Shown here: piece by piece, positions 1-64,000 of the stretch
How the letters are laid out: the number at the start of each line of letters is the position of its first letter
How positions within the stretch are numbered: position 1 is the first letter of the stretch
IMG/VR virus record: IMGVR_UViG_2901146262_000001
Coordinates: 1 to 64,000 of that record
Length of the DNA: 64,000 nucleotides
Origin: a virus
Taxonomy: Duplodnaviria; Caudoviricetes
Reading direction: 5' to 3' (one strand)
Made by a program: the position numbers and the translations under genes
The notes under the pieces: generated by a model
The model's database searches: none
Seen by the model: only the letters and a program-made list of their open reading frames with translations
What the model was told of the DNA's origin: nothing

Positions 1-1230
1 TTAAAATGTTCCTTTGTTTAGTCTACGTTGCAATTCTTTAACAACCAAACTAGGATTAGATAATTTTCCATCCTGAACCGTACCGAGATGTTTCTGTAAC
101 TGTTTTATAGTGTTGGCTCCTAAACGACCATCTTGGGCAGAACCGACTTTCTTCTGCAACTTCTTGACCATCGGACTAGAGCCATTTCCAAATGTAACTC
201 CAATGATTTGTTTTGTGACAGCATTGTTTGGTTGATTTGAGATAACTCCATCAGCGGTTGTCTTTAATACTTTCTGAAGCTGTCGAGTTGTTCCATTACC
301 CCAAATGCCGTCGATTTTTAAATTGCCCGCAGAACCACTCAAAGCCTTATATGTTCCTTTACCAGCCAATCCATCATTAGTGATCCCAGCATCTTTTTGA
401 GCATTCCTTACAGCTGTTTCTGATGTACTTCCAAAATAGCTATCAACTTGTTTTGCAGTCAAGTATCCTTTAGCTTTCAATTTGTCCTGTAATTGCTTTA
501 CAGGATTTCCGTATTGACCATTTCTAAGAGTGGGAGTACCATTCCAGCTACCTGTTACTTTTATCCATGTTACTTTAGGTTTAGTGGTAGTGGATGAACC
601 AGTTTGTGTTTTGTTTGGCTTAGATGTTTTATTAGGTACCTTAGCGCCACCCTTAACTCCTAAATAATCCATAACAGCCTGTGCATCAGCCTGTGCCATG
701 TCTTCAATATACTGCGACTGTTTGCCACCAAAAATCAACTCAAAGTCACTGGCTGTATCCATAAAACCATGCTCGACTAGTACAGCAGGCATGTTAGTTT
801 CTCTATTGATGTGAAGATTCGTCCATGAACCACGCTCACCTGCATGTAAGCCATTGCCATGAGTACTGTATCCTTTGGCTTTAATATGCTTAACAACAGT
901 TTCTGCGAGTTTTTTAGATTCATTAGATGTGCCCCAATAAAAAGCACAACGACCTGTTCCTCCACCAGCATTAGCGTGGACAGAAAACACTACATCAACG
1001 TTCTCTCTGTTGTATAAATTTGTTCGAGTGGTCAGTGGTACATCAGCTTTATTTGGCTGTTGACCAAGGATGACTTTAACACCATTTGCTTCTAATATAT
1101 CTTTAATACGCATACCTAATTTAGCGTTGAAGCTGTGCTCAGCGTATCCTTTACCACCATTATAAACCCCTTTTGATGGGGGGAATGTATTACTCCCATG
1201 CCCAATATCTACTGCTACTGTTTTAACCAT
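1..1230 (-). CDS. Endolysin, N-acetylmuramoyl-L-alanine amidase (Amidase_3) with C-terminal peptidoglycan-binding repeats
   Basis: VDIGHG, E-H, SVHANA and PAVLVEHGF zinc-amidase motifs; repeated DG..G..T..(A/Q)LQ PG-binding repeats; follows the holin. Confidence 0.93.
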   Translation of the reverse strand: MVKTVAVDIGHGSNTFPPSKGVYNGGKGYAEHSFNAKLGMRIKDILEANGVKVILGQQPNKADVPLTTRTNLYNRENVDVVFSVHANAGGGTGRCAFYWGTSNESKKLAETVVKHIKAKGYSTHGNGLHAGERGSWTNLHINRETNMPAVLVEHGFMDTASDFELIFGGKQSQYIEDMAQADAQAVMDYLGVKGGAKVPNKTSKPNKTQTGSSTTTKPKVTWIKVTGSWNGTPTLRNGQYGNPVKQLQDKLKAKGYLTAKQVDSYFGSTSETAVRNAQKDAGITNDGLAGKGTYKALSGSAGNLKIDGIWGNGTTRQLQKVLKTTADGVISNQPNNAVTKQIIGVTFGNGSSPMVKKLQKKVGSAQDGRLGANTIKQLQKHLGTVQDGKLSNPSLVVKELQRRLNKGTF

Positions 1231-1264
1231 TAATAATCGTCTCCTTCAATTTTTATAAACACAA

Positions 1265-1298
1265 ATAAGGACACATCCCAATCGAGACATGTCCTTAC
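1265..1298 (-). terminator. Hairpin between holin and endolysin
   Basis: TAAGGACA...TGTCCTTA inverted repeat, followed on the minus strand by a short T-rich tail. Confidence 0.45.
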
Positions 1299-1327
1299 TG
1301 ATTAATCATTAAATTATTATGTAATAT

Positions 1328-1621
1328 TTATTTATTCTTCTTTGGTTTTGTATATGTCCGAGATAATTCAGAGTCAGAAATACCAGAAACAGTAGGGTCA
1401 GTTACAGAGTTAAACACACTGACAACAACCAAACCTAACAAGTATGGATTGCTGTATGCAGACTGAATCAAATCAGCTATTGAACTCCAAGTGGTCAAAT
1501 CCCCAAATGACAGCCCCACATATGCAAGAATGGGAGTTAATACTGCTAGTAATACCTGCGCCCAGAAAACTGGATTCTTAGCTCTAATTTGCCAGTTGAT
1601 ACCTTTTTTATTTTTATCCAT
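1328..1621 (-). CDS. Holin, phi LC3 family
   Basis: INWQIRAKNPVFW N-terminus, two TM helices, DPTVSGISDS C-terminal signature. Confidence 0.92.
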   Translation of the reverse strand: MDKNKKGINWQIRAKNPVFWAQVLLAVLTPILAYVGLSFGDLTTWSSIADLIQSAYSNPYLLGLVVVSVFNSVTDPTVSGISDSELSRTYTKPKKNK

Positions 1622-1660
1622 AATTTATCAATCTCCTTAAATAAATTTAATTGCCTTAAT

Positions 1661-2113
1661 CTATTCCTTAAGTCCCGTATGCTTCACAGTTGAAATACTT
1701 ATCAGTGTAAATATCGTCATACTAGTAAACGTAATAGCCCCAATTGTTGGGAAATTCAATATGTAACAAATACTAAACGTAGTATAAAGTAATGCCGATA
1801 ACACTAACCCTGTTATTCTAGTCGCATTATTATCCACCAACATGCCGATCGCTTTAGTAACCCCTGATATAAAGAACGCCATTGCCCACATATATTGAGG
1901 CATAATGGATAGTAACAACCAGTATAAATTTGTTATACTATTGTCTGCAGGTTGTAGCATATCAGGAAATAAAAATAACATTACAGCAGTTAAAATTGAA
2001 AATAAAGTTACAAACATTTCAAAAATGGGAGGTGATTTTGCGGCTTTATAATTGTTCACCTTATTGCTTATCTCTTCTAATTTAATCTCTTTGTCATCCA
2101 ATTTCAGGCTCAC
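1661..2113 (-). CDS. Membrane protein with 3-4 TM segments in the lysis cassette
   Basis: Several hydrophobic helices; lies between the XhlA-like gene and the holin. Confidence 0.7.
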   Translation of the reverse strand: MSLKLDDKEIKLEEISNKVNNYKAAKSPPIFEMFVTLFSILTAVMLFLFPDMLQPADNSITNLYWLLLSIMPQYMWAMAFFISGVTKAIGMLVDNNATRITGLVLSALLYTTFSICYILNFPTIGAITFTSMTIFTLISISTVKHTGLKE

Positions 2114-2119
2114 TCCTTT

Positions 2120-2392
2120 CTAATTTTGTATGAGCCATATAACCAATGAAACCACAGCAGTCACAATCCCACCTATTAATGCTGTAGTAAAGCTTCTTTT
2201 CATCCATCTACTTTCTTCCTTGATTTCTTCAATAGATTTAAAGATTGTAAGCAATTTTTCAACAGTGGAGTCTTTGAAAGACTGCAAGGCAGCTAATCTT
2301 TTGTCGTGACTGTTTAATTTGGCTTCATGTTGGTCGGCTTTCTTCTGCAAGTGTTCAATGTCCCACTGAGTTTTATCTGACACGATCACCAC
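2120..2392 (-). CDS. XhlA/hemolysin-like lysis accessory protein
   Basis: Coiled coil followed by W..R and one C-terminal TM helix (ALIGGIVTAVVSLVIWLI). Confidence 0.8.
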   Translation of the reverse strand: MVIVSDKTQWDIEHLQKKADQHEAKLNSHDKRLAALQSFKDSTVEKLLTIFKSIEEIKEESRWMKRSFTTALIGGIVTAVVSLVIWLIQN

Positions 2393-2704
2393 CTCTAATC
2401 TCCATAATTTATTTCTTTCTGTACATCTCTAAGTAAAACCAACATAAATCTCTCCTAGATTAATTGACTTGTGTGAAACTCCTTCCTTTTGTGTTCTTTT
2501 GTGCCGTTCTCAATAAAGTACACATTTATTGTAAACTTGTACACAATAAAGAACACACTCCTTTTTATTCCATAAAAAATAAGCCTGATCTATATCAGAC
2601 TTAAAAATCACCTTCGTTTATCTACCGAATGCTTACATTTACTCTGTTTTACTAACTCATAATTCAGATAAAAACCTTCTTTTATTGGAAAACTTATATT
2701 TGAC

Positions 2705-2736
2705 ATAAAAAGAGCACCCCAAAAGGGATGCGCCTA
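2705..2736 (-). terminator. Intrinsic terminator downstream of accessory ORF
   Basis: Minus strand GGCGCATCCC-TTTT-GGGGTGCTC followed by a T-run. Confidence 0.6.
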
Positions 2737-2737
2737 A

Positions 2738-2986
2738 TTATTTTCTCCTTAAATATTCGTTTCCTCTTTCCGTTATTCCATTAATCATCTGATCTCCAGC
2801 TCCGACTAAACTTCCGAACTTAGCATAACCATTTCTCTCAATAATCGTAAACTCATCCAGAATATCAAATGAATGCACTCCATGCTTATCAGCTAGGTCA
2901 TTTGCCACTTCAATTGTTGAGAGTCCTACAAAATCTCCACCTTTGATCTTCAGTAGTATTTCTCGTATTATTTTATCATTATTCAT
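2738..2986 (-). CDS. Small winged-helix-like hypothetical protein (accessory gene)
   Basis: IREILL...ITERG.EYL pattern typical of small wHTH proteins; strong RBS AAGGAG; own terminator. Confidence 0.6.
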   Translation of the reverse strand: MNNDKIIREILLKIKGGDFVGLSTIEVANDLADKHGVHSFDILDEFTIIERNGYAKFGSLVGAGDQMINGITERGNEYLRRK

Positions 2987-3105
2987 TTTACCTATCTCCT
3001 TTTTATTTGGTTATATATAATATAGCAGATAGGGTAGGGTAACTCTTGAATAATGACGATTAATTTAAAATATTTTTATTTTCATACTAAACTTTAGATA
3101 ACCAG

Positions 3106-3321
3106 TTAGTTGAGTATGCCTTGTTCTTTCCATGCATCAAATTGGTCTTTCCACATTGGTGTGGTAGCTTCATGATTATACAAAAAAACATATTTGAATA
3201 AAAAATCGGTCTCCCCGAACATCTTAATAAACGATTCTTTTGTAATACTGCATTCATGCGCGTCCAACCATATCTCCCCAAATCCGTAAGGGTCTCTCGG
3301 GAGTTTATCTAATTCATCCAT
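3106..3321 (-). CDS. Hypothetical protein
   Basis: RBS GGAGG upstream; co-oriented with the operon. Confidence 0.6.
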   Translation of the reverse strand: MDELDKLPRDPYGFGEIWLDAHECSITKESFIKMFGETDFLFKYVFLYNHEATTPMWKDQFDAWKEQGILN

Positions 3322-3334
3322 AAAAATATCCTCC

Positions 3335-4072
3335 TTACCATGAAATTCCTAAATTTACATTACAAACTGCATCAGAATCTGAAAGGTTAGTAACAATAAC
3401 GGCTACCCTTTTTGTTACTGGTACTTCCATCGTTAAAAATGACGGTCTTGCCAAAGTCGTTGATGTTTCTGCGGTTATTTCTATGTTGTTTCTAACAAGA
3501 TCGTCGGTTACATAACTATAAAAATACGCAACAGCTTTACATTTTTGGTCACTAGATACGTAAAATGATATTTTTTTAGCGCCTAATAATTCATTATCCC
3601 TGCTTAACGTAGCAAATGTTTTCGAGGAACCTGACATTATTTGCTCTTTGTCAGCTAATACAATTCCTTTACTATTACCTATATTTATAGTGGGTATCCC
3701 ATCCTCAAGATTACTCCCAGTAAGTTTAGTATCAAGAGTTCCTTCTAATTTCTTATTCGTCTCCAATAGGCTTTCATTAGTAGTTTTCAAAGCAGCAATA
3801 ATTTCAGCCTGTGTACCTTTAATTGACTCCAACTCAGCCTTAACATCTGCATCTTTAACATTTTGCAAATCAGGAAATATCACATCTTTTTGATTTGTCA
3901 TTTCTACTTTTTGTACATCTACAGGTTCGGGGAGGTTAGATATACTAACTTCACCGTCAACTGTCTGTACTTCTTTTTGATTTGTAACTTCAACTTTTGC
4001 ATCTTTAGTCCAGTCAGCCACATCTTTCCAAGCCTTCTCTAAATCCTTAAGATCAATCTTAGTCTCAGCCAT
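3335..4072 (-). CDS. Putative virion structural protein (coiled coil plus C-terminal beta domain)
   Basis: Repeated KVE(V/M)TNQK; TKLTGS junction; beta-rich C-terminus; late-operon position. Confidence 0.55.
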   Translation of the reverse strand: MAETKIDLKDLEKAWKDVADWTKDAKVEVTNQKEVQTVDGEVSISNLPEPVDVQKVEMTNQKDVIFPDLQNVKDADVKAELESIKGTQAEIIAALKTTNESLLETNKKLEGTLDTKLTGSNLEDGIPTINIGNSKGIVLADKEQIMSGSSKTFATLSRDNELLGAKKISFYVSSDQKCKAVAYFYSYVTDDLVRNNIEITAETSTTLARPSFLTMEVPVTKRVAVIVTNLSDSDAVCNVNLGISW

Positions 4073-4125
4073 TTAACTCCTCCTCCATTTTTTCTTTTTA
4101 ACATTAAAAAAAGAGTAGGGGAGAC

Positions 4126-5022
4126 CTACTCATCAATATTTACATCAATCACATCAGCATCAAACATATAGTTCATGAAGTCGGCTAATGTACTGTCCTC
4201 ATCAAAAGCATAATCCTCATCATATGACTTGTCTGCATCTATCCAATAAGGAAGTATAATACCTTTTGAAGTTGCAGCGCCAAGTAAAATAGCGAATCGT
4301 ATTAGCTTCTCATTTTCTTCTCTTTGTCTGTTATATTCCTCTAATTTTCTTTCATTTTCTAATCGTTCTCTATTAGTTTCGATCTCAATATGTAAATCAA
4401 ACAAATACTGTTCAATTTTATCCACCCATATATTTTCATGAATCCACTTGCCGTCCTCATATACTTTTATCGTAGCGTTGTGAAAGTCTTTGTTAAAATC
4501 ATATCTGTCATCATAAATGTAAATAGTAAGTGAATGCTTGTTGAATAGGGGAAACTTAAATATAAATTTATCATGTATATATGTATCAACTGTAGTCGGA
4601 ATTGATTTCATATCTCCAAGATTGTAGTCTAATGCCAGTTTGATTATGTCATAGGAATTATGAACGATCGCAAGTACATTTACGTCCGTTGCTGATATTG
4701 ATTTATTTTTAGATGTTACACTTTCTTCTTTTCTTACTATGTAGGATGTATGAGAATCAGACTTTGTCTGCGTCCCAACCTTGTTATAAATAACTCTATG
4801 TGACTTTTCTATAGTGTTTGATTTTGTATTAGACGTAACCGACCTTTTGATCTCTAAGTGATACCTCATACTTGATTTAGATATATTTGTTGAGTATATT
4901 CCATCTGACTTATCAACTGTATGTTCTACATGTGAGTTTGATTTGTTGATTGACCTTGCGCTAAACCTGTATACTGAATAATCCACATGTGATTGTGACG
5001 TTGTTTGTGAGTTGATTGACAT
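4126..5022 (-). CDS. Hypothetical late protein with Ser/Thr/His-rich N-terminal repeats
   Basis: Long ORF with an RBS, coupled to the upstream gene. Confidence 0.6.
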   Translation of the reverse strand: MSINSQTTSQSHVDYSVYRFSARSINKSNSHVEHTVDKSDGIYSTNISKSSMRYHLEIKRSVTSNTKSNTIEKSHRVIYNKVGTQTKSDSHTSYIVRKEESVTSKNKSISATDVNVLAIVHNSYDIIKLALDYNLGDMKSIPTTVDTYIHDKFIFKFPLFNKHSLTIYIYDDRYDFNKDFHNATIKVYEDGKWIHENIWVDKIEQYLFDLHIEIETNRERLENERKLEEYNRQREENEKLIRFAILLGAATSKGIILPYWIDADKSYDEDYAFDEDSTLADFMNYMFDADVIDVNIDE

Positions 5023-5034
5023 ACACTACTCACC

Positions 5035-5373
5035 TCAATCCAGACTAATTGTGTATCCATTTTCACCAATTACAAACTGGTCTCCTGATAGTATCTCTCT
5101 TGTATTTTTTAATTCAGTTAAGTCTATTAACTCTTCCGCTGAATAGATTCCTATGTGGGTTACAATTCCATAATCTTCTTCGGAAATTGGAAAGCGAACT
5201 TCTGCTTCATTCTTAATTTCTCCATTCTTTGAATACTGGAATTCTATTGATTGCCTTTCATAGCTATCCTCAGTCACTTCAGTCTCGACATCTGTAAATA
5301 ATGCTACATCAACTGCCCTGTCTGTAAAATTCTCTTCTAGTACCTTATTTTTCAAAAAATTAGTAAACGCCAT
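5035..5373 (-). CDS. Small tail-fibre-associated structural protein
   Basis: SYERQSI.F and FP....DYG.VTHIGIY pattern common in phage tail proteins. Confidence 0.65.
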   Translation of the reverse strand: MAFTNFLKNKVLEENFTDRAVDVALFTDVETEVTEDSYERQSIEFQYSKNGEIKNEAEVRFPISEEDYGIVTHIGIYSAEELIDLTELKNTREILSGDQFVIGENGYTISLD

Positions 5374-5434
5374 TTTATCTCTCCTTTGACAATATAAAAA
5401 AGAGGGGAGACCCCTCTAAGCTTTGCTTGCTTAT

Positions 5435-7771
5435 TTAATTCCATGAGTTAGCTGTATGCTTGTTCGAACTCGGCTGATTCCCCGAGAAATACGCATCTAA
5501 TCCCGGAGAGTTATTGCCAGTTACAAATATTCTGTAAGTTGTAGCAGTTACCCATATACCGTAAGATGGCTCATAATCTTCTCCCCATCCTCTAAGCAGA
5601 TTTCCCGTTACTGCTCCATTGGATGAATTGGTGGTAATTCTAATACACTGAGATCCTGCTTCACCGGGATTCTTTCGCCCAGAACCTATAATTGTGTTAC
5701 CGGATATCGTAAAGCCTAGAGAATTGGTATGAATATGTATGCCATATGTAGTTGTTCTCTTTACGGAATTGCCAGAAATGGTTGCTTGTTGACAAGCTTG
5801 TATGCTCATTCCTTTTCCTCCGCAATAATCTATTGAGTTGCCTGAAATTGTAAGCATCTGAACACCATTGGCAGATATTGCGTTTGTACCAATATTAGTC
5901 AATGAGTTACCATCAACTACCAATGAATAGCAGTCCCGAAGAGACAATCCCGATGCTTGATTCTCATGGATAACGTTATTAGAAACAACAGCTCGACTTA
6001 CACCTCTTAAGTAGACACCAACAGTATTTCCTTGTTTCTGAGATATGGTATTGCCACTTACAACTACCCCATAAATCCACACATCTTTTTCACTTTGAAT
6101 ACGAATAGAGGACGAGTGAGCTCCTCCTCCACGAATAAGATTATTAGTGATTTTAAAGTTATATACATTCTGACTTTTGTTTGTCTGTACACCATCTACA
6201 TCTATCGTATTATTCGGGTTGCTAGAATGTTTAGGAGGAACAACGTTTACAGCTGATCCACAATTGATAATATGATTATTAGATACGATTAAGTGATTCC
6301 AACTGAATGCACGTATAGCTTGCATAGTTAAGTTTTCAAATATATTGTCTACAATAGTTATGTATGAATGCCATCTTCCAATAGTGGCAGCATGAGAGCC
6401 AACTCCTCTAGGCCAAGCTCCAGATCCTCTTGTTCCAGACTCTCCAAAATAGCACCCTTGGACTAAAACGTTATGACACTGCGTGTTGTCATAGCCTCCA
6501 AATGCTCCAAAGTAGCCTGCCCCTTTAGCTAAGTCTAATTGAATTGCTTCGGAGAATGAACGTCCACCTGTATCTATAAATCCAAGAAATTTACAATTCA
6601 AAAACTGAACTTCTCTACTAGAATTCAATTCGATAGCATGCGATCCAGCCACATCTTTGATAGTGAGATTTTTAAAGACTATATTTTGAGAGTGTCCAAA
6701 AGCAAAACAGTTTGCCATCTGAGGGAATTTCACACCGTTGTAATCCCATACTCCGCCATCTACTGTAATGTTGGAGTTGCCGTCATACTTCGTGAATTCA
6801 TCATCTGGCATACCATTTGCCAGCATGTATCCACCAAACTCTTTTAAAATTGTAGTTTGCTCACTAAGATGCAAGTGGGTATTCATTTTCACTCTGAGTG
6901 TACTCGTAATCTTAAACACTCCATGTGGAAATGTAATCTTGATAAACTTGTCTTTCTCAGCAAGGTTCATGGCATCCTGTATAGCCTTGGTATCATCGGC
7001 TTTTCCATCACCTTTAGCTCCAAAATCCAACACGTTAACTTCACGAAGAAATCTTTGATTGATTTTTTCTACTTCATCATCTACTCGTTTGTGTATTTGA
7101 GTGTGATCAAATCTCAATCTTGCGTCCAAATTGTCGAATAGCTGACTTTCATCCGAGCTAAGAAAAGCATCATCTACCATTTTCTGATCGGCATCTAATC
7201 TCTTTTTTAGTGATGAGTATTTTTTCTTATTTAAGTCCTCATAAGCTTCTTCAATTTTTTCTTGTTCTGAATTAATTCTATCTCTGGCGACAGGAAATAC
7301 TTTGCCATTTCTGTCGGTACGAACATCCAGAATTTCATCTGGTTGTGGAGTTTCACGTATTAGTGTATCCACTCGATTCTTTTGTTCGTTAATCAACCTG
7401 TCAACATCTTTAAGTTTGTCGTTTAATGTCCAGCCGTCTTTATAGCCTGTCACGTATATTCTTGTGTCAGGGAAGAGGTAGGCGCCTTCACCTAAATAAG
7501 TGAAAGTTAGCGATACTCCTTGTTTTGAATCATGAAAAAAGACTATGCCATTAACATAGTCTACTCTGAATTGATTTTCTTCTATTTCTCCATCAGTTAT
7601 TTCGTAATATTCTTTAATTTGAACCCGATTAAATCTATTTGGAATTTCCGTTAACAAAGCATAATTCCTGTTTAAGGATAGTGTCTCAGTAATTTGACGG
7701 AACGGATCGCCTGTGGTGCCGTTTCTGCGCCTTGCGATTACTGGATCGTTGTATATTTTTGGGATGTTCAC
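5435..7771 (-). CDS. Tail spike / depolymerase with right-handed beta-helix (pectate-lyase-3-like; YomF/YomE-like)
   Basis: VNVLDFGAKGDG..DDT.AIQ.A motif followed by many ISGN/VSNN beta-helix repeats. Confidence 0.85.
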   Translation of the reverse strand: MNIPKIYNDPVIARRRNGTTGDPFRQITETLSLNRNYALLTEIPNRFNRVQIKEYYEITDGEIEENQFRVDYVNGIVFFHDSKQGVSLTFTYLGEGAYLFPDTRIYVTGYKDGWTLNDKLKDVDRLINEQKNRVDTLIRETPQPDEILDVRTDRNGKVFPVARDRINSEQEKIEEAYEDLNKKKYSSLKKRLDADQKMVDDAFLSSDESQLFDNLDARLRFDHTQIHKRVDDEVEKINQRFLREVNVLDFGAKGDGKADDTKAIQDAMNLAEKDKFIKITFPHGVFKITSTLRVKMNTHLHLSEQTTILKEFGGYMLANGMPDDEFTKYDGNSNITVDGGVWDYNGVKFPQMANCFAFGHSQNIVFKNLTIKDVAGSHAIELNSSREVQFLNCKFLGFIDTGGRSFSEAIQLDLAKGAGYFGAFGGYDNTQCHNVLVQGCYFGESGTRGSGAWPRGVGSHAATIGRWHSYITIVDNIFENLTMQAIRAFSWNHLIVSNNHIINCGSAVNVVPPKHSSNPNNTIDVDGVQTNKSQNVYNFKITNNLIRGGGAHSSSIRIQSEKDVWIYGVVVSGNTISQKQGNTVGVYLRGVSRAVVSNNVIHENQASGLSLRDCYSLVVDGNSLTNIGTNAISANGVQMLTISGNSIDYCGGKGMSIQACQQATISGNSVKRTTTYGIHIHTNSLGFTISGNTIIGSGRKNPGEAGSQCIRITTNSSNGAVTGNLLRGWGEDYEPSYGIWVTATTYRIFVTGNNSPGLDAYFSGNQPSSNKHTANSWN

Positions 7772-7799
7772 TAAATCACCCTTTCTTTATTTATCATTA

Positions 7800-7830
7800 A
7801 AAAAGAGCAGCCATATAAAATAGCCGCTCA
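7800..7830 (-). terminator. Intrinsic terminator
   Basis: Minus strand GAGCGGCTAT...ATGGCTGCTC followed by TTTTTT. Confidence 0.6.
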
Positions 7831-7832
7831 TT

Positions 7833-7970
7833 TTATTCCTTCTGTTTGATCAAATCTTCCTGTCCTTCTGCTATTAAAATTGCATTGACTTCTTCTCTCA
7901 GCTGTGTAGGGACTCTATTGTAATCCCACATACCACGAATAACATACGTTGCGAAAAGCAACGCTAACAT
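7833..7970 (-). CDS. 45-aa XkdX/CD1375-like tail-fibre accessory protein (not in the ORF track)
   Basis: Translated by hand: MLALLFATYVIRGMWDYNRVPTQLREEVNAILIAEGQEDLIKQKE; VP..LR.EV motif. Confidence 0.65.
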   Translation of the reverse strand: MLALLFATYVIRGMWDYNRVPTQLREEVNAILIAEGQEDLIKQKE

Positions 7971-7989
7971 GCTTCCTTCGTACACATCG

Positions 7990-8286
7990 TCACCCCATTT
8001 CAATATTCATTATTTTCTCGGACAGTTCCATAATAGCGATAGCATTCATCTCATCATCCGTCAATTTATCTGGTTTATCATTCGCTTCAGCTTTCAATTG
8101 CCTTTGTTTATCTACGTCTTTAATCAACTTACCATCCACATATTTAAATATCTCTGAGTTCCGTAAAACTTCATGATCTTTCGACACTTCAATAGTCTGC
8201 TCATTTTCGTTTCTTAACGACGTAGATGAAGTTATGCTCACATATCCATCTACGTCCGTCAAAAGGTATATTTTGATCATTTGCAC
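7990..8286 (-). CDS. Tail-fibre assembly chaperone-like protein
   Basis: FKYVDGKLIKD...AIMELSE pattern; directly follows the tail-tip gene. Confidence 0.65.
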   Translation of the reverse strand: MQMIKIYLLTDVDGYVSITSSTSLRNENEQTIEVSKDHEVLRNSEIFKYVDGKLIKDVDKQRQLKAEANDKPDKLTDDEMNAIAIMELSEKIMNIEMG

Positions 8287-8301
8287 AACTCCTCTAGTGA
8301 T

Positions 8302-11300
8302 TTACCATTCATAAATTGCCCTTAAAGCCATATTCCTGTTTTGCCCCTGACCATTAGTGTCATGACCGACAAGTCTTTCTCCACCGCCTCTAATCGTGAA
8401 ATATTTCATAACTTCATTGCCATCCCAATTTCCGCTACGCAAATAAACCCTAGCTCCATTGCTGCTAGTAGCATTCACAGATGTGTTTTTTGAGATATAG
8501 GTATACTGCCAGTCACTGTCGGTTGCTCCATCGCCTATAACATAGTTACTCCATTCTAAAATCCACCCATTGTTGCAATACTCCAAGGGCTTCTCTGGGT
8601 ATAATACGTGATCCGACCTCAAATAAACCGCCCCAGACCAAAGGAGTCTGTTTTCGTTTCTTACATTATAATTTCCTTTTGTGATCTCCCAAATACTATC
8701 CTCCGGTTGGTATACAGTGGGCTTGTCACCTTCGACCATTTGAATACCATCACAATGCACCCAATTGCTATCTCCACCCGATATTTTCACATCCAAAGAT
8801 CCACCTATTTGAAAGTTGCTTGGAACTGTAAAAGTAGAAGAACGTCTAACAACGGAATAATCATTTGGTACAGTTTCAAATATTTCGTTTATTAACCTAG
8901 TTCGACCACCAGCTGCGTTTATAACGTCCACCTCAAAGCGTGGCTTGCCGGGCGGCTGGTTCCATTGTCTTTTGAAGAAGCCAGATATCGTAAATTTAGC
9001 TCCACCACCAACGCCTTCATAAATATATTGTCTAACAAAGTTTGCATCTTTTACCGCTATCGCTCTGTTACCATGTATAGCAAGTGCTTTCGCATCCTCT
9101 GGAGCGAATTGGGTAACAATTTTAGGTTTGCCTGTGATGCTCCACTTATCGTTAATTGTCTTATCGATATCTACCCAGTTATGTTTAATTGAATCAGCGC
9201 TAGAGTATCCCGGTTGCATCATCTCAAACGAATGATCTTGAATCATGTTACGGGCTGGTGTGACGCTATATTCAACATTGGACACATTGTCTTGAAGAGT
9301 GAAGTCTCCATCTTTTGCTCTGAAGTTTGATCCAGTAATGTTGACCCCAGTAATATCTACACCAGTTAAAGTGCCTGTTTTCATCTCTGCTGCATTCAAG
9401 TTTCTAATGTTAACTTTACTTGCATCAATTTCACCAGCTATAAGGGAAGAGGCACTAAGATTGACTACACTTATTTTGCCAGCATCAAATGTTCCAGCAG
9501 TAATCTGAGACGCTGATAAATTAGCAGTCAATACAGAATCTGCTTGTATCTTGCCGATTACAGCTGAGTTGCCAAATATCTCATTTACATTTAACTCTTT
9601 AGCTGTAACACTGCCAGTGACCAATTTGCTACCATTGATAGCAGTGCCAGTTGATCCGTCTGAGTTGATAAATGAAACTAAGCCTGTGACATCCATTTTA
9701 TTTACATCAATTTTTAATCCTTCAGATGACAAGTTAAGTGAATTTACTATGCCGTCTCTATCCACTTTTAAATTAATATTTTCTGCATTTTGTTGGATAG
9801 ACGATTCAGCGATAAGCATGCGACTGCCTATATCTTCTGGTGCTTGTTGATATGACGTAGCCATATTTCCTTTTTCAAGCTGTGGCTGATACATGTGATA
9901 ACTCATTGCTGTGCCGTCTGGTCTTGCATTATCTGGTCTTATATACAAGCGTGTTTCGTATAACACTCTGTCATCAGTCTTAAAAGTCCATTCTAATCTT
10001 TTAAATTTGTCATGGTATTCAGTGCTAAATCTATTAGCGATATAGTTTGATCTATTACTTCCGTCATCATCATATGCCCACACAAGCATTTGCAGATTAG
10101 CAATCCCTCCACCGTGGTAATACCACATGGAAAAAGTGTATTCTGCGTTTGGTTCTAAGCGCATATAGTATTTTCCATTTTCGTCAATCGGGTTAATCGC
10201 ATATTCAGTTCTTTCTCCGACTGACCCTACATACGAGATCACACTACGCCCCTCTATAAAGGTTCCTTGTACCGATCCCCAGTTTGCCTGTCTAATAACA
10301 GGTGAAGAACTAGGGAAATTATGAAAATAACTGTTTTTTATATTTTCCAAACTTGCAGTTTCGTAATCTGTCCAGCGCCACAGGTTTCTTCCACCAACAG
10401 AAATATTGCTAACACTTGTCTCAATTCGGTCTGCTTTGACGGATAGGCTGGCAACTTGCTCACTTATGCCATCTATTCCACTACTAATATCACTAACGCT
10501 GCCTTCGATTCCATCCGCTCTTATACTTAAATCAGCTATTTGACTCTTAGTGCCATCTACATCAGATTTAATATTAGACACGCTACCTTGAATACCCTCA
10601 ATAGTCACATCTAACTGACTCATTTTATTGCTGTATACAGTAGTGTCTAGCTTATCTCCTAGTTGAGTATTCATTTCGGTTTTAGTGTATACTTCAGATT
10701 TCTCTGCTTTGAGAGATACACCTTCGGCTAGTATAGATAAGTCAGCTTGAGTGGTGGAAATTCTGTCTGAGATCGTTTCAAGCTGTGCGTCTGTATCCTC
10801 TGGTGCTGCTTCCCAATCTGTGGCTTTATTTCCTTTTTCTAATTGAGTGTTAGAAAATGTACACTCGCGCATTTCTTGTGAATACTTACCGTGATGAACC
10901 CTTACTTTAGTTGCATCACCTGTGTTGAATGTTTCATTTATGTTGTTGTCTATGAGTTTTACAAGTACGCTTCCATCCTCATGATAAACGGCTGTTCTAC
11001 CATACTCCACGCTTGCCGTTATGGTGTAATCTGTATTTGGCTCAACGTCTACCCAAAATTCCAGCCTCGTACTCGGACTTCCGTTTTCAATTATCTTAAA
11101 CTTATAAGGAGTAATTATCTCAATGCTCGATGCCTGAGTTTTCTCCCACTTGTCATAACTTCTTAATAAATTCCTGCCACCAATAACCAAAGCTTCGAAC
11201 TCTTTTTTAGTAACTGATAAATCAACCCTCTCAGAAGTCGCTTGTATCAAGGTTTTATTAGCCTCAATTTCAGATAAAATTCCACTTTTATCAGTTTGAT

Positions 11301-14300
11301 AAGTAGTGGAGTCTAATTTGGCTTCAATAAGTCCAGCTTGAATTCCAATCTGAGTCGAGTTTTCGGAAATTCTGCCATCGTGTTCGGATTCGATCCTTTC
11401 AATCTCTGCTGAAATCCCATCAGCTCTTACACTAATAGCAGTTACATCTTCTTCAATTCCATCAATAGTGTCGTTAAGACTACTAAAGTTTCCTTCCAAT
11501 CCATCAGCTCGCAATGATAGGGAGGTCACATCTTTTTTTATTCCTGTCACTTCACCAGTAACAGCATCAACTGTAGCTTCAGTGTCAGATACTTTGCCTA
11601 AGATTCCATCAATGGTTGCATCGAATTCAACGAACTTGTTTTCGTATACTTTAAATTCTTCGTCCATTTCTTTTTTTGTGTATATCTCAGACTTATCAGC
11701 CTTAAATTCTAATCCTTCTGCATGTATCTCTAGGGTTGATTCAGCATCTGAAATACGACCGGTTAAATTATCTACTGTAGACTGTTCTGCTTTAGCTTCC
11801 AATCCTTTTGCAGTCAGTGCGATTTCAGCAACGTTACTTTCTACAGATTCAATAATTCCTGCCTTGTCTTCTTGGTATATAAAGTCATCAACTTTTCCAT
11901 TTATTAGACCTTCTTGAATTTCTAGCTTGGAAGAGTTCTCGCTTACACGACCATCTATCCGTTCTACAACTTCGACGGCAGCTGATATCTTACCTAATGC
12001 ATCATCAACGTCTACAATTGTCTCGGTAATCTTTCCATCTAAGTCACCAATACGTTCTTGCAATTCTTCAGCTCGGTTATTTAAATCTGCAGCTACATCT
12101 TCTAACTCTTTTATTCCTTCTTCAATTTCTGCCTTCTCTTTACGATAAGATTGCTCAGACTTCTCAATATGTTCTGCGGCACCCTCGAACCCATCTTTCA
12201 ATCCTTCAGACATGTCAAATAAGTCTTTGATTTTTTGATCGATATTCCCAGTCTGCTTGTTCAATTCTTTAAGAATCCGCTCACGTTCAGCCTGAATCTC
12301 TTCTTCTGTATATTCTTTTCCCTCCAGAACAGCATCTTCACGCATTTGTTCGATTAGGTTGTCTATTTCTTCTTTTGTTTGAGCAAGTGGAACCCACTCA
12401 TCCTTAGCCTCATCATACCGCATTAACCTAGAGGGATATTGCGATGTATCTTTCCAAAGTCCACTCCTTGGTATTTTAGTAGGAGGTGTGTCTTGTTCTG
12501 GAATATACGTTTTGGTTATAGTGTCTTCAACATTTGGAATGACTTCATTCTCAATACGATCCATTTCAGAATCAACATGTTCCATTCTGTCGTTAAGATC
12601 GTCCAGCATTTCATTGAGTTCTCTTTGAAGCTTTTCTTCTAACTCGCCAATGATCTTGTCAGTTTCTTTTTTATTATCACTGGCTTCAGTATCGATTGAC
12701 CATTTTTTTCCGTCCCAAATCCTAGTTTTGCCATCTTCTAAACTTATCCAAACATCAGTAACATTAGGGTTTTCTGGCTCGTCTCCGACAGAATGGAATG
12801 ATCCATTTACTTTACCCTTCAAGTTGACATCTGTTCTGGGCTGATAGGGGGTGGAAGTAGGATTGTCATACTCCTCAATGCTAACCGGAGATATCTGAAC
12901 TTCTCCGTCGTCAACTCCTAAAGTCTCCTCGTCTAATTCTTCTTCCCAATCTTCTTCTGGGTCATCATCAGATTCAACAACAGATAAAGCCATAGAATTA
13001 AATGTTGACATCAATCTTGGTTCTGACGATGCAGTAGCAGGGGAGGGATGAACAGGCATAGAAATGTTTAATCCACCGACTCCATTAAATCTAACAATAT
13101 CGGACAATAAAATACCGTCTCTGTTGACATCTTCATCAACACGACGGTAAGCTTGAATTCCTATTGTATAATATAAATTTGCTGGGACAGAAGGGTAGGT
13201 AAATGCTCTCGTACCATACGATACACCTTTCTGATCCTCTTCGCCCATTTTAGAACCAAATTGATATGATTCATTATTTATGGAGTGATGAAGATAAATG
13301 TTAAATCCATCTATATTGTCTGCGTTTTTATTTGTCTTAGCATGATCTGGATAGTCCCACTTTAAGTTCAAGTTTACAGAACCATCGTCATTATCCTTGT
13401 GACTTAACAGTAGGGGGGTAGGTTTTGTTGGCTTTTCTGACAGTCTGTCATTACGTAAATTAAAGTTATATGCTGCCTTATTCCAATTAATTTTACGCTT
13501 ATTATGGTCGGTGTTAACTTTGTCAATGGTGTAAAATGCATTCTTTATTTTCGACTCATCCGATTCCGACTTTTTAGCATTAGAGACGGTAACACCGATA
13601 GATGGAGTCTCATAGTCAAAAATTATCTGCGAAAGATTGGCTTTAATATCAGTGCCAATCCTTTTATGGTCGATATGTATCGTGTCTCCAATTCCAAATC
13701 TGCCCCAATTATGTCCCTCACTGACCATTTCAAAAAAGTTAACCAAACCCATACTTACATCAATTGGAGGGCTATTTACTTCTTTAATTTGTTCTAATCC
13801 AGCCTCATATAGATCGCTTTCGTCAAATTGGTTGTCGTCAGTCCATTCGTCTACTTGGATAAAGTTAAACAATTCGTTTCGTTGATCTTTATCAAAGTGA
13901 TTTTCAATTTTCAGATCTTCACGTAGTTGTTTGACGCTTTCATCAATTATATTTATTTTCTTCTCAATTGCATTAACCTTTGACTGCTGGATCGATATTT
14001 GCTTATTCTTATTGCTACGATTGATATTTAATGCACTGGTAGTTTCGCCGATATCTTTGGCCAGTGTAATTGAATCTAGGATTATTTCCAGCTCTACTTT
14101 TAATTCAACTAATCTGTTATCCTCAGTCGTCATGTCCGATTGCAATTCGCTTTTTTCTTTTAGGTAATCACCAAATTCATCTTTTCTACCTGATACGTAC
14201 CTATTATACGAAATCAATGCCTTGGCCAAGTTGTCACTCATGTATTCACTATGAGAAATAACCTTGCCATTTTCATCCATTTCGAACGGGTATAGAAAAT

Positions 14301-15054
14301 ACGAAAAGTCATCTATGTAAGGTTGACCAGTAGGGTTGACAGAGTTTATTCTCATTCCATCGCTACCATATACATAAAGTCTTGTTACGATCTCATCAGC
14401 ATCAATATTCTCATCAATGTTTTCAATATATTTGCCATATCCAACTTTAAATCCCTTATTAACCTGTAATTCCTCTTCCTTATAAAAACTTACTGTTTTA
14501 TCGACTGTGTCAAAAACGGCTTTCCCTTTAAATGTATCAGCAATTTCATAAATAAAATCTAACTTAGTTTGACTCGATACTTCAAATTTCCGATGCTTCA
14601 AATTGAATTCTGGATTAATATACCCTACAGTCCAGTCAGTTCCGTTAAGAACATCTTGCATAACCATCAAACAGTTCATACTCGTTTCTTCATATTCAAT
14701 CATTTTGTCATACCACAGTTGGTAACCTAATGAGAAGCAACCTATATTTAAATCGTCGGAGTCATCCGACACTTTCCCTATACTATTTATAAGAAACCAT
14801 TCAATCTTTCCATCATTGACAGATTTAATAAGGAATTTTTCTTTAAATTTATCAGCGTGAGGATTTCTAACATTTTTATTACCTATGTCAACATAGAAGG
14901 GAAGGGTGAAAGACAATTCATTTATCTCACCATAGTTAACCGTCAACTCTTCATCTTTAATATGTTTTAATTTAGCGATCACAGTTTTATCTGGCTTTGC
15001 CAAAAACAGAGATGGCTTATTTGGCTCTAAACTATTTCTATTATACAAAAGCAT
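8302..15054 (-). CDS. Giant tail-tip / central fibre protein (YomG-like Tal domain, coiled coils, CBM-like modules)
   Basis: N-terminal prophage-tail endopeptidase-like region (IVTRLYVYG); long heptad repeats; two GGRNL...QLEKG..AT...APED modules; C-terminal LWSG...NGWIL.WS.Y domain. Confidence 0.85.
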   Translation of the reverse strand: MLLYNRNSLEPNKPSLFLAKPDKTVIAKLKHIKDEELTVNYGEINELSFTLPFYVDIGNKNVRNPHADKFKEKFLIKSVNDGKIEWFLINSIGKVSDDSDDLNIGCFSLGYQLWYDKMIEYEETSMNCLMVMQDVLNGTDWTVGYINPEFNLKHRKFEVSSQTKLDFIYEIADTFKGKAVFDTVDKTVSFYKEEELQVNKGFKVGYGKYIENIDENIDADEIVTRLYVYGSDGMRINSVNPTGQPYIDDFSYFLYPFEMDENGKVISHSEYMSDNLAKALISYNRYVSGRKDEFGDYLKEKSELQSDMTTEDNRLVELKVELEIILDSITLAKDIGETTSALNINRSNKNKQISIQQSKVNAIEKKINIIDESVKQLREDLKIENHFDKDQRNELFNFIQVDEWTDDNQFDESDLYEAGLEQIKEVNSPPIDVSMGLVNFFEMVSEGHNWGRFGIGDTIHIDHKRIGTDIKANLSQIIFDYETPSIGVTVSNAKKSESDESKIKNAFYTIDKVNTDHNKRKINWNKAAYNFNLRNDRLSEKPTKPTPLLLSHKDNDDGSVNLNLKWDYPDHAKTNKNADNIDGFNIYLHHSINNESYQFGSKMGEEDQKGVSYGTRAFTYPSVPANLYYTIGIQAYRRVDEDVNRDGILLSDIVRFNGVGGLNISMPVHPSPATASSEPRLMSTFNSMALSVVESDDDPEEDWEEELDEETLGVDDGEVQISPVSIEEYDNPTSTPYQPRTDVNLKGKVNGSFHSVGDEPENPNVTDVWISLEDGKTRIWDGKKWSIDTEASDNKKETDKIIGELEEKLQRELNEMLDDLNDRMEHVDSEMDRIENEVIPNVEDTITKTYIPEQDTPPTKIPRSGLWKDTSQYPSRLMRYDEAKDEWVPLAQTKEEIDNLIEQMREDAVLEGKEYTEEEIQAERERILKELNKQTGNIDQKIKDLFDMSEGLKDGFEGAAEHIEKSEQSYRKEKAEIEEGIKELEDVAADLNNRAEELQERIGDLDGKITETIVDVDDALGKISAAVEVVERIDGRVSENSSKLEIQEGLINGKVDDFIYQEDKAGIIESVESNVAEIALTAKGLEAKAEQSTVDNLTGRISDAESTLEIHAEGLEFKADKSEIYTKKEMDEEFKVYENKFVEFDATIDGILGKVSDTEATVDAVTGEVTGIKKDVTSLSLRADGLEGNFSSLNDTIDGIEEDVTAISVRADGISAEIERIESEHDGRISENSTQIGIQAGLIEAKLDSTTYQTDKSGILSEIEANKTLIQATSERVDLSVTKKEFEALVIGGRNLLRSYDKWEKTQASSIEIITPYKFKIIENGSPSTRLEFWVDVEPNTDYTITASVEYGRTAVYHEDGSVLVKLIDNNINETFNTGDATKVRVHHGKYSQEMRECTFSNTQLEKGNKATDWEAAPEDTDAQLETISDRISTTQADLSILAEGVSLKAEKSEVYTKTEMNTQLGDKLDTTVYSNKMSQLDVTIEGIQGSVSNIKSDVDGTKSQIADLSIRADGIEGSVSDISSGIDGISEQVASLSVKADRIETSVSNISVGGRNLWRWTDYETASLENIKNSYFHNFPSSSPVIRQANWGSVQGTFIEGRSVISYVGSVGERTEYAINPIDENGKYYMRLEPNAEYTFSMWYYHGGGIANLQMLVWAYDDDGSNRSNYIANRFSTEYHDKFKRLEWTFKTDDRVLYETRLYIRPDNARPDGTAMSYHMYQPQLEKGNMATSYQQAPEDIGSRMLIAESSIQQNAENINLKVDRDGIVNSLNLSSEGLKIDVNKMDVTGLVSFINSDGSTGTAINGSKLVTGSVTAKELNVNEIFGNSAVIGKIQADSVLTANLSASQITAGTFDAGKISVVNLSASSLIAGEIDASKVNIRNLNAAEMKTGTLTGVDITGVNITGSNFRAKDGDFTLQDNVSNVEYSVTPARNMIQDHSFEMMQPGYSSADSIKHNWVDIDKTINDKWSITGKPKIVTQFAPEDAKALAIHGNRAIAVKDANFVRQYIYEGVGGGAKFTISGFFKRQWNQPPGKPRFEVDVINAAGGRTRLINEIFETVPNDYSVVRRSSTFTVPSNFQIGGSLDVKISGGDSNWVHCDGIQMVEGDKPTVYQPEDSIWEITKGNYNVRNENRLLWSGAVYLRSDHVLYPEKPLEYCNNGWILEWSNYVIGDGATDSDWQYTYISKNTSVNATSSNGARVYLRSGNWDGNEVMKYFTIRGGGERLVGHDTNGQGQNRNMALRAIYEW

Positions 15055-15075
15055 TTACCTCCTTCCTTGATGTGT

Positions 15076-15885
15076 CTAAGAGAATATGTATTTATATCTA
15101 AATTGAAACTTAGCGTTGTTTGTGATTGTCAATATATTTCTTCCGTAGATCAGTTCTAGATAATTGTCATTAAAATCATCATATCTATACGTTCTTTCTT
15201 TATCCGTTTCGATAATTTCATTCTCGCAATCTATATCAAGCTTTTCTCCTATTTCTATATTTTCTAATTTGAACTCTTGATTTCCATTTGTACGATTAAA
15301 TATGGTTATATCACCGTCGCCAATCTTTTCAATCCAAATATCAGGATAAATGGAGAAGTGGCCATAGTTGTCTAATTCTATATCTGTAGTTCCCGTTGTG
15401 TCATCATTCCACGGCTGATAAATAGGCGTAGCAATGTCACGACTGTAACCTTTGCCGGAATTGCACCGCATAGAAAGTTTCAAGTAGCCTTGCTTGAGGC
15501 CATAATGCATCAACTCTATCCCATTGACGGGAATGACATAATACACTCTTTCCGTGCCATTGCTATAGTCATCCTCATCCTCACTGAAATACAAGGGTTG
15601 ATAATAATCCACATTCAGCCATCTGATCACTTCATCAATCAACCTGTCATCCCAGGTTCTCATGAACGCAAATTCCAACTCTATCGTTCTAGGTTCTTCT
15701 GATACATCTATGAAGTAAGGCTTTTTTCTTCCACGTATATAAACTTCGTTGATTGTTTTACTCGCCACAACTTCCTCCGACTGCAATCCACCTGAAATTG
15801 TAATGTTCTCTATGCCAAAATCTGTTGATTTTATACCTGCAAAATTAAAATATCTGCTTTCTCTAATCAAATTTGAATACACCAC
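15076..15885 (-). CDS. Distal tail protein (Dit; YomH-like)
   Basis: YFNFAGIKSTDFGI N-terminus and G.NIL.IT C-terminus; directly after the tape measure. Confidence 0.8.
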   Translation of the reverse strand: MVYSNLIRESRYFNFAGIKSTDFGIENITISGGLQSEEVVASKTINEVYIRGRKKPYFIDVSEEPRTIELEFAFMRTWDDRLIDEVIRWLNVDYYQPLYFSEDEDDYSNGTERVYYVIPVNGIELMHYGLKQGYLKLSMRCNSGKGYSRDIATPIYQPWNDDTTGTTDIELDNYGHFSIYPDIWIEKIGDGDITIFNRTNGNQEFKLENIEIGEKLDIDCENEIIETDKERTYRYDDFNDNYLELIYGRNILTITNNAKFQFRYKYIFS

Positions 15886-15892
15886 CTCATTA

Positions 15893-15925
15893 AAAATAGA
15901 GTCAACCCAAATGGACTGACTCTAT
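15893..15925 (-). terminator. Intrinsic terminator between tape measure and Dit
   Basis: ATAGAGTCA...TGACTCTAT inverted repeat, with a T-run on the minus strand. Confidence 0.6.
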
Positions 15926-15935
15926 AGCTTGCTTA

Positions 15936-18900
15936 TTAAATTTTACCGCCTTTTAGCTTGACTCCTTTGACGATATTCTTCCAATTCATTTCTGTCTCTT
16001 TTCTGCTGCCAGTAGTATTTTCGATATTAACGTGGACTATAGTATCTCCACCTTCTTTTACTTCAGTAGAAGATAGGGGAGGGGACTTAACTTTTCCTAT
16101 TGAGTTAACCATACTTCTAGTCATGTCAATTGCTTTTAGGAAATTGCTAGTATCGTCCTTATTTAGAATTATTTCTTTATCATGGACAACTGCAATCCCA
16201 CCACTATTCTTCTTAACAGATGTCATTCCACCCGTATCGAAAGAAGGGACTTTCATACCTGTAAAGTTTTTTCCACCCATATAAGCATTCATTTGACTGA
16301 TTGATCTTTTTAGGTTGTTTACAGTACTCTTGCCAAGGGCATCTGTCATGCTACCAAGTTGCTTATAAAATGAATCTAATTTATTTTTGATACTCTTTGT
16401 ATTGCCATCAATGATTTGAGAACGCATATCAGCGAATGCTTTTTCATCGTTTATTAAATTGTCATACTTAGTCTCAATTTTTTCTTTTTCTTTACCAAGA
16501 GCATCCTTACGGTCATCCATGCCTTTTTCATGCTGCATGTCATCTATGGATTCATCTAGCTTTTGAAGTTCCTCAGTTAATTCTTTAATTTTCTTTCTAG
16601 CAGCACCCGAATCATTCATTGACAACTTAGATATTTCATCCTCTATTTCCTGACGATTTTTTTGCTCATCTCTTAATTTTTTCTTGTAATCAGCTTCTTT
16701 TTCTTTGTCATCAATTTCCTTAAGAAGCTTATCAACTGAATCAAGAGCAGCATCTTTCTGAGCTTGAAGCGCATCCTTATACACAGATGTTAACTTTTCA
16801 GCCATACTGATTCGCTCCTCTAATACTGCTCTTTCCATATTCCACAATTCAATCTGACGATCTCTCAACTCATCATTTAAGTGCATCTTTTGAGCTTTTG
16901 TTAGATTCTTATTAGCTTTAATTTCTCTTTCAAGAAACTTAATCGAATCTTTTTGATACTTAGTTTGATCTTTCATTAACTTTTCACGCTTAAGCTGTTG
17001 TTTTGCCCAAGCATTCGAATCTTCACTATATCTAGATTGATAATAATCAACCTGAGCCAATCCTTTTTCAAGCTTTTCTTTAGAATGATCATAAGCTGCT
17101 AAATGAGATTCAACAATCGCAAAATACAATTCTTCAATCTGATCATTTATTTCCGTTATATCACCCTTAAGTCCAGCTAATTCAGATTTAGCTCCATCAA
17201 CATCCTGTTGTCCCTGTGCTGCAGTCTTGGATAAGTCTTGTATATAATCCATTGGATCAATAGACTTTCCGTTACGCTCAATACCTATATGGATATGATT
17301 TCCCGTTGAGCTACCAGTACTTCCAACTCTGCCAATCTGCTGGTTTGCACTTACATTTTGACCTTTCTTAACCTTAAGATCGCTCAACATATGCATATAT
17401 TTAGCAACTGTTCCATCGTCTTGCTGAACGACAACCCAGTTACCTGCAGTAGTGGAGTATCCAGCTGTTGTTACCTTGCCAGCACGTAGAGCCTTAACGG
17501 GATCTCCGGCTTTTCCGTTAGCAAAGTCAACCCCGTGATGCATCTTGCCTTTTTTTCCAGTAACCGGATGAGTTCGCTCACCATAAGGCGATGTAATCTT
17601 AAAGTTGTCAAGATAATAGTTAGCAGCCTTATTCATTGACTTGCTAGATGAATTGACTGTTTTCTCTGTAAAGGTTAACGCTTTACCAAAGCTCTTTAAG
17701 TTTTTCTGAACTATTTTTACATAGTTTTGAGTTTCCTTAAAAGGAGGAACTCCGCCATATTTACGGACGTTACCGGGGCCTGCGTTATAGGCAGCCAATG
17801 CTTTAGTTATGTCTCCACCGAATGATTTCAATTGTTGAGCTATGTATTTAGTTCCACCCTCAATATTTTGAGCTGGATTATACGAATTCTTAACACCTAA
17901 TCCTCTAGCTGTACCGGGCATTAACTGCATTAAACCTTGAGCGCCAGCACCAGACCTAGCTTTAGGATTCCAATTTGATTCTTGCTGTATTATTGCCGCA
18001 ACTAAAAATGGATCAACACCATGACGTTTAGCGGAGGCATTGATTTCTTTGGCGTATTTACCAGAATATTGTCCTTTTGACGAGCTGGCAGCTGTTGTAG
18101 TTTTACTTGTACTTGCAACACTACTCAGAACACCAGTAGGTACGATTGTTCCATTCTTAATCTGTTTTTCTAATTCACTAGCTTGCTTTTGTGTCAATCC
18201 ACGCTTTTCTTTAAGTAGCTTAATTTCTTTTTCTAGTGCATTTCTATATTGCTTAGAATACTCTGGATATTTAGATTGAATTGATCTTTGTTTTTCTAGT
18301 TGTAAGTTCAATTCTTCTAATGCTAATTTAAACTTTTCAGCTGCATAGATAGCACTTTCGTACTCTTTGGTCATTTCATTGACATCTTCGCCAGACTTTT
18401 TAGCTTTTTCTCCAGCTTTTTTAGCTGCATTCCCAGCCTTACCAGCATTCTTTTCTGCACTACTACCGACTTTATCCAAGTTCATAGCTATGCCATTTGA
18501 GTCTATATTTAGAGCTTGGTCAGTAACTTTATTAAACTCAGCATTTACTTTCTCTAATTCTGTATTAATTTGATTTCTATTTCCAAGTAAGCCAGTTCTA
18601 AGAATTGGCATCTCTACAACACGTCTTATTGGGTCGTCCGATACTTCAGCCATTAACTCTTGTGCCTGAACATTTAAATCAACTAATCCTTCGCCAGTTA
18701 CTTGAAGATACTTAGACCAAGCTCCGGCAAGCTCGTTGATTAAATTACCTTCCACTTTAGCCTTAGCTGCAGCTAACGTATTAAAATTTCCCAAGTCTAT
18801 ATCATAAGAATCATTAAGAAAGTTGTATAGTTGTTTGTAACCACTCATTGACTCCTTTAAGAAATGCTCATCATTTTCAAGCTTTTTTCTAAGAACATCA

Positions 18901-20921
18901 GTAGCTGTTTTACCTTCACTGATAGTTGCTTCTTCTAATTTTTGCTTTAATACTTTTTCATTGTCAAGATACCCTAGTAGTTCTGGATATTTTTCTAATA
19001 TAATCCCAATAGAATCCGCTGTTAAGCCATTTCCTTCATTTAACTCATCGATAATACCATTTAACTCAGATATGCTACCTGTAGCTTCATTATATGTATC
19101 CATCAGTTCTTCCATAGCTGTTTTCGAGTCTTCTACAGCTTCCTCGTTGTCGATAAACTGCTCAGTTACCCAATCTACTATATTTCCAACTTCGTCAAAT
19201 TTAGGCACTTGGCCAGCCACTGCATCAGCACTCAAAGCGAAGGCATTAGCAATATCGTGCTGTTCGTATCTTAATCCTCCCATTAAGGTGGCTAGATTAC
19301 TTCCTTCTATGCCAGCTTTTCTAAACTCATCGCTTAATTTTTCCCAATGAGCATCATCGTCAGGACTAATATTAGATATATCCTTCATCTTAGATTCAAC
19401 TAGTTCAATCTGACTCAAATCTAAGTTTTCAATTGTAAATCCGTCACCTAACTCGGATTTTAAGTCAACTATTCTTTCAGCTAACTTGTCAATTTCATCA
19501 ATAGAAGAGATGCCTTCTTCGTTTACTATGTTAGCTATGGTGCCCACATCTACAGAGGATAGATCATCAAAGTCAGAAATTATAGCGCTAATTGTTTGAT
19601 TTGTACTTTCCTGAATCTCATACATACTGTTAGAGGCTTCAATGGAGGCGTTAGACGCATCAGTAGCGTAGCGATTCCATCTCTCAATGTCATTCTCAAG
19701 ACCGCTTTCTTCTCTTGCCTTGAGCTTATCACCAGTTCCATCTCTACTCGCAGCTAATTTATCAGCAGCATCATTGGCCAGCTTAGTCCACTTCTCGAGA
19801 TCCTTTTCTTCATCTTCCATCTGTTGTCTATACTTTTCTAGATCCTTATTATTATCTTCAAGAGTAGAAGGGGCTTCGCTTCTTAACTGGGACTGTTCTA
19901 ATTCTATTTGTTTTTCTAGTAAGCCCACATGTTCGCGTACAGCTTCTGAACTAGCAATGATGGCCTCACCTTTAGCGTTTTCTCCCGTTTTGATACCCGG
20001 AAGAAGGGAGGCTATTTCATTTTGCAACCTAGCATATTCTTCTTCTTGTTCATTGTCTCTTTCGACATTAGATAATTTTTCATAACTATCAACTAATTCA
20101 TCTATATTTTCCTTTTCATTTCTTATGGAGTTTACTGATGTTTCATTTTGCTCTCTTAGTTCTTCTTTTTTCTGAATCGATTCCCCGAGAAGATTAATTA
20201 ATTTCTCGAGAGCAAATCCAGCAGCCATAAAAGCAGCTCCGACTACAGTAGCTGTGGCTAATCCACGTAACGCGTTTTTGAATACTACTGTTTTAACAGC
20301 AGCTCTATCCATAGATTGGCTCAATCCTACGGTGGCAAGTTGAGATCGTTTCATTTCGCCTGTGCCAAATATAAGGGCAGTAGCTAATGTACGAACTTTT
20401 GTGCTTAGCCCAACTGTAGCTAATCCAGCAACTCCCATTACAGGAGCCATTACGCCTACAGATTTCACTAATCCATCTGCTGAACTAGTAAGTCGTGCAA
20501 TTCCTTCAGTTACAGAAACAATTCCATTAGTAAGAACTGCATCTCCCATTGATCTACTTAATTCTACCCCGGCATTAGAAAGCCTGTTGTATCTAGCTTC
20601 CAATGACTTGGCGTATTCGGACTGCTCACGCATTGCCGATCCTTGGGAGTGGAGAGATGTTTCTGTTACGTCAAGAGCTGTATCATATTGTTGCATCAAT
20701 GTTAAAAATCTAGAAACTTGGAATCGTCCAGCAACATTTACGCCAATATTCTGTTGCTGTTCAGCGTTAAGAGAATCCCACTTTCCGGCTAAATCTCCAA
20801 GAATATCATCAACATCTCGCATACCACCAGCAGCATCTTTTGTACTGACTCCGACAGAGTCTAAAGATGCCACGGCTTCATCGAGTGTTGTTATTCTTGT
20901 GTATAGAGTTTTCAGGCTATT
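15936..20921 (-). CDS. cwlP: Tape measure protein, exon 2 (SLT lytic transglycosylase and M23 peptidase domains; CwlP/YomI-like)
   Basis: IIQQES...GAQGLMQLMP...AAYNAG SLT motifs; HHGVD, KYMH and STGNHIH M23 motifs; in frame with exon 1 after splicing. Confidence 0.88.
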   Translation of the reverse strand, partial: NSLKTLYTRITTLDEAVASLDSVGVSTKDAAGGMRDVDDILGDLAGKWDSLNAEQQQNIGVNVAGRFQVSRFLTLMQQYDTALDVTETSLHSQGSAMREQSEYAKSLEARYNRLSNAGVELSRSMGDAVLTNGIVSVTEGIARLTSSADGLVKSVGVMAPVMGVAGLATVGLSTKVRTLATALIFGTGEMKRSQLATVGLSQSMDRAAVKTVVFKNALRGLATATVVGAAFMAAGFALEKLINLLGESIQKKEELREQNETSVNSIRNEKENIDELVDSYEKLSNVERDNEQEEEYARLQNEIASLLPGIKTGENAKGEAIIASSEAVREHVGLLEKQIELEQSQLRSEAPSTLEDNNKDLEKYRQQMEDEEKDLEKWTKLANDAADKLAASRDGTGDKLKAREESGLENDIERWNRYATDASNASIEASNSMYEIQESTNQTISAIISDFDDLSSVDVGTIANIVNEEGISSIDEIDKLAERIVDLKSELGDGFTIENLDLSQIELVESKMKDISNISPDDDAHWEKLSDEFRKAGIEGSNLATLMGGLRYEQHDIANAFALSADAVAGQVPKFDEVGNIVDWVTEQFIDNEEAVEDSKTAMEELMDTYNEATGSISELNGIIDELNEGNGLTADSIGIILEKYPELLGYLDNEKVLKQKLEEATISEGKTATDVLRKKLENDEHFLKESMSGYKQLYNFLNDSYDIDLGNFNTLAAAKAKVEGNLINELAGAWSKYLQVTGEGLVDLNVQAQELMAEVSDDPIRRVVEMPILRTGLLGNRNQINTELEKVNAEFNKVTDQALNIDSNGIAMNLDKVGSSAEKNAGKAGNAAKKAGEKAKKSGEDVNEMTKEYESAIYAAEKFKLALEELNLQLEKQRSIQSKYPEYSKQYRNALEKEIKLLKEKRGLTQKQASELEKQIKNGTIVPTGVLSSVASTSKTTTAASSSKGQYSGKYAKEINASAKRHGVDPFLVAAIIQQESNWNPKARSGAGAQGLMQLMPGTARGLGVKNSYNPAQNIEGGTKYIAQQLKSFGGDITKALAAYNAGPGNVRKYGGVPPFKETQNYVKIVQKNLKSFGKALTFTEKTVNSSSKSMNKAANYYLDNFKITSPYGERTHPVTGKKGKMHHGVDFANGKAGDPVKALRAGKVTTAGYSTTAGNWVVVQQDDGTVAKYMHMLSDLKVKKGQNVSANQQIGRVGSTGSSTGNHIHIGIERNGKSIDPMDYIQDLSKTAAQGQQDVDGAKSELAGLKGDITEINDQIEELYFAIVESHLAAYDHSKEKLEKGLAQVDYYQSRYSEDSNAWAKQQLKREKLMKDQTKYQKDSIKFLEREIKANKNLTKAQKMHLNDELRDRQIELWNMERAVLEERISMAEKLTSVYKDALQAQKDAALDSVDKLLKEIDDKEKEADYKKKLRDEQKNRQEIEDEISKLSMNDSGAARKKIKELTEELQKLDESIDDMQHEKGMDDRKDALGKEKEKIETKYDNLINDEKAFADMRSQIIDGNTKSIKNKLDSFYKQLGSMTDALGKSTVNNLKRSISQMNAYMGGKNFTGMKVPSFDTGGMTSVKKNSGGIAVVHDKEIILNKDDTSNFLKAIDMTRSMVNSIGKVKSPPLSSTEVKEGGDTIVHVNIENTTGSRKETEMNWKNIVKGVKLKGGKI

Positions 20922-22044
20922 CATTCTGTTACTTTCACCATCTCTGGCTACTGACCATAACTAAATGGCGAAGAGGGTACTCCTTTAAGTGGTCTGGTTA
21001 CCTCTGACCCTCTTTCTACATTTTTGTACAATAGGTTATATATGTAGTTCAGACTATATCATCACCCAATTATGCTAGGGTGTCCTACGTGTAGTCGTTG
21101 CGGGGAATATTTTGGATAATTTTTTGTCTACATCTTTATAAATATCTTGCTCCCATATCTCTATGTAATTAAATCCATATCGTTCAAAGTCTTTCTTCTT
21201 TCGAACATCTCTTTCCATGTTAGCGGTTTGTTCTTGATTTAATGGTATTTTGTCATTCCCATACATACTAGGATTTCCGTGCCAATAATTTCCCATGACT
21301 TCAATAATTAACATTTCTTTGGGAATGAAAAAATCCGCAAAATATCTGCGGAAAAATCCCTGCTCCTGCATATATTTAATATCATTATCATCAAGCCACT
21401 CTCTAACCATTCTTTCTGGTCGCGTTTCTACTCTTCTATCAGCAAGGCTTTCTCTGTATCTTCGATTTCCTTCATACCACGATTTTGAAAACCTTTCATT
21501 ATGTAAAGTGTTTTCTTTCCAGTATTCTATACGACAAAAATCAGAACAGAACCTTTGATGTTTAAAATTGTAAGGAGAAGAGCAAGTGTAAAAATCATTA
21601 CAAAACTCACACAGCTTATCTCTATCTCCGCCTTTCCAGTTGTTAGCATTTTCACCAATTAAAAAAGTAGACTGCCATTTTTTCTGACAGTCTACTGAAC
21701 ATACGACACTATCTGCATTTGCTGGTATCACATTATATGATTTGCCACACATAGTGCAAGTTTTGTCTACTCGATTATATTTTCTAATTGCATTGAGTTT
21801 ACCTAAACACTGCAGAGAGCATGTCGCTACACCCTTGGTTATTTTCTCTGTTTGTGATTTGGTTTTATACACCTCTACACCACATATATCACAAAAATAA
21901 AGACACTTAAATCTGCTACGTATGTATATCTTCTCCTTTTTTATTATCCAAAATATTCTTCCCACAGGATTACCTTCCCCAAGGCTTCCCCTGTTATAGT
22001 AAGATGTTCACTAATCGGTTTCCCGATTAGGCGGCAATAAGTTT
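20922..22044 (-). mobile_element. Group I intron (1123 nt) in the tape-measure gene
   Basis: Exon ends AUCGGU and pairs with intron GCCG (P1 with U.G); R element GCAACGACUA and S element GAUAUAGUCU form P7; terminal omega-G; splicing restores ESGNIIG|NSLKTLYTRI. Confidence 0.93.
21075..21965 (-). CDS. Intron-encoded homing endonuclease: Cys-rich repeats plus Vsr/DUF559 (EDxHD-type) nuclease domain
   Basis: Repeated CxxC...CSxxC units; PE...L...I.Y..E...ADF...IIEV.G.YWH catalytic pattern; 3' end overlaps the intron R element. Confidence 0.85.
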   Translation of the reverse strand: MGRIFWIIKKEKIYIRSRFKCLYFCDICGVEVYKTKSQTEKITKGVATCSLQCLGKLNAIRKYNRVDKTCTMCGKSYNVIPANADSVVCSVDCQKKWQSTFLIGENANNWKGGDRDKLCEFCNDFYTCSSPYNFKHQRFCSDFCRIEYWKENTLHNERFSKSWYEGNRRYRESLADRRVETRPERMVREWLDDNDIKYMQEQGFFRRYFADFFIPKEMLIIEVMGNYWHGNPSMYGNDKIPLNQEQTANMERDVRKKKDFERYGFNYIEIWEQDIYKDVDKKLSKIFPATTTRRTP

Positions 22045-23577
22045 ACCGATAATATTTCCTGATTCTCTGGTCGTGATTCCAATAGCTGCCGTATGACCAA
22101 TTAAACTATCCAGACTTACACCAAATGTATTAGCAGTTGCTGCTGATTTCATCATTGCATTACTTAAGTCAGCCGTACTAATAGCGTAGTTGTTGTCAAC
22201 TTCATTAAGACGATCTATCAGCGACATACTGTCTTTTGCTTCGATATCAAAGGCCTTAAGTCCGGCAGTGATCGTATCCATTCCGTCACTTGGTGAGAGA
22301 TCCGATATGTTACTTAGGATGGTTGCAGTTTTCGTCAAATCCATAAGCATGTCTGGCTCGTATCCCTGTCGGGAGAAGTCAGTCATTGCCTGAGAAACAT
22401 CTGCTACACGATTTCCCAGTTCTTGAGACAGGTCGATACTTTCCGTTATCAGCTTGTTGTAAGTCTGTGGAGTTGCATCCATGACTCTTCTTAATTCAAC
22501 CATTCTTTCGTCAAGCATTCTTACGTTATCAATTGCAGACTTCATTCCGCGTAGGGGAGCATAGAAGGCCGTCATCGCGCCCATCCAAACTGGGACTCTC
22601 ATCGCTGCAACCTTCAATGATTGAAGCATACCCATTTGACTTGCGGTAGCTTGTTTTATTTCCTGATTCTGTCTATGTACTGCACCAGTTGATCTATCAA
22701 TCGTTCCAGTCAACTTTAGATTTTCCGAACTATTCTTACTAATTAAAGCAGACCATTTTCCAGAAGTTTCATTAACATTGGACTGTATTATCTTTAAACC
22801 CTTCAAAGCGTCTTGCTGTTTCAATACAGTGTCCAAATGCTGTCTGGAGTTAGTGTCGAGTTGCTTTAAATTATTAGACTGACCAATTTTAGTGCCCATC
22901 TTTTGTTGTTCTTCTGAACGCTTTCTTTCAAGAGCCAATAACTCCTTATTATTTTTTAGCTCTTGGGAAAGTCTATCGTTTTGTGACTTAACTTCTTTTT
23001 TATTTTCCTCTTCAGCACGCTGTCTTTCAATGGACTGCAATTCCCGATGATTCTTCAACTCCTGAGAAAGAACCTGATCTCTTTCTCTGAGCTTCTTAGT
23101 AGAATCCTCAATGGTTTGAATCGATTTCGGACTTATTATTTCTTTTCCGGTATCCTTATCCAATTCAGGTGCAAGTCTTATTTTCTTAATCTGATCATCA
23201 GCAGTTTTCATCGTAACCATATACGATTTTATTTTCTGTTCTAATTGACCAGTTTTATTTTCAACTAATGCGACGTCCTTAACTACTTTCTGAGTAGATC
23301 CACCAAATTGACTTTCCAGATTCTTTATAGAAGAGAAGAGGGCGGAGTTATTTTTCTCAATTCCACCCATATCCATCTTCAGGGACTCGTTCATAGTCTT
23401 CTTAATACCAGCCATCTGAGCTTGTATTTTCTGATCTAATCCTTTTGTATCCACAGTTAACCCAATGTTATGTAATTGACTTTCCATTCTTTTTAAATCT
23501 GAGTTAATCTTACCTATGGATTTCTCTGCGTCAAGGGAGGCGCTAATCAATATCCCTAAATCTGTTCCATTATTCAT
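22045..23577 (-). CDS. cwlP: Tape measure protein, exon 1 (511 codons; spliced product about 2172 aa)
   Basis: TP901-type TMP core (IDRLNEVDNNYAIST.DL..A); ORF runs 5 codons into the intron before stopping. Confidence 0.88.
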
Positions 23578-23611
23578 ATACCGAAATCACCAACTTTCAT
23601 ATAAAAATGCA

Positions 23612-23700
23612 CAAAAAAAGACACCCACAATAAAGTGAGTGCCTTAAACTTAATTATAAAATTACATACAAAAATGCCCTACACATCAACGTAGGGCATT
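23612..23700 (-). terminator. Two tandem terminators downstream of the toxin-antitoxin pair
   Basis: Hairpins AAGGCACTCAC/GTGGGTGTCTT and AATGCCCTAC/GTAGGGCATT, each followed by a T-run on the minus strand. Confidence 0.65.
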
Positions 23701-23713
23701 AACTTTCATCAAT

Positions 23714-24163
23714 TTACACAACTTCTTCTAAATCCTGCATGTATTCCAGTGGCGTACAACATTTAAACGAGTATCCATCCAAATCTAAAATTCCACTCTT
23801 TTTATCCCAAGTAATTAAATAATCTGCATCAGATGAGTATGCAGCTTCTACTAACATCTGGTCATCTGGATCATTTATGACAGGTATTAATTCTCTATCC
23901 AAATGTCTAGTATTAGTTGACTTACCTTGTTGGAATAGGTCAGTAATATTTATTAGCGCCTGTCTCGTTGACTCATAGTCAAGTCCCAGCGAGTTACAAT
24001 GTCGCTTCATTATATACATCAGTTCACCAATAAACTCTTGGGAAAAGACAATCCTGACACCATTTTCATCTAGTGTGGCAAGTAGATTAGCACTATCTGA
24101 CGTTTCTTCACCAAATATTGCGCCAATAAATACATTTGTATCTACCACAATTCTACTTGCCAT
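23714..24163 (-). CDS. PIN-domain toxin (PIN_3-like)
   Basis: IVVDTNV, EL, DPDD...VEAA...ADYLITWD acidic PIN motifs. Confidence 0.88.
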   Translation of the reverse strand: MASRIVVDTNVFIGAIFGEETSDSANLLATLDENGVRIVFSQEFIGELMYIMKRHCNSLGLDYESTRQALINITDLFQQGKSTNTRHLDRELIPVINDPDDQMLVEAAYSSDADYLITWDKKSGILDLDGYSFKCCTPLEYMQDLEEVV

Positions 24164-24362
24164 CTTTGATATCCTTTGTCCACTTCAATACGTCCTCATA
24201 TGTTACATTCTTCTTTTTCATTTGGGTTTGCATTTTATGCCTAAGTTTTAGAAAAGAGTTGGATTGAGACACCCTTGTGTCGTGAGCTGTAGCTTGCATC
24301 TTTTTATCCTCCTTGTCCTTACACATACACATCACATCCTTCATAGAATTATGTATATGCAT
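24153..24362 (-). CDS. Putative cognate antitoxin
   Basis: Small gene overlapping the PIN start; KKKNVTYEDV C-terminus; preceded by TTTACA-17-TATACT. Confidence 0.6.
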   Translation of the reverse strand: MHIHNSMKDVMCMCKDKEDKKMQATAHDTRVSQSNSFLKLRHKMQTQMKKKNVTYEDVLKWTKDIKDGK

Positions 24363-24504
24363 AGAATTGACTTTAATTACTTATAGTATACCAGAATATC
24401 TATGGCATGTAAAAGATTGCAGATAATTTGAATTAAAGAAGAGAAAAGGATTCGGATCAACCTCTTATTTATAACGATGATCAGTCATTATCTATCCCTG
24501 TGTT

Positions 24505-24536
24505 TATATTATAATACTACCCAATTAAAAAGTCAA
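24505..24536 (-). promoter_or_regulatory. SigA-type promoter overlapping the repeated operator motif
   Basis: TTGACT-17nt-TATAAT; contains AATTGGGTAGTATTATAATATA. Confidence 0.65.
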
Positions 24537-24588
24537 GGAAAATTCAAACAAATAAAAAGCCATCCAATCAAGGATGACTTGCCATGTA

Positions 24589-25395
24589 TCACTCTACTAC
24601 TATTACCTGATTGCATTCTGTGATCTTATCGTTGTCAGGAGTCGTAATTTCATACGATTTTCTACCGTCTGGTTTGAGTTCTTGAGAATCAACAGCATAA
24701 GTCCAGTCAGAGTCAACTACATTTCCGTCTGCATCTAAGTAGTCAACTTCAACTCGGATATGTTTATGAGGCTTGGAGTCATTATTTTTAATAAATCCCT
24801 TTGTTTTCATATAGCCTTTATCATGGGTACAACTTTTATCCTGTAATTCTAATTGCCCATCATCAGATTCGTCATTTTCGCTATTTGAATCGTCAAGTGA
24901 AGGGGCAACGCCTGACATAACTGCCGTCTCAGCCGGATCAAGAATAGTCTTTTTTATCTCTACACTATCTTCATTTAAGAAATCAGAGAAAGGGTACTCG
25001 ATTGTACCATCTGAGCTAGAGATCTTAATGTCACCGATAGAACATTTGACATTGTTTTCACCGCAATCAGTTTTGTTGGTAATATCTCCAGTTTCAGTCA
25101 ATACTGCGAGCGACTTACCTAGATCCATAGCAACGCTTATCTGATCGTCGTCTGTCATATCAAATAAATTATCTTCCGTTCGATTAAACACATTATAAAC
25201 GTAATGATCTTTTGTGCTCTGATCTTCATCATAAGATAGGAAAGAATGCACATCCACGCCACTAACAGTCGAATCTCTATCCATCTTTGAAGAAAACTTT
25301 TCTACAATCTCCTTATAATCGTCATCTGACATAGAATTGCATCCGACTAATAACATAATAATTGCAAAAAAGGGCAACAAATAAATCTTTTTCAT
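24589..25395 (-). CDS. Lipoprotein with C-terminal FxLYD-like Ig domain
   Basis: MKK + hydrophobic segment + LVGC lipobox; G.IKNN...VEVDYLDADGNVVD...LKP motif; own promoter (25438-25466) and terminator. Confidence 0.8.
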   Translation of the reverse strand: MKKIYLLPFFAIIMLLVGCNSMSDDDYKEIVEKFSSKMDRDSTVSGVDVHSFLSYDEDQSTKDHYVYNVFNRTEDNLFDMTDDDQISVAMDLGKSLAVLTETGDITNKTDCGENNVKCSIGDIKISSSDGTIEYPFSDFLNEDSVEIKKTILDPAETAVMSGVAPSLDDSNSENDESDDGQLELQDKSCTHDKGYMKTKGFIKNNDSKPHKHIRVEVDYLDADGNVVDSDWTYAVDSQELKPDGRKSYEITTPDNDKITECNQVIVVE

Positions 25396-25568
25396 ATAAT
25401 TAACAACTCCCTTTAATAACTGACATATTTAACATATATTATAATGTCAACAAAAGGTTAAGTCAATCACTATTCAGAAAAATACCCAACTTTAGTCCCC
25501 TATATCCAAACTAATATGTATATTTTAAATTTCGAGATAGGGGACTAATAGGGGATAAAAGATGAATT

Positions 25569-26582
25569 TTAACCAAATATGTTATTACGTTCCTCTTCAA
25601 AGTCACGTAAATCGTAATGCTGAATTGTCGTTGACACATCAGAATGGTGTGCGATGTATTTGGAAACCATCTCTAACTTGACACCTTGCTCCAATAAGTA
25701 GGTAATACAACTAGCTTTAAATAAATGCGGATTAATTCTTCTGTTTAATATGTAAGATAAATTTTCTGAACAGAAGTAATCTGCCCATGAAGATGACATT
25801 TGTCCAAAAACCCCGTTATGTTTTGTAGTAAAAATGTAGTCACTTTCATACCCACGCTTTTCAACCCACAACTTCATGTAATCATACGCTTCCTTGTCAA
25901 TCATGTATGGTTCGATTTTCCCATCTTCTCCAGAACCTTTAAGACGAACGTTATGACTCATAATAAAACTCTTATCTTCAGGGAATGGGTCTTTTAATAT
26001 ACTCGTTTTAAATTGAATAATTTCACTTCGACGAGCACCGACATTGAAGGCAGTAGCAAGCCATGCCATACCTAGGTAATTCTTATCTTTTTCCAATATA
26101 TCCATCATTTCCTTGTACTCATCATAAGTCACCTTTATTTTTTCGTAAACTTGATTCTTAGGAATAGCTGGTAATCCTCTAGTCAGGTTCCTAAATGAAC
26201 TGTAAGTTTTTACTTCATCAGCTATAAAATTCTCTATATAATTCATCAAACTAGAAACGCATGCCTTTTTAAAATTGATACCACTGGAAGACATTCCTCT
26301 ATCTTTAAGAAAAGACATATATCTCAACATGTCTCTTTTGGTTAATTCATGCATTGGTTTATTGTTTAACGAATTAAGCAGAAAGTAGCCAAAATGTCGA
26401 AGTCCAGATGTATATTGTTTTCTAGTTTGAGGAGAATGGTTTTGTGCAGACAAGTATTCACCTACAAATTCTCTGTACTCCTGATTAACTTCTTTCCACA
26501 TTTCATCTGTGACAACTGGCATCTTTTTAGCTCTTTGCCTTAGCATATTTTTTTCTATCTCTTTACTCATATTCTCCACCAT
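25569..26582 (-). CDS. Tyrosine recombinase within the tail module (YomM-like)
   Basis: SPQTRKQY N-terminal domain; GARRSE; NPHLFK (K replaces the R of HxxR); HHSDVSTT..HY. Confidence 0.85.
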   Translation of the reverse strand: MVENMSKEIEKNMLRQRAKKMPVVTDEMWKEVNQEYREFVGEYLSAQNHSPQTRKQYTSGLRHFGYFLLNSLNNKPMHELTKRDMLRYMSFLKDRGMSSSGINFKKACVSSLMNYIENFIADEVKTYSSFRNLTRGLPAIPKNQVYEKIKVTYDEYKEMMDILEKDKNYLGMAWLATAFNVGARRSEIIQFKTSILKDPFPEDKSFIMSHNVRLKGSGEDGKIEPYMIDKEAYDYMKLWVEKRGYESDYIFTTKHNGVFGQMSSSWADYFCSENLSYILNRRINPHLFKASCITYLLEQGVKLEMVSKYIAHHSDVSTTIQHYDLRDFEEERNNIFG

Positions 26583-26584
26583 TT

Positions 26585-27067
26585 CTATTTAATTGTATAT
26601 CCTCGCGCACGTAAACCAGACTTCATGGCTTTTACGTGACTTAGGGTAAGCTGCATATGCCGAACAGATTCAAACATAAATCTTCTTGGCTGCAGGTATT
26701 TATAAGCCGTATTACTCCTGTTTGTTTTCCAGTCGTACTCGCCATGACCATTGGAATCACCATGCTCAATCAGACCAGCTATAGGTTGGCCACTATTTGC
26801 ACCTTTTGTTATATTTTGAATCAGCATAGTCATTCCGTACCCAGTTCTATCTATTACTGTGCCAACAACATTGCTTGGATCTGCCAAGCCACCACTAGCT
26901 CCACGTCGTTGATGTTGATAAGGGTCATATGCATCATATACTTCGGTTTGTGTTTTTTCTGACATAACTTGTGAGGTAGAAGGGAGTACGTCTTGATTCA
27001 TTACATCTTCCATATCACTTTGAATAGCTGCAAATAGATCATTTAAATTACTAAAATTTCTAGCCAT
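26585..27067 (-). CDS. Tail/neck morphogenesis protein
   Basis: VYDAYDP.Q..RR and PRRFM motifs; tail-module position. Confidence 0.6.
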   Translation of the reverse strand: MARNFSNLNDLFAAIQSDMEDVMNQDVLPSTSQVMSEKTQTEVYDAYDPYQHQRRGASGGLADPSNVVGTVIDRTGYGMTMLIQNITKGANSGQPIAGLIEHGDSNGHGEYDWKTNRSNTAYKYLQPRRFMFESVRHMQLTLSHVKAMKSGLRARGYTIK

Positions 27068-27081
27068 ACTTAATCAAATCC

Positions 27082-27618
27082 TTACTCATTTGAGTCGATT
27101 TTGACCTGTTCCTGCAAGTGCTGCTTCAGTTCAGGTGTCTTAATATCTAAATTCTTAACCTCGTCTTGCATGGTCTTAAATTGCTTCTCTATTTTTCCAT
27201 TTGTTTCAATCATCTTAAATACCTTTTCATAAACTTTTGCTATTTCATCTTCCAGCATCATTTCCATGATTTCATCATAATATCTTGAGTTATATAGCTT
27301 CATAAAAAATTGTATATTCTGCTTTGGATTTTTAGGGAATGTAAGATCTGTAAATTCACGAATTATTTCAGCATGTACGAGGGGGAAGAATAATCCATCA
27401 GACAACTCAATACCCTCATCCTCAGCTTGTTTTACACTTTTAACTAGCTCTTGAACGCATTGATCGATTCTTTCTTTGGCAAAGAAGGGGGTTAGTTTTA
27501 CTTCATATCTTTTTCCGTCTATATAAAATTCAATTGACATTGTTTCATCAAACTTTTTATTATCTTCATTTACCATCTTAATTAACGGTAACTTTCTTAC
27601 TGTTTCTTTGTTAGCCAT
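27082..27618 (-). CDS. Putative tail assembly chaperone
   Basis: Downstream of the tail tube; FTDL.FP motif. Confidence 0.55.
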   Translation of the reverse strand: MANKETVRKLPLIKMVNEDNKKFDETMSIEFYIDGKRYEVKLTPFFAKERIDQCVQELVKSVKQAEDEGIELSDGLFFPLVHAEIIREFTDLTFPKNPKQNIQFFMKLYNSRYYDEIMEMMLEDEIAKVYEKVFKMIETNGKIEKQFKTMQDEVKNLDIKTPELKQHLQEQVKIDSNE

Positions 27619-27716
27619 TGTTTAAAACCTCCGTTTTATCCGATTAAAAAAATAGGGAAGAGGTTTAATCCTCGACCCTATATATTATATTGTTACTTTA
27701 TTTTACTTTTAAAATA

Positions 27717-28181
27717 CTATTCTTCCGGTTCCGGCTCAGGTTCTGGTTCTACTACAGTAACCTCACAGGTATCTCTCTTAGACGAATCTGCAGTACTTGA
27801 TACAGTAATTTCCGCAATTCCTTCTGCGACAGCCTCAATGTTACCGTCACTGACCGTAACCACTGAACCGTCACTTGATTCCCATTTGACACCTTTTTGA
27901 GCAGTGGAGGGGGAGACGGTAGCATTTAACGACTCAGTATCTCCAATATTTAAATCTAGCTGATTCTTATCCACTTTAACCTCAACTACATCGCTGTAGT
28001 TTGTCTCAACAGAAATAGCTTCAGACAAATCAGACTCACCAACATTGTTCACTGAACTTACTTGGTATTTATATGTAGTGTTAGGCGTTAATCCCTTGTC
28101 TAAATAAGACTTTTTAGGCAATCCAGTGGCAATCTTTTTTCCATCTCTATATACATTATAAGTTGTTGACATTAATTTCAT
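27717..28181 (-). CDS. N-terminally incomplete FN3 domain plus Big_2 Ig domain (tail decoration)
   Basis: YNVYRDG...GLTPNTTYKYQV..VN..GES FN3; L.IGDT..L.ATV.P...V.W.SSD Big_2; EP-repeat tail; probable start 28172. Confidence 0.85.
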   Translation of the reverse strand: MKLMSTTYNVYRDGKKIATGLPKKSYLDKGLTPNTTYKYQVSSVNNVGESDLSEAISVETNYSDVVEVKVDKNQLDLNIGDTESLNATVSPSTAQKGVKWESSDGSVVTVSDGNIEAVAEGIAEITVSSTADSSKRDTCEVTVVEPEPEPEPEE

Positions 28182-28269
28182 CCTTTCGGAATGCCCTAAT
28201 CCCTGCTAATTCCAAGATAGATCAGCACTCGTATCGCTCTTAGAATCAGCCTTAAGATTTACGGGCTGC

Positions 28270-29022
28270 TTAGGGTGTATCCTGTCCTTCTGGAGTACTT
28301 TCAAAGATATAGCTAATATAAGTAGAGTGTCCAGCACTATCCTTGAAGGCTGCCATATCAAATACTAACTCTAACTCAGTAGGCTCAGTACCTTCCATTG
28401 TAAAAGTAAAGTCTGCTTGAGGACGTGCTTTATGTACAGTTACGTTGACAGGATAGTCCAATCCATCCTCCTGAGAACGAGCAATTCCTTTTCCGTGAAG
28501 CTCAACTTCTTGAGGGAATTTGTCAGTACGTACTTTAATCTCCTTAGCGCCTTTAGGGGCTGCATATTGATAGATGGCAAATACTTCCTTACCGTCGGAA
28601 CCTTCAACTGTGCCATCTTTATCGGTAAATTCGGCATCCACTTCATCACCAAAGTCTCTTAAACCTTCGATCTCGAATACTGAAACTTTACCAATAGGCT
28701 CTTTGGTTAAAGTAATCTTACCGTCATTAACCTTCAATCGATCTGTCTGAAGAATCTCGGCAGTAGTTTCGTTGATAAGTTCATCACCAGCAATATGAGC
28801 TAGTAAGCTCAAATCAACCAATGGGATAGTTACGTTAAGAACAGATTCTTTCTCTCCGTCAAACTCCATGAGTTTAGCCATTCCACGACCACCCTTGATT
28901 GGTGTTCGTTCAGCAGTTACCTCATTCGTACTTGCCAATGCGTAGTCAATAAATGATACTGGTTTCTTTGTTGCATAGTTTAAAATAGTTAAGTCTAAGA
29001 CTTCTTTAATACCATATTGCAT
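28270..29022 (-). CDS. Major tail (tube) protein
   Basis: YGIKEV.D N-terminus; position in the tail module; ends in CCC-TAA. Confidence 0.8.
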   Translation of the reverse strand: MQYGIKEVLDLTILNYATKKPVSFIDYALASTNEVTAERTPIKGGRGMAKLMEFDGEKESVLNVTIPLVDLSLLAHIAGDELINETTAEILQTDRLKVNDGKITLTKEPIGKVSVFEIEGLRDFGDEVDAEFTDKDGTVEGSDGKEVFAIYQYAAPKGAKEIKVRTDKFPQEVELHGKGIARSQEDGLDYPVNVTVHKARPQADFTFTMEGTEPTELELVFDMAAFKDSAGHSTYISYIFESTPEGQDTP

Positions 29023-29765
29023 TAATTTTTCCTCCTTAAAGTATCTAGGTCAACTGGAGTTGCCCAGTGTTTCATTTTTTTAATATCTTTTTCTTCCATA
29101 TGGGGGATATGCATATGCGTACTATGGTAATCATCCCAAACCATCAGTCTTATGTAGTTTTCATATAACTGGTAAATGGTTAAATCCCATACATTTAAAA
29201 GATTTATATTATTGCTATGTGTAGATACAATTGAAGCTAAATCGTGTAGGGCAAGACCCTTGTCTTCACCTTTATCTTTCCTTAGCTTATCTTTCATTTT
29301 TGCAATTCTGTCAGCATACTCTTGAGCCTTGCTGTTTGCTGGCTTGTATCCACCTTCAGATTCTGAGTCATCACCTAGATAATTTTGAATCCGAATCACT
29401 TCTCTAATTTCCTCAAACTGCTCTGGCGTTATATACGTCTGAACACCATCTTTATAAATAAAGAATCCGTCTTCATCTATACTGACATCCTCTTTAAACA
29501 TGACTCCCATAGCATTAAGGAGTACATCTCTAATATTGTGATCATTTATTGCCAGCGCATGGATTATGTGATAAACATAAACTCCAGATAGATCCTGACC
29601 TTCCTCAACGAGACTATCTTTTTCTACAAGAAAGATAGAAACCATACTAGAATGCTCTTTTTCGCCAATATCCAAAACTTCTCTTAACGTTAAAGGCCAT
29701 ACCTTAATTCCTCCGACATCAATTGGATACCCAGCCATCATTCTCATTTTGTAGTTTTCTACCAC
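29022..29765 (-). CDS. Phage morphogenesis protein (YomV-like)
   Basis: VWDLTIYQLY motif; SPbeta-like gene order. Confidence 0.6.
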   Translation of the reverse strand: MVENYKMRMMAGYPIDVGGIKVWPLTLREVLDIGEKEHSSMVSIFLVEKDSLVEEGQDLSGVYVYHIIHALAINDHNIRDVLLNAMGVMFKEDVSIDEDGFFIYKDGVQTYITPEQFEEIREVIRIQNYLGDDSESEGGYKPANSKAQEYADRIAKMKDKLRKDKGEDKGLALHDLASIVSTHSNNINLLNVWDLTIYQLYENYIRLMVWDDYHSTHMHIPHMEEKDIKKMKHWATPVDLDTLRRKN

Positions 29766-30250
29766 TGAAAATCACCGTATTCAAAAGTTGTAGTGTATCC
29801 AAAGTACCCTTCAGGAGCACCTAGATTATCACCATAAACAAATCTAACAGTTCCAATATTTTGGAAATAATAGTTAGACATCTTAGTCCCGATATGATCT
29901 GTAATCCAAGCCAATCTCATGTCTACATCATTAAATTCACGATGCACAAATACGTCTATGTTGAATGACTGTATAGAACTAGCATAATTACCTTTAAGGG
30001 CGTTTCTTGGACTTTGATAAAAAAGAATTCTGCATATAGGATCATCATCCAACAGTCCATCAGCAGTGGGTGAGAATCTGATTCTATCTTCGATTATGTC
30101 CCATTTTTCATTCATATCCAGAACATCATCTTTAGTGGGAGAGAGGGGGTTATCACTCATGCTTTCAGGCTTATAATAAAGAAGTCTTAGCAATTCTTCG
30201 TCCGTAGAGAAGGATTTATAAACTTCCTGCAACAATGCCCTCATCTTCAT
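29759..30250 (-). CDS. Tail terminator/completion protein (YomW-like)
   Basis: DEELLRLLYY motif; gene order. Confidence 0.6.
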   Translation of the reverse strand: MKMRALLQEVYKSFSTDEELLRLLYYKPESMSDNPLSPTKDDVLDMNEKWDIIEDRIRFSPTADGLLDDDPICRILFYQSPRNALKGNYASSIQSFNIDVFVHREFNDVDMRLAWITDHIGTKMSNYYFQNIGTVRFVYGDNLGAPEGYFGYTTTFEYGDFQW

Positions 30251-30559
30251 TTAGATTACCTCCCTGATTTCCTTCACTAGATTACATGACTCCATTACAT
30301 GGTTTTTGATGTTCTTGTGAGCACCATCCATAAATAACATTCGATTATACAAATGTTCCAGTTTAAGTAGCAGCACATAGCATTGATAGTTATCATGAAC
30401 TTCAGGTATGACTTTATCTAATCTGTAGATTTCGTCTTTTATTTTTCCGACATGTTTATATCCTTCTAAATCGCTATTCTCGAACAAATACAATATTTTA
30501 AATATCTGATTCGTGTAATAGTCGAATAGATTATCTATAGTTTCCTTTTTATGTTCCAC
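30251..30559 (-). CDS. Hypothetical head-tail region protein
   Basis: IFKILYLFE motif; coupled to neighbours. Confidence 0.55.
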   Translation of the reverse strand: MEHKKETIDNLFDYYTNQIFKILYLFENSDLEGYKHVGKIKDEIYRLDKVIPEVHDNYQCYVLLLKLEHLYNRMLFMDGAHKNIKNHVMESCNLVKEIREVI

Positions 30560-30578
30560 TTCCGATCATTCCAAACTC

Positions 30579-31229
30579 TTATGTAGTAGTTTTCCTAACA
30601 AATAACTCAACAACACCTTTACCTTTAAATACATTAGCTTTATTTATGTTGTAAACTTGATAAGGGGCATCAAAAACATCAATTTTAGTCTCCAGCGTAA
30701 TAAGGTGAGATTTGTCAAAAGGTATTTTTATGGACAATGTCCCTTCAGGCATATTGACAACTTTATCTCTGCTATACATTGACTCTGCGCTCGATTCAAC
30801 CACACATGATATTTCATGATTTTTATCATCGTGCCACCCATACTCAGGACGACCCAATTCATCGAAATCTTTGATGTATCGCTCGCCTTTTTCAACTACT
30901 GTAAATGTCTCATTGCATACCGCCATAATAGATTTCTCATATATCCTATTAAATGTAGGCATATCTAAGACAAGCCAATTCAGATCGTCAAATAGCACAA
31001 TATCGCCTTGATTAATATTTCCTTTAGAGAATAGAATCGTCTTATTTATGCTTTTATGAGTTGTTTGTATAATAATTCTCTTATCAACACTATTGACTTG
31101 AACATTGTATGACTCAGGCGACTGATCTAATAGGTCTCCAAATGCATCATAGGCTTCTTCAAATGAATCCAATTCAAATCCACTCAAATACTTGTTATTA
31201 GATGTCATAAGATACCAGTCTTCACTCAT
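30579..31229 (-). CDS. Head closure / adaptor-like protein
   Basis: Gene order; beta-barrel-like pattern. Confidence 0.55.
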   Translation of the reverse strand: MSEDWYLMTSNNKYLSGFELDSFEEAYDAFGDLLDQSPESYNVQVNSVDKRIIIQTTHKSINKTILFSKGNINQGDIVLFDDLNWLVLDMPTFNRIYEKSIMAVCNETFTVVEKGERYIKDFDELGRPEYGWHDDKNHEISCVVESSAESMYSRDKVVNMPEGTLSIKIPFDKSHLITLETKIDVFDAPYQVYNINKANVFKGKGVVELFVRKTTT

Positions 31230-31614
31230 AGTAAGAACCGTCCTTTAATTTGCCCATCATTTCATCAGCCTCATCAAACGCATCATGATAAGCTTTCGCA
31301 ATTATGCGTTTACTGTCCGCCATTGAGGTTAATTTGATATCCTTACCAACGATATTGTTTATCTTCATAACTCTATCTTTTTCTCTGCCAAGATAGTGCT
31401 TATACATCAATAATCCCAATACAGTTATTTCAGGACGAATTAGATCCCTGTCAAACTCGCCGACCGAATCATTATAATCCAATGAATCCAACTCTAATTC
31501 AAAGTCTCCAATTGCTTTCAATAAGAACATATCTTCTAACTCAGAATGCAACACAGTAGTTGACATAAATTCTGTATGAAAACTGTCTACTACTAGCTTC
31601 TTTGGTGTGGCCAT
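31222..31614 (-). CDS. Head-tail connector protein
   Basis: MATP..V...F N-terminus; alpha-helical; gene order. Confidence 0.6.
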   Translation of the reverse strand: MATPKKLVVDSFHTEFMSTTVLHSELEDMFLLKAIGDFELELDSLDYNDSVGEFDRDLIRPEITVLGLLMYKHYLGREKDRVMKINNIVGKDIKLTSMADSKRIIAKAYHDAFDEADEMMGKLKDGSYYE

Positions 31615-31627
31615 TTACACCACGTCC

Positions 31628-32092
31628 TTAATCATATTTAAATCCAGTGTAATCCTCTAAAAACTTAATCTTAGAGTACTCATTCAATTTTTGTCTCTGA
31701 GATTCCTCAATCATGAACATCTTTTCAGCTCTAGTAACTACTTCCTCTGTGACATGTTTCTCAAATGTCTTCTGAGTTTTGTACTCTAACAGCTTTTTAA
31801 CCTTATCCGCTGTCAGTACATTCTGCACATCCTTAGATCCATCGGTCTCAAAGCCCAATTCAACTCTAGCTTCTTTATCTTCAACATAAATCCTAGCGTG
31901 AGATCCGATACCATCCGTACCAACAAACATAATATTATTATCATTAACTTGAGCCATGACTTCACCAAATAAAACTCTACGAATGCCCTCAGATGGAAGT
32001 CTTACAGATCCATTTGATTCGATGTTTCCAAAATATAAGTCCCATCCACATAGATTGCGTACTGGAACTTTCTTTTCTGCACTTATTGTCAT
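31628..32092 (-). CDS. Conserved phage protein (YonA-like)
   Basis: RNLC.WDLYF...FVGTDG.GSHARIY motif. Confidence 0.6.
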   Translation of the reverse strand: MTISAEKKVPVRNLCGWDLYFGNIESNGSVRLPSEGIRRVLFGEVMAQVNDNNIMFVGTDGIGSHARIYVEDKEARVELGFETDGSKDVQNVLTADKVKKLLEYKTQKTFEKHVTEEVVTRAEKMFMIEESQRQKLNEYSKIKFLEDYTGFKYD

Positions 32093-32173
32093 TCAATATT
32101 TCCTCCTTTTAATCCTAAAAGTAAGAGCAGGGAAGGGGAGACCAACTCTACTCTTATTCAATATATATTCTAT

Positions 32174-32950
32174 CTAAACCTCTACCTGATACCTCATATC
32201 CCAAGATACCCCTTGGATAAAATATAGAAAATCTTCTTTGACAACATTTTGCTTGCCAAACTGAAAGTGATATAGACTATGACATGATTCGCATAGTGTT
32301 ATGCCATTATCTATATTCACTCTATTTTCAATATCCCAACTGTATCCATTCAGATGATGTGCCTCTAAAGATTCACCCAATTGACCGCAGTGTTGACACG
32401 TATATCCATCTCTCACAAATACAGAATTTCTCCATTCGTGATACTCTCTATACTTTCTGTCAGCCAAACGTTCTTCATCGGTCTTATCGTGCTTCCAATT
32501 CGGATGGTTCTCGCCGTTTCTTTCTGGTCTTTTAACGCCTTTTAGCTTATTGGATATCTTCCTTTTCCCACACTCTTTACACCTTTTGCCTTCTTTGAAT
32601 TTTCCGAAAGATATTTTCGAAACATTTCCACATTCACATATGTAGTCAAGTTTTTCTCTATTGTTTTTATAAGTAGGTGATAGAAGGGTGCACCCATTGT
32701 CTTCGAAATACTGCTTAACGTCTTCGTATTTTCTTCTGTATCTTGCGGACATTCTGCTTCCCATACACCCTCTACACCCTTTTGCAGTTCTAACATCTCT
32801 TAGAGTCTTTCTTGTCTTTCTGCCACATATACAAATTGCATCCATAGGCGTATCAACATTAATATACTCGTCCTCTAAGAGCGTAAAACCATTGCTGAGA
32901 AAAACTTCTTTTACATACTCAATATCGTACCTTGTGTTTCTTTGACTCAT
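32174..32950 (-). CDS. Free-standing HNH endonuclease with N-terminal Cys-rich repeats
   Basis: Two F...G.TLL...Y.N......IC.CG repeats; VFVRDGYTCQHCG...AHH...NGITLCESCH HNH core. Confidence 0.88.
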   Translation of the reverse strand: MSQRNTRYDIEYVKEVFLSNGFTLLEDEYINVDTPMDAICICGRKTRKTLRDVRTAKGCRGCMGSRMSARYRRKYEDVKQYFEDNGCTLLSPTYKNNREKLDYICECGNVSKISFGKFKEGKRCKECGKRKISNKLKGVKRPERNGENHPNWKHDKTDEERLADRKYREYHEWRNSVFVRDGYTCQHCGQLGESLEAHHLNGYSWDIENRVNIDNGITLCESCHSLYHFQFGKQNVVKEDFLYFIQGVSWDMRYQVEV

Positions 32951-32954
32951 TTAT

Positions 32955-34040
32955 TTAGGCTTGTGGAGCATCAAAGTTAGTATCAGAAATGATACCAATA
33001 GCGTCGGGTTGCGCTATTCCGCTTCCGATTTCGAGGTCAAAACGTGTAACTTCTTCACCATTCTCTACATGGAATCCAGTCGCAGAAGTAAGATCTCCAC
33101 GTTGAACAACCTGTAGAGGCGAAATCATTCCAGAATTCTTAGGAATAACATACATTAATCCTTCAGGAAGAAGTGTAGTATAGTTATCACCAGCAGAATT
33201 TAAAGTAGTACGGTCATATTGGTTAGGCAACTCTTGAACAGGAGCGCCACCATACATTCCCAAGAATCCAGCTTGACGAATTTCTTCTAGTGCTGCATCA
33301 GAGAAGTTCTTAGGAGCATTTTGTCCAAAACCATTGAATCCATTAACTTGAGAGACAACTGAGTAGTCACCAACAATAGATGGTCGACCATTACGACGAA
33401 CCTTTGTTAAAACATCATCAACACTTTCCTTCAGAATTCCGTCAGTTTCAGCAAAGTATTTTACACCAGTATGATTTTTTACTTCATTGTACAGTGTAGT
33501 CAATACATAGTTCATTGCCTTGTTATGCATATCAGTTTTAACCTGCTCGATACCTTCGGATACTTTGTTAAGATTTCCAGACAAAAGTTCACGATAGTTA
33601 ATAGCAAAACCACCAGAAATGGTTTGAGTTGCCATTGGAGATTCTTCCCATTGAACAGTAGAAAGCGGCACGTCACCTTGACTAGCTTGGAAGCCAGAAC
33701 GAGTAGTGTGCTTGTATTTAGTCAACATAACTTGATCAGCATAGCCAACCTTTGTAAATTTGCCCATAAAATCAAACAGATCAATACGAGTTTGCAGCGG
33801 GGATTCTAAAGCGATACGTACATACGAGTTGATCTCAGCTTTAGCAAGACCATCACCAGCATCAGCCTTGCTCGATAAATCAGCGATATGCTTCATTACT
33901 GTATCAACGTTCTTGCCATATTTAGTTGTATCTTCACCTTTAATGATAGCAGAGAAAATTTCTACTGCCTTTGAGTTTTTGTTTATTTTAGTGTTAAAGT
34001 TCGCATCTCGACGAACGTTATTTAATTCAATTCCGTACAT
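32955..34040 (-). CDS. Major capsid protein (YonB-like)
   Basis: 361 aa; follows scaffold and decoration genes; TRFDLEIG C-terminal motif. Confidence 0.8.
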   Translation of the reverse strand: MYGIELNNVRRDANFNTKINKNSKAVEIFSAIIKGEDTTKYGKNVDTVMKHIADLSSKADAGDGLAKAEINSYVRIALESPLQTRIDLFDFMGKFTKVGYADQVMLTKYKHTTRSGFQASQGDVPLSTVQWEESPMATQTISGGFAINYRELLSGNLNKVSEGIEQVKTDMHNKAMNYVLTTLYNEVKNHTGVKYFAETDGILKESVDDVLTKVRRNGRPSIVGDYSVVSQVNGFNGFGQNAPKNFSDAALEEIRQAGFLGMYGGAPVQELPNQYDRTTLNSAGDNYTTLLPEGLMYVIPKNSGMISPLQVVQRGDLTSATGFHVENGEEVTRFDLEIGSGIAQPDAIGIISDTNFDAPQA

Positions 34041-34094
34041 GTTCTATTACCTCCGAGTTTAATATTTTAGTTTATGTATTATAATATTACTTAA

Positions 34095-34538
34095 TTATGC
34101 TTTAACAATAGCCTCTACGCCATTAGGTGTTTTAGCAGTTACTTCCAGTTGAATTGCATGATCGTCATCTTCTCCAGCTTTTACCCATTTACCTGTTCCA
34201 GCTTCAACTACTAATTTGTCGCCTACGGCAGATTGGCCGGACAGGGCAGCGGTACCTACTTCAACAGGAAGTTCTTTTGCATCATGAAGTAAGAATGCAC
34301 GAACGAATTCACCTTTTTCTACTTTAAAGTCAGCTGAGTTACGAATCTCCGGCTTATCAATGATGTTAAATACTACAAATAATTCAGTACCCTTTGCGCC
34401 TTCTGTGTCAGGTAGGTTGGCTTCCTTTGCTACTTCATCCAAAGTTACAGCTAATCCATTTACCAAATCCTCCTGTGCCTTACAACGCGGGTTGTTACGA
34501 ACGTGATTATAAGCACTAATTGTTACAAAGTTAAACAT
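34095..34538 (-). CDS. Capsid decoration/cement-like protein (YonC-like)
   Basis: RNNPRCKA...NG motif; lies between scaffold and capsid. Confidence 0.6.
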   Translation of the reverse strand: MFNFVTISAYNHVRNNPRCKAQEDLVNGLAVTLDEVAKEANLPDTEGAKGTELFVVFNIIDKPEIRNSADFKVEKGEFVRAFLLHDAKELPVEVGTAALSGQSAVGDKLVVEAGTGKWVKAGEDDDHAIQLEVTAKTPNGVEAIVKA

Positions 34539-34589
34539 GTTTATATTCCTCCTATAAATTTTAATTTATTTTTTATTTTACAAGTTATT

Positions 34590-35750
34590 TTATAGCAACT
34601 CGTCAATAGATGATTCTGTATCTTCCTCAAGTATGTCACCAAAAATATAACTATTTTGTTCAGACTTTTTATCTTTATCGTCTTTATCTCTTTTCTTCTT
34701 ATCTTCGTCTTCAGTAGCTTGTTTTTTCTTACGATCTTCCACAATCTTCTTGGCAATATCTGAGTTGATTTCATTTACAATTTCAGATACTTTTTCAGCA
34801 GAAGGGGACTTAGAGAAAGTTTCAATTTTATCCTTAGAAACAGATTTCTCCTCATCTGTGTAAGCGGAAAGTTTTTCATTCAGTTCTGCAGCTAACTTCT
34901 CGCCTTCAGCCTTCTGTTTGAATTCACGAAGCTCATTTACCTCACCCTGAATTCCTTCTAATTCTTTCTTTTTATCATTCAACTCTTGGATAACAGTATT
35001 AAGCTCATTGGTTTTTTTCTCTAACTTTCCACCTAGCTCATTTAACTCAGTATCCTTTGTACCTGCTTGAACTTTTAGCTTATTGATCTCAGTATCTTTA
35101 CCATCAATTTTGCTATTTAATTCTGCAATTAACTCTTTTGACATTTTCTTGTCCTCCTTAAATTTATTTATCTCTAACAGTACGGCACTATCGTCTGCGG
35201 GAGTTTCTGATAATATTGCATGACCTGAATACTGATACTCCATAGGTACTCTGCCAGCCTCTTTCCATCCATCTTCATAAATGATGTTTTTGTGAGGGTG
35301 AGAAGCGCATATCTCAACTGAGCTTTTAACCTGCTCGAATTCATTAACTTCTTTAATCCACTTTATAAAATTAGGAAATCTCTGGTTGTAAAGATGACCG
35401 TATCCAACCAATACAGTTTTCATTTCTTTATTTATTTCAACATTTTCAATCTTGGCGTCATTCATAGTCCCTACGACAACAGAATTCTGAAAGTAAACTT
35501 CTCCATCGTCATCAACATAGACATCGCCATGACCTAAAGGCATGTCAAAATCATCATCCACAAACTCTGCAACGATAGGTGAGCCGCTAATTGTACTTAT
35601 CTGTTTTTCTACATACTCTCTTTTCCAACTAATTCCATTTTTGTTATATTCATCAGGAGAGCTATATATTTCATGCATCACAATTCTGATAGGAGTTATT
35701 CCAGTTCTTTTGTTATTCTCAGCCACTTCTATATACATTTTTCTCACCAC
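34590..35750 (-). CDS. Prohead protease/scaffold protein (YonD-like)
   Basis: YNKNGI.W, GHG and S.EI...GHAIL protease-like N-terminus; long charged coiled-coil C-terminus. Confidence 0.75.
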   Translation of the reverse strand: MVRKMYIEVAENNKRTGITPIRIVMHEIYSSPDEYNKNGISWKREYVEKQISTISGSPIVAEFVDDDFDMPLGHGDVYVDDDGEVYFQNSVVVGTMNDAKIENVEINKEMKTVLVGYGHLYNQRFPNFIKWIKEVNEFEQVKSSVEICASHPHKNIIYEDGWKEAGRVPMEYQYSGHAILSETPADDSAVLLEINKFKEDKKMSKELIAELNSKIDGKDTEINKLKVQAGTKDTELNELGGKLEKKTNELNTVIQELNDKKKELEGIQGEVNELREFKQKAEGEKLAAELNEKLSAYTDEEKSVSKDKIETFSKSPSAEKVSEIVNEINSDIAKKIVEDRKKKQATEDEDKKKRDKDDKDKKSEQNSYIFGDILEEDTESSIDELL

Positions 35751-35767
35751 CTTTAAAGCTGCCGAGT

Positions 35768-37285
35768 TTATTCAACTGGATTGCTCCCATTATTTTTATT
35801 TTTCATTGTATTTTCATTATCGCTATCATCATTAATCGGTTTCTGATCAACTCCGTCTTTATTAGTTTGGGTGAATGCAGTCTGATTCGGAGGATACTTT
35901 TCAGTAAACCCTTCTTCTTTTTCATAATCCAATAACGACAAATAAGCATCTGAAGACATGCCAGTGCTAGATATCCAAGCGATTAGAGACCCACCACCAT
36001 GTGTATATAACTCTTTCATATTACGGATCATATCTTTACGGTTAACGTGTGTGATAGGCATGTAATAGACTTCTATGTATGTTTTACTATCATTTATAAT
36101 GTTGGCATTAATAACTTTATTAAATTCCTCTTGAATCTGTTCTTGCCAGCTAAATAATTCAGATGAAACCAATTCTAAATTGGACTTCTGACCAGATAAA
36201 CTTCCACCTTGACCGTTTAGCGCACTACCAGCAAATCCTAAACTGGTAGATATCCTATTGATTAACTCGTCCTCACCTTTGACTTTTAACATTTCAATGT
36301 TTGTAGTTAATTTATCCAACTTCGTACCAGATGCGATTGAGAAGAAATTTACTCCTTTGGTAGCACCTTTTGTGAATAAAGCTGATTTAATATTGTCATG
36401 CTGACGCTTTTGTTGTTTTGTAGTCAAAGAAGACTGACCACTTTTTTCACCTTCTGGAAAAGTTTGATATATAACCGTACTATTTACGTCATCTAATACT
36501 TTTCTTTTAGTGTCAACAAAATACTCGTCGTATAACATGTCAACATACCCAGCCATACCTAATGGGCGACCCCATCTTTCATCCATTTTAGATCGTATCT
36601 TTACAGTAATGGTTCTATCATTGTCCAATATTGCCCACTTTTTATTAAAATCAGCTTTATACGCTTTATACGCTCGTCTGATTTCTGTGGGATATCTTAA
36701 CAACTTTTTAGATCTTCCTTTTCCAGTAAATTGATCAAAATATTCGCAGTTAAAAGCTACTATGTAAGATGAATTTCTAGTTCCTACAATCCGACAATAG
36801 TCAGTAGGGAGGGGGATTGCACTACAAACCACTTCAGAATTTAACTCTATAGAATCTATATCCTGATCACTCATATGTTTAGGAAAAGGTTTATTTTCCT
36901 CAGTTTCAAAATAGTAAAATGATATACCTTCTAACGCCACCTTGAAAAATATATCCCTAGCAATCCTTTTATCTTTCATTTTTAATAAAGTGTCATTAAA
37001 CTTTTCTCTATTATCTTTAAATCTGTTATGATTTTTGTTTTTACCATGCACAATTTTATCCAAAGTAGGGAGGGCTACCATATAATCTATAGTATTTGTG
37101 TATATGCCATTTGAGTTATATAGTATTCTTGACGCATTCCTCAGTTCTTTATTGAATTGCATTGGTCTTTTTAGCCAAGTCTTTACACTATCAATGTTAA
37201 TGCCAGTAAATCTTCCACCTACAATAATAGATTCAGTCGTTAGATCCATATTTAATTCATAATTATTTTGCTCACTTTCAGCCAT
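35768..37285 (-). CDS. Portal protein (YonE-like)
   Basis: 505 aa; directly after the terminase large subunit. Confidence 0.8.
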   Translation of the reverse strand: MAESEQNNYELNMDLTTESIIVGGRFTGINIDSVKTWLKRPMQFNKELRNASRILYNSNGIYTNTIDYMVALPTLDKIVHGKNKNHNRFKDNREKFNDTLLKMKDKRIARDIFFKVALEGISFYYFETEENKPFPKHMSDQDIDSIELNSEVVCSAIPLPTDYCRIVGTRNSSYIVAFNCEYFDQFTGKGRSKKLLRYPTEIRRAYKAYKADFNKKWAILDNDRTITVKIRSKMDERWGRPLGMAGYVDMLYDEYFVDTKRKVLDDVNSTVIYQTFPEGEKSGQSSLTTKQQKRQHDNIKSALFTKGATKGVNFFSIASGTKLDKLTTNIEMLKVKGEDELINRISTSLGFAGSALNGQGGSLSGQKSNLELVSSELFSWQEQIQEEFNKVINANIINDSKTYIEVYYMPITHVNRKDMIRNMKELYTHGGGSLIAWISSTGMSSDAYLSLLDYEKEEGFTEKYPPNQTAFTQTNKDGVDQKPINDDSDNENTMKNKNNGSNPVE

Positions 37286-37296
37286 TCATTCACCTC

Positions 37297-39018
37297 CTAA
37301 TTGAAGAAAAAACCGAATTCGTATTCTTCACCGCTGTGTGATTCATCTTCAAAGTTCTTGATAAACCATAACCCATAAGCGACAGCGGAATATCTGTCTT
37401 TATCAATCTTCCTAACAACTTGCTCAACAGTGTACTTTCCACTGTTTAACTCTTTTAATTTTAAGTTAGCAATCTCCTCAATCAATATGTCTGTCTGCAT
37501 AAAAGGGGCAATCCTCTTCAGATCATCATCATCATTTATGTCATAATTAGCATTATCAACTTTTTCTAATAGCAGTAGCTTCTGAGCTTCCACCATGTCG
37601 ATAAAGTTTATTATTATGTCGCTATTGATACCTTGAGAATGAAGGTCGTAGACTATCTTTTCAGCATCACTGCTTTCTGGAACCCTATCTGTGTTGATTG
37701 TGCTCCAACATCCAAGACTATCTCCTGTTTTCGGATCAAATGTTTCCTTAAGAACCTCATCAATGATAGCTGTTCCCAATCCATTCCCATCAATTACTAC
37801 TTTTGAAGCATTGAATACTTTCTTTATTTTTTTCAATTCAATAGCCTGTGACTCAAAGTTCAATCCGTTCGGCAGGTTGATAATATTTACAAGTCTTATA
37901 TGTTTTATTCTTCCGTTTTTTGTCCTATCAAGCTTAAGAACTGCTATGGAAGACTGGTTATTTGATGTGTCGTCACTTCTAGCAACGTCCATAGCCAATA
38001 TATATTCACTTCGCCCATCTGTTTTGTATTCCGGCTTTGTCATTACCCTTAAATCCATGACCTTTTTAATATCTACAAGAGCAGAAGAACTTGCACCGAC
38101 CCAACGACTTTCATAGTTTAAAGCAAAGAAAGTGGGGGAGAGCTTCTCCTTTTTACTTAATATTTGAGATTTCGTTTCACCCCTACCGAAAGAATGAGCC
38201 AATTGCCAATCCGATCCAATCAGAAATACGCCCTTTAGGTTAATCATGTCTTTATAGAGAGCTATGTTTCTATCGTATTCGGATGTGCCTCTGAACCAGC
38301 TGGTCGTGAAGAAATTAATTTGTCCATTCATCTCTTCAGGGTTTACAGCTGAATTTTTCCCAATAGTTCTTCTTGGTATATTTACAATCGGCTCTAGAAC
38401 ATCCTGAAAAAGATCATTGTTTATTTGAGCAGCTTCTTCGACGTTTAATCTTTTTCTTCTTGCTCCCTTTGTTGATTGCTGGTTTGCCAAAACATCTATT
38501 CTTCCGCCAGATGTGAAGACAACTTCCACGCTATCCTTGGAGGATCTATACGTTTGAACTTCTTCTTTAAGGAGAGGGAAGTGCTTCATTATTTCCCTAT
38601 GTTTCTCATCAACCAGTTTAGCTGCGTTCTCTCTAGTTTGAGCTGTCATGGATATATCAATATCAGGAAAGAATATTGCAGCATGATACATTCCTAGTAT
38701 TTCGAGGTATGTCTTGCCATAACCACGCGGAAATACGCCATATGTAGAGAGAAATCTCGACATAGCTCTAAGGAATACACGCTGGTCTAAGTCAAGTCTA
38801 ATTCCACCAACTTCAGGTGTTATTAAGTCGAAAAATAAATCTGGATAAAACCTACCCCAGACAACAAAATCTTTATACTTATGAATGTTTTTTGTAAAAT
38901 TATCATCCTCAGTTTCACTTCTGCCTTTAACATGTCCGACAAACTGAGGCTCGTTCCTATTGTGTCTATTCCTGGTGTGTTTGGCGCTTTTAGATTGGAA
39001 GTTGCCGTGAGATGCCAT
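37297..39018 (-). CDS. Terminase large subunit (YonF-like)
   Basis: PRGYGKT Walker A; VEEAA Walker B; MDVAR and KDRYSA nuclease motifs. Confidence 0.92.
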   Translation of the reverse strand: MASHGNFQSKSAKHTRNRHNRNEPQFVGHVKGRSETEDDNFTKNIHKYKDFVVWGRFYPDLFFDLITPEVGGIRLDLDQRVFLRAMSRFLSTYGVFPRGYGKTYLEILGMYHAAIFFPDIDISMTAQTRENAAKLVDEKHREIMKHFPLLKEEVQTYRSSKDSVEVVFTSGGRIDVLANQQSTKGARRKRLNVEEAAQINNDLFQDVLEPIVNIPRRTIGKNSAVNPEEMNGQINFFTTSWFRGTSEYDRNIALYKDMINLKGVFLIGSDWQLAHSFGRGETKSQILSKKEKLSPTFFALNYESRWVGASSSALVDIKKVMDLRVMTKPEYKTDGRSEYILAMDVARSDDTSNNQSSIAVLKLDRTKNGRIKHIRLVNIINLPNGLNFESQAIELKKIKKVFNASKVVIDGNGLGTAIIDEVLKETFDPKTGDSLGCWSTINTDRVPESSDAEKIVYDLHSQGINSDIIINFIDMVEAQKLLLLEKVDNANYDINDDDDLKRIAPFMQTDILIEEIANLKLKELNSGKYTVEQVVRKIDKDRYSAVAYGLWFIKNFEDESHSGEEYEFGFFFN

Positions 39019-39905
39019 TAATCTCCTTCCTCCTCTATAATTCCGTATTCGTCCTCGTATTCAGATTTTCTTTCCTCATAAAATTCATACACATCTTTGT
39101 AGTCAATTAAAGACTTCCCTTCTAGGTCTCTGGCGTAATTAATGTAACTCCAAATAGTGAAATCAACCTTATCCTTTGGCCTTGACTTGAATTGAGGTAG
39201 TATTGATATGATATCCTCGACTTGCTCAGTGGCTCTGACTATCTGACCAACAGTATCTAATCCATCCGTCAGATCAGCTTGAGATAATTGAGAGGGATTT
39301 ATTTTAGCGTCTGTAGCTGCCTTGGAAGCAAGTGTGCCCCATTCCTTGGCATCTTTAACATCGCCTTTCGCGGTTGAAAGCTCTTCCTTTACCCGATATC
39401 TGATGTAAGTAAATAGAGCCTCCGTATGCATGGATGTTTTTTCTGGATAGTTGTTTTTAAGTACTGCATATTTTCTTTCGAACAGTGTATACTCTTCCGG
39501 TGTATATCCAGATCCCCATCTATTCTCCATAACATCTAAATCCACATAGTTGTCATTTTCTTTAGTTTTCTCTAGAATAATACTGTCTCCGAAATCGCTG
39601 TTATCCCATGATAATCCTCTATACTGAGGAAGTGAGTTGATTTGTCTAAAGTAATTACCAGATACGTCACAGTCGTCCCACAATGACTGAATAAAAGGTT
39701 TATTCATTGCATGTAGTATCATTAAGACTATTTCATATCCATTTTCCCCATTGGACAGATTGCCGACGCAAGTTACACACATATGGAACCTTCCATCAGG
39801 ATAAAGTGGAGAGTTATCACATTTATAAAACCTTTGCAGAGTCAAAACTTTCTTACACTCCACACATTCTTTTTTTGGCTGTATTTTATTTTTTTTAGTT
39901 GTCAA
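39018..39905 (-). CDS. Putative terminase small subunit (YonG-like) with N-terminal Zn finger
   Basis: CxxC...FY...CxxC; coupled to the large subunit. Confidence 0.65.
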   Translation of the reverse strand: MTTKKNKIQPKKECVECKKVLTLQRFYKCDNSPLYPDGRFHMCVTCVGNLSNGENGYEIVLMILHAMNKPFIQSLWDDCDVSGNYFRQINSLPQYRGLSWDNSDFGDSIILEKTKENDNYVDLDVMENRWGSGYTPEEYTLFERKYAVLKNNYPEKTSMHTEALFTYIRYRVKEELSTAKGDVKDAKEWGTLASKAATDAKINPSQLSQADLTDGLDTVGQIVRATEQVEDIISILPQFKSRPKDKVDFTIWSYINYARDLEGKSLIDYKDVYEFYEERKSEYEDEYGIIEEEGD

Positions 39906-39974
39906 TCCTTACATAACCTCCTTCAATTCTATTCCCTTTACACTATAAAACTACCTAATAAAAAATAAATCGAT

Positions 39975-40505
39975 GAGAATAGGAGAGGGGAAGGGATGTT
40001 AAAACCTCTCCTAAGTTAGTCGCGATAGCTAATCACAACATATCTCTAAGTAGTATAAGAAAATCAAAAAAGACTCTCTTAATCGATACCCAATAGAGTC
40101 TAGTCAGTATTGGATATCTCAAAAAGAATCTTAGTGTACAAAAAACCGGTAATCGCTTTGCGAAAACTGGATGCTCCTTTTACATCTTGGTAAATGAGCT
40201 ATTTTATGGTGACAGGTCGGCACTCCTGCATCTCTTTTAGCTTGGCGTTATCTTCCGACGGAATAATTAACCGACTTTTGTTGCATTAGCCAAGCGCGTG
40301 GGGAACCTTTCCCACCTCACCATGTATTAAAAGTTGACAATGTTACACATTTTCTAGAACATTATAAAGCCTTCCTAGCAAGGCGCTCAGAGTCAACTGT
40401 CCGAGCATATTTTAAAGATCGCACTTATGGAGGCGAAATTCCAATCCGCTGGTAGCTATCCAGATTTTTTATCGTCATGAAGACGAAAGTCGTACATTGG
40501 TTTGG
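39975..40505 (-). ncRNA. Candidate structured non-coding RNA block (includes a cloverleaf-like element at 40206-40323)
   Basis: No ORF; a dense series of GC-richer inverted repeats; strand inferred from operon context and U-tails. Confidence 0.5.
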
Positions 40506-40531
40506 TTAAGATAAAAGAATCCTTTTATAAC

Positions 40532-40885
40532 TTACTCTTCTGGATCTGGATTATCAGTCTTCAATTCATCTATCTGCGCCTGTAATCCTGAAATTAAATC
40601 ATCTACCTCAGACTTAGGGTATACGTCACCTGAATTGGCTTTATCAGCTACCTTACCAGCCAGATCATCAACAGATGTTGCGGTTGCTAATCCCGATACA
40701 TCTGGAATAGAGGGAGTATTAGTTAAATCATTATAGCTATGTGTGTGGCTATCATCGGCTTTTTGTCCAACTAAATCAGTTAACGCGCTTATATCAGTGT
40801 CTACCTCTGCGAGTTTTCCATCTACGTAATCACCATCTACAAATCCTTCTAAATCACTCTTTTTAGCAATTTCAATTCCTGCCAT
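40532..40885 (-). CDS. Small fibre-like structural protein
   Basis: KAD..HTHSYNDL.N.P.IP and KAN..DVY.KSEVD fibre repeats. Confidence 0.6.
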   Translation of the reverse strand: MAGIEIAKKSDLEGFVDGDYVDGKLAEVDTDISALTDLVGQKADDSHTHSYNDLTNTPSIPDVSGLATATSVDDLAGKVADKANSGDVYPKSEVDDLISGLQAQIDELKTDNPDPEE

Positions 40886-40887
40886 TA

Positions 40888-41100
40888 TTACACCACCTGT
40901 TCCACATAAACTTTATTATCTTCTATGTACATTCTAGAATTCTTGTTTTCTTCATCAAAATAAACATTGTCGTTTTCATCAATATAAATAGGGTCGGTAG
41001 GGGAGAATATAATATTTCCATCTTCCAATTTTACATCTTCGCCGCCAGAACCCGTTCTACTAGAGCCAAATCCACCTAAGAAATATCCTTGTCCTAACAT
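40888..41100 (-). CDS. Hypothetical protein
   Basis: Probable start MLGQGYF at 41100, coupled to the upstream stop. Confidence 0.5.
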   Translation of the reverse strand: MLGQGYFLGGFGSSRTGSGGEDVKLEDGNIIFSPTDPIYIDENDNVYFDEENKNSRMYIEDNKVYVEQVV

Positions 41101-41357
41101 TATCTTCCACCTACCCAAAAATACTGAATGTTATCTTCTAAGAACTTAAATGACTTAACATATACGTCAGACTGGTCAGTGGAAAATCCTATTCCAGACT
41201 TTAAGAAAATTGGATCGCTGCCATTAATACTTACGGTAGAATCTCCTTCATTCATCAAGCTGAATTTATAAAACTTAGAAGCTGTTGGTAGTATTTCTTC
41301 ATTTGCTACACTAGTTTTAATAGAATCCGTTCCATGAAAACTTGAACCATATTGCAT
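41100..41357 (-). CDS. Hypothetical beta-rich virion protein
   Basis: RBS AAGGAG; V.INGSDPIFL..G.GF motif. Confidence 0.6.
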   Translation of the reverse strand: MQYGSSFHGTDSIKTSVANEEILPTASKFYKFSLMNEGDSTVSINGSDPIFLKSGIGFSTDQSDVYVKSFKFLEDNIQYFWVGGR

Positions 41358-41395
41358 TTACATCTCTCCTTTTTGATTATAATAGGGAGGATGTA

Positions 41396-41620
41396 CTATT
41401 CACCATCTTCATCCTCGTTTTGATCTTCGTCTTTTAATTCAACGGGTGTGATACGCACAATGGAGTAGCGCTGCACCACGACTGCTCTCGATCCACTTCC
41501 TAATGCAATCATATTGTGCTTGCTATCATTCAAACGTTCTGCAATCTCCTCAGCATCATAGTTATCAATCGTTAAGTTTTTAATGATACCATCATTCATC
41601 TTTACCTCAACTTCAGCCAA
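41396..41620 (-). CDS. Hypothetical protein
   Basis: Coupled ORF in the operon. Confidence 0.55.
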   Translation of the reverse strand: MAEVEVKMNDGIIKNLTIDNYDAEEIAERLNDSKHNMIALGSGSRAVVVQRYSIVRITPVELKDEDQNEDEDGE

Positions 41621-41622
41621 TT

Positions 41623-42066
41623 TTACTCACCACCATCTTGTTTGGCATCCTTACTGTCTTCTCCTTCAAATCCGCTATACAAATGTTCAAATGCAACAGC
41701 TTCTTTGCCATCCCATTCAACTTCGCAGTCCTCAACTGAATTCTTAACAGACTTTAAAGCGACCTGTGAGTCTCCGCCATCAATTACAATTTTATCCTCA
41801 TAGAACTCTTGCATAATTTTCCGAAACTCTTCAATATCAACTTTAAGATCTAAAGTTCCATTTTCTTTTATTTTTGGTTCATCATCTTCATTTAAATGGC
41901 TGTGATCCTTACGAATTTCCTTTTCTTCTTTAATAATTCTATCTAATTTTTCTTTTAACTGATTAGCTAACCGTGTTCTATGTATAGATTTCATACCTTT
42001 TAGAGGCATTTTTTCTAGTACGGACACACAATTTCCAACCTGAATATTTTCTAACTTTAATTGCAT
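41623..42066 (-). CDS. DUF1617-like phage protein
   Basis: L.LKG.KS..RTRL motif. Confidence 0.6.
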   Translation of the reverse strand: MQLKLENIQVGNCVSVLEKMPLKGMKSIHRTRLANQLKEKLDRIIKEEKEIRKDHSHLNEDDEPKIKENGTLDLKVDIEEFRKIMQEFYEDKIVIDGGDSQVALKSVKNSVEDCEVEWDGKEAVAFEHLYSGFEGEDSKDAKQDGGE

Positions 42067-42093
42067 TTTATTTCCTCCGTTTATTCCAAATTA

Positions 42094-42336
42094 TTACTGA
42101 TAATTATCTTCATTATTTCTGTTTAAAAGATCAGTTTTAACCTCAATATCACGTATGATCATGTCTTTTTGACCTAATTCATAAGCATCCTCAAATAATC
42201 CACGTAAAACAGCTAATTTTTCATCATTGGTTTCACACTCAAGAACTATTTCGAAGTATTCTTCTGTAATTTGACAAGCTTCGCAGTCACATTCTTCATC
42301 ATTTTGATCATCTGGAAAGTTGTAGATATCTGCCAT
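42094..42336 (-). CDS. Acidic hypothetical protein with CxCxxC
   Basis: ORF with an RBS. Confidence 0.55.
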   Translation of the reverse strand: MADIYNFPDDQNDEECDCEACQITEEYFEIVLECETNDEKLAVLRGLFEDAYELGQKDMIIRDIEVKTDLLNRNNEDNYQ

Positions 42337-42418
42337 TCAAATCATCCTTTAATCATATTTTGAAAGAAAGGGGAGAGGCGTATGTAATTTTACACCTCTA
42401 CATTATAATGTTACTTAA

Positions 42419-43615
42419 TTAATTTTTAAATTTAATTATGTACTCGCATTCCATTCCATAATTCTCGTCAAATACAATAAACTTTTGAGAAGGGGAACCA
42501 CCAAATCTTCCTTGTGTGGCATAATCATCCAATCCAATCAAAGATCCATTTACTAGAGTAGTAGTTTTCCCATACTCTTTCATATAATTATGGTGCACAT
42601 GCCCACCCACAATAAAGTCAGGCACATAGCCCAGTAATTGAGGAAGTCTTGTCACAGCTTTATCGGCTTGATCGAAGTTTCCATGAACAAACACCATTTT
42701 GCTGTCAAAAATATTAGCTTCCACATAGCCATCTTTATCGACGATCATCTCAACATTATCTAAATGACTTAACCTAGCTTCTAGAAACCAAGGTACAAGA
42801 TACTCAAAGTTTTCGCTTAGGCCAACATCCGACTTATTGGGTGATGTACGTGCATGGTTTCCGATAACATTGTAATAAACAATTTTAGGGAAAACACTTG
42901 CTAATTTGTTAATCACTTCAGCTAATCTTTCAGATGCATGCTGGATTTGTCCAACCAAGGTCTCGTTCGCTTGCACTCTAGCCGAAACATGAATCAGCCC
43001 ATTTATTAAATCACCAAGTTGAGCAATGTGCAGCGTAGATATGTTATTTGTTGTGCCATGTCTGATGATTTTGTCAACTAATTCTCTTACTCGTAAGTCG
43101 AATATTTCTTTATTGTATTTATTATGATTGTTATCAACTTCACTCCCAAAATGCCAGTCGCTAAACAATGCTAACCCATGTTTCTCATCATTTACATGTA
43201 TTTTATATTTTTCATGAGGATGAAGAGGCTTAACTTTCTCCAATTCAAAAATAGATTCACGAACGTCTATTTGAATATTTTCGAATCTGGCGGAGTTACG
43301 AAGCATTTTTTGATACTCACGCTTCTGATCCTGCTTACGAATCTTCTCTTTTTCTTGCTCAATCCTAGATTCTTCATATAAGGCTAATCTTTCCTGATCT
43401 AAGCTATTTTGCAATATGTAGTCTTTCCAACGTATATACAATGAGTAGTCTTTTCTCCACTTGCTTTCATCGTAATTAGTTCCCGCAGCTTCATTCAATA
43501 GGTTAGTGATAGTATATTTATCTATGTCATAGTCATCTTTGTTTTCAAACAGTCTAATATGATAGTCGTCTACACTTTCTCCGTCTCGCTTATGCAAAAA
43601 TTCAGGCAAAGTCAT
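42419..43615 (-). CDS. Metallophosphoesterase (YonJ-like)
   Basis: SDWH, GDLI, GNH, HG and GHVH calcineurin-like motifs. Confidence 0.85.
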   Translation of the reverse strand: MTLPEFLHKRDGESVDDYHIRLFENKDDYDIDKYTITNLLNEAAGTNYDESKWRKDYSLYIRWKDYILQNSLDQERLALYEESRIEQEKEKIRKQDQKREYQKMLRNSARFENIQIDVRESIFELEKVKPLHPHEKYKIHVNDEKHGLALFSDWHFGSEVDNNHNKYNKEIFDLRVRELVDKIIRHGTTNNISTLHIAQLGDLINGLIHVSARVQANETLVGQIQHASERLAEVINKLASVFPKIVYYNVIGNHARTSPNKSDVGLSENFEYLVPWFLEARLSHLDNVEMIVDKDGYVEANIFDSKMVFVHGNFDQADKAVTRLPQLLGYVPDFIVGGHVHHNYMKEYGKTTTLVNGSLIGLDDYATQGRFGGSPSQKFIVFDENYGMECEYIIKFKN

Positions 43616-43619
43616 TCAA

Positions 43620-43826
43620 TCACTCACTTTCCTCTACGTCTTCGATAACGTCTTTTTGAGTAATTGCAATACTAACTTCAACACCGCCAGCACCGATCTT
43701 CTTCAGTGCTTCTGCAATATCGAAAGTTTCACCTTCAGTTGCTTTATTTGTAGAAATTAACTTTCCCAGTTCTGGATCATATAGTCCTTTATTTTTAAAT
43801 TCTTTCGTAATGTTAGTCTTGTACAT
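43620..43826 (-). CDS. YonK-like small protein
   Basis: Size and position upstream of the YonJ-like gene. Confidence 0.55.
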   Translation of the reverse strand: MYKTNITKEFKNKGLYDPELGKLISTNKATEGETFDIAEALKKIGAGGVEVSIAITQKDVIEDVEESE

Positions 43827-43859
43827 ATTTATTACTCCCTTTTATTCTATTTTTCTAGA

Positions 43860-44525
43860 CTACCAAACTAAATCATCAGCCTTTTGCGCCAATTTTCCCC
43901 TAAAGTTATGAGTCAAAGTACACACTTTGACGTAATCCTCACCTTCAAAGTGCTCTATGTATGGAGTAAATCCACTTTTAGAAGGGTTCTTCAGGTCTAT
44001 TTGTCCGTCATGGCCAATCATTATAACTCGGCACGAGTCATGTATTCTGGTTAATAGCTTCTTTAAGTCACCTTTAGTAAAGTTTTGACTTTCATCAATT
44101 ACAACTACCTTGTTGACAATATTTGTTCCACGTAGGAATACATGGGAATTGGCTTCCACCCATGTGTTTTCATTAATCATGTCATTATTAGTTTCTCTCT
44201 TCAGAGCAAATCTAGAATCTTCGTTAATCGCTGACAATGCATCTAACAGTGGACTAATATACTTAGACTCTTTCTTTTCTACCCCACCATCTGTGTACCC
44301 GAGAGTTCCTTCTTCAACAGGGTTAAATGTATATAATAGTCCATCTAAATCATTTCTTTTATCTGCAATTAGTAACCTTGCTGATGCGATAGCTAGTGTC
44401 GTTTTACCAGTCCCAGCTTTCGCATTGCAAATTGTAAAAAGGTTGTCAAATACACTATCCACATAAACTTCTTGTTCGTCTGTTAACTCTAAGCCAAAAA
44501 ACATATTATCTTTCGGTCTGGGCAT
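43860..44525 (-). CDS. phoH: PhoH-family ATPase
   Basis: AGTGKT, FLRG, IDESQN, LTRI and G...QIDL motifs. Confidence 0.92.
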   Translation of the reverse strand: MPRPKDNMFFGLELTDEQEVYVDSVFDNLFTICNAKAGTGKTTLAIASARLLIADKRNDLDGLLYTFNPVEEGTLGYTDGGVEKKESKYISPLLDALSAINEDSRFALKRETNNDMINENTWVEANSHVFLRGTNIVNKVVVIDESQNFTKGDLKKLLTRIHDSCRVIMIGHDGQIDLKNPSKSGFTPYIEHFEGEDYVKVCTLTHNFRGKLAQKADDLVW

Positions 44526-44635
44526 GTATAATAGTCTCCCTAAGTTTATTTAGGTATCAGTGAGTGGAGGGGAAGAGTGCCCCTTACTTCCACTGTAGAC
44601 ACTCTATTTTTTATGTACTGTTATTTTAAAATTAA

Positions 44636-44917
44636 TTATTTTACTGATTCTTTCAATGCTTTACCTGCTTTGAATGCCGGAACTTTAGTTGCCGGAATAT
44701 CAATCTCAGTGCCGTCCTGTGGATTACGTCCCTTACGAGCAGCCCTCTCACGTACATCAAAATTGCCGAAGTTTAAAATCTGAACCTTTTCTCCACTTGC
44801 TAATGATTCTTGAATTGTTTCAAATACAGCATCCACCAATTGAGTTGCATCTTTCTTTGAAAAATCCACCTTACCTGCTACCTCTGTAATTAAATCTGTT
44901 TTGTTCATCCTTTTCAT
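44636..44917 (-). CDS. hup: HU DNA-binding protein (YonN-like)
   Basis: MNKTDLI...[17 protein letters not shown]...[10 protein letters not shown]. Confidence 0.95.
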
Positions 44918-45124
44918 TCTCCCTTTTGTTAAATTTTATTTATATTATAATGCTACTTAATCAAAAAAATAGGGAAGAGACTACTAATCCTTTATTTTTG
45001 TAGTTTAACTTTCGCCCTTCCTATAAAGACCATTAACGTTTTTATAAATTGAAACGGGAAAAGCGTTGGCATTACTGGTATTTCAAGGTTTGGTTGAAAA
45101 AATGTCACGCAATATGTACTTAAT

Positions 45125-47647
45125 TTATCCATTTCTTTGTCGTCTTTTCCTCAATTTAGCATCTTCTTTAACCTTTTCACTCTGGCAATCTGAGCATCTA
45201 ACCTGTCTAGAGTTAACGACCCTGAATGACGAATTGCAATCTGTGCAATTTCTTTTGTTTTTAACGTTGGCACCCAATGATTCTGTTAGTACATCACCGA
45301 ATGACTCCCATAAAGTCGTCTTTGCGCTACTTTCTTTTTCTCCATATAAATACTCCACCAATGTGTCGGTAATATATATTGGATTATTATTTATCTTGAG
45401 AAGCTTATCTCGTATAAACTTATAAACATATAGCCTATCATTGCTCTTGCGAACGTCGTCGTCGCTTATAAGCCACTTCTTTCTTCTATCTAAATATGTA
45501 TATCTTTCTATTATTTCACTATCTATTTTTGTTCTTGGATTCCTCATTAGCATCTTATAATCGAATTTACCTGCAACTTTCGTAAAGTAAATACGTTTAT
45601 TTGGTATTATGTAGTTGAGTCTATTTACCGCACTGTCATTAATCTCCTCCACGTTCTTATTGTCTTTATCCTTCGCAAAGATAAAGAAGTGGGGGACTTT
45701 GCTTTTTATGTATGAATTTATCCTGTCATTTACATGCTGCGGTCTAGTTGGCATATATAGCGTTTTTGCATAATCTATAATAAAGTTATTTTCCATGCAA
45801 AGCCATCTGACAACATCTAAATCAACATCCTTACTGTTCCATATCTTAGTTATGTTATTACTTACTTCTCCAATGTTCGCATGGAAAGCTTTTATTAAGC
45901 TGTCATATATTTTAGACTCAGTTATTTCCTCTTTAGGCGCGACAGCCATCTCGTAATACAGTGGGACTATGCCTTTCATATTTCTTTTTGCAACCCTAAC
46001 AAACGTGGGATCATCAACAACCAGAGCTTTGTCCCCATCAACATCAAATTGGAGCATTTTACTTATAGTGTCATGGATGCTGGTATAGATGCCATCCGTA
46101 ATAAACCACTTATCCAAAGTCTTACTTTTAACATTGTTTTTAATGCTATGTTCTCGATACAAGTGAGGGGATCTAAGTACATCAACTTCTCCTTCGTTGT
46201 ATAGCTTGCAATAAACATTGCCGTCGTGCAATAAACCTTTGGGGTTATTGTCTCCCAAAAACAAGTACTCGCAGAACGCATACATGTCTGGGCATATAAA
46301 GGTGTATTTGCCATCAATATTGATTCTGCCAGACTTCCCATTCCTTACAAGACTTCTCTTAACATCTTTAATTGATTGCTTCGCATGAATATCATTCAAT
46401 AATTCTGGATACATCTCCAGCGCTTTTTGAAAATAATTTTTTCTTGGATTACCTTCATTTGCACCTAGTACTCTCAGCATGGTTTCTTTATCTGAACCGA
46501 TCTCAATAATGTCCTCAATAGTGCTTTGTGATATCTCATCCAATTCTTCGTCCGTTATATCAGAGAGTGTCTGTATCATCTGGTAGTTTAACTTGGCTTC
46601 ATTGAAGACGTCTTCTTCTTCATTTAATTTAGCTGCCTGACAGTTATACTTTATAAATTTATCTTTGTAATCATCCCAGCTACTGTAGTACTTCCACATT
46701 TTAAATTGGCTTTTTGTGAATATGATCTGTATATCATCTTTCACTATATCCCATTCTTTTCCGTATATATCAGTAACTTTTGTCGCATCGTTATCTTCAG
46801 AGAATTTATCGAAAGGGAAGGGGACGAGTAATCCTTTAATAAACGGTAGTCTAACCATAAATGACTTATCATTCGATTGGGGCAGTATCATTCCCGCTCC
46901 ATCTGTATGCTCGATTGGTACGTCCATTTTCTTTCTAGCTATTTCATAGCTATCCCTATCTATGTAGTCAACCAAACCCTCTACATTTGTCTCTAAATCA
47001 TCTACAACGATTGTTTTGTCAATGTCAAACCCCTTTATTTCAACTGAAGCACTGTTAGTTAAAGCTATGTATGCAAGATACTTGTTGATATTACTTCCGC
47101 CTTGCTTATTGATATCTTTCACACTCAGCCCGCATGAGATGGTGTTTTTATGCTTATTCCATGAACTTTCTTTTATCCAAACGCCTTTCTTTGTTCGTAT
47201 TTGACCAGCACTTGATGAAAAGTATATGTATTTTTCTCCATTGTACATAAATCCGTTATGTATTAAGTCACGAAGAACTTCAAAATAATAGGCTCTAATC
47301 ACCAGTATTTCTTCGGTTAGGCTATTCGTAAGAACACCGAGCACTCTAGTTAAGGTTGTTTCAAATACTGATATGACGTTTGCCTCTTTAAGTTGATCCC
47401 CGTCCAAGTTCCTCATATCTCCATTATTATTTTTAATAAGTTCGACATTTAACTTCTTTTTCAACTTTCCAATCCTAGACTTGATAAAATGTTTTCTGTT
47501 TGGATTATCGTCCTTTAAAGATTTCAAATAATTAAAGTAACCGTAAGACCTCATCAGTTTTCTATGAATAGATTGCTCTACCTCATTATAGAATGCAGAG
47601 GTATCTAGAGAGTACATGTGTATTTGTTTTTGTAAGTCCATCGCCAA
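45125..47647 (-). CDS. yonO: Single-subunit DNA-dependent RNA polymerase, YonO type
   Basis: Q.H.YS.DTSAFY N-terminus; SAGQIRTKK, HTDG.GM, LRSPHL and catalytic DVDGD; C-terminal Zn ribbon; about 840 aa. Confidence 0.92.
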   Translation of the reverse strand: MAMDLQKQIHMYSLDTSAFYNEVEQSIHRKLMRSYGYFNYLKSLKDDNPNRKHFIKSRIGKLKKKLNVELIKNNNGDMRNLDGDQLKEANVISVFETTLTRVLGVLTNSLTEEILVIRAYYFEVLRDLIHNGFMYNGEKYIYFSSSAGQIRTKKGVWIKESSWNKHKNTISCGLSVKDINKQGGSNINKYLAYIALTNSASVEIKGFDIDKTIVVDDLETNVEGLVDYIDRDSYEIARKKMDVPIEHTDGAGMILPQSNDKSFMVRLPFIKGLLVPFPFDKFSEDNDATKVTDIYGKEWDIVKDDIQIIFTKSQFKMWKYYSSWDDYKDKFIKYNCQAAKLNEEEDVFNEAKLNYQMIQTLSDITDEELDEISQSTIEDIIEIGSDKETMLRVLGANEGNPRKNYFQKALEMYPELLNDIHAKQSIKDVKRSLVRNGKSGRINIDGKYTFICPDMYAFCEYLFLGDNNPKGLLHDGNVYCKLYNEGEVDVLRSPHLYREHSIKNNVKSKTLDKWFITDGIYTSIHDTISKMLQFDVDGDKALVVDDPTFVRVAKRNMKGIVPLYYEMAVAPKEEITESKIYDSLIKAFHANIGEVSNNITKIWNSKDVDLDVVRWLCMENNFIIDYAKTLYMPTRPQHVNDRINSYIKSKVPHFFIFAKDKDNKNVEEINDSAVNRLNYIIPNKRIYFTKVAGKFDYKMLMRNPRTKIDSEIIERYTYLDRRKKWLISDDDVRKSNDRLYVYKFIRDKLLKINNNPIYITDTLVEYLYGEKESSAKTTLWESFGDVLTESLGANVKNKRNCTDCNSSFRVVNSRQVRCSDCQSEKVKEDAKLRKRRQRNG

Positions 47648-47690
47648 TCAATCATTCCTCCCATTACTATACTATAATAATACCCTATAA

Positions 47691-47828
47691 TTAAAAAATA
47701 AAACGATCATATGTAGTTTCCGTCCCAGGTTCTTCTAGGAGATCGTCAACTCCTTCGCGAAATTTTGACTCTAAAATTAAATCAATATTGTTTAGTCCTG
47801 TTTCCTCATCGATAAATATATTCAACAT
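47691..47828 (-). CDS. 45-aa acidic ORF upstream of yonO (not in the ORF track)
   Basis: GGAGGTG RBS; MLNIFIDEETG...YDRFIF. Confidence 0.45.
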   Translation of the reverse strand: MLNIFIDEETGLNNIDLILESKFREGVDDLLEEPGTETTYDRFIF

Positions 47829-47855
47829 TTCTCACCTCCTTATTTTCGGCATACA

Positions 47856-47887
47856 TATATTATAATGCTACCCAATAAAAATGTCAA
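47856..47887 (-). promoter_or_regulatory. SigA promoter for the yonO operon, overlapping the operator motif
   Basis: TTGACA-17nt-TATAAT; contains ATTGGGTAGCATTATAATATA. Confidence 0.7.
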
Positions 47888-48150
47888 GCCCTCTATAAAT
47901 CACAACCTATTGAAAAATGGGGGATAGTTTATCTTCTTATATACAGATCGATTTAAGGCACCTGTAGAGGTAGTTATGCTATATAGATGTGTTCATTCCA
48001 ATCCTATATTAGAACGTTAGCCAGCATATCTAAATCGTCTCTAAAGTATATGTTCAATTGAATGATTAATATATTATAATATTACTTGACTTAATTTAAA
48101 ATGTCTGTATAATAAATATTATAAACGACAATTGAAAGGAATTAATAAAT

Positions 48151-49209
48151 ATGAATAACGTATATGAATTAAATAGAAATGAAGTATATGATGATATTGA
48201 AACATTCCTAGAGGATTTGAAGCATGGTAGTGATAAGACGCATCAGAGGTATAAAGCGAGCATTGAGTTGTTCTTTAACTGGACAGAGGATAACAGATAC
48301 ACCAGTGGAGATGTTTATTTTTTAACACCTATAGATATTACTAATATTGAATATACAACAATGCAGAAGTTCAGGACATTCCTAAAGGATGAGAGAAGGT
48401 ACGCCAATTCATCTACGAACAATACAATGACTGCTATTTATTCTTTATTCACTCATCTGAAGAAGGTTAAGAAAAACAAATACAAGATCCAACCAGATGA
48501 ATTGAGGTTGAAAAGTTTAAGTTTGACTGATGAGAATCATCACGGAGATATTGACTGGGAAGAGTCTGATAAGATGATTGAATATGTTAGTGGACTACCT
48601 AATAAAAAATTACCTAAAGTAAAGGCTGCGTTGATTCATACAGCAAGAATGACAGGTATTAGATTAAACGGTCTGCTGGGTCTTGACTATACAGATCTAC
48701 GCAGAGAAGGTGGAATGTGGGTATTGCACCATGCAATCAAAGGTAAGAAACATGCACAAGCTATCCGAGACGATCTGGCTGAGATGTTATTAGATTTAAG
48801 AAAAGATGAAAATGATAAGAATGAGAAAGTGTTTAAGTTATCCAGTAAGACAGTGGAGAGAATGATGAAGGAGATCAATGAGGCTATTGGTATTGATGAG
48901 AGTAGACAGGTTGTATTTCATAGCATTAGAAGATTATATGGCGGGGAAACATATGCTGCTTCTGGCAATGATATTATGAAGGTTAAGGATTATCTTGGCC
49001 ATAGTTCGATTGATACATCTAGAGGATACGTTGAAAGAAGTCAAAACCTAAAGGATTCCCCCGCTCTATACATTGGGTTAGATATGGATGAGTCAATGGT
49101 AGATCACTTGTCTGCAGATGATTGGAAGAAGTTATTTAAAGAAATGAGTAGAGGGTCACAATATGAAATAATTAACAAGATGAAAGAAATGGGAATGAGT
49201 CATTCTTAA
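48151..49209 (+). CDS. Tyrosine recombinase / integrase with complete catalytic set
   Basis: TGIR, FHSIRR, LGHSS..TS.GY; N-terminal S..T..RY domain. Confidence 0.88.
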   Translation: MNNVYELNRNEVYDDIETFLEDLKHGSDKTHQRYKASIELFFNWTEDNRYTSGDVYFLTPIDITNIEYTTMQKFRTFLKDERRYANSSTNNTMTAIYSLFTHLKKVKKNKYKIQPDELRLKSLSLTDENHHGDIDWEESDKMIEYVSGLPNKKLPKVKAALIHTARMTGIRLNGLLGLDYTDLRREGGMWVLHHAIKGKKHAQAIRDDLAEMLLDLRKDENDKNEKVFKLSSKTVERMMKEINEAIGIDESRQVVFHSIRRLYGGETYAASGNDIMKVKDYLGHSSIDTSRGYVERSQNLKDSPALYIGLDMDESMVDHLSADDWKKLFKEMSRGSQYEIINKMKEMGMSHS

Positions 49210-49234
49210 TTGAATGGCTTTTCTGTTTGTGTAT

Positions 49235-49266
49235 TTGACAAATTTATTAGGTGATATTATAATACA
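49235..49266 (+). promoter_or_regulatory. SigA promoter overlapping the operator motif
   Basis: TTGACA-17nt-TATAAT; contains ATTAGGTGATATTATAATACA. Confidence 0.7.
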
Positions 49267-49277
49267 TTCAAGGGAGT

Positions 49278-49490
49278 AAAAATCCATGAAAATTTTACAC
49301 TTGGGTTTTGCAAAAAAAGATGTTTTTTAAACAATTCCATGATAAAAGTACAACACATAGAGCGTAATATGAGAAATCATATACAGGACGTGGTTTACGG
49401 TGATTTTGCATATAATTAAAAACACAAATCTGTGAAAATTTTTCTTTTTGACCCTCTAATTTTTCAAAAATCCATGCTCAAAGTACAACA
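49278..49490 (+). repeat. Iteron-like direct repeats
   Basis: TCCATGATAAAAGTACAACA (49336) and TCCATGCTCAAAGTACAACA (49471), plus degenerate copies near 49280 and 49426; AT-rich tract follows. Confidence 0.5.
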
Positions 49491-49693
49491 TATTACTTCT
49501 ATATTATTAGATCTATTAATACTATATTATTCTCCGACAGCTTTATAATTGTTCTTTTTCATTTCATTCAAAGAAAATTATACGTGTCGATGTTGAATAA
49601 AACTGCTTGTTGGCATGTGTTGTGGTGTGTTTTACATGAATTATCTTATGTATTGGTTGTTTTGTAATTATAAAATTAAAAAGGGGTGTCTAA

Positions 49694-50407
49694 ATGTTTG
49701 CCTTTTCTAAGAAGCATACTTTGATTAATGGTAATTGGTTTACACAAGGTGAATATTTCTACTTTAAAGATGGTGGGGGTGAAAAATTATTAGCTTTATA
49801 TCTAAATTTGCAAAAGTTTATACGATATGATCAATTTAATTTTAAGTCTGATTTAAATTACGTCACATCTATCAAGCAAATTTATGACTCTATGAACGAA
49901 TATGGAAGGTTGGTCAGCATTGATGATGTATACGTGCTATTAAGTAGATTAGAAGAATTGTCTGTTGTTAAGGTAACGTCACATAAGAATTTCAAGTCTA
50001 AAAATAAGAATAGCCTATATACAAAGGAGTTGCTTATTATAAATGATTTGGATTATATGAAGTGTAGCTTCTATATGTCTGTACCACTAGATATAATCAG
50101 GTATATGCTGGAGAATGGGCTAACTTACAGACATGTTTCCTTATTTTTATTGATGAACAAGTGGACTAATAATCCAGAAGACAAGTGTTTTATTAGTGTA
50201 AATAAATTAGCAGAATGGATAGGTTATAGTAACAAGAGTGTACTTAAGTATTATGCCGATATGAATAAATTAGGAGTGATGGCAAGTTACCTGAAGAAAG
50301 ACAATAAGGGTCATACCAAATATGAACACTTCTTACTTAGAGATATGGACGATATTGACTCGTTTAAGAAGTCTAACTATACAGCTATGAATAAATTTAG
50401 AGAATAG
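49694..50407 (+). CDS. Tandem winged-helix protein, possible replication initiator
   Basis: Two wHTH-like units (TSI..I...L.RLEE..VV; CFIS..KLA.WIG.S...V......KLG); next to the repeats. Confidence 0.55.
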   Translation: MFAFSKKHTLINGNWFTQGEYFYFKDGGGEKLLALYLNLQKFIRYDQFNFKSDLNYVTSIKQIYDSMNEYGRLVSIDDVYVLLSRLEELSVVKVTSHKNFKSKNKNSLYTKELLIINDLDYMKCSFYMSVPLDIIRYMLENGLTYRHVSLFLLMNKWTNNPEDKCFISVNKLAEWIGYSNKSVLKYYADMNKLGVMASYLKKDNKGHTKYEHFLLRDMDDIDSFKKSNYTAMNKFRE

Positions 50408-51730
50408 CTCAAGTGCATCATCTACATAGTTAGGTGTTAGATAAAATATGATATATAAAATTTGTAACTCAGATTAATTTCTGGGTTATTTTTTATGGAT
50501 CGATAGACAGTGTATCGAATGAATGTAGGTGCAGCATGGATTATACTATTAATATGCATCATGTATAGGCTTAAATTGACGTATCGACTACTTTGTCTCG
50601 AACAAACATAGGCTTGGCAAGGGTTATACGGTGATTATACATAGCTTTTTGTTAAAATGAGTAAATATTGGTGTAGTATGATATGAGGAAAACTATTGAT
50701 ACTATTGACTTCATTCGAGACGCTCCCGAGACCGTTTACGAGACAAAATTTGCATAATTTACGTATATATTTATATTTTAATTTATATTATTTTACATTT
50801 AATTTGGCTAATTTATATTGAGCGTGGAAATGGAACAGTTGGCCTTATATATGCGGAATATTCTATATTCATGGACTTTTCAGACCCCCCTCTAATGGGT
50901 GAAACCCTTTGATACCATTGATATTTACTGTCCTACTAATATACGTTATACCGACAGTTTCGCTGATAATCATTGGTGTGACAATGTTTATGATTAATTG
51001 GAAAGTATATACTTTAATGTAATAAATTAACTGACAATAGACTATACCGCTTGTGTGTACCACCTTAAATGTAAAGCAAACTTTACTTTTCGCCTTAGTA
51101 ACACAAAAATATAATTGCAAGTATTATAATATAAAAGGTACTAAATATTAATCACTACCTTGTATTAAACAGTAGTATAGATCCAATATAAAATATAATA
51201 AATATCCATAAAATTGTATAATCATACTAACTCTGTCTCACTCTCTCGCCACTCTGTCCAATAAATATATATAATACAGTCAATATAAATCAATAAGTAA
51301 ATGTAATCATATAATCTCAATCAAACTAAACCTATATTTCAATTGTATTATATATAAAATTAAATAATAAAATAAATATAAAAATAATATTATAATATAT
51401 AAATGTAACCGAACATAGGCAAGCACATCATGAGCAACACATACCCATATCATCATGCAGTCACATCACACACATGCACCATGTATCAATAGGCATAGGC
51501 AATCAATAGTATCAATCATACTCATGCACGTTAAGCCTATGCATGCCACACACTCTACTCTATTACGATCTATCCTATATACTCTAGTCTATCCATTCAA
51601 TCACACATACAATCGTACAATAGGCAGCCAATCAATATATAATATAATTGTATATAATGCACAATCAAATGTATCAAAGTATACACAATCAACAAACTTT
51701 AATTATATACTCAATTAAGTCAATATATAC

Positions 51731-51759
51731 TTGTATAAGTATATGATTCGTGTTATAAT
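51731..51759 (+). promoter_or_regulatory. SigA promoter with extended -10 at the start of the small-gene array
   Basis: TTGTAT-17nt-TATAAT with TG upstream of the -10. Confidence 0.65.
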
Positions 51760-52083
51760 ATACTTATACAGAGTTAAGGAAAGGGATTGATTTCCACTGT
51801 CCAAACTCTAATCGAGTATCAGCTTACTAATGAACATTGACAATCTTATACAACTATCCTATCAATAGGAATGCTACTCATGGACAAGAAAAAGATGCAC
51901 GGATCATTGCACGTTATAGCATATGGAAGTATGATAAGCATACGATACATGGATAAGATGCCATGAACCAAGTAACATACCATAGCATGAAACAGTAGCA
52001 ATCACATTGTATTATCATATGAATGCATTATAATCTATATAGTATATTGATATGGAAATACAATAAGAAGGGAAGTAATAGCA

Positions 52084-52302
52084 ATGAGATACAATCAAAA
52101 ATTAGCTACAATATGTGATTACTTGCAAGCAATTGATAAGAACGGTTTCTATCATGAATTATTAGACGAGTATTCCAATGGTGAAATAAGTTTAACCGAT
52201 GCATTAGAGGAATGTAAACAGTCATTAGAATCATTAAAGCATGAAACAGATGTTACAGACGCAAGAACAATACAATCATTTATAAACTATATTAACTACT
52301 AA
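52084..52302 (+). CDS. Hypothetical early protein
   Basis: ORF with a purine-rich RBS. Confidence 0.6.
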   Translation: MRYNQKLATICDYLQAIDKNGFYHELLDEYSNGEISLTDALEECKQSLESLKHETDVTDARTIQSFINYINY

Positions 52303-52336
52303 GCAATTACATAATTATAAAAGGAGACAATACAAT

Positions 52337-52666
52337 ATGAATATAGAACAATTTAAACTAGATTTAATAGATGAGGGCTACCAACTAACAAATAATATAC
52401 ATGAAGGCATATGGATACTGACGGACGGTAGTATGATTGACGGTGTATACGACATGGGAAAGCGTTCCGAGGAACACAGAATGATGGAATCATTCACCGA
52501 TATAGACAGGTATGACGATTCATTCTGGGACGTTGTAGTAAAGGAATATAGTCTTGTCATGATCATTCCAGAGACTCAATGCATTCTAGTTAAGCCGTGG
52601 CAGACAGTCACACAGGAACAACAATCAATAATGGATCAATTAGGTTATGAAGTAGAACAATACTAA
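52337..52666 (+). CDS. Hypothetical early protein
   Basis: AAGGAG RBS; GIWIL.DGSMI motif. Confidence 0.7.
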   Translation: MNIEQFKLDLIDEGYQLTNNIHEGIWILTDGSMIDGVYDMGKRSEEHRMMESFTDIDRYDDSFWDVVVKEYSLVMIIPETQCILVKPWQTVTQEQQSIMDQLGYEVEQY

Positions 52667-52710
52667 TATTTTTTAATTAAAATTAAGTAACAATATAACG
52701 AATAAAGCAC

Positions 52711-52739
52711 TTGCATTTACCATTAAGTAATGTTATAAT
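52711..52739 (+). promoter_or_regulatory. SigA promoter with two operator copies
   Basis: TTGCAT-17nt-TATAAT; operators at 52681 and 52722. Confidence 0.7.
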
Positions 52740-52795
52740 ATAATTATAGCAAGGTTAGGAAATACAAAATAAATCAACTCAAAGGAGAAAATATA

Positions 52796-53077
52796 ATGAA
52801 AACTTTACTCGGTGTATCACTATTAATTAAAGTATTGATTGTCCCAACGTTTGCAGGCGACATTGCAGCTAATGAAGTGTTGAATTGTGAGGTTGTTCCA
52901 CTATCAGAATACGGATTCGAGCAACAATCAGAATATCATGAGTATGTTTGCAAGAATCCAAGAAATGACGCTGATTTTACAATTATCTATGATGTATCTG
53001 ACGAATACAAGTTAGGCGATAATCTTACAGTAGGACTTAATAAGCATAATGAAGTAATTTCAATGGACAAACAATAG
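52796..53077 (+). CDS. Secreted/exported hypothetical protein
   Basis: MK + hydrophobic signal ending TFA; AAGGAG RBS. Confidence 0.65.
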   Translation: MKTLLGVSLLIKVLIVPTFAGDIAANEVLNCEVVPLSEYGFEQQSEYHEYVCKNPRNDADFTIIYDVSDEYKLGDNLTVGLNKHNEVISMDKQ

Positions 53078-53106
53078 TAACTAAAATTAAAAGGAGAATG
53101 ATAAAA

Positions 53107-53310
53107 ATGAGTTACCCAAAAGCATATCAACCAGAACGAGGGTATAAGTATCAAATATTAGTCAAAACGCCTTACGATAGAGCATACGAGCATTGCGACT
53201 ATGCAGCGGACAGGAAGGAATTTAAGCATTTAACAAATGAATACAAATTAGCATATGGTGCAGGATATGAATTTAAGCCTATATTACTTCCACAAAAATA
53301 TTGGAAATAA
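53107..53310 (+). CDS. Hypothetical early protein
   Basis: AAGGAG RBS. Confidence 0.65.
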   Translation: MSYPKAYQPERGYKYQILVKTPYDRAYEHCDYAADRKEFKHLTNEYKLAYGAGYEFKPILLPQKYWK

Positions 53311-53336
53311 ACTATATTAAAAAGGAGATAAATAAA

Positions 53337-53678
53337 ATGATAATACAAGCTAACGAACAAATGGCAAAGGAAATTAAAGTTGATACTCTAAAATTAAGAT
53401 CGCATATGTTAGACATGGCATATGATGGAAAAGAGGGCTTGCCACAATGGAACGGCATAAAATCTGGCAGCTACCTTAACAGAAAAACATCAAAGGAGTA
53501 CGTTATCAATAAATTAAATAATCTAATTGACCATAAAGCAATTAATATTACATTACAAGAACAATGCCGAAAAGCCGTAATAATAATAGATGAAAACATG
53601 AACGAATGGGAAATAATAGATAGGCTTATGAAGCATGGAATACATGGTTATTATTCCGGAAAAGTAATAATAGATTAA
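53337..53678 (+). CDS. Hypothetical early protein
   Basis: Start moved to the ATG after AAGGAG. Confidence 0.65.
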   Translation: MIIQANEQMAKEIKVDTLKLRSHMLDMAYDGKEGLPQWNGIKSGSYLNRKTSKEYVINKLNNLIDHKAINITLQEQCRKAVIIIDENMNEWEIIDRLMKHGIHGYYSGKVIID

Positions 53679-53726
53679 TCAATTTTATTTACCTAAAATT
53701 AAGTAGCATTATACTATAAATAATGC

Positions 53727-53755
53727 TTGCAATTACATTAAGGTGATGTTATAAT
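53727..53755 (+). promoter_or_regulatory. SigA promoter with two operator copies
   Basis: TTGCAA-17nt-TATAAT; operators at 53697 and 53737. Confidence 0.7.
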
Positions 53756-53813
53756 ATAATTAACAGTTAAGAAGTAATAAAAAATAAATCAATTCAAAGG
53801 AGCAATAAACACT

Positions 53814-54077
53814 ATGACAACAATAATACATCTATCTAAAAACATTCAAGAGTTACCCAAGCAAATAATAAATTGGGAAATAACACCCGAAGAGGTTAAG
53901 GAATTTATAATATCAAACGGCACAGATTATAGGGTTTTCTCAAGTCAGGAATTAATAATATATAACGGAATGAAAATGATAGCAAGTTGCACAATAGGTG
54001 GTATTGCAGACATGGAAGACGATACAAGGTTTGATATAGAGAATTGTTGGACAGAGCAAGGCAACATATGGATATAG
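53814..54077 (+). CDS. Hypothetical early protein
   Basis: AAGGAG RBS. Confidence 0.65.
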   Translation: MTTIIHLSKNIQELPKQIINWEITPEEVKEFIISNGTDYRVFSSQELIIYNGMKMIASCTIGGIADMEDDTRFDIENCWTEQGNIWI

Positions 54078-54117
54078 CTTTAAACGCTCGCATAACAGAT
54101 TAAAAGGAGGAAATAGC

Positions 54118-54228
54118 ATGAGGGGAATAATAGACAAGATACAATCATATGAATTAGTTGATTACGGAATAATAATAATGTTTATCATATCATTAATAAT
54201 ATTAAATATAACTTGTTACAATCTATAA
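54118..54228 (+). CDS. 36-aa single-TM peptide (not in the ORF track)
   Basis: AGGAGG RBS; MRGIIDKIQSYELVDYGIIIMFIISLIILNITCYNL. Confidence 0.5.
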   Translation: MRGIIDKIQSYELVDYGIIIMFIISLIILNITCYNL

Positions 54229-54264
54229 TTAAGTATCTTTATAGTAAAATAAATTATAAAACAC

Positions 54265-54293
54265 TTGACTATTAACTCATATGAGTATATAAT
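54265..54293 (+). promoter_or_regulatory. SigA promoter with the palindrome ACTCATATGAGT in its spacer
   Basis: TTGACT-17nt-TATAAT. Confidence 0.7.
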
Positions 54294-54335
54294 AAAGATA
54301 GTTAAAAAATACAAATTAATTGGAGGTTTTACATT

Positions 54336-54626
54336 ATGAGAAAAATAGAGAATCTGACAGTAGCATTTAAAAAAGAATTGTCTAACATTGAACTAAAGGG
54401 AATTGAAATAATAATAAATGAGAATAAAGAAATCCCATCAACTGATAAATTGGGAATGGCGTACACATCATCAAGCAGCTATGGAATGTATAACGCATGT
54501 AACGAACAACAATACTATGATGGAATAATAATAAGCCATTTTGCAATAACGGAAAATAATATGCTAATTATGGCATGTCATGACAATAATGAAAACTACA
54601 CTTATTACGAAGTGGAAGACATATAA
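54336..54626 (+). CDS. Hypothetical early protein
   Basis: GGAGG RBS. Confidence 0.65.
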   Translation: MRKIENLTVAFKKELSNIELKGIEIIINENKEIPSTDKLGMAYTSSSSYGMYNACNEQQYYDGIIISHFAITENNMLIMACHDNNENYTYYEVEDI

Positions 54627-54706
54627 AAATACAAAATACATAGGGATTATTTACTCAATCCCTAACATACATAAAATAAAATTTAATTATAAGAGGTGAA
54701 AACACT

Positions 54707-54889
54707 ATGAATAAAGAAATTAACTTCATTGATCCATATGAAAATAAAATCAGTCTAATTGTAAATAATGGAAGTGTAACATTTAAGGCGTTTGGTCGTG
54801 AAACTTTACACCCTGCATTTATGATTAATGATATTATTGAAGTATTGGAAAATGATTACAATTGTAAAATGTTAGCGAATATCGCATAA
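54707..54889 (+). CDS. Hypothetical early protein
   Basis: GAGGTG RBS. Confidence 0.6.
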   Translation: MNKEINFIDPYENKISLIVNNGSVTFKAFGRETLHPAFMINDIIEVLENDYNCKMLANIA

Positions 54890-54944
54890 ATAAAATTTTT
54901 TAACTACTATTAAGTATCATTATAGTATAATTGGAGGTTATTAA

Positions 54945-55228
54945 ATGGTTATTGCAGAGGTGCGCCACGTATGGAAAAAAGACATTAACGGCAAGGCTTC
55001 ATTGTATAAAGAGGTGTTAGTCAATGGGAAATGGTATGAGTTAAATTGCGAGGGTAGAATAATATGATTAAACGGTTTTTAATTGGTCTGTCACTATCTG
55101 TAATTATGATAGCAGGAATCGCAACGGATAGCACAGTACGAACAAGTAATATAAGCGACACTATGAAGCAATTACAAAGCAAGTCATGCAGTAATTATAT
55201 TGTCAATAATGAACAGATTAAATGTTAA
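54945..55228 (+). CDS. Two coupled micro-ORFs (54945-55067; 55064-55228, with a signal-like N-terminus)
   Basis: GGAGG RBS; ATGA overlap; translated by hand. Confidence 0.5.
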
Positions 55229-55250
55229 TTAAATACAGGAGGTTTTGAAA

Positions 55251-55520
55251 ATGAAATTTTATACAGTTATAGCTCATTTTGATTTATCAATGCATACTGA
55301 ATGGGAAGTTAAAAGCTTTACTAGGTTAGAGAATGCGAGCAAGTTTGGCAAGGAAATGAAACAGAAATTTTTAACAATGATCAATGGGAGCAAATTAGAT
55401 CAAATGGAAAGCCATGAGGACGATAGAGGGGAGCCACAATTCTATAACTTTTATGGTGTATGCGAATTAGGCGAAAACTTTGCAACGATTGAAATTAGCG
55501 AACAGGAATTTGCTGATTAA
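55251..55520 (+). CDS. Hypothetical early protein
   Basis: AGGAGG RBS. Confidence 0.65.
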   Translation: MKFYTVIAHFDLSMHTEWEVKSFTRLENASKFGKEMKQKFLTMINGSKLDQMESHEDDRGEPQFYNFYGVCELGENFATIEISEQEFAD

Positions 55521-55564
55521 TTTAAAACTATAATTTTATTAGAAAAAAAAGGGGTCGGAGTGTT

Positions 55565-55735
55565 ATGGAAATAGAAAATGTGCTGAAAGTTGTTGACGAT
55601 ACTATTGAGCAAATGAATAAAAATGCAATGGATTGCTTACAAGAAAGAGATAGAAAGAATGCTAAAAAATATATGCAATATGCAGATGGGATAAGAATGG
55701 TTAAAGATAATATCGAATTTAATTTTAGCAATTAA
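55565..55735 (+). CDS. 56-aa hypothetical protein (not in the ORF track)
   Basis: GGAG RBS; translated by hand. Confidence 0.55.
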   Translation: MEIENVLKVVDDTIEQMNKNAMDCLQERDRKNAKKYMQYADGIRMVKDNIEFNFSN

Positions 55736-55787
55736 TTAAATAAAAGTCACAATTTATTAAAAAATTAAATTAAAAGGAGAATGTAAA

Positions 55788-55985
55788 ATGGAAAAAGTAA
55801 AAGTATCTATTTTAGGAGAAATTGAAAATGATGAAAAATTATATAGTGTGGCAATATTCCCTGTAGGAACAGAGATAGCTTCATACACTGAATTTGGTTT
55901 CCCTAGTCGTGAAGACGCTGAATTTCATGTTAGCGAAATGATGGATATTGAAATTATTGAAACGGAAATTACAGAAGAATTTTAA
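55788..55985 (+). CDS. Hypothetical protein
   Basis: AAGGAG RBS. Confidence 0.65.
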   Translation: MEKVKVSILGEIENDEKLYSVAIFPVGTEIASYTEFGFPSREDAEFHVSEMMDIEIIETEITEEF

Positions 55986-56021
55986 GATAAAAACAACAAT
56001 TTAAAAGGAGAATGATTATAA

Positions 56022-56201
56022 ATGGAATACAATAGACAATCAACAATTGACTGGTTAGAAAATAATCAAATTAATGGAGCATTTGAAGGATTTCCAGAAA
56101 ACAACTTAAATTTTAATGAGTTAAGCAATGAAGTATTAGAGTTTTACTTTTATGAATCAGTGTTACCAGAACGGTTAGAACAAGAAGAACAAGAAGGATA
56201 A
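56022..56201 (+). CDS. 59-aa acidic hypothetical protein (not in the ORF track)
   Basis: AAGGAG RBS; translated by hand. Confidence 0.55.
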   Translation: MEYNRQSTIDWLENNQINGAFEGFPENNLNFNELSNEVLEFYFYESVLPERLEQEEQEG

Positions 56202-56222
56202 AGCAAAGGAGAATGATCCACA

Positions 56223-56435
56223 ATGAAAAAGGATAACAAAAAAACAATGTCAGAACTATTATCAGAGTATAAGCATGGAAGTGATCAATATGAAACACGT
56301 TGCAACAAATGCTTATCGTACTTTGAAAGTGATGACGAATTAGAACTATTTTATGAAGACGCAAACGACTTAGAAACAGGATTTAAAGGTTGTCCAGAAT
56401 GCGAGACAGATAACTATTTAATGGACTTGAATTAA
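56223..56435 (+). CDS. Zn-ribbon-like small protein
   Basis: CNKC...CPEC; AAGGAG RBS. Confidence 0.65.
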   Translation: MKKDNKKTMSELLSEYKHGSDQYETRCNKCLSYFESDDELELFYEDANDLETGFKGCPECETDNYLMDLN

Positions 56436-56474
56436 AAAAACTACATTTCAACTTAAAAATTAGGAGGAATAAAA

Positions 56475-56729
56475 ATGAATACAATTCTTATAGATTTTAG
56501 CAACTTAGAAAACGAGGTAAAGCAAAAGGAAGTTGAATTATTACATGGTGAAAATTTATCTATGTTCATTAAGGATAAGTCTAATAACATATATGAAGCA
56601 GAAAAATATTTTGTAGGAAGTTATTTAGATGGGTTGCAATCAAACAAAGCAAAGGTAAGCTTTCATAAAATTTTGAGTAAGAATATAGAAGCAGTGGAAA
56701 ACCTTAGAATGAAAAAACTAATCGGATAA
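56475..56729 (+). CDS. Hypothetical protein
   Basis: AGGAGG RBS. Confidence 0.65.
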   Translation: MNTILIDFSNLENEVKQKEVELLHGENLSMFIKDKSNNIYEAEKYFVGSYLDGLQSNKAKVSFHKILSKNIEAVENLRMKKLIG

Positions 56730-56763
56730 AATCAATATTATATTAGGAGGAATTGGAATGATT

Positions 56764-57057
56764 ATGGCACAATCGCAATTAACAAATTTGGTAGACAGCT
56801 TAAAGTATGGACATGGAAATATAATTAGTAAAAATGAAAACTATGCAATAACAAAACCTTTAAATACATGGGATACCAACTACAGACTTTACGACAAAAA
56901 GGAAGGATTAACCTATCTTATTGATTGTGAGGACGTACAGGAAAACGAGGAACACTTAAATGAATATGGAGGTATCTTATTTCAAAGTCTTATAAACCTA
57001 GAAATTGAAGAAATTAAAAGCATATCATGGAAAACTGAAAAAGATAATTTTTATTAA
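56764..57057 (+). CDS. Hypothetical protein
   Basis: AGGAGG RBS. Confidence 0.65.
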   Translation: MAQSQLTNLVDSLKYGHGNIISKNENYAITKPLNTWDTNYRLYDKKEGLTYLIDCEDVQENEEHLNEYGGILFQSLINLEIEEIKSISWKTEKDNFY

Positions 57058-57080
57058 ACGACAAATAGGAGGAATGTAAA

Positions 57081-57251
57081 ATGATAGCAATTAAATGTAC
57101 ATATTCAAATGGTGATACATCTACAACAGACATAAACGGCACACTAGAAAGCGCAAAGGACTACTTTTTAAATCAGTGGTTTAACTTTGGGGACACGGAA
57201 GAAAAGCCACACGATGATATGCAGCAATGTATAAAAGTTGAATTAATATAA
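57081..57251 (+). CDS. 56-aa hypothetical protein (not in the ORF track)
   Basis: AGGAGG RBS; INGT.E.AK.YF motif. Confidence 0.6.
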   Translation: MIAIKCTYSNGDTSTTDINGTLESAKDYFLNQWFNFGDTEEKPHDDMQQCIKVELI

Positions 57252-57274
57252 AATTATTATTGGGAGGTTACGAC

Positions 57275-57508
57275 ATGAATATTAATTATAATGGTCTATC
57301 AGATAATGAGCAGGAAGTAATTGCAGCCACAATCAAGAATGGTTTTATGCATGGAATGATTGAAAATTTACATTGGAAAATAGGCTTTGAAACGCATGAC
57401 TGGGATAGTCAAGACGATAATTTACAGCACATTGCACACTTAATTAAAGAACATGATTGCACAAGCGGTGTTTATCCATCATGGAAATTAAAGTTTGAAA
57501 GAGTATAA
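57275..57508 (+). CDS. Hypothetical protein
   Basis: GGAGG RBS; start refined. Confidence 0.6.
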   Translation: MNINYNGLSDNEQEVIAATIKNGFMHGMIENLHWKIGFETHDWDSQDDNLQHIAHLIKEHDCTSGVYPSWKLKFERV

Positions 57509-57534
57509 ACAATATAATAATGGAGGTTGTCAAA

Positions 57535-57927
57535 ATGAAAGCAAATGCTTATGTAAAAATTGAGGAATCACCATCAAGTGGATATATTTCCATCAATGAG
57601 ATTATATTAGAAAATTATATTGATGAATCTTATAGGGAAAATATAGAAAGCGCAAAAGAATTTGATTTTAGAAATAAAGTAGAAACTTTGGAAGGTCATA
57701 AACTAAAGTATTTCTTCATGACAGTTGAATTTGACGGACGTAAAAAAAGTATTGCAGAAAATGACATTAAGCAATCATTAGAAAAGCAAGGGTTAGTCAC
57801 AAAGGTTGGCAGTAGCATGTTTGGCGGTTATTATCTACCAACAGAATATTTGCAAACAACTTTAAAAGAACAACTTAACAAAAGAAAAGAATTAATTAGC
57901 CAGGGGAAATATGAATTAATTGCATAA
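57535..57927 (+). CDS. Hypothetical protein
   Basis: GGAGG RBS; start refined. Confidence 0.65.
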   Translation: MKANAYVKIEESPSSGYISINEIILENYIDESYRENIESAKEFDFRNKVETLEGHKLKYFFMTVEFDGRKKSIAENDIKQSLEKQGLVTKVGSSMFGGYYLPTEYLQTTLKEQLNKRKELISQGKYELIA

Positions 57928-57978
57928 ATTCATTGTTTTATTCAGAGGACAACAATAAATTATATGGAGGTTGTTAAA

Positions 57979-58176
57979 ATGAATTGGGTAAAAAATAGCA
58001 ATTTTAAAGATTCTATAATAGAAAGAAGAAGCAAACAAAAATATTACGATATTAAAGTGATATACATGGACAGTACAACATATACAGGTATTTGGGCAAA
58101 CAATCCAGAAGAAGCAAAAAGCAAGGCTTATTATAAGTTTTTAGATGAAGATATAAGGAAAATAGAAATTCAATAA
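57979..58176 (+). CDS. Hypothetical protein
   Basis: GGAGG RBS; start refined. Confidence 0.6.
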   Translation: MNWVKNSNFKDSIIERRSKQKYYDIKVIYMDSTTYTGIWANNPEEAKSKAYYKFLDEDIRKIEIQ

Positions 58177-58215
58177 AACCGTTCTTATATTGAAAAATAA
58201 TTGGAGGTAATGAAA

Positions 58216-58398
58216 ATGAGTTATGAGTATATTGTGTCTTTTAACACTGATTTCGGAGAAGTTAGGGCAGTTATCGAGAATGATGAACCTATAGAAGATG
58301 ATAACACGTTGTACATGATTGCTTTAAATAAGATAAAAGAAAGTAGCGTTATGCAGATTACAGGCGAGTTAGACGAGTCGGACATTATGGAAATATAA
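58216..58398 (+). CDS. Hypothetical protein
   Basis: GGAGG RBS; start refined. Confidence 0.6.
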   Translation: MSYEYIVSFNTDFGEVRAVIENDEPIEDDNTLYMIALNKIKESSVMQITGELDESDIMEI

Positions 58399-58441
58399 CA
58401 AGTTAAAACCATTACTTTATTAAAAAATTGGAGGAATTAAA

Positions 58442-58781
58442 ATGATTGAATTAAATGAAAGAGTTGAGATTACACAGGGATATAGAACTGGTGATTTAGC
58501 AATGGTTATCTATGTTGACAATGACAATAATTTATGCAAAGTGGAATTTGATGATTATGAGTTTTATGGTTACGATATAAGCGATATTAGAAGTGTTTAC
58601 GCTTAATTCAATAAAACAAATATTTTAAGGGGTGGTTTGAATGAATGAAAAAGCAATGAGTTGGATTATTGAATTATTAGAGAGCGGTGAAGTTGAAAAA
58701 GCAAAAACTGTATTAAAAGATACTAAACACAGTATAGAAACAAAAAGAAGCAATGCAAAAAGTGGAAGAATATACATTTAA
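58442..58781 (+). CDS. Two micro-ORFs (58442-58606, SH3/KOW-like; 58641-58781)
   Basis: Each has an RBS; translated by hand. Confidence 0.5.
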
Positions 58782-58814
58782 GTTGAAATTAATCAATTAT
58801 GGGGGTATGGCACT

Positions 58815-59042
58815 ATGAATTTATTAACCAATGATCACATTAACTTATTAAAAAGTAATTTTGTATTAAGGAGTAAGTTTAATGTAAACGAATTTAGCTT
58901 TGACTGCCTAGAGGGTGAATGGCTAGTTACTAAAAATAACAACCATATTGACGTATTTACTTTTAGACTTATGGAAAATGAAGAGTTTGAACAGACAATA
59001 AATGATATATTCTATAATACTGAAAAGGTAACATTTCAATAA
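58815..59042 (+). CDS. Hypothetical protein
   Basis: G-rich RBS. Confidence 0.6.
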   Translation: MNLLTNDHINLLKSNFVLRSKFNVNEFSFDCLEGEWLVTKNNNHIDVFTFRLMENEEFEQTINDIFYNTEKVTFQ

Positions 59043-59068
59043 AATCAATCATTTAGGGGTGGTATAAG

Positions 59069-59399
59069 ATGGATCAACTAATAAAGGGTAGCAATAGTTA
59101 TAATTTTCTTAAATACATGCTTGATATAGCAAATGATTTAAAAAAGGAAGGGTATATAATAACAAGTGATATGACTATTAACGATGTAAGGGAGATTTAT
59201 TTCAGTCAAGAGAGGGCAGAACAATTTAAAAATAATCTTTAAGGGGTGATACAATATGTTTAAATTTATGAACACCAAAGAAAGATGCTTAGATTGTGGG
59301 GAAAAATTAAAAAATGAAACTCATATAATAAAAAATAAAGATGGACAGCATTTTTGTTCTAATTGGTGTAAAGACAATTGGAAAATGGATATTGAATAA
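59069..59399 (+). CDS. Two micro-ORFs (59069-59242; 59256-59399, CxxC/FCSxxC Zn finger)
   Basis: Each has a GGGGTG RBS; translated by hand. Confidence 0.5.
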
Positions 59400-59427
59400 A
59401 ATTAATCATTTAAAGAGGTGCAATGAT

Positions 59428-59625
59428 ATGGAATGCAAAGTTTGCGGACACAAGCATAATATAATAAGCTATGATCATTATGAGGTATCCCATGCAAATA
59501 CAGAAGAATTTATTCACATTCAAGGACATTTTACAATTGATTGGGGCAATGGATATAACAATTCACAAAGAGAAGTTTCTTTATATGCTTGTCCAGAATG
59601 TAATACTGTACAGATGGAAGTTTAA
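59428..59625 (+). CDS. Zn-ribbon-like small protein
   Basis: MECKVCG...LYACPEC; GAGGTG RBS; start refined. Confidence 0.6.
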   Translation: MECKVCGHKHNIISYDHYEVSHANTEEFIHIQGHFTIDWGNGYNNSQREVSLYACPECNTVQMEV

Positions 59626-59653
59626 AACAATATTATAATGATGTGTAAACGAT

Positions 59654-59860
59654 ATGAAACAATTTACAAACATTCCTTGTGACTTATATATCCATAAGGA
59701 CGAATTGCCAAAGATGGAACAAGGAGAACAAGGAACAGGCTACAAAGAAGTGACCAACAATGAACAGTATATACTTTATAGTAAACATGCTTTCCTGCAA
59801 ATAACAGAAAATGAAATAATAGATAAAAACAGTTATAAAGTATTATTCATAATGGAATAA
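59654..59860 (+). CDS. Hypothetical protein
   Basis: ORF within the array. Confidence 0.5.
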   Translation: MKQFTNIPCDLYIHKDELPKMEQGEQGTGYKEVTNNEQYILYSKHAFLQITENEIIDKNSYKVLFIME

Positions 59861-59888
59861 AATCAGTCTTTAAATGGAGGTAATTACA

Positions 59889-60080
59889 ATGGATAAATTG
59901 AATAGCTTTATTGAAAACAGATTAAAAGATGCGGAATCATACACAGAAAAAGCGGACTGTTTAGAGATAATAGAAATTACGTTGCAAAGTGTAAATAAGT
60001 TGAATGACAGTATTAAGCAACAGCTAGGCAAGCACTGGGAGCATATCAATAATGCAGAACATTTTAGATTACATGAATAG
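59889..60080 (+). CDS. Hypothetical protein
   Basis: GGAGG RBS; start refined. Confidence 0.6.
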   Translation: MDKLNSFIENRLKDAESYTEKADCLEIIEITLQSVNKLNDSIKQQLGKHWEHINNAEHFRLHE

Positions 60081-60544
60081 TGGCCGTGATTAATTATAAT
60101 CAAAAAAATTTAACCATAATTAGGTGACTATATAATACATTAGTATAAAATAGTAGGTTTTTTATTTCCTACTTTAAGGGTTGAAGCACCATTCAATTTT
60201 TAAACTAGAAAATAAAATAAATCAATGTATAAAAAGGGGTTGGAGAAATGGGAAACATCATTCTAGTGCCCATATAAGCAAGGCATGCAGGCTTTAATGT
60301 GATATTGATACTAGCATACAATAGTAGTTATAAAACCGTCAAAGTCGCTTATATCAAACAGTACAAATACAGTCTAAAATTAGCAAAAAATAAATTTAAA
60401 ATAAGCAACTTTGAAATGATTACTATAGAATTGAACAAATTCATATAACAGCACTACTCAAATATCGCTGCCATTTTCAACAAGCGCGGCGGGCGCGGGC
60501 GGCGGCAGAAAATAAAAATATAATATAAAAAGGGGAAATTTAAA

Positions 60545-60829
60545 ATGGAAAATGTATATTACTTTTATAACGGAACGGACAAACCTTGCGAGGTAGAATT
60601 AGACGAAATAATAATACAGGATAGTCTCATGGGGGATATGTTGGAGAGTTTCTGGGAAGATCACTCAGACTATGAGACAGACAAGGATAGTAGATACAAT
60701 GACGCTATGGGCATTACTTATGGAGTTTTGAGGAATCCAACGTTACAAGATTTTCAAGACATCAATGGCTATCACGGATTATCTCAAGAGGATTATTTAG
60801 AAGACTTTTTAATATATAGTTTTGCATAA
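60545..60829 (+). CDS. Acidic hypothetical protein
   Basis: AAGGGG RBS. Confidence 0.65.
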   Translation: MENVYYFYNGTDKPCEVELDEIIIQDSLMGDMLESFWEDHSDYETDKDSRYNDAMGITYGVLRNPTLQDFQDINGYHGLSQEDYLEDFLIYSFA

Positions 60830-60916
60830 ATGAAATCCATATAACAGAATCTGTATATTATCGCTGTCATTTTTGTAATAAAAATATTTAATTTAAATTG
60901 AATAGAGGTGTTCATT

Positions 60917-61042
60917 ATGAGGAAAAGTCCACCATTAGGAATCAGAAAAAGAGCAGGAGCCAATTATAAACATGGCGGTTGTTTAATGTATGTGGTAGCA
61001 GGAATTAGTGTAGTTATTATTGGAATTGCAACTATGATTTAA
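60917..61042 (+). CDS. 41-aa peptide with C-terminal TM helix (not in the ORF track)
   Basis: GAGGTG RBS; basic N-terminus and hydrophobic tail. Confidence 0.45.
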   Translation: MRKSPPLGIRKRAGANYKHGGCLMYVVAGISVVIIGIATMI

Positions 61043-61074
61043 TGGAATAGTTACTTTATAGGAGGGTAAACATT

Positions 61075-61272
61075 ATGGAGGAATATAAATGTGAGTCTTG
61101 TGGGGAATTTGTCAGAGAGGATTTTGGAGTTACCGCACTTAACGGTGAGTGGGTTTGCGATAATGATAAATGCAGAACATTAGACAATAATAATGACTCT
61201 ACGAATAATCTAGAAACAGTGTGGAACCAGTTAGATAATGCCGGAAGAGCACAATGCAGCAACAGACAGTAG
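61075..61272 (+). CDS. Zn-binding small protein
   Basis: CESC...C...C; AGGAGG RBS. Confidence 0.6.
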   Translation: MEEYKCESCGEFVREDFGVTALNGEWVCDNDKCRTLDNNNDSTNNLETVWNQLDNAGRAQCSNRQ

Positions 61273-61469
61273 GGCAAATCATGAAGGAGATTCGCAACGG
61301 TAAAGTATTTAGGAATGGATTAATGAAAATCAAGCTATATGACAAGGATAAAGACACATTCCAAGTAGACAGTTACTTTAATGGTATGGATCTCAGGGAG
61401 GTGCTGTCCGTTGTAACAATAAGAAGAATTATAAAGGACAATATTAAACAATATTATATGGAGGGGTGA
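61254..61469 (+). CDS. Hypothetical protein
   Basis: Overlaps the upstream ORF end; co-oriented. Confidence 0.55.
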   Translation: MQQQTVGQIMKEIRNGKVFRNGLMKIKLYDKDKDTFQVDSYFNGMDLREVLSVVTIRRIIKDNIKQYYMEG

Positions 61470-61471
61470 AA

Positions 61472-61795
61472 ATGAATATAATAATAGATAACACTATATG
61501 TACAGTGCAGTATAATAAAGTATATTGTAGCTATTCCGATTATATTAAGGTTCATAACAGATCTAAGGAGTTATTTAAAATGTGGTGTAATAAAAATGGC
61601 ATTAATCCAATCTGATAAAACAATCCTTTTAATTCATATAACAGCAAGGGTGAAATATCGCTGGAACTTATGCAATATTAAAAATAGGGAGGTAGCATTA
61701 TGAAGAATGTGAGGAGGTTTTTTAGATCTAAAACATTATGGGTAGCTGTTATTATTTTAATTATAGTAATATTTTCTTATGGTGAGGGTCGGTAA
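61472..61795 (+). CDS. Two micro-ORFs (61472-61615; 61700-61795, single-TM peptide)
   Basis: GGAGG-type RBS for each; translated by hand. Confidence 0.45.
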
Positions 61796-61869
61796 TTCGA
61801 AGAGTAGATTATTTTTTTGGATATAATTAGGTGACATTATAATAAAAAGAGAAAAAGGGGATATTAAAA

Positions 61870-62172
61870 ATGAATAACTTATTAGCTAAAAAGGAACTAA
61901 CAGCCGAGCAATTGTCAATGGTGCAATCTGAAGCAGGAAGAAAAGAGAAGTCAAAAGGTGTAGCGTATGCGCTTTGGTTTTTCTTTGGTGGGATTGGCGG
62001 TCATAGATATTATGCAGGAAATATCGGCTATGCAATCGGAATGACATTGACAGTCGGTGGTCTGGGTTTATGGACATTAATTGATGTGTTTCTAATCGGC
62101 AAAGCTATCGAAAAGAAGAACGAGGAAATCGAATTCGAAGCAATCCAGCAAGTAAAATCATTGGCTAAGTAA
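61870..62172 (+). CDS. TM2-domain membrane protein
   Basis: KS..VAY.LWFFFG..GGHRYY.G...W.LID.FLI TM2 signature. Confidence 0.88.
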   Translation: MNNLLAKKELTAEQLSMVQSEAGRKEKSKGVAYALWFFFGGIGGHRYYAGNIGYAIGMTLTVGGLGLWTLIDVFLIGKAIEKKNEEIEFEAIQQVKSLAK

Positions 62173-62241
62173 TATAAGAGTTTAAAGTGGCTGATACGTT
62201 GTATCGGTCACTTATACATAAATAAACAAGGAGGTTGTCTA

Positions 62242-62373
62242 ATGCGGTTGGTACACATAATAAACCATTACTTATTTGACACAGACACAATTAAATGGTC
62301 AGATGCGTTATTCTATTATGGAATAATAATAATAATGATTATCGTTTTAATTTGTACATTTACAGTTGGATAA
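62242..62373 (+). CDS. 43-aa single-TM peptide (not in the ORF track)
   Basis: AAGGAGG RBS; YYGIIIIMIIVLICTF. Confidence 0.5.
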   Translation: MRLVHIINHYLFDTDTIKWSDALFYYGIIIIMIIVLICTFTVG

Positions 62374-62390
62374 TTAAATTAAAATTATCC

Positions 62391-62428
62391 TTGACTAATC
62401 ACTCAATCGGGTATATACTTAATTGAGT
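62391..62428 (+). promoter_or_regulatory. Promoter and operator of the HTH-helicase operon
   Basis: TTGACT-17nt-TATACT; palindromes ACTCAATCGGGT and ACTTAATTGAGT. Confidence 0.6.
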
Positions 62429-62442
62429 TAATACTAACGAGG

Positions 62443-62646
62443 ATGATCGAAATGTTGAAGTTAAGACTAAAGAGTTATTTAGAAAAAAATGATATTACAC
62501 CTTACCAATTGGCCAAAATGACAAAAATTAGAATGGCTACAATTTATGGATATGTAACAGAAGAAAGAAGAAGTATCAATTTAGACAATCTGGAAAAAAT
62601 CATGAAAGCATTAGAGATTGAGGATATTAATATTCTGATTAAATAA
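62443..62646 (+). CDS. XRE/Cro-C1 family HTH regulator
   Basis: LK..L....IT.YQLA..T.I...TI........SI.LD.LEKI..AL. Confidence 0.88.
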   Translation: MIEMLKLRLKSYLEKNDITPYQLAKMTKIRMATIYGYVTEERRSINLDNLEKIMKALEIEDINILIK

Positions 62647-62659
62647 AGAGGGTGAAAAC

Positions 62660-64000
62660 ATGTTGGTTAAAGATCATGATAAAAGTAAGGCAATAATAGA
62701 AACTGATTATAATTACGAATTATATAGAGAGATTAAACAAGTGCCAGAATCAAATTATAATATGGAACTAGATGCATGGGTATTAGATAAGAAGTATATT
62801 AATGCATTATTAAACAATCTAAAAAACATGAATTTATCTGTCAAGAATACCGTTGACCACACAAGACAAATCGGCTATTGCAAAGAAGTATTAAGTGAGA
62901 CAGTAAAAACGATTAAGCTGTCCGTGGTAAAGGAAAATAAAAAGACTATTGTCGTTAATTTTGACTTTGATTATGGGGTGCTTAACACAATTAAAATGAT
63001 TGAGGGTAGCAACAGACGATTCAATGGCAAGGATAAGTCGTGGGCAATCAGTAAAGACGAATTACAATGGCTGCACACTAAGCTAGATGAATTGAAATAC
63101 GTTGACACAAGCGACTTAAATCAATTTATTTCATGTAACAGCCAACCCGAAATATCGCTGGGAGATTTCCCAAAAATGGATCGAACACCTTTTGACTTTC
63201 AAATTGATGTAGCAAATCAAATGTTGAAGGAGAAGAAAATTATTAATGGACTTGAAGCAGGCTTAGGGAAAACAACAATTACAGTAATGGTTACAGAAAA
63301 GATTCAGTCGAAGACGGTAGTCATCTGTCCGGCATCGGTAAAACGTAACTGGGAGAAGGAAATCCGTATTGTTAATCCAGATGCAGATGTGGCTATTTTA
63401 AACGGCAAGGATGAATACAAGACAGCTCAATATCTGATTTTGAATTATGATATTTTGGATCGTTTCTATATGGATATTAAGAATGATAATTTTGAGACTC
63501 TTATCTTTGATGAAGCACACAAGCTAAGAGGTATTACAGGTAAAGGAACGCCATCATCGAAAAGAGCAAAATTTGGAATGGCATTGACTGAAAATATGGA
63601 GTATGTATTTCCGTTAACAGCAACACCATTTATCAATCAGACTAAAGATATTTTTAACCTATTAAGTATTATTGATAACTCTATGGCTAATAATTGGTAT
63701 GCTTTTGCAAACACTTATTGTGGAGCAGAGAATAACGGCTTTGGAACAAGTTATAACGGGTCTAGTAACCAGTCCAACCTATTTGAAAGGCTTTATCCTC
63801 ATGGTATGATTAGACTGCGTACAGAGGATCATATCGACTTGCCAGAACGTATCAGAAATTTTATCCCATTAGACATTAACTTAAAGCAGTATGAAGCTAA
63901 AATCCAGAAGTATATGGATGAAAGAGATAGTTACGAGGACAATGGACAGCACCTAGTGATGTTCGGAGCAGCGAGAAGACTATTGGCCAAAGAGAAGGCA
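62660..64000 (+). CDS. SNF2-family (HARP/SMARCAL1-like) helicase, truncated by the window end; not in the ORF track
   Basis: Translated by hand: PFDFQ, EAGLGKT, VICPASVK.NW..EI, LNYDIL, FDEAH, LTATP; HARP-like N-terminal repeats. Confidence 0.88.
   Translation, partial: MLVKDHDKSKAIIETDYNYELYREIKQVPESNYNMELDAWVLDKKYINALLNNLKNMNLSVKNTVDHTRQIGYCKEVLSETVKTIKLSVVKENKKTIVVNFDFDYGVLNTIKMIEGSNRRFNGKDKSWAISKDELQWLHTKLDELKYVDTSDLNQFISCNSQPEISLGDFPKMDRTPFDFQIDVANQMLKEKKIINGLEAGLGKTTITVMVTEKIQSKTVVICPASVKRNWEKEIRIVNPDADVAILNGKDEYKTAQYLILNYDILDRFYMDIKNDNFETLIFDEAHKLRGITGKGTPSSKRAKFGMALTENMEYVFPLTATPFINQTKDIFNLLSIIDNSMANNWYAFANTYCGAENNGFGTSYNGSSNQSNLFERLYPHGMIRLRTEDHIDLPERIRNFIPLDINLKQYEAKIQKYMDERDSYEDNGQHLVMFGAARRLLAKEKA

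Follow-up and report, generated by a model that had tools for sequence, protein, structure and literature searches.

The pdif sites of Acinetobacter plasmids, at which the host enzymes XerC and XerD act, are 28 bp long and flank small dif modules varying between related replicons. Integrons carry single genes, for the most part without promoters of their own, in arrays read from upstream promoters, and have a tyrosine recombinase gene nearby; their attC sites are long, form bulged hairpins and travel with the cassette. In T4-type phages the repeated intergenic elements termed PeSL (promoter-early stem-loop) delimit cassettes of small accessory genes and lie where these are shuffled, and the modular theory of phage evolution of Susskind and Botstein reportedly envisaged linker or boundary sequences, short and conserved, at module borders where the homology of relatives breaks. 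Core sites of tyrosine recombinases, such as lox, FRT and dif, also exist as heterospecific spacer variants, whose use for cassette exchange is, to our knowledge, laboratory practice and not a described natural system. SPbeta-like phages themselves carry a repeated element bound by a protein of the tyrosine-recombinase fold, SPBRE, a motif of 15 bp which is present at some ten promoters and serves the SPbeta repressor MrpR as operator (PMC10516654).

A 16-bp interrupted palindrome, TAAAA-N6-TTTTA, with likenesses to each of these is present in the window (the whole stretch of 64,000 nucleotides analysed), where it is borne by 13 of the 19 gene junctions between 55518 and 59889 in our own gene list. 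The copies discussed below and the gene array to which most of them belong are as follows.

25556..25571, - strand: perfect copy, overlaps the YomM-like gene at its stop codon
54887..54902, + strand: extra copy missing from the sequence-only reading, TAAAT-aaaatt-TTTTA, on a stop codon
55251..60080, + strand: 20 small ORFs (46-130 aa) in an array, every one with a ribosome-binding site of its own
55523..55538, + strand: joint, centre ctataa, both arms perfect, 5 nt past a stop codon
55741..55756, + strand: joint, centre gtcaca, one arm mismatch
55988..56003, + strand: joint, centre acaaca
56727..56742, + strand: joint, centre tcaata, left-arm TAA is the stop codon
57038..57053, + strand: doubtful copy with an AAAAA arm, within the last codons of ORF 56758-57057
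57925..57940, + strand: joint, centre tcattg, TAA is the stop of a 130-aa gene
58174..58189, + strand: joint, centre ccgttc
58404..58419, + strand: joint, centre ccatta
58612..58627, + strand: joint, centre caaata, perfect
59040..59055, + strand: joint, centre tcaatc, TAA is the stop
59227..59242, + strand: joint, centre ataatc, stop of ORF 59069-59242 in the right arm
59397..59412, + strand: joint, centre ttaatc, TAA is the stop of a 47-aa zinc-finger-like gene
59623..59638, + strand: weak copy with two arm mismatches, absent from hits with at most one mismatch
59858..59873, + strand: joint, centre tcagtc, TAA is the stop
61616..61631, + strand: joint, centre caatcc, perfect, immediately 3' of a TGA stop

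The motif, its spacing and its placement were read directly. All 15 copies listed in the sequence-only reading were recovered with the letters and positions given there, and 14 fit the palindrome with at most one mismatch, the exception at 59623 having two. The spacer, which had been called constant, is so in length (6 bp), whilst its sequence shows no consensus. Location on or just after a stop codon held for 13 of the 15 copies, the left-arm TAA being the stop codon in seven and the site lying 3-8 nt past the stop in six, and did not hold for those at 57038 and 59227, which overlap an ORF end. Of the 26 perfect copies in the prophage, 22 avoid the interior of frames at least 100 codons long. 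Conservation is confined to 5 bp per arm (6 in Geobacillus virus E3) and does not extend to the outer arm positions, and among 89 sites here no two have identical centres (1.5 pairs expected; not significant). None of the 20 ORFs of the array reaches a Pfam gathering score, and no strong promoter or terminator was detected on the + strand inside 55-60 kb, in agreement with the proposal that single-gene units are read from upstream promoters. The six sites folded as RNA all gave a minimum free energy of 0 and symmetric double-change variants occur at chance level only, both of which speak against an RNA structure; no site matched Rfam, and a literature search found no published description of the motif.

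With lox, FRT and dif the elements share inverted arms about a 6-bp asymmetric centre, an apparent need for partners to agree in their centres, and the presence within a genome of numerous distinct centres with no two alike; they differ in that conservation covers no more than 5-6 bp of each arm, in their number, tens of natural sites in every genome, and in having a candidate enzyme only. The sites differ from pdif in their unconserved outer arm positions, fixed order and individual centres, and from PeSL elements in having an individual centre per copy and neither promoter nor stable stem-loop. Unlike attC sites they are 16 bp long, do not fold and stay put as the cargo changes; with this fixed order, and no attI/IntI arrangement seen, the description "integron-like" given to the array cannot be kept in its strict sense. 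Relative to the linkers of modular theory they have a defined palindromic format, an address per site and a genome-wide spread, and with respect to SPBRE the junction palindrome is a different sequence, located at gene ends and far more numerous.

With at most one mismatch allowed, the window contains 39 matches, a number that none of 100 shuffles (17.4 +/- 4.3) attained. Between 52000 and 64000 the hits number 17 at N6, 7 at N5, 14 at N7 (largely N6 sites shifted by one base), 9 at N8 and 9 at N9, and the stretch 54005-60004 of the window is the densest 6 kb genome-wide for the motif (16 hits). Over the 117-kb prophage there are 26 perfect copies at N6 and 0-5 at spacings N2-5 and N7-11, the six-base spacing being specific to the prophage. 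The remaining genome (4.23 Mb) shows no peak, with 49 perfect copies at N6 and 26-62 at other spacings; AT-rich 10-kb windows beyond the prophage (80 kb in total) contain one perfect N6 copy and phage SPP1 none. In early regions, perfect N6 copies number 20 in this prophage, 31 in a relative designated G135 and 27 in SPbeta, with a mean of 0.7-0.9 at other spacings and no other 5-mer arm enriched, and when every arm and spacing was scanned without bias in Geobacillus virus E3, TAAAA/N6 came top (15 versus 1-4). The region has 29% G+C and, with two mismatches allowed, every spacing yields 28-54 hits, as would be expected were the motif the chance outcome of TAA stops, AT-rich spacers and T-rich leaders, but the restriction of the N6 peak to the prophage and the failure of any shuffle to reach the observed count speak strongly against this. 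Chance AT-rich origin is refuted by the shuffles, the host DNA and SPP1 controls and the specificity of spacing and arms, and we give it practically no credence.

The motif is also found in SPbeta, Psychrobacillus phage Perkons, Geobacillus virus E3 and three prophages of other genera. In G135 and two further relatives, G233 and G120, the same 16-mers occur with identical centres and in the same order, with both flanks unalignable and the intervening proteins unrelated, so that ordered identical centres beside unrelated cargo are observed directly across genera. G135 has 17-18 identical centres against 3.3-4.2 expected (1000-2000 permutations, highest 11-14), the common centres forming two collinear runs of 7 and 5(+1), and G233 has two collinear runs of 4 each. 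The ctataa centre (55523) is collinear in G135 (818925), G233 (126382) and G120 (68302) amid unrelated flanks, and gtcaca (55741) is next after it in G120 too (68533). Present in order in both G135 and G233 are acaaca (55988; 819200 and 126599), ccatta (58404; 820501 and 127379) and caaata (58612; 820705 and 127668), the last centre also occurring in Perkons (23766), whilst tcaata (56727; 819576) and ttaatc (59397; 820922) are in order in G135. G233 has a degenerate copy (about 127841) after a homologue of the 47-aa zinc-finger-like gene that precedes ttaatc here. The tcattg centre (57925) is also in G135 (820079), where a homologue of the 130-aa gene follows the joint rather than preceding it as here. 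Neither the doubtful copy at 57038 nor ccgttc (58174) has a collinear partner in the relatives, and no partner was found for tcaatc (59040) or ataatc (59227); the reverse complement of the ccgttc centre occurs in G120 at 73678, possibly by chance. Among paired sites, differences number 334 over 520 positions in the flanks, 13 over 130 in the arms and 1 over 78 in the centres, a contrast between centres and arms (Fisher P = 0.019) that is partly biased, 12 of the 13 pairs having been found via their centres. Proteins between shared joints gave no blastp match at E < 0.01, and their homologues occupy other slots.

Between SPbeta and its well-sampled relatives Goe13, phi3T and SPbetaL4, a part of the homology blocks begin or end exactly at sites of this motif. 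The zone from -3 to +18 of site starts makes up 1.7% of bases and contains 17 of 55 internal block ends (P = 4e-17); of intergenic block ends, 15 of 36 fall in the zone, which covers 8.3% of intergenic bases (P = 6e-8). Nine of 12 junction sites are used as block ends, phi3T and SPbeta share one block of 3213 bp, 100% identical, whose two ends coincide exactly with sites, and more block ends lie at the site after yorZ. The suggestion that differences in gene content between relatives break at the motif is thus upheld. Some homologous genes precede different centres in different phages (the 130-aa gene; SPbeta 87599 and 95129 versus phi3T/SPbetaL4), which indicates that exchange is not always between matching centres and counts against the reading favoured below.

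Two tyrosine recombinase genes lie in the window.

48151..49209, + strand: YopP-like tyrosine recombinase, 352 aa, PF00589, candidate enzyme
25569..26582, - strand: YomM-like tyrosine recombinase, 337 aa, PF00589, in the tail-gene region

The YopP-like protein is 23.6% identical to SPbeta YopP and has all of the catalytic residues R, K, H-x-x-R, H and Y. With homologues in G135, G233, G013, G120 and SPbeta it is present in six of six site-bearing phages examined, and these proteins retain R, K, H, R/K, H and Y at about 25-38% identity. Lactococcus phage 949 also carries a homologue (about 28% identity), and its first 50 kb shows no N6 peak (3 perfect copies versus 0-3), an observation against a YopP-like enzyme. 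The YomM-like protein is 63.6% identical to SPbeta YomM, with H-x-x-K replacing H-x-x-R; the G135 genome has sites and no YomM-like orthologue, which tells against that enzyme. In the available portions of the respective sources, SPbeta integration is attributed to the serine recombinase SprA with no role assigned to YopP (PMC8612738), and the extra tyrosine integrases of Perkons are termed unexplained (PMC13245101). The orphan YopP-like protein would be the leading candidate enzyme, with the YomM-like protein second.

On balance, we favour a reading of the TAAAA-N6-TTTTA elements as crossover joints, conserved and specific to position, at which SPbeta-like phages exchange cassettes. That the sites serve as exchange joints is very likely; that a phage tyrosine recombinase performs the exchange is proposed tentatively, in which case the reaction would be conservative site-specific recombination. 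The conserved arms of 5 bp are far shorter than the 11-13 bp arms of known core sites, a point against a tyrosine recombinase.

Because unrelated flanks leave the 16-mer as the sole shared sequence, any homology-guided process would map there too, and exchange by short homology without a dedicated site-specific enzyme has to be taken seriously, if as a rather unlikely explanation. The 16-mers would then be conserved linkers providing microhomology for phage single-strand-annealing proteins or host recombination, with the unique centre holding the register. Laboratory hybrids arise mostly by homology, 15 of 16 recombination sites of phi3Ts x SPbeta hybrids lying in regions of ordinary homology according to the available portion of bioRxiv 10.1101/2020.05.06.055103. 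SPbeta is annotated as encoding a Sak4-like annealing protein (YorG) and a RecJ-like exonuclease, and non-cognate junctions exist with the break at the left arm. Such a process, however, leaves unexplained why the same palindromic arms stand exactly six bases apart at every joint and why arm mismatches are tolerated and centres kept, and 16 bases are very short for annealing-driven exchange.

Many dimeric DNA enzymes use interrupted palindromes of the 5-N6-5 format, and HNH endonucleases and ATP-dependent ligases are annotated in SPbeta-like phages; a phage nuclease might recognise the palindrome and cut in or beside the centre, the break being repaired from a co-infecting relative or re-ligated and the centre-specific ends keeping order. 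With some 30-90 self-cut sites per genome this would be costly, and we regard it as highly improbable. The position between stop codon and ribosome-binding site, arms giving TAA on both strands and a palindrome suited to a dimer would also fit a primary role outside recombination, either docking of a dimeric DNA-binding protein (e.g. the ParB/DndB-like YopQ, a ParB-like gene adjoining the YopP-like gene in SPbeta and, by annotation, in Perkons and E3) or a translation or mRNA signal between cistrons, with crossovers as a by-product. This idea, close to the RNA-processing or protein-binding role offered as the alternative in the sequence-only reading, gives no reason for a copy-specific centre kept across genera amid replaced surroundings and finds no RNA fold or Rfam match; it appears improbable.

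As position-specific exchange joints, the sites would combine two 5-bp arms identical everywhere, presumably the binding determinants, with a six-base centre unique to each place in the genome, which would serve as its address and as the strand-exchange region requiring a match. The unit between centres would consist of a right arm, a ribosome-binding site, one or a few ORFs and a left arm often supplying the TAA stop. In an encounter between two related phages or prophages, cargo would be replaced by exchange at the two joints that bound it, each matched by its centre to that of the partner, and such joint-to-joint exchange would leave gene order and reading frames intact.

The window corresponds to C1:402996-466995 of the genome. 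The prophage that houses it (C1:403-520 kb, 117 kb) is large and has the layout of Bacillus phage SPbeta, with late genes on the minus strand to about 48 kb of the window followed by a long plus-strand series of small early genes. Within this series the sequence-only reading had listed 15 copies of a 16-bp palindrome, TAAAA-N6-TTTTA, between 55523 and 61631, and all 15 were verified in coordinates and letters. The consensus held to within one mismatch for 14 of them and failed for the copy at 59623, which has two. Copies were also found, as claimed, at most junctions between tiny genes, 13 of 19 between 55518 and 59889 according to our own gene list. In seven of the 15 the left-arm TAA doubles as the stop codon, six lie 3-8 nt past the stop and two overlap the last codons, and an RBS follows within a few bases 3' of the right arm. 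None of the 20 small ORFs of this array (55251-60080, plus strand) reached a Pfam gathering score.

Allowing one mismatch, 39 copies were counted in the window against 17.4 +/- 4.3 in dinucleotide shuffles, none of 100 shuffles reaching 39. The six-base spacing was preferred in 52000-64000, with 17 hits against 7, 14, 9 and 9 for N5, N7, N8 and N9, respectively, the N7 count representing largely the same sites with a one-base shift. Perfect copies were then compared with other spacings in this genome and in phages.

Perfect copies of the motif at N6 and at other spacings
Prophage, C1:403-520 kb: N6 26; other spacings 0-5
Genome without the prophage (4.23 Mb): N6 49; other spacings 26-62
Non-prophage AT-rich 10-kb windows (80 kb in all): N6 1; other spacings 1-6
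Phage SPP1: N6 0; other spacings 0-1
SPbeta, early region: N6 27; other spacings mean about 0.9
G135 prophage (different genus within the host's family): N6 31; other spacings mean about 0.7
Psychrobacillus phage Perkons, 20-70 kb: N6 9; other spacings 0-2
Geobacillus virus E3, 91-141 kb: N6 15; other spacings 1-4

As the N6 peak in this genome occurs in the prophage only, the motif belongs to the prophage and not to the genome as a whole or to AT-richness; a scan of the prophage flanks gave no N6 peak, and the densest 6-kb stretch of the genome is window 54005-60004. Its recurrence in SPbeta, G135, Perkons and E3 marks the motif as a feature of the SPbeta-like group. An unbiased scan of E3 over all arms and spacings placed TAAAA/N6 first. 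With one mismatch allowed, Perkons 20-70 kb gave 41 copies at N6, also 38 at N11, and 6-22 at other spacings.

Most perfect copies in the prophage (22 of 26) lie outside the interior of every open frame of at least 100 codons; one, at window 11275-11290, lies inside a 2250-aa ORF (8302-15054), away from a gene border. No N6 excess was found for other 5-mer arms, and information content falls to background beyond 5 bp, with a sixth arm position (A...T) present in 13 of 15 sites of E3. The six centre bases have no consensus. None of 89 prophage sites has a palindromic centre, and no two share an identical one, where 1.5 such pairs were expected (a difference that is not significant). Adjacent centres were compared with regard to a possible origin by duplication and drift. 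In this prophage they are more alike than expected (12 pairs at a distance of at most 2 vs 4.3, P = 0.0008), as in the sets tcaatc, ataatc, ttaatc, tcagtc and ccgttc, ccatta, caaata within 55988-59873; this likeness is absent in G135 (6 vs 4.7 expected) and in SPbeta (0 vs 2.5).

The centres recur in relatives. This prophage and that of G135 have 17-18 identical centres, with 3.3-4.2 expected and a maximum of 11-14 in 1000-2000 permutations. Seven of these, ctataa, acaaca, tcaata, tcattg, ccatta, caaata and ttaatc, form a collinear set spanning 55523 to 59397 in the window array and 818925 to 820922 in G135, and a second set beyond the window comprises five centres plus one with a single change. 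In G233, a third genus, ctataa, acaaca, ccatta and caaata occur in order together with a second set of four, and G120, a further relative, has ctataa then gtcaca. Eight of the 15 listed copies thus have a same-centre collinear partner in at least one relative. Sharing with SPbeta was at chance for both this prophage (5 vs 2.6 expected) and G135 (1 vs 2.0), so the sets of centres are lineage-specific.

The genes between shared sites differ. Both flanks are unalignable at every shared joint, positions differing in 334/520 cases in flanks, 13/130 in arms and 1/78 in centres; variation is lower in the centre than in the arms (Fisher P = 0.019), a contrast subject to bias in that 12 of the 13 pairs were identified via their centres. 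Blastp between proteins enclosed by shared joints gave no match. A few cargo homologues occupy other slots: in this prophage a 130-aa gene is followed by tcattg, whereas its G135 homologue comes after that joint and is followed by ccatta. Two neighbouring G135 joints, at C1:834363 and 834734, have the same centre, gataat, and lie 371 bp apart with one small gene between them, the pattern expected from a circular cassette inserted at a joint.

Many relatives of SPbeta have been sequenced, and breakpoints were mapped by comparing SPbeta 81-102 kb with Goe13, phi3T and SPbetaL4 using megablast blocks. Seventeen of 55 internal block ends lie between -3 and +18 relative to a site start, positions that take up 1.7% of bases (P = 4e-17), and for intergenic block ends the figures are 15 of 36 against 8.3% of intergenic bases (P = 6e-8), the three relatives being mutually non-independent. 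Nine of the 12 sites at junctions serve as a block end in one or more of the comparisons. A phi3T-SPbeta block of 3213 bp, 100% identical, runs exactly from site 83688 to site 86886, and at a site after yorZ, in another SPbeta region, the homology of three relatives stops at the right edge. At SPbeta 87599 and 95129 homology covers the left flank and left arm, and beyond these come a different centre and a different right flank, indicating that exchange between unlike joints, or another route, also occurs.

A role of the sites in RNA was considered. All six sites folded gave a minimum free energy of 0 kcal/mol, and this result together with a promoter and terminator scan led us to drop a hairpin or terminator; a search of 48000-64000 against Rfam gave no match at E up to 0.1. 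If the arms paired, double changes that keep their symmetry would be tolerated; such variants occur at chance level, and the lone apparent compensatory variant, TATAA-N6-TTATA (8 copies in G135), proved to be a promoter family. Near-identical early promoters of the G135 prophage (TTGAC then TATAA-acNNaa-TTATAAT) were observed at 812552, 833375, 845919, 850271, 863634, 875674 and 882259. The lack of fold, Rfam match and compensatory variants implies that the arms act through their sequence and points to a protein acting on double-stranded DNA.

Most likely, the sites serve as fixed joints, each with its own label, where related phages exchange intervening cargo. With the stop in the left arm and the RBS just after the right one, a crossover within the centre would always couple an intact gene end with an intact gene start, and the unique centres would hold the exchange in register. 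We infer the type of reaction from the core-site logic of tyrosine recombinases, in which inverted arms enclose a six-base asymmetric centre and partners would seemingly need the same centre. Centres of conserved joints are identical but for the one change in 78 positions, and block ends coincide with identical 16-mers; junctions of unlike centres occur as well. A rival is annealing at the 16-mer without a dedicated enzyme, which accounts for the map positions and leaves the universal palindromic arms unexplained. Counting against a recombinase are the conservation of only 5-6 bp per arm and laboratory hybrids of phi3Ts and SPbeta, in which 15 of 16 recombination sites lay in ordinary homology according to the portion of the report consulted (bioRxiv 10.1101/2020.05.06.055103); the single non-homologous one is given as following yosA. 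For site-specific exchange at labelled joints, a more far-reaching form can be entertained tentatively, with the balance leaning somewhat against it: the sites may constitute a genome-wide scaffold of tens of heterospecific sites served by one recombinase, with a minimal AT palindrome and the centre as address, permitting slot-for-slot swaps of single genes between co-resident phages while gene order is undisturbed.

Two proteins encoded in the window are candidate enzymes.

48151-49209, plus strand: phage-integrase family protein (PF00589), YopP-like, 6 kb upstream of the array
25569-26582, minus strand: phage-integrase family protein by family match, YomM-like

Alignment of the YopP-like protein with XerA, a XerC-like chain and five orthologues placed all of the catalytic R, K, H-x-x-R, H/W and Y. 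The set is kept in the orthologues from G135, G233, G013, G120 and SPbeta, except that the second Arg of H-x-x-R is Lys in SPbeta YopP and the G233 protein. Against this candidate, a homologue occurs in Lactococcus phage 949, the first 50 kb of which lack the motif. The YomM-like protein is 63.6% identical to SPbeta YomM, its R, K, H, H and Y align, and its gene ends at a perfect site (25556); against it, the second Arg is Lys and the protein is absent from the G135 genome. In the parts of the sources consulted, SPbeta is described as integrating through SprA, a serine recombinase, while no function is assigned to YopP (PMC8612738), MrpR/YopR, a relative without catalytic activity, binds SPBRE, a different element (PMC10516654), and a 2026 paper calls the extra tyrosine integrases of Perkons unexplained with no mention there of the palindrome (PMC13245101). 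SPBRE, being a different and promoter-linked motif, was rejected as the identity of the sites.

The array had been likened to an integron, and this identity was rejected. Integron attC sites are inverted repeats, imperfect and tens of bases long, that form a bulged hairpin and travel with the cassette. The copies here are 16 bp, had zero folding energy in six of six cases and have centres that hold their order while cargo differs, so that sites which are short, unfolded and stationary are not those of an integron. Integrons also have an IntI-type integrase next to an attI site and a cassette promoter, from which promoterless cassettes are read; no attI was recognised here. Xer/dif and pdif sites are 28 bp, with distinct XerC and XerD arms, and are used by host Xer proteins, whereas the arms here are identical and short with unconserved outer positions; Xer/pdif as defined was rejected for want of 11-bp arms. 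In T4-type PeSL every cassette border has an early promoter and a stem-loop, and this identity was likewise rejected as neither is present. The motif resembles tyrosine-recombinase core sites of the lox/FRT/dif type in its inverted arms and an asymmetric centre in the 6-8 bp range, but is without their arms of about 11-13 conserved bp, and heterospecific lox/FRT sites in cassette exchange are the closest working likeness. The modular theory of phage evolution predicted linkers conserved at module borders; to our knowledge few have been found so far, and this motif is the clearest case. The palindrome was not found described in the literature searched, including the portions consulted of an SPbeta review (PMC8270828) and of PMC13245101.

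Searches for related loci gave little. Megablast of 55000-62200 against phage records found no nucleotide similarity and no close relative, matches to the SNF2 helicase protein in a phage collection were all below 31% identity, and a related-locus search over viral contigs found none. Scanning viral contigs for the ccatta joint gave at least 117 stretches, with neighbouring centres in none of 80 loci examined, indicating chance hits. Across the family, 49 of 246 genomes matched at the DNA level, mostly over short lengths, and five of 246 matched the protein of 49694-50407; broad synteny was seen in G135 only.

By consensus scan only, the best plus-strand promoter-like sites are at 52716, 53727 and 54265, and matches inside 55-60 kb are at chance level (88 vs 71 +/- 10 expected). 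An 82-nt promoter region is repeated at 52665-52746 and 53681-53762, and a 28-nt repeat of the type ATTAAGTA..ATTATAGTA lies at 53693, 54223 and 54904, just 5' of the best sigma-A-like promoters; by analogy with SPBRE, both repeats are candidate operators for this phage's MrpR-type repressor. An element of about 43 nt (family D1), with conserved blocks TCATATAACAG and ATATCGCTG spaced by about 10 nt, occurs at 60429-60471, 60825-60867, 61622-61664 and 63119-63161. Three copies are intergenic, one of them directly 3' of joint 61616, and the fourth lies within the SNF2-helicase ORF; the element has no Rfam match, and a tcatataacag block also occurs 3' of a joint in G135, near 840271. At 60486-60512, in a 464-nt non-coding gap, about 25 bases are nearly all G/C in a region of 29% G+C.

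Why breaks in phage mosaicism fall so often exactly on gene borders is a long-standing question, and the motif provides a sharply defined linker with an address at each site. As this linker is present in SPbeta and phi3T, isolated and genetically tractable phages of a laboratory bacterium, the mechanism is open to direct test. Several small accessory genes of such arrays have a known counter-defence role in relatives of SPbeta; the SPbetaL records annotate Gad1 and Gad2. If a recombinase is responsible, site-specific recombination would gain a new role in nature; the orphan integrase genes found throughout the phage group would be explained, as would the rapid replacement of small accessory genes in the arrays. 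The address scaffold, if true, would represent the natural equivalent of recombinase-mediated cassette exchange, and in phages whose integration relies on a serine recombinase it would supply a function for the unexplained additional tyrosine 'integrases' (YopP, YomM and relatives).
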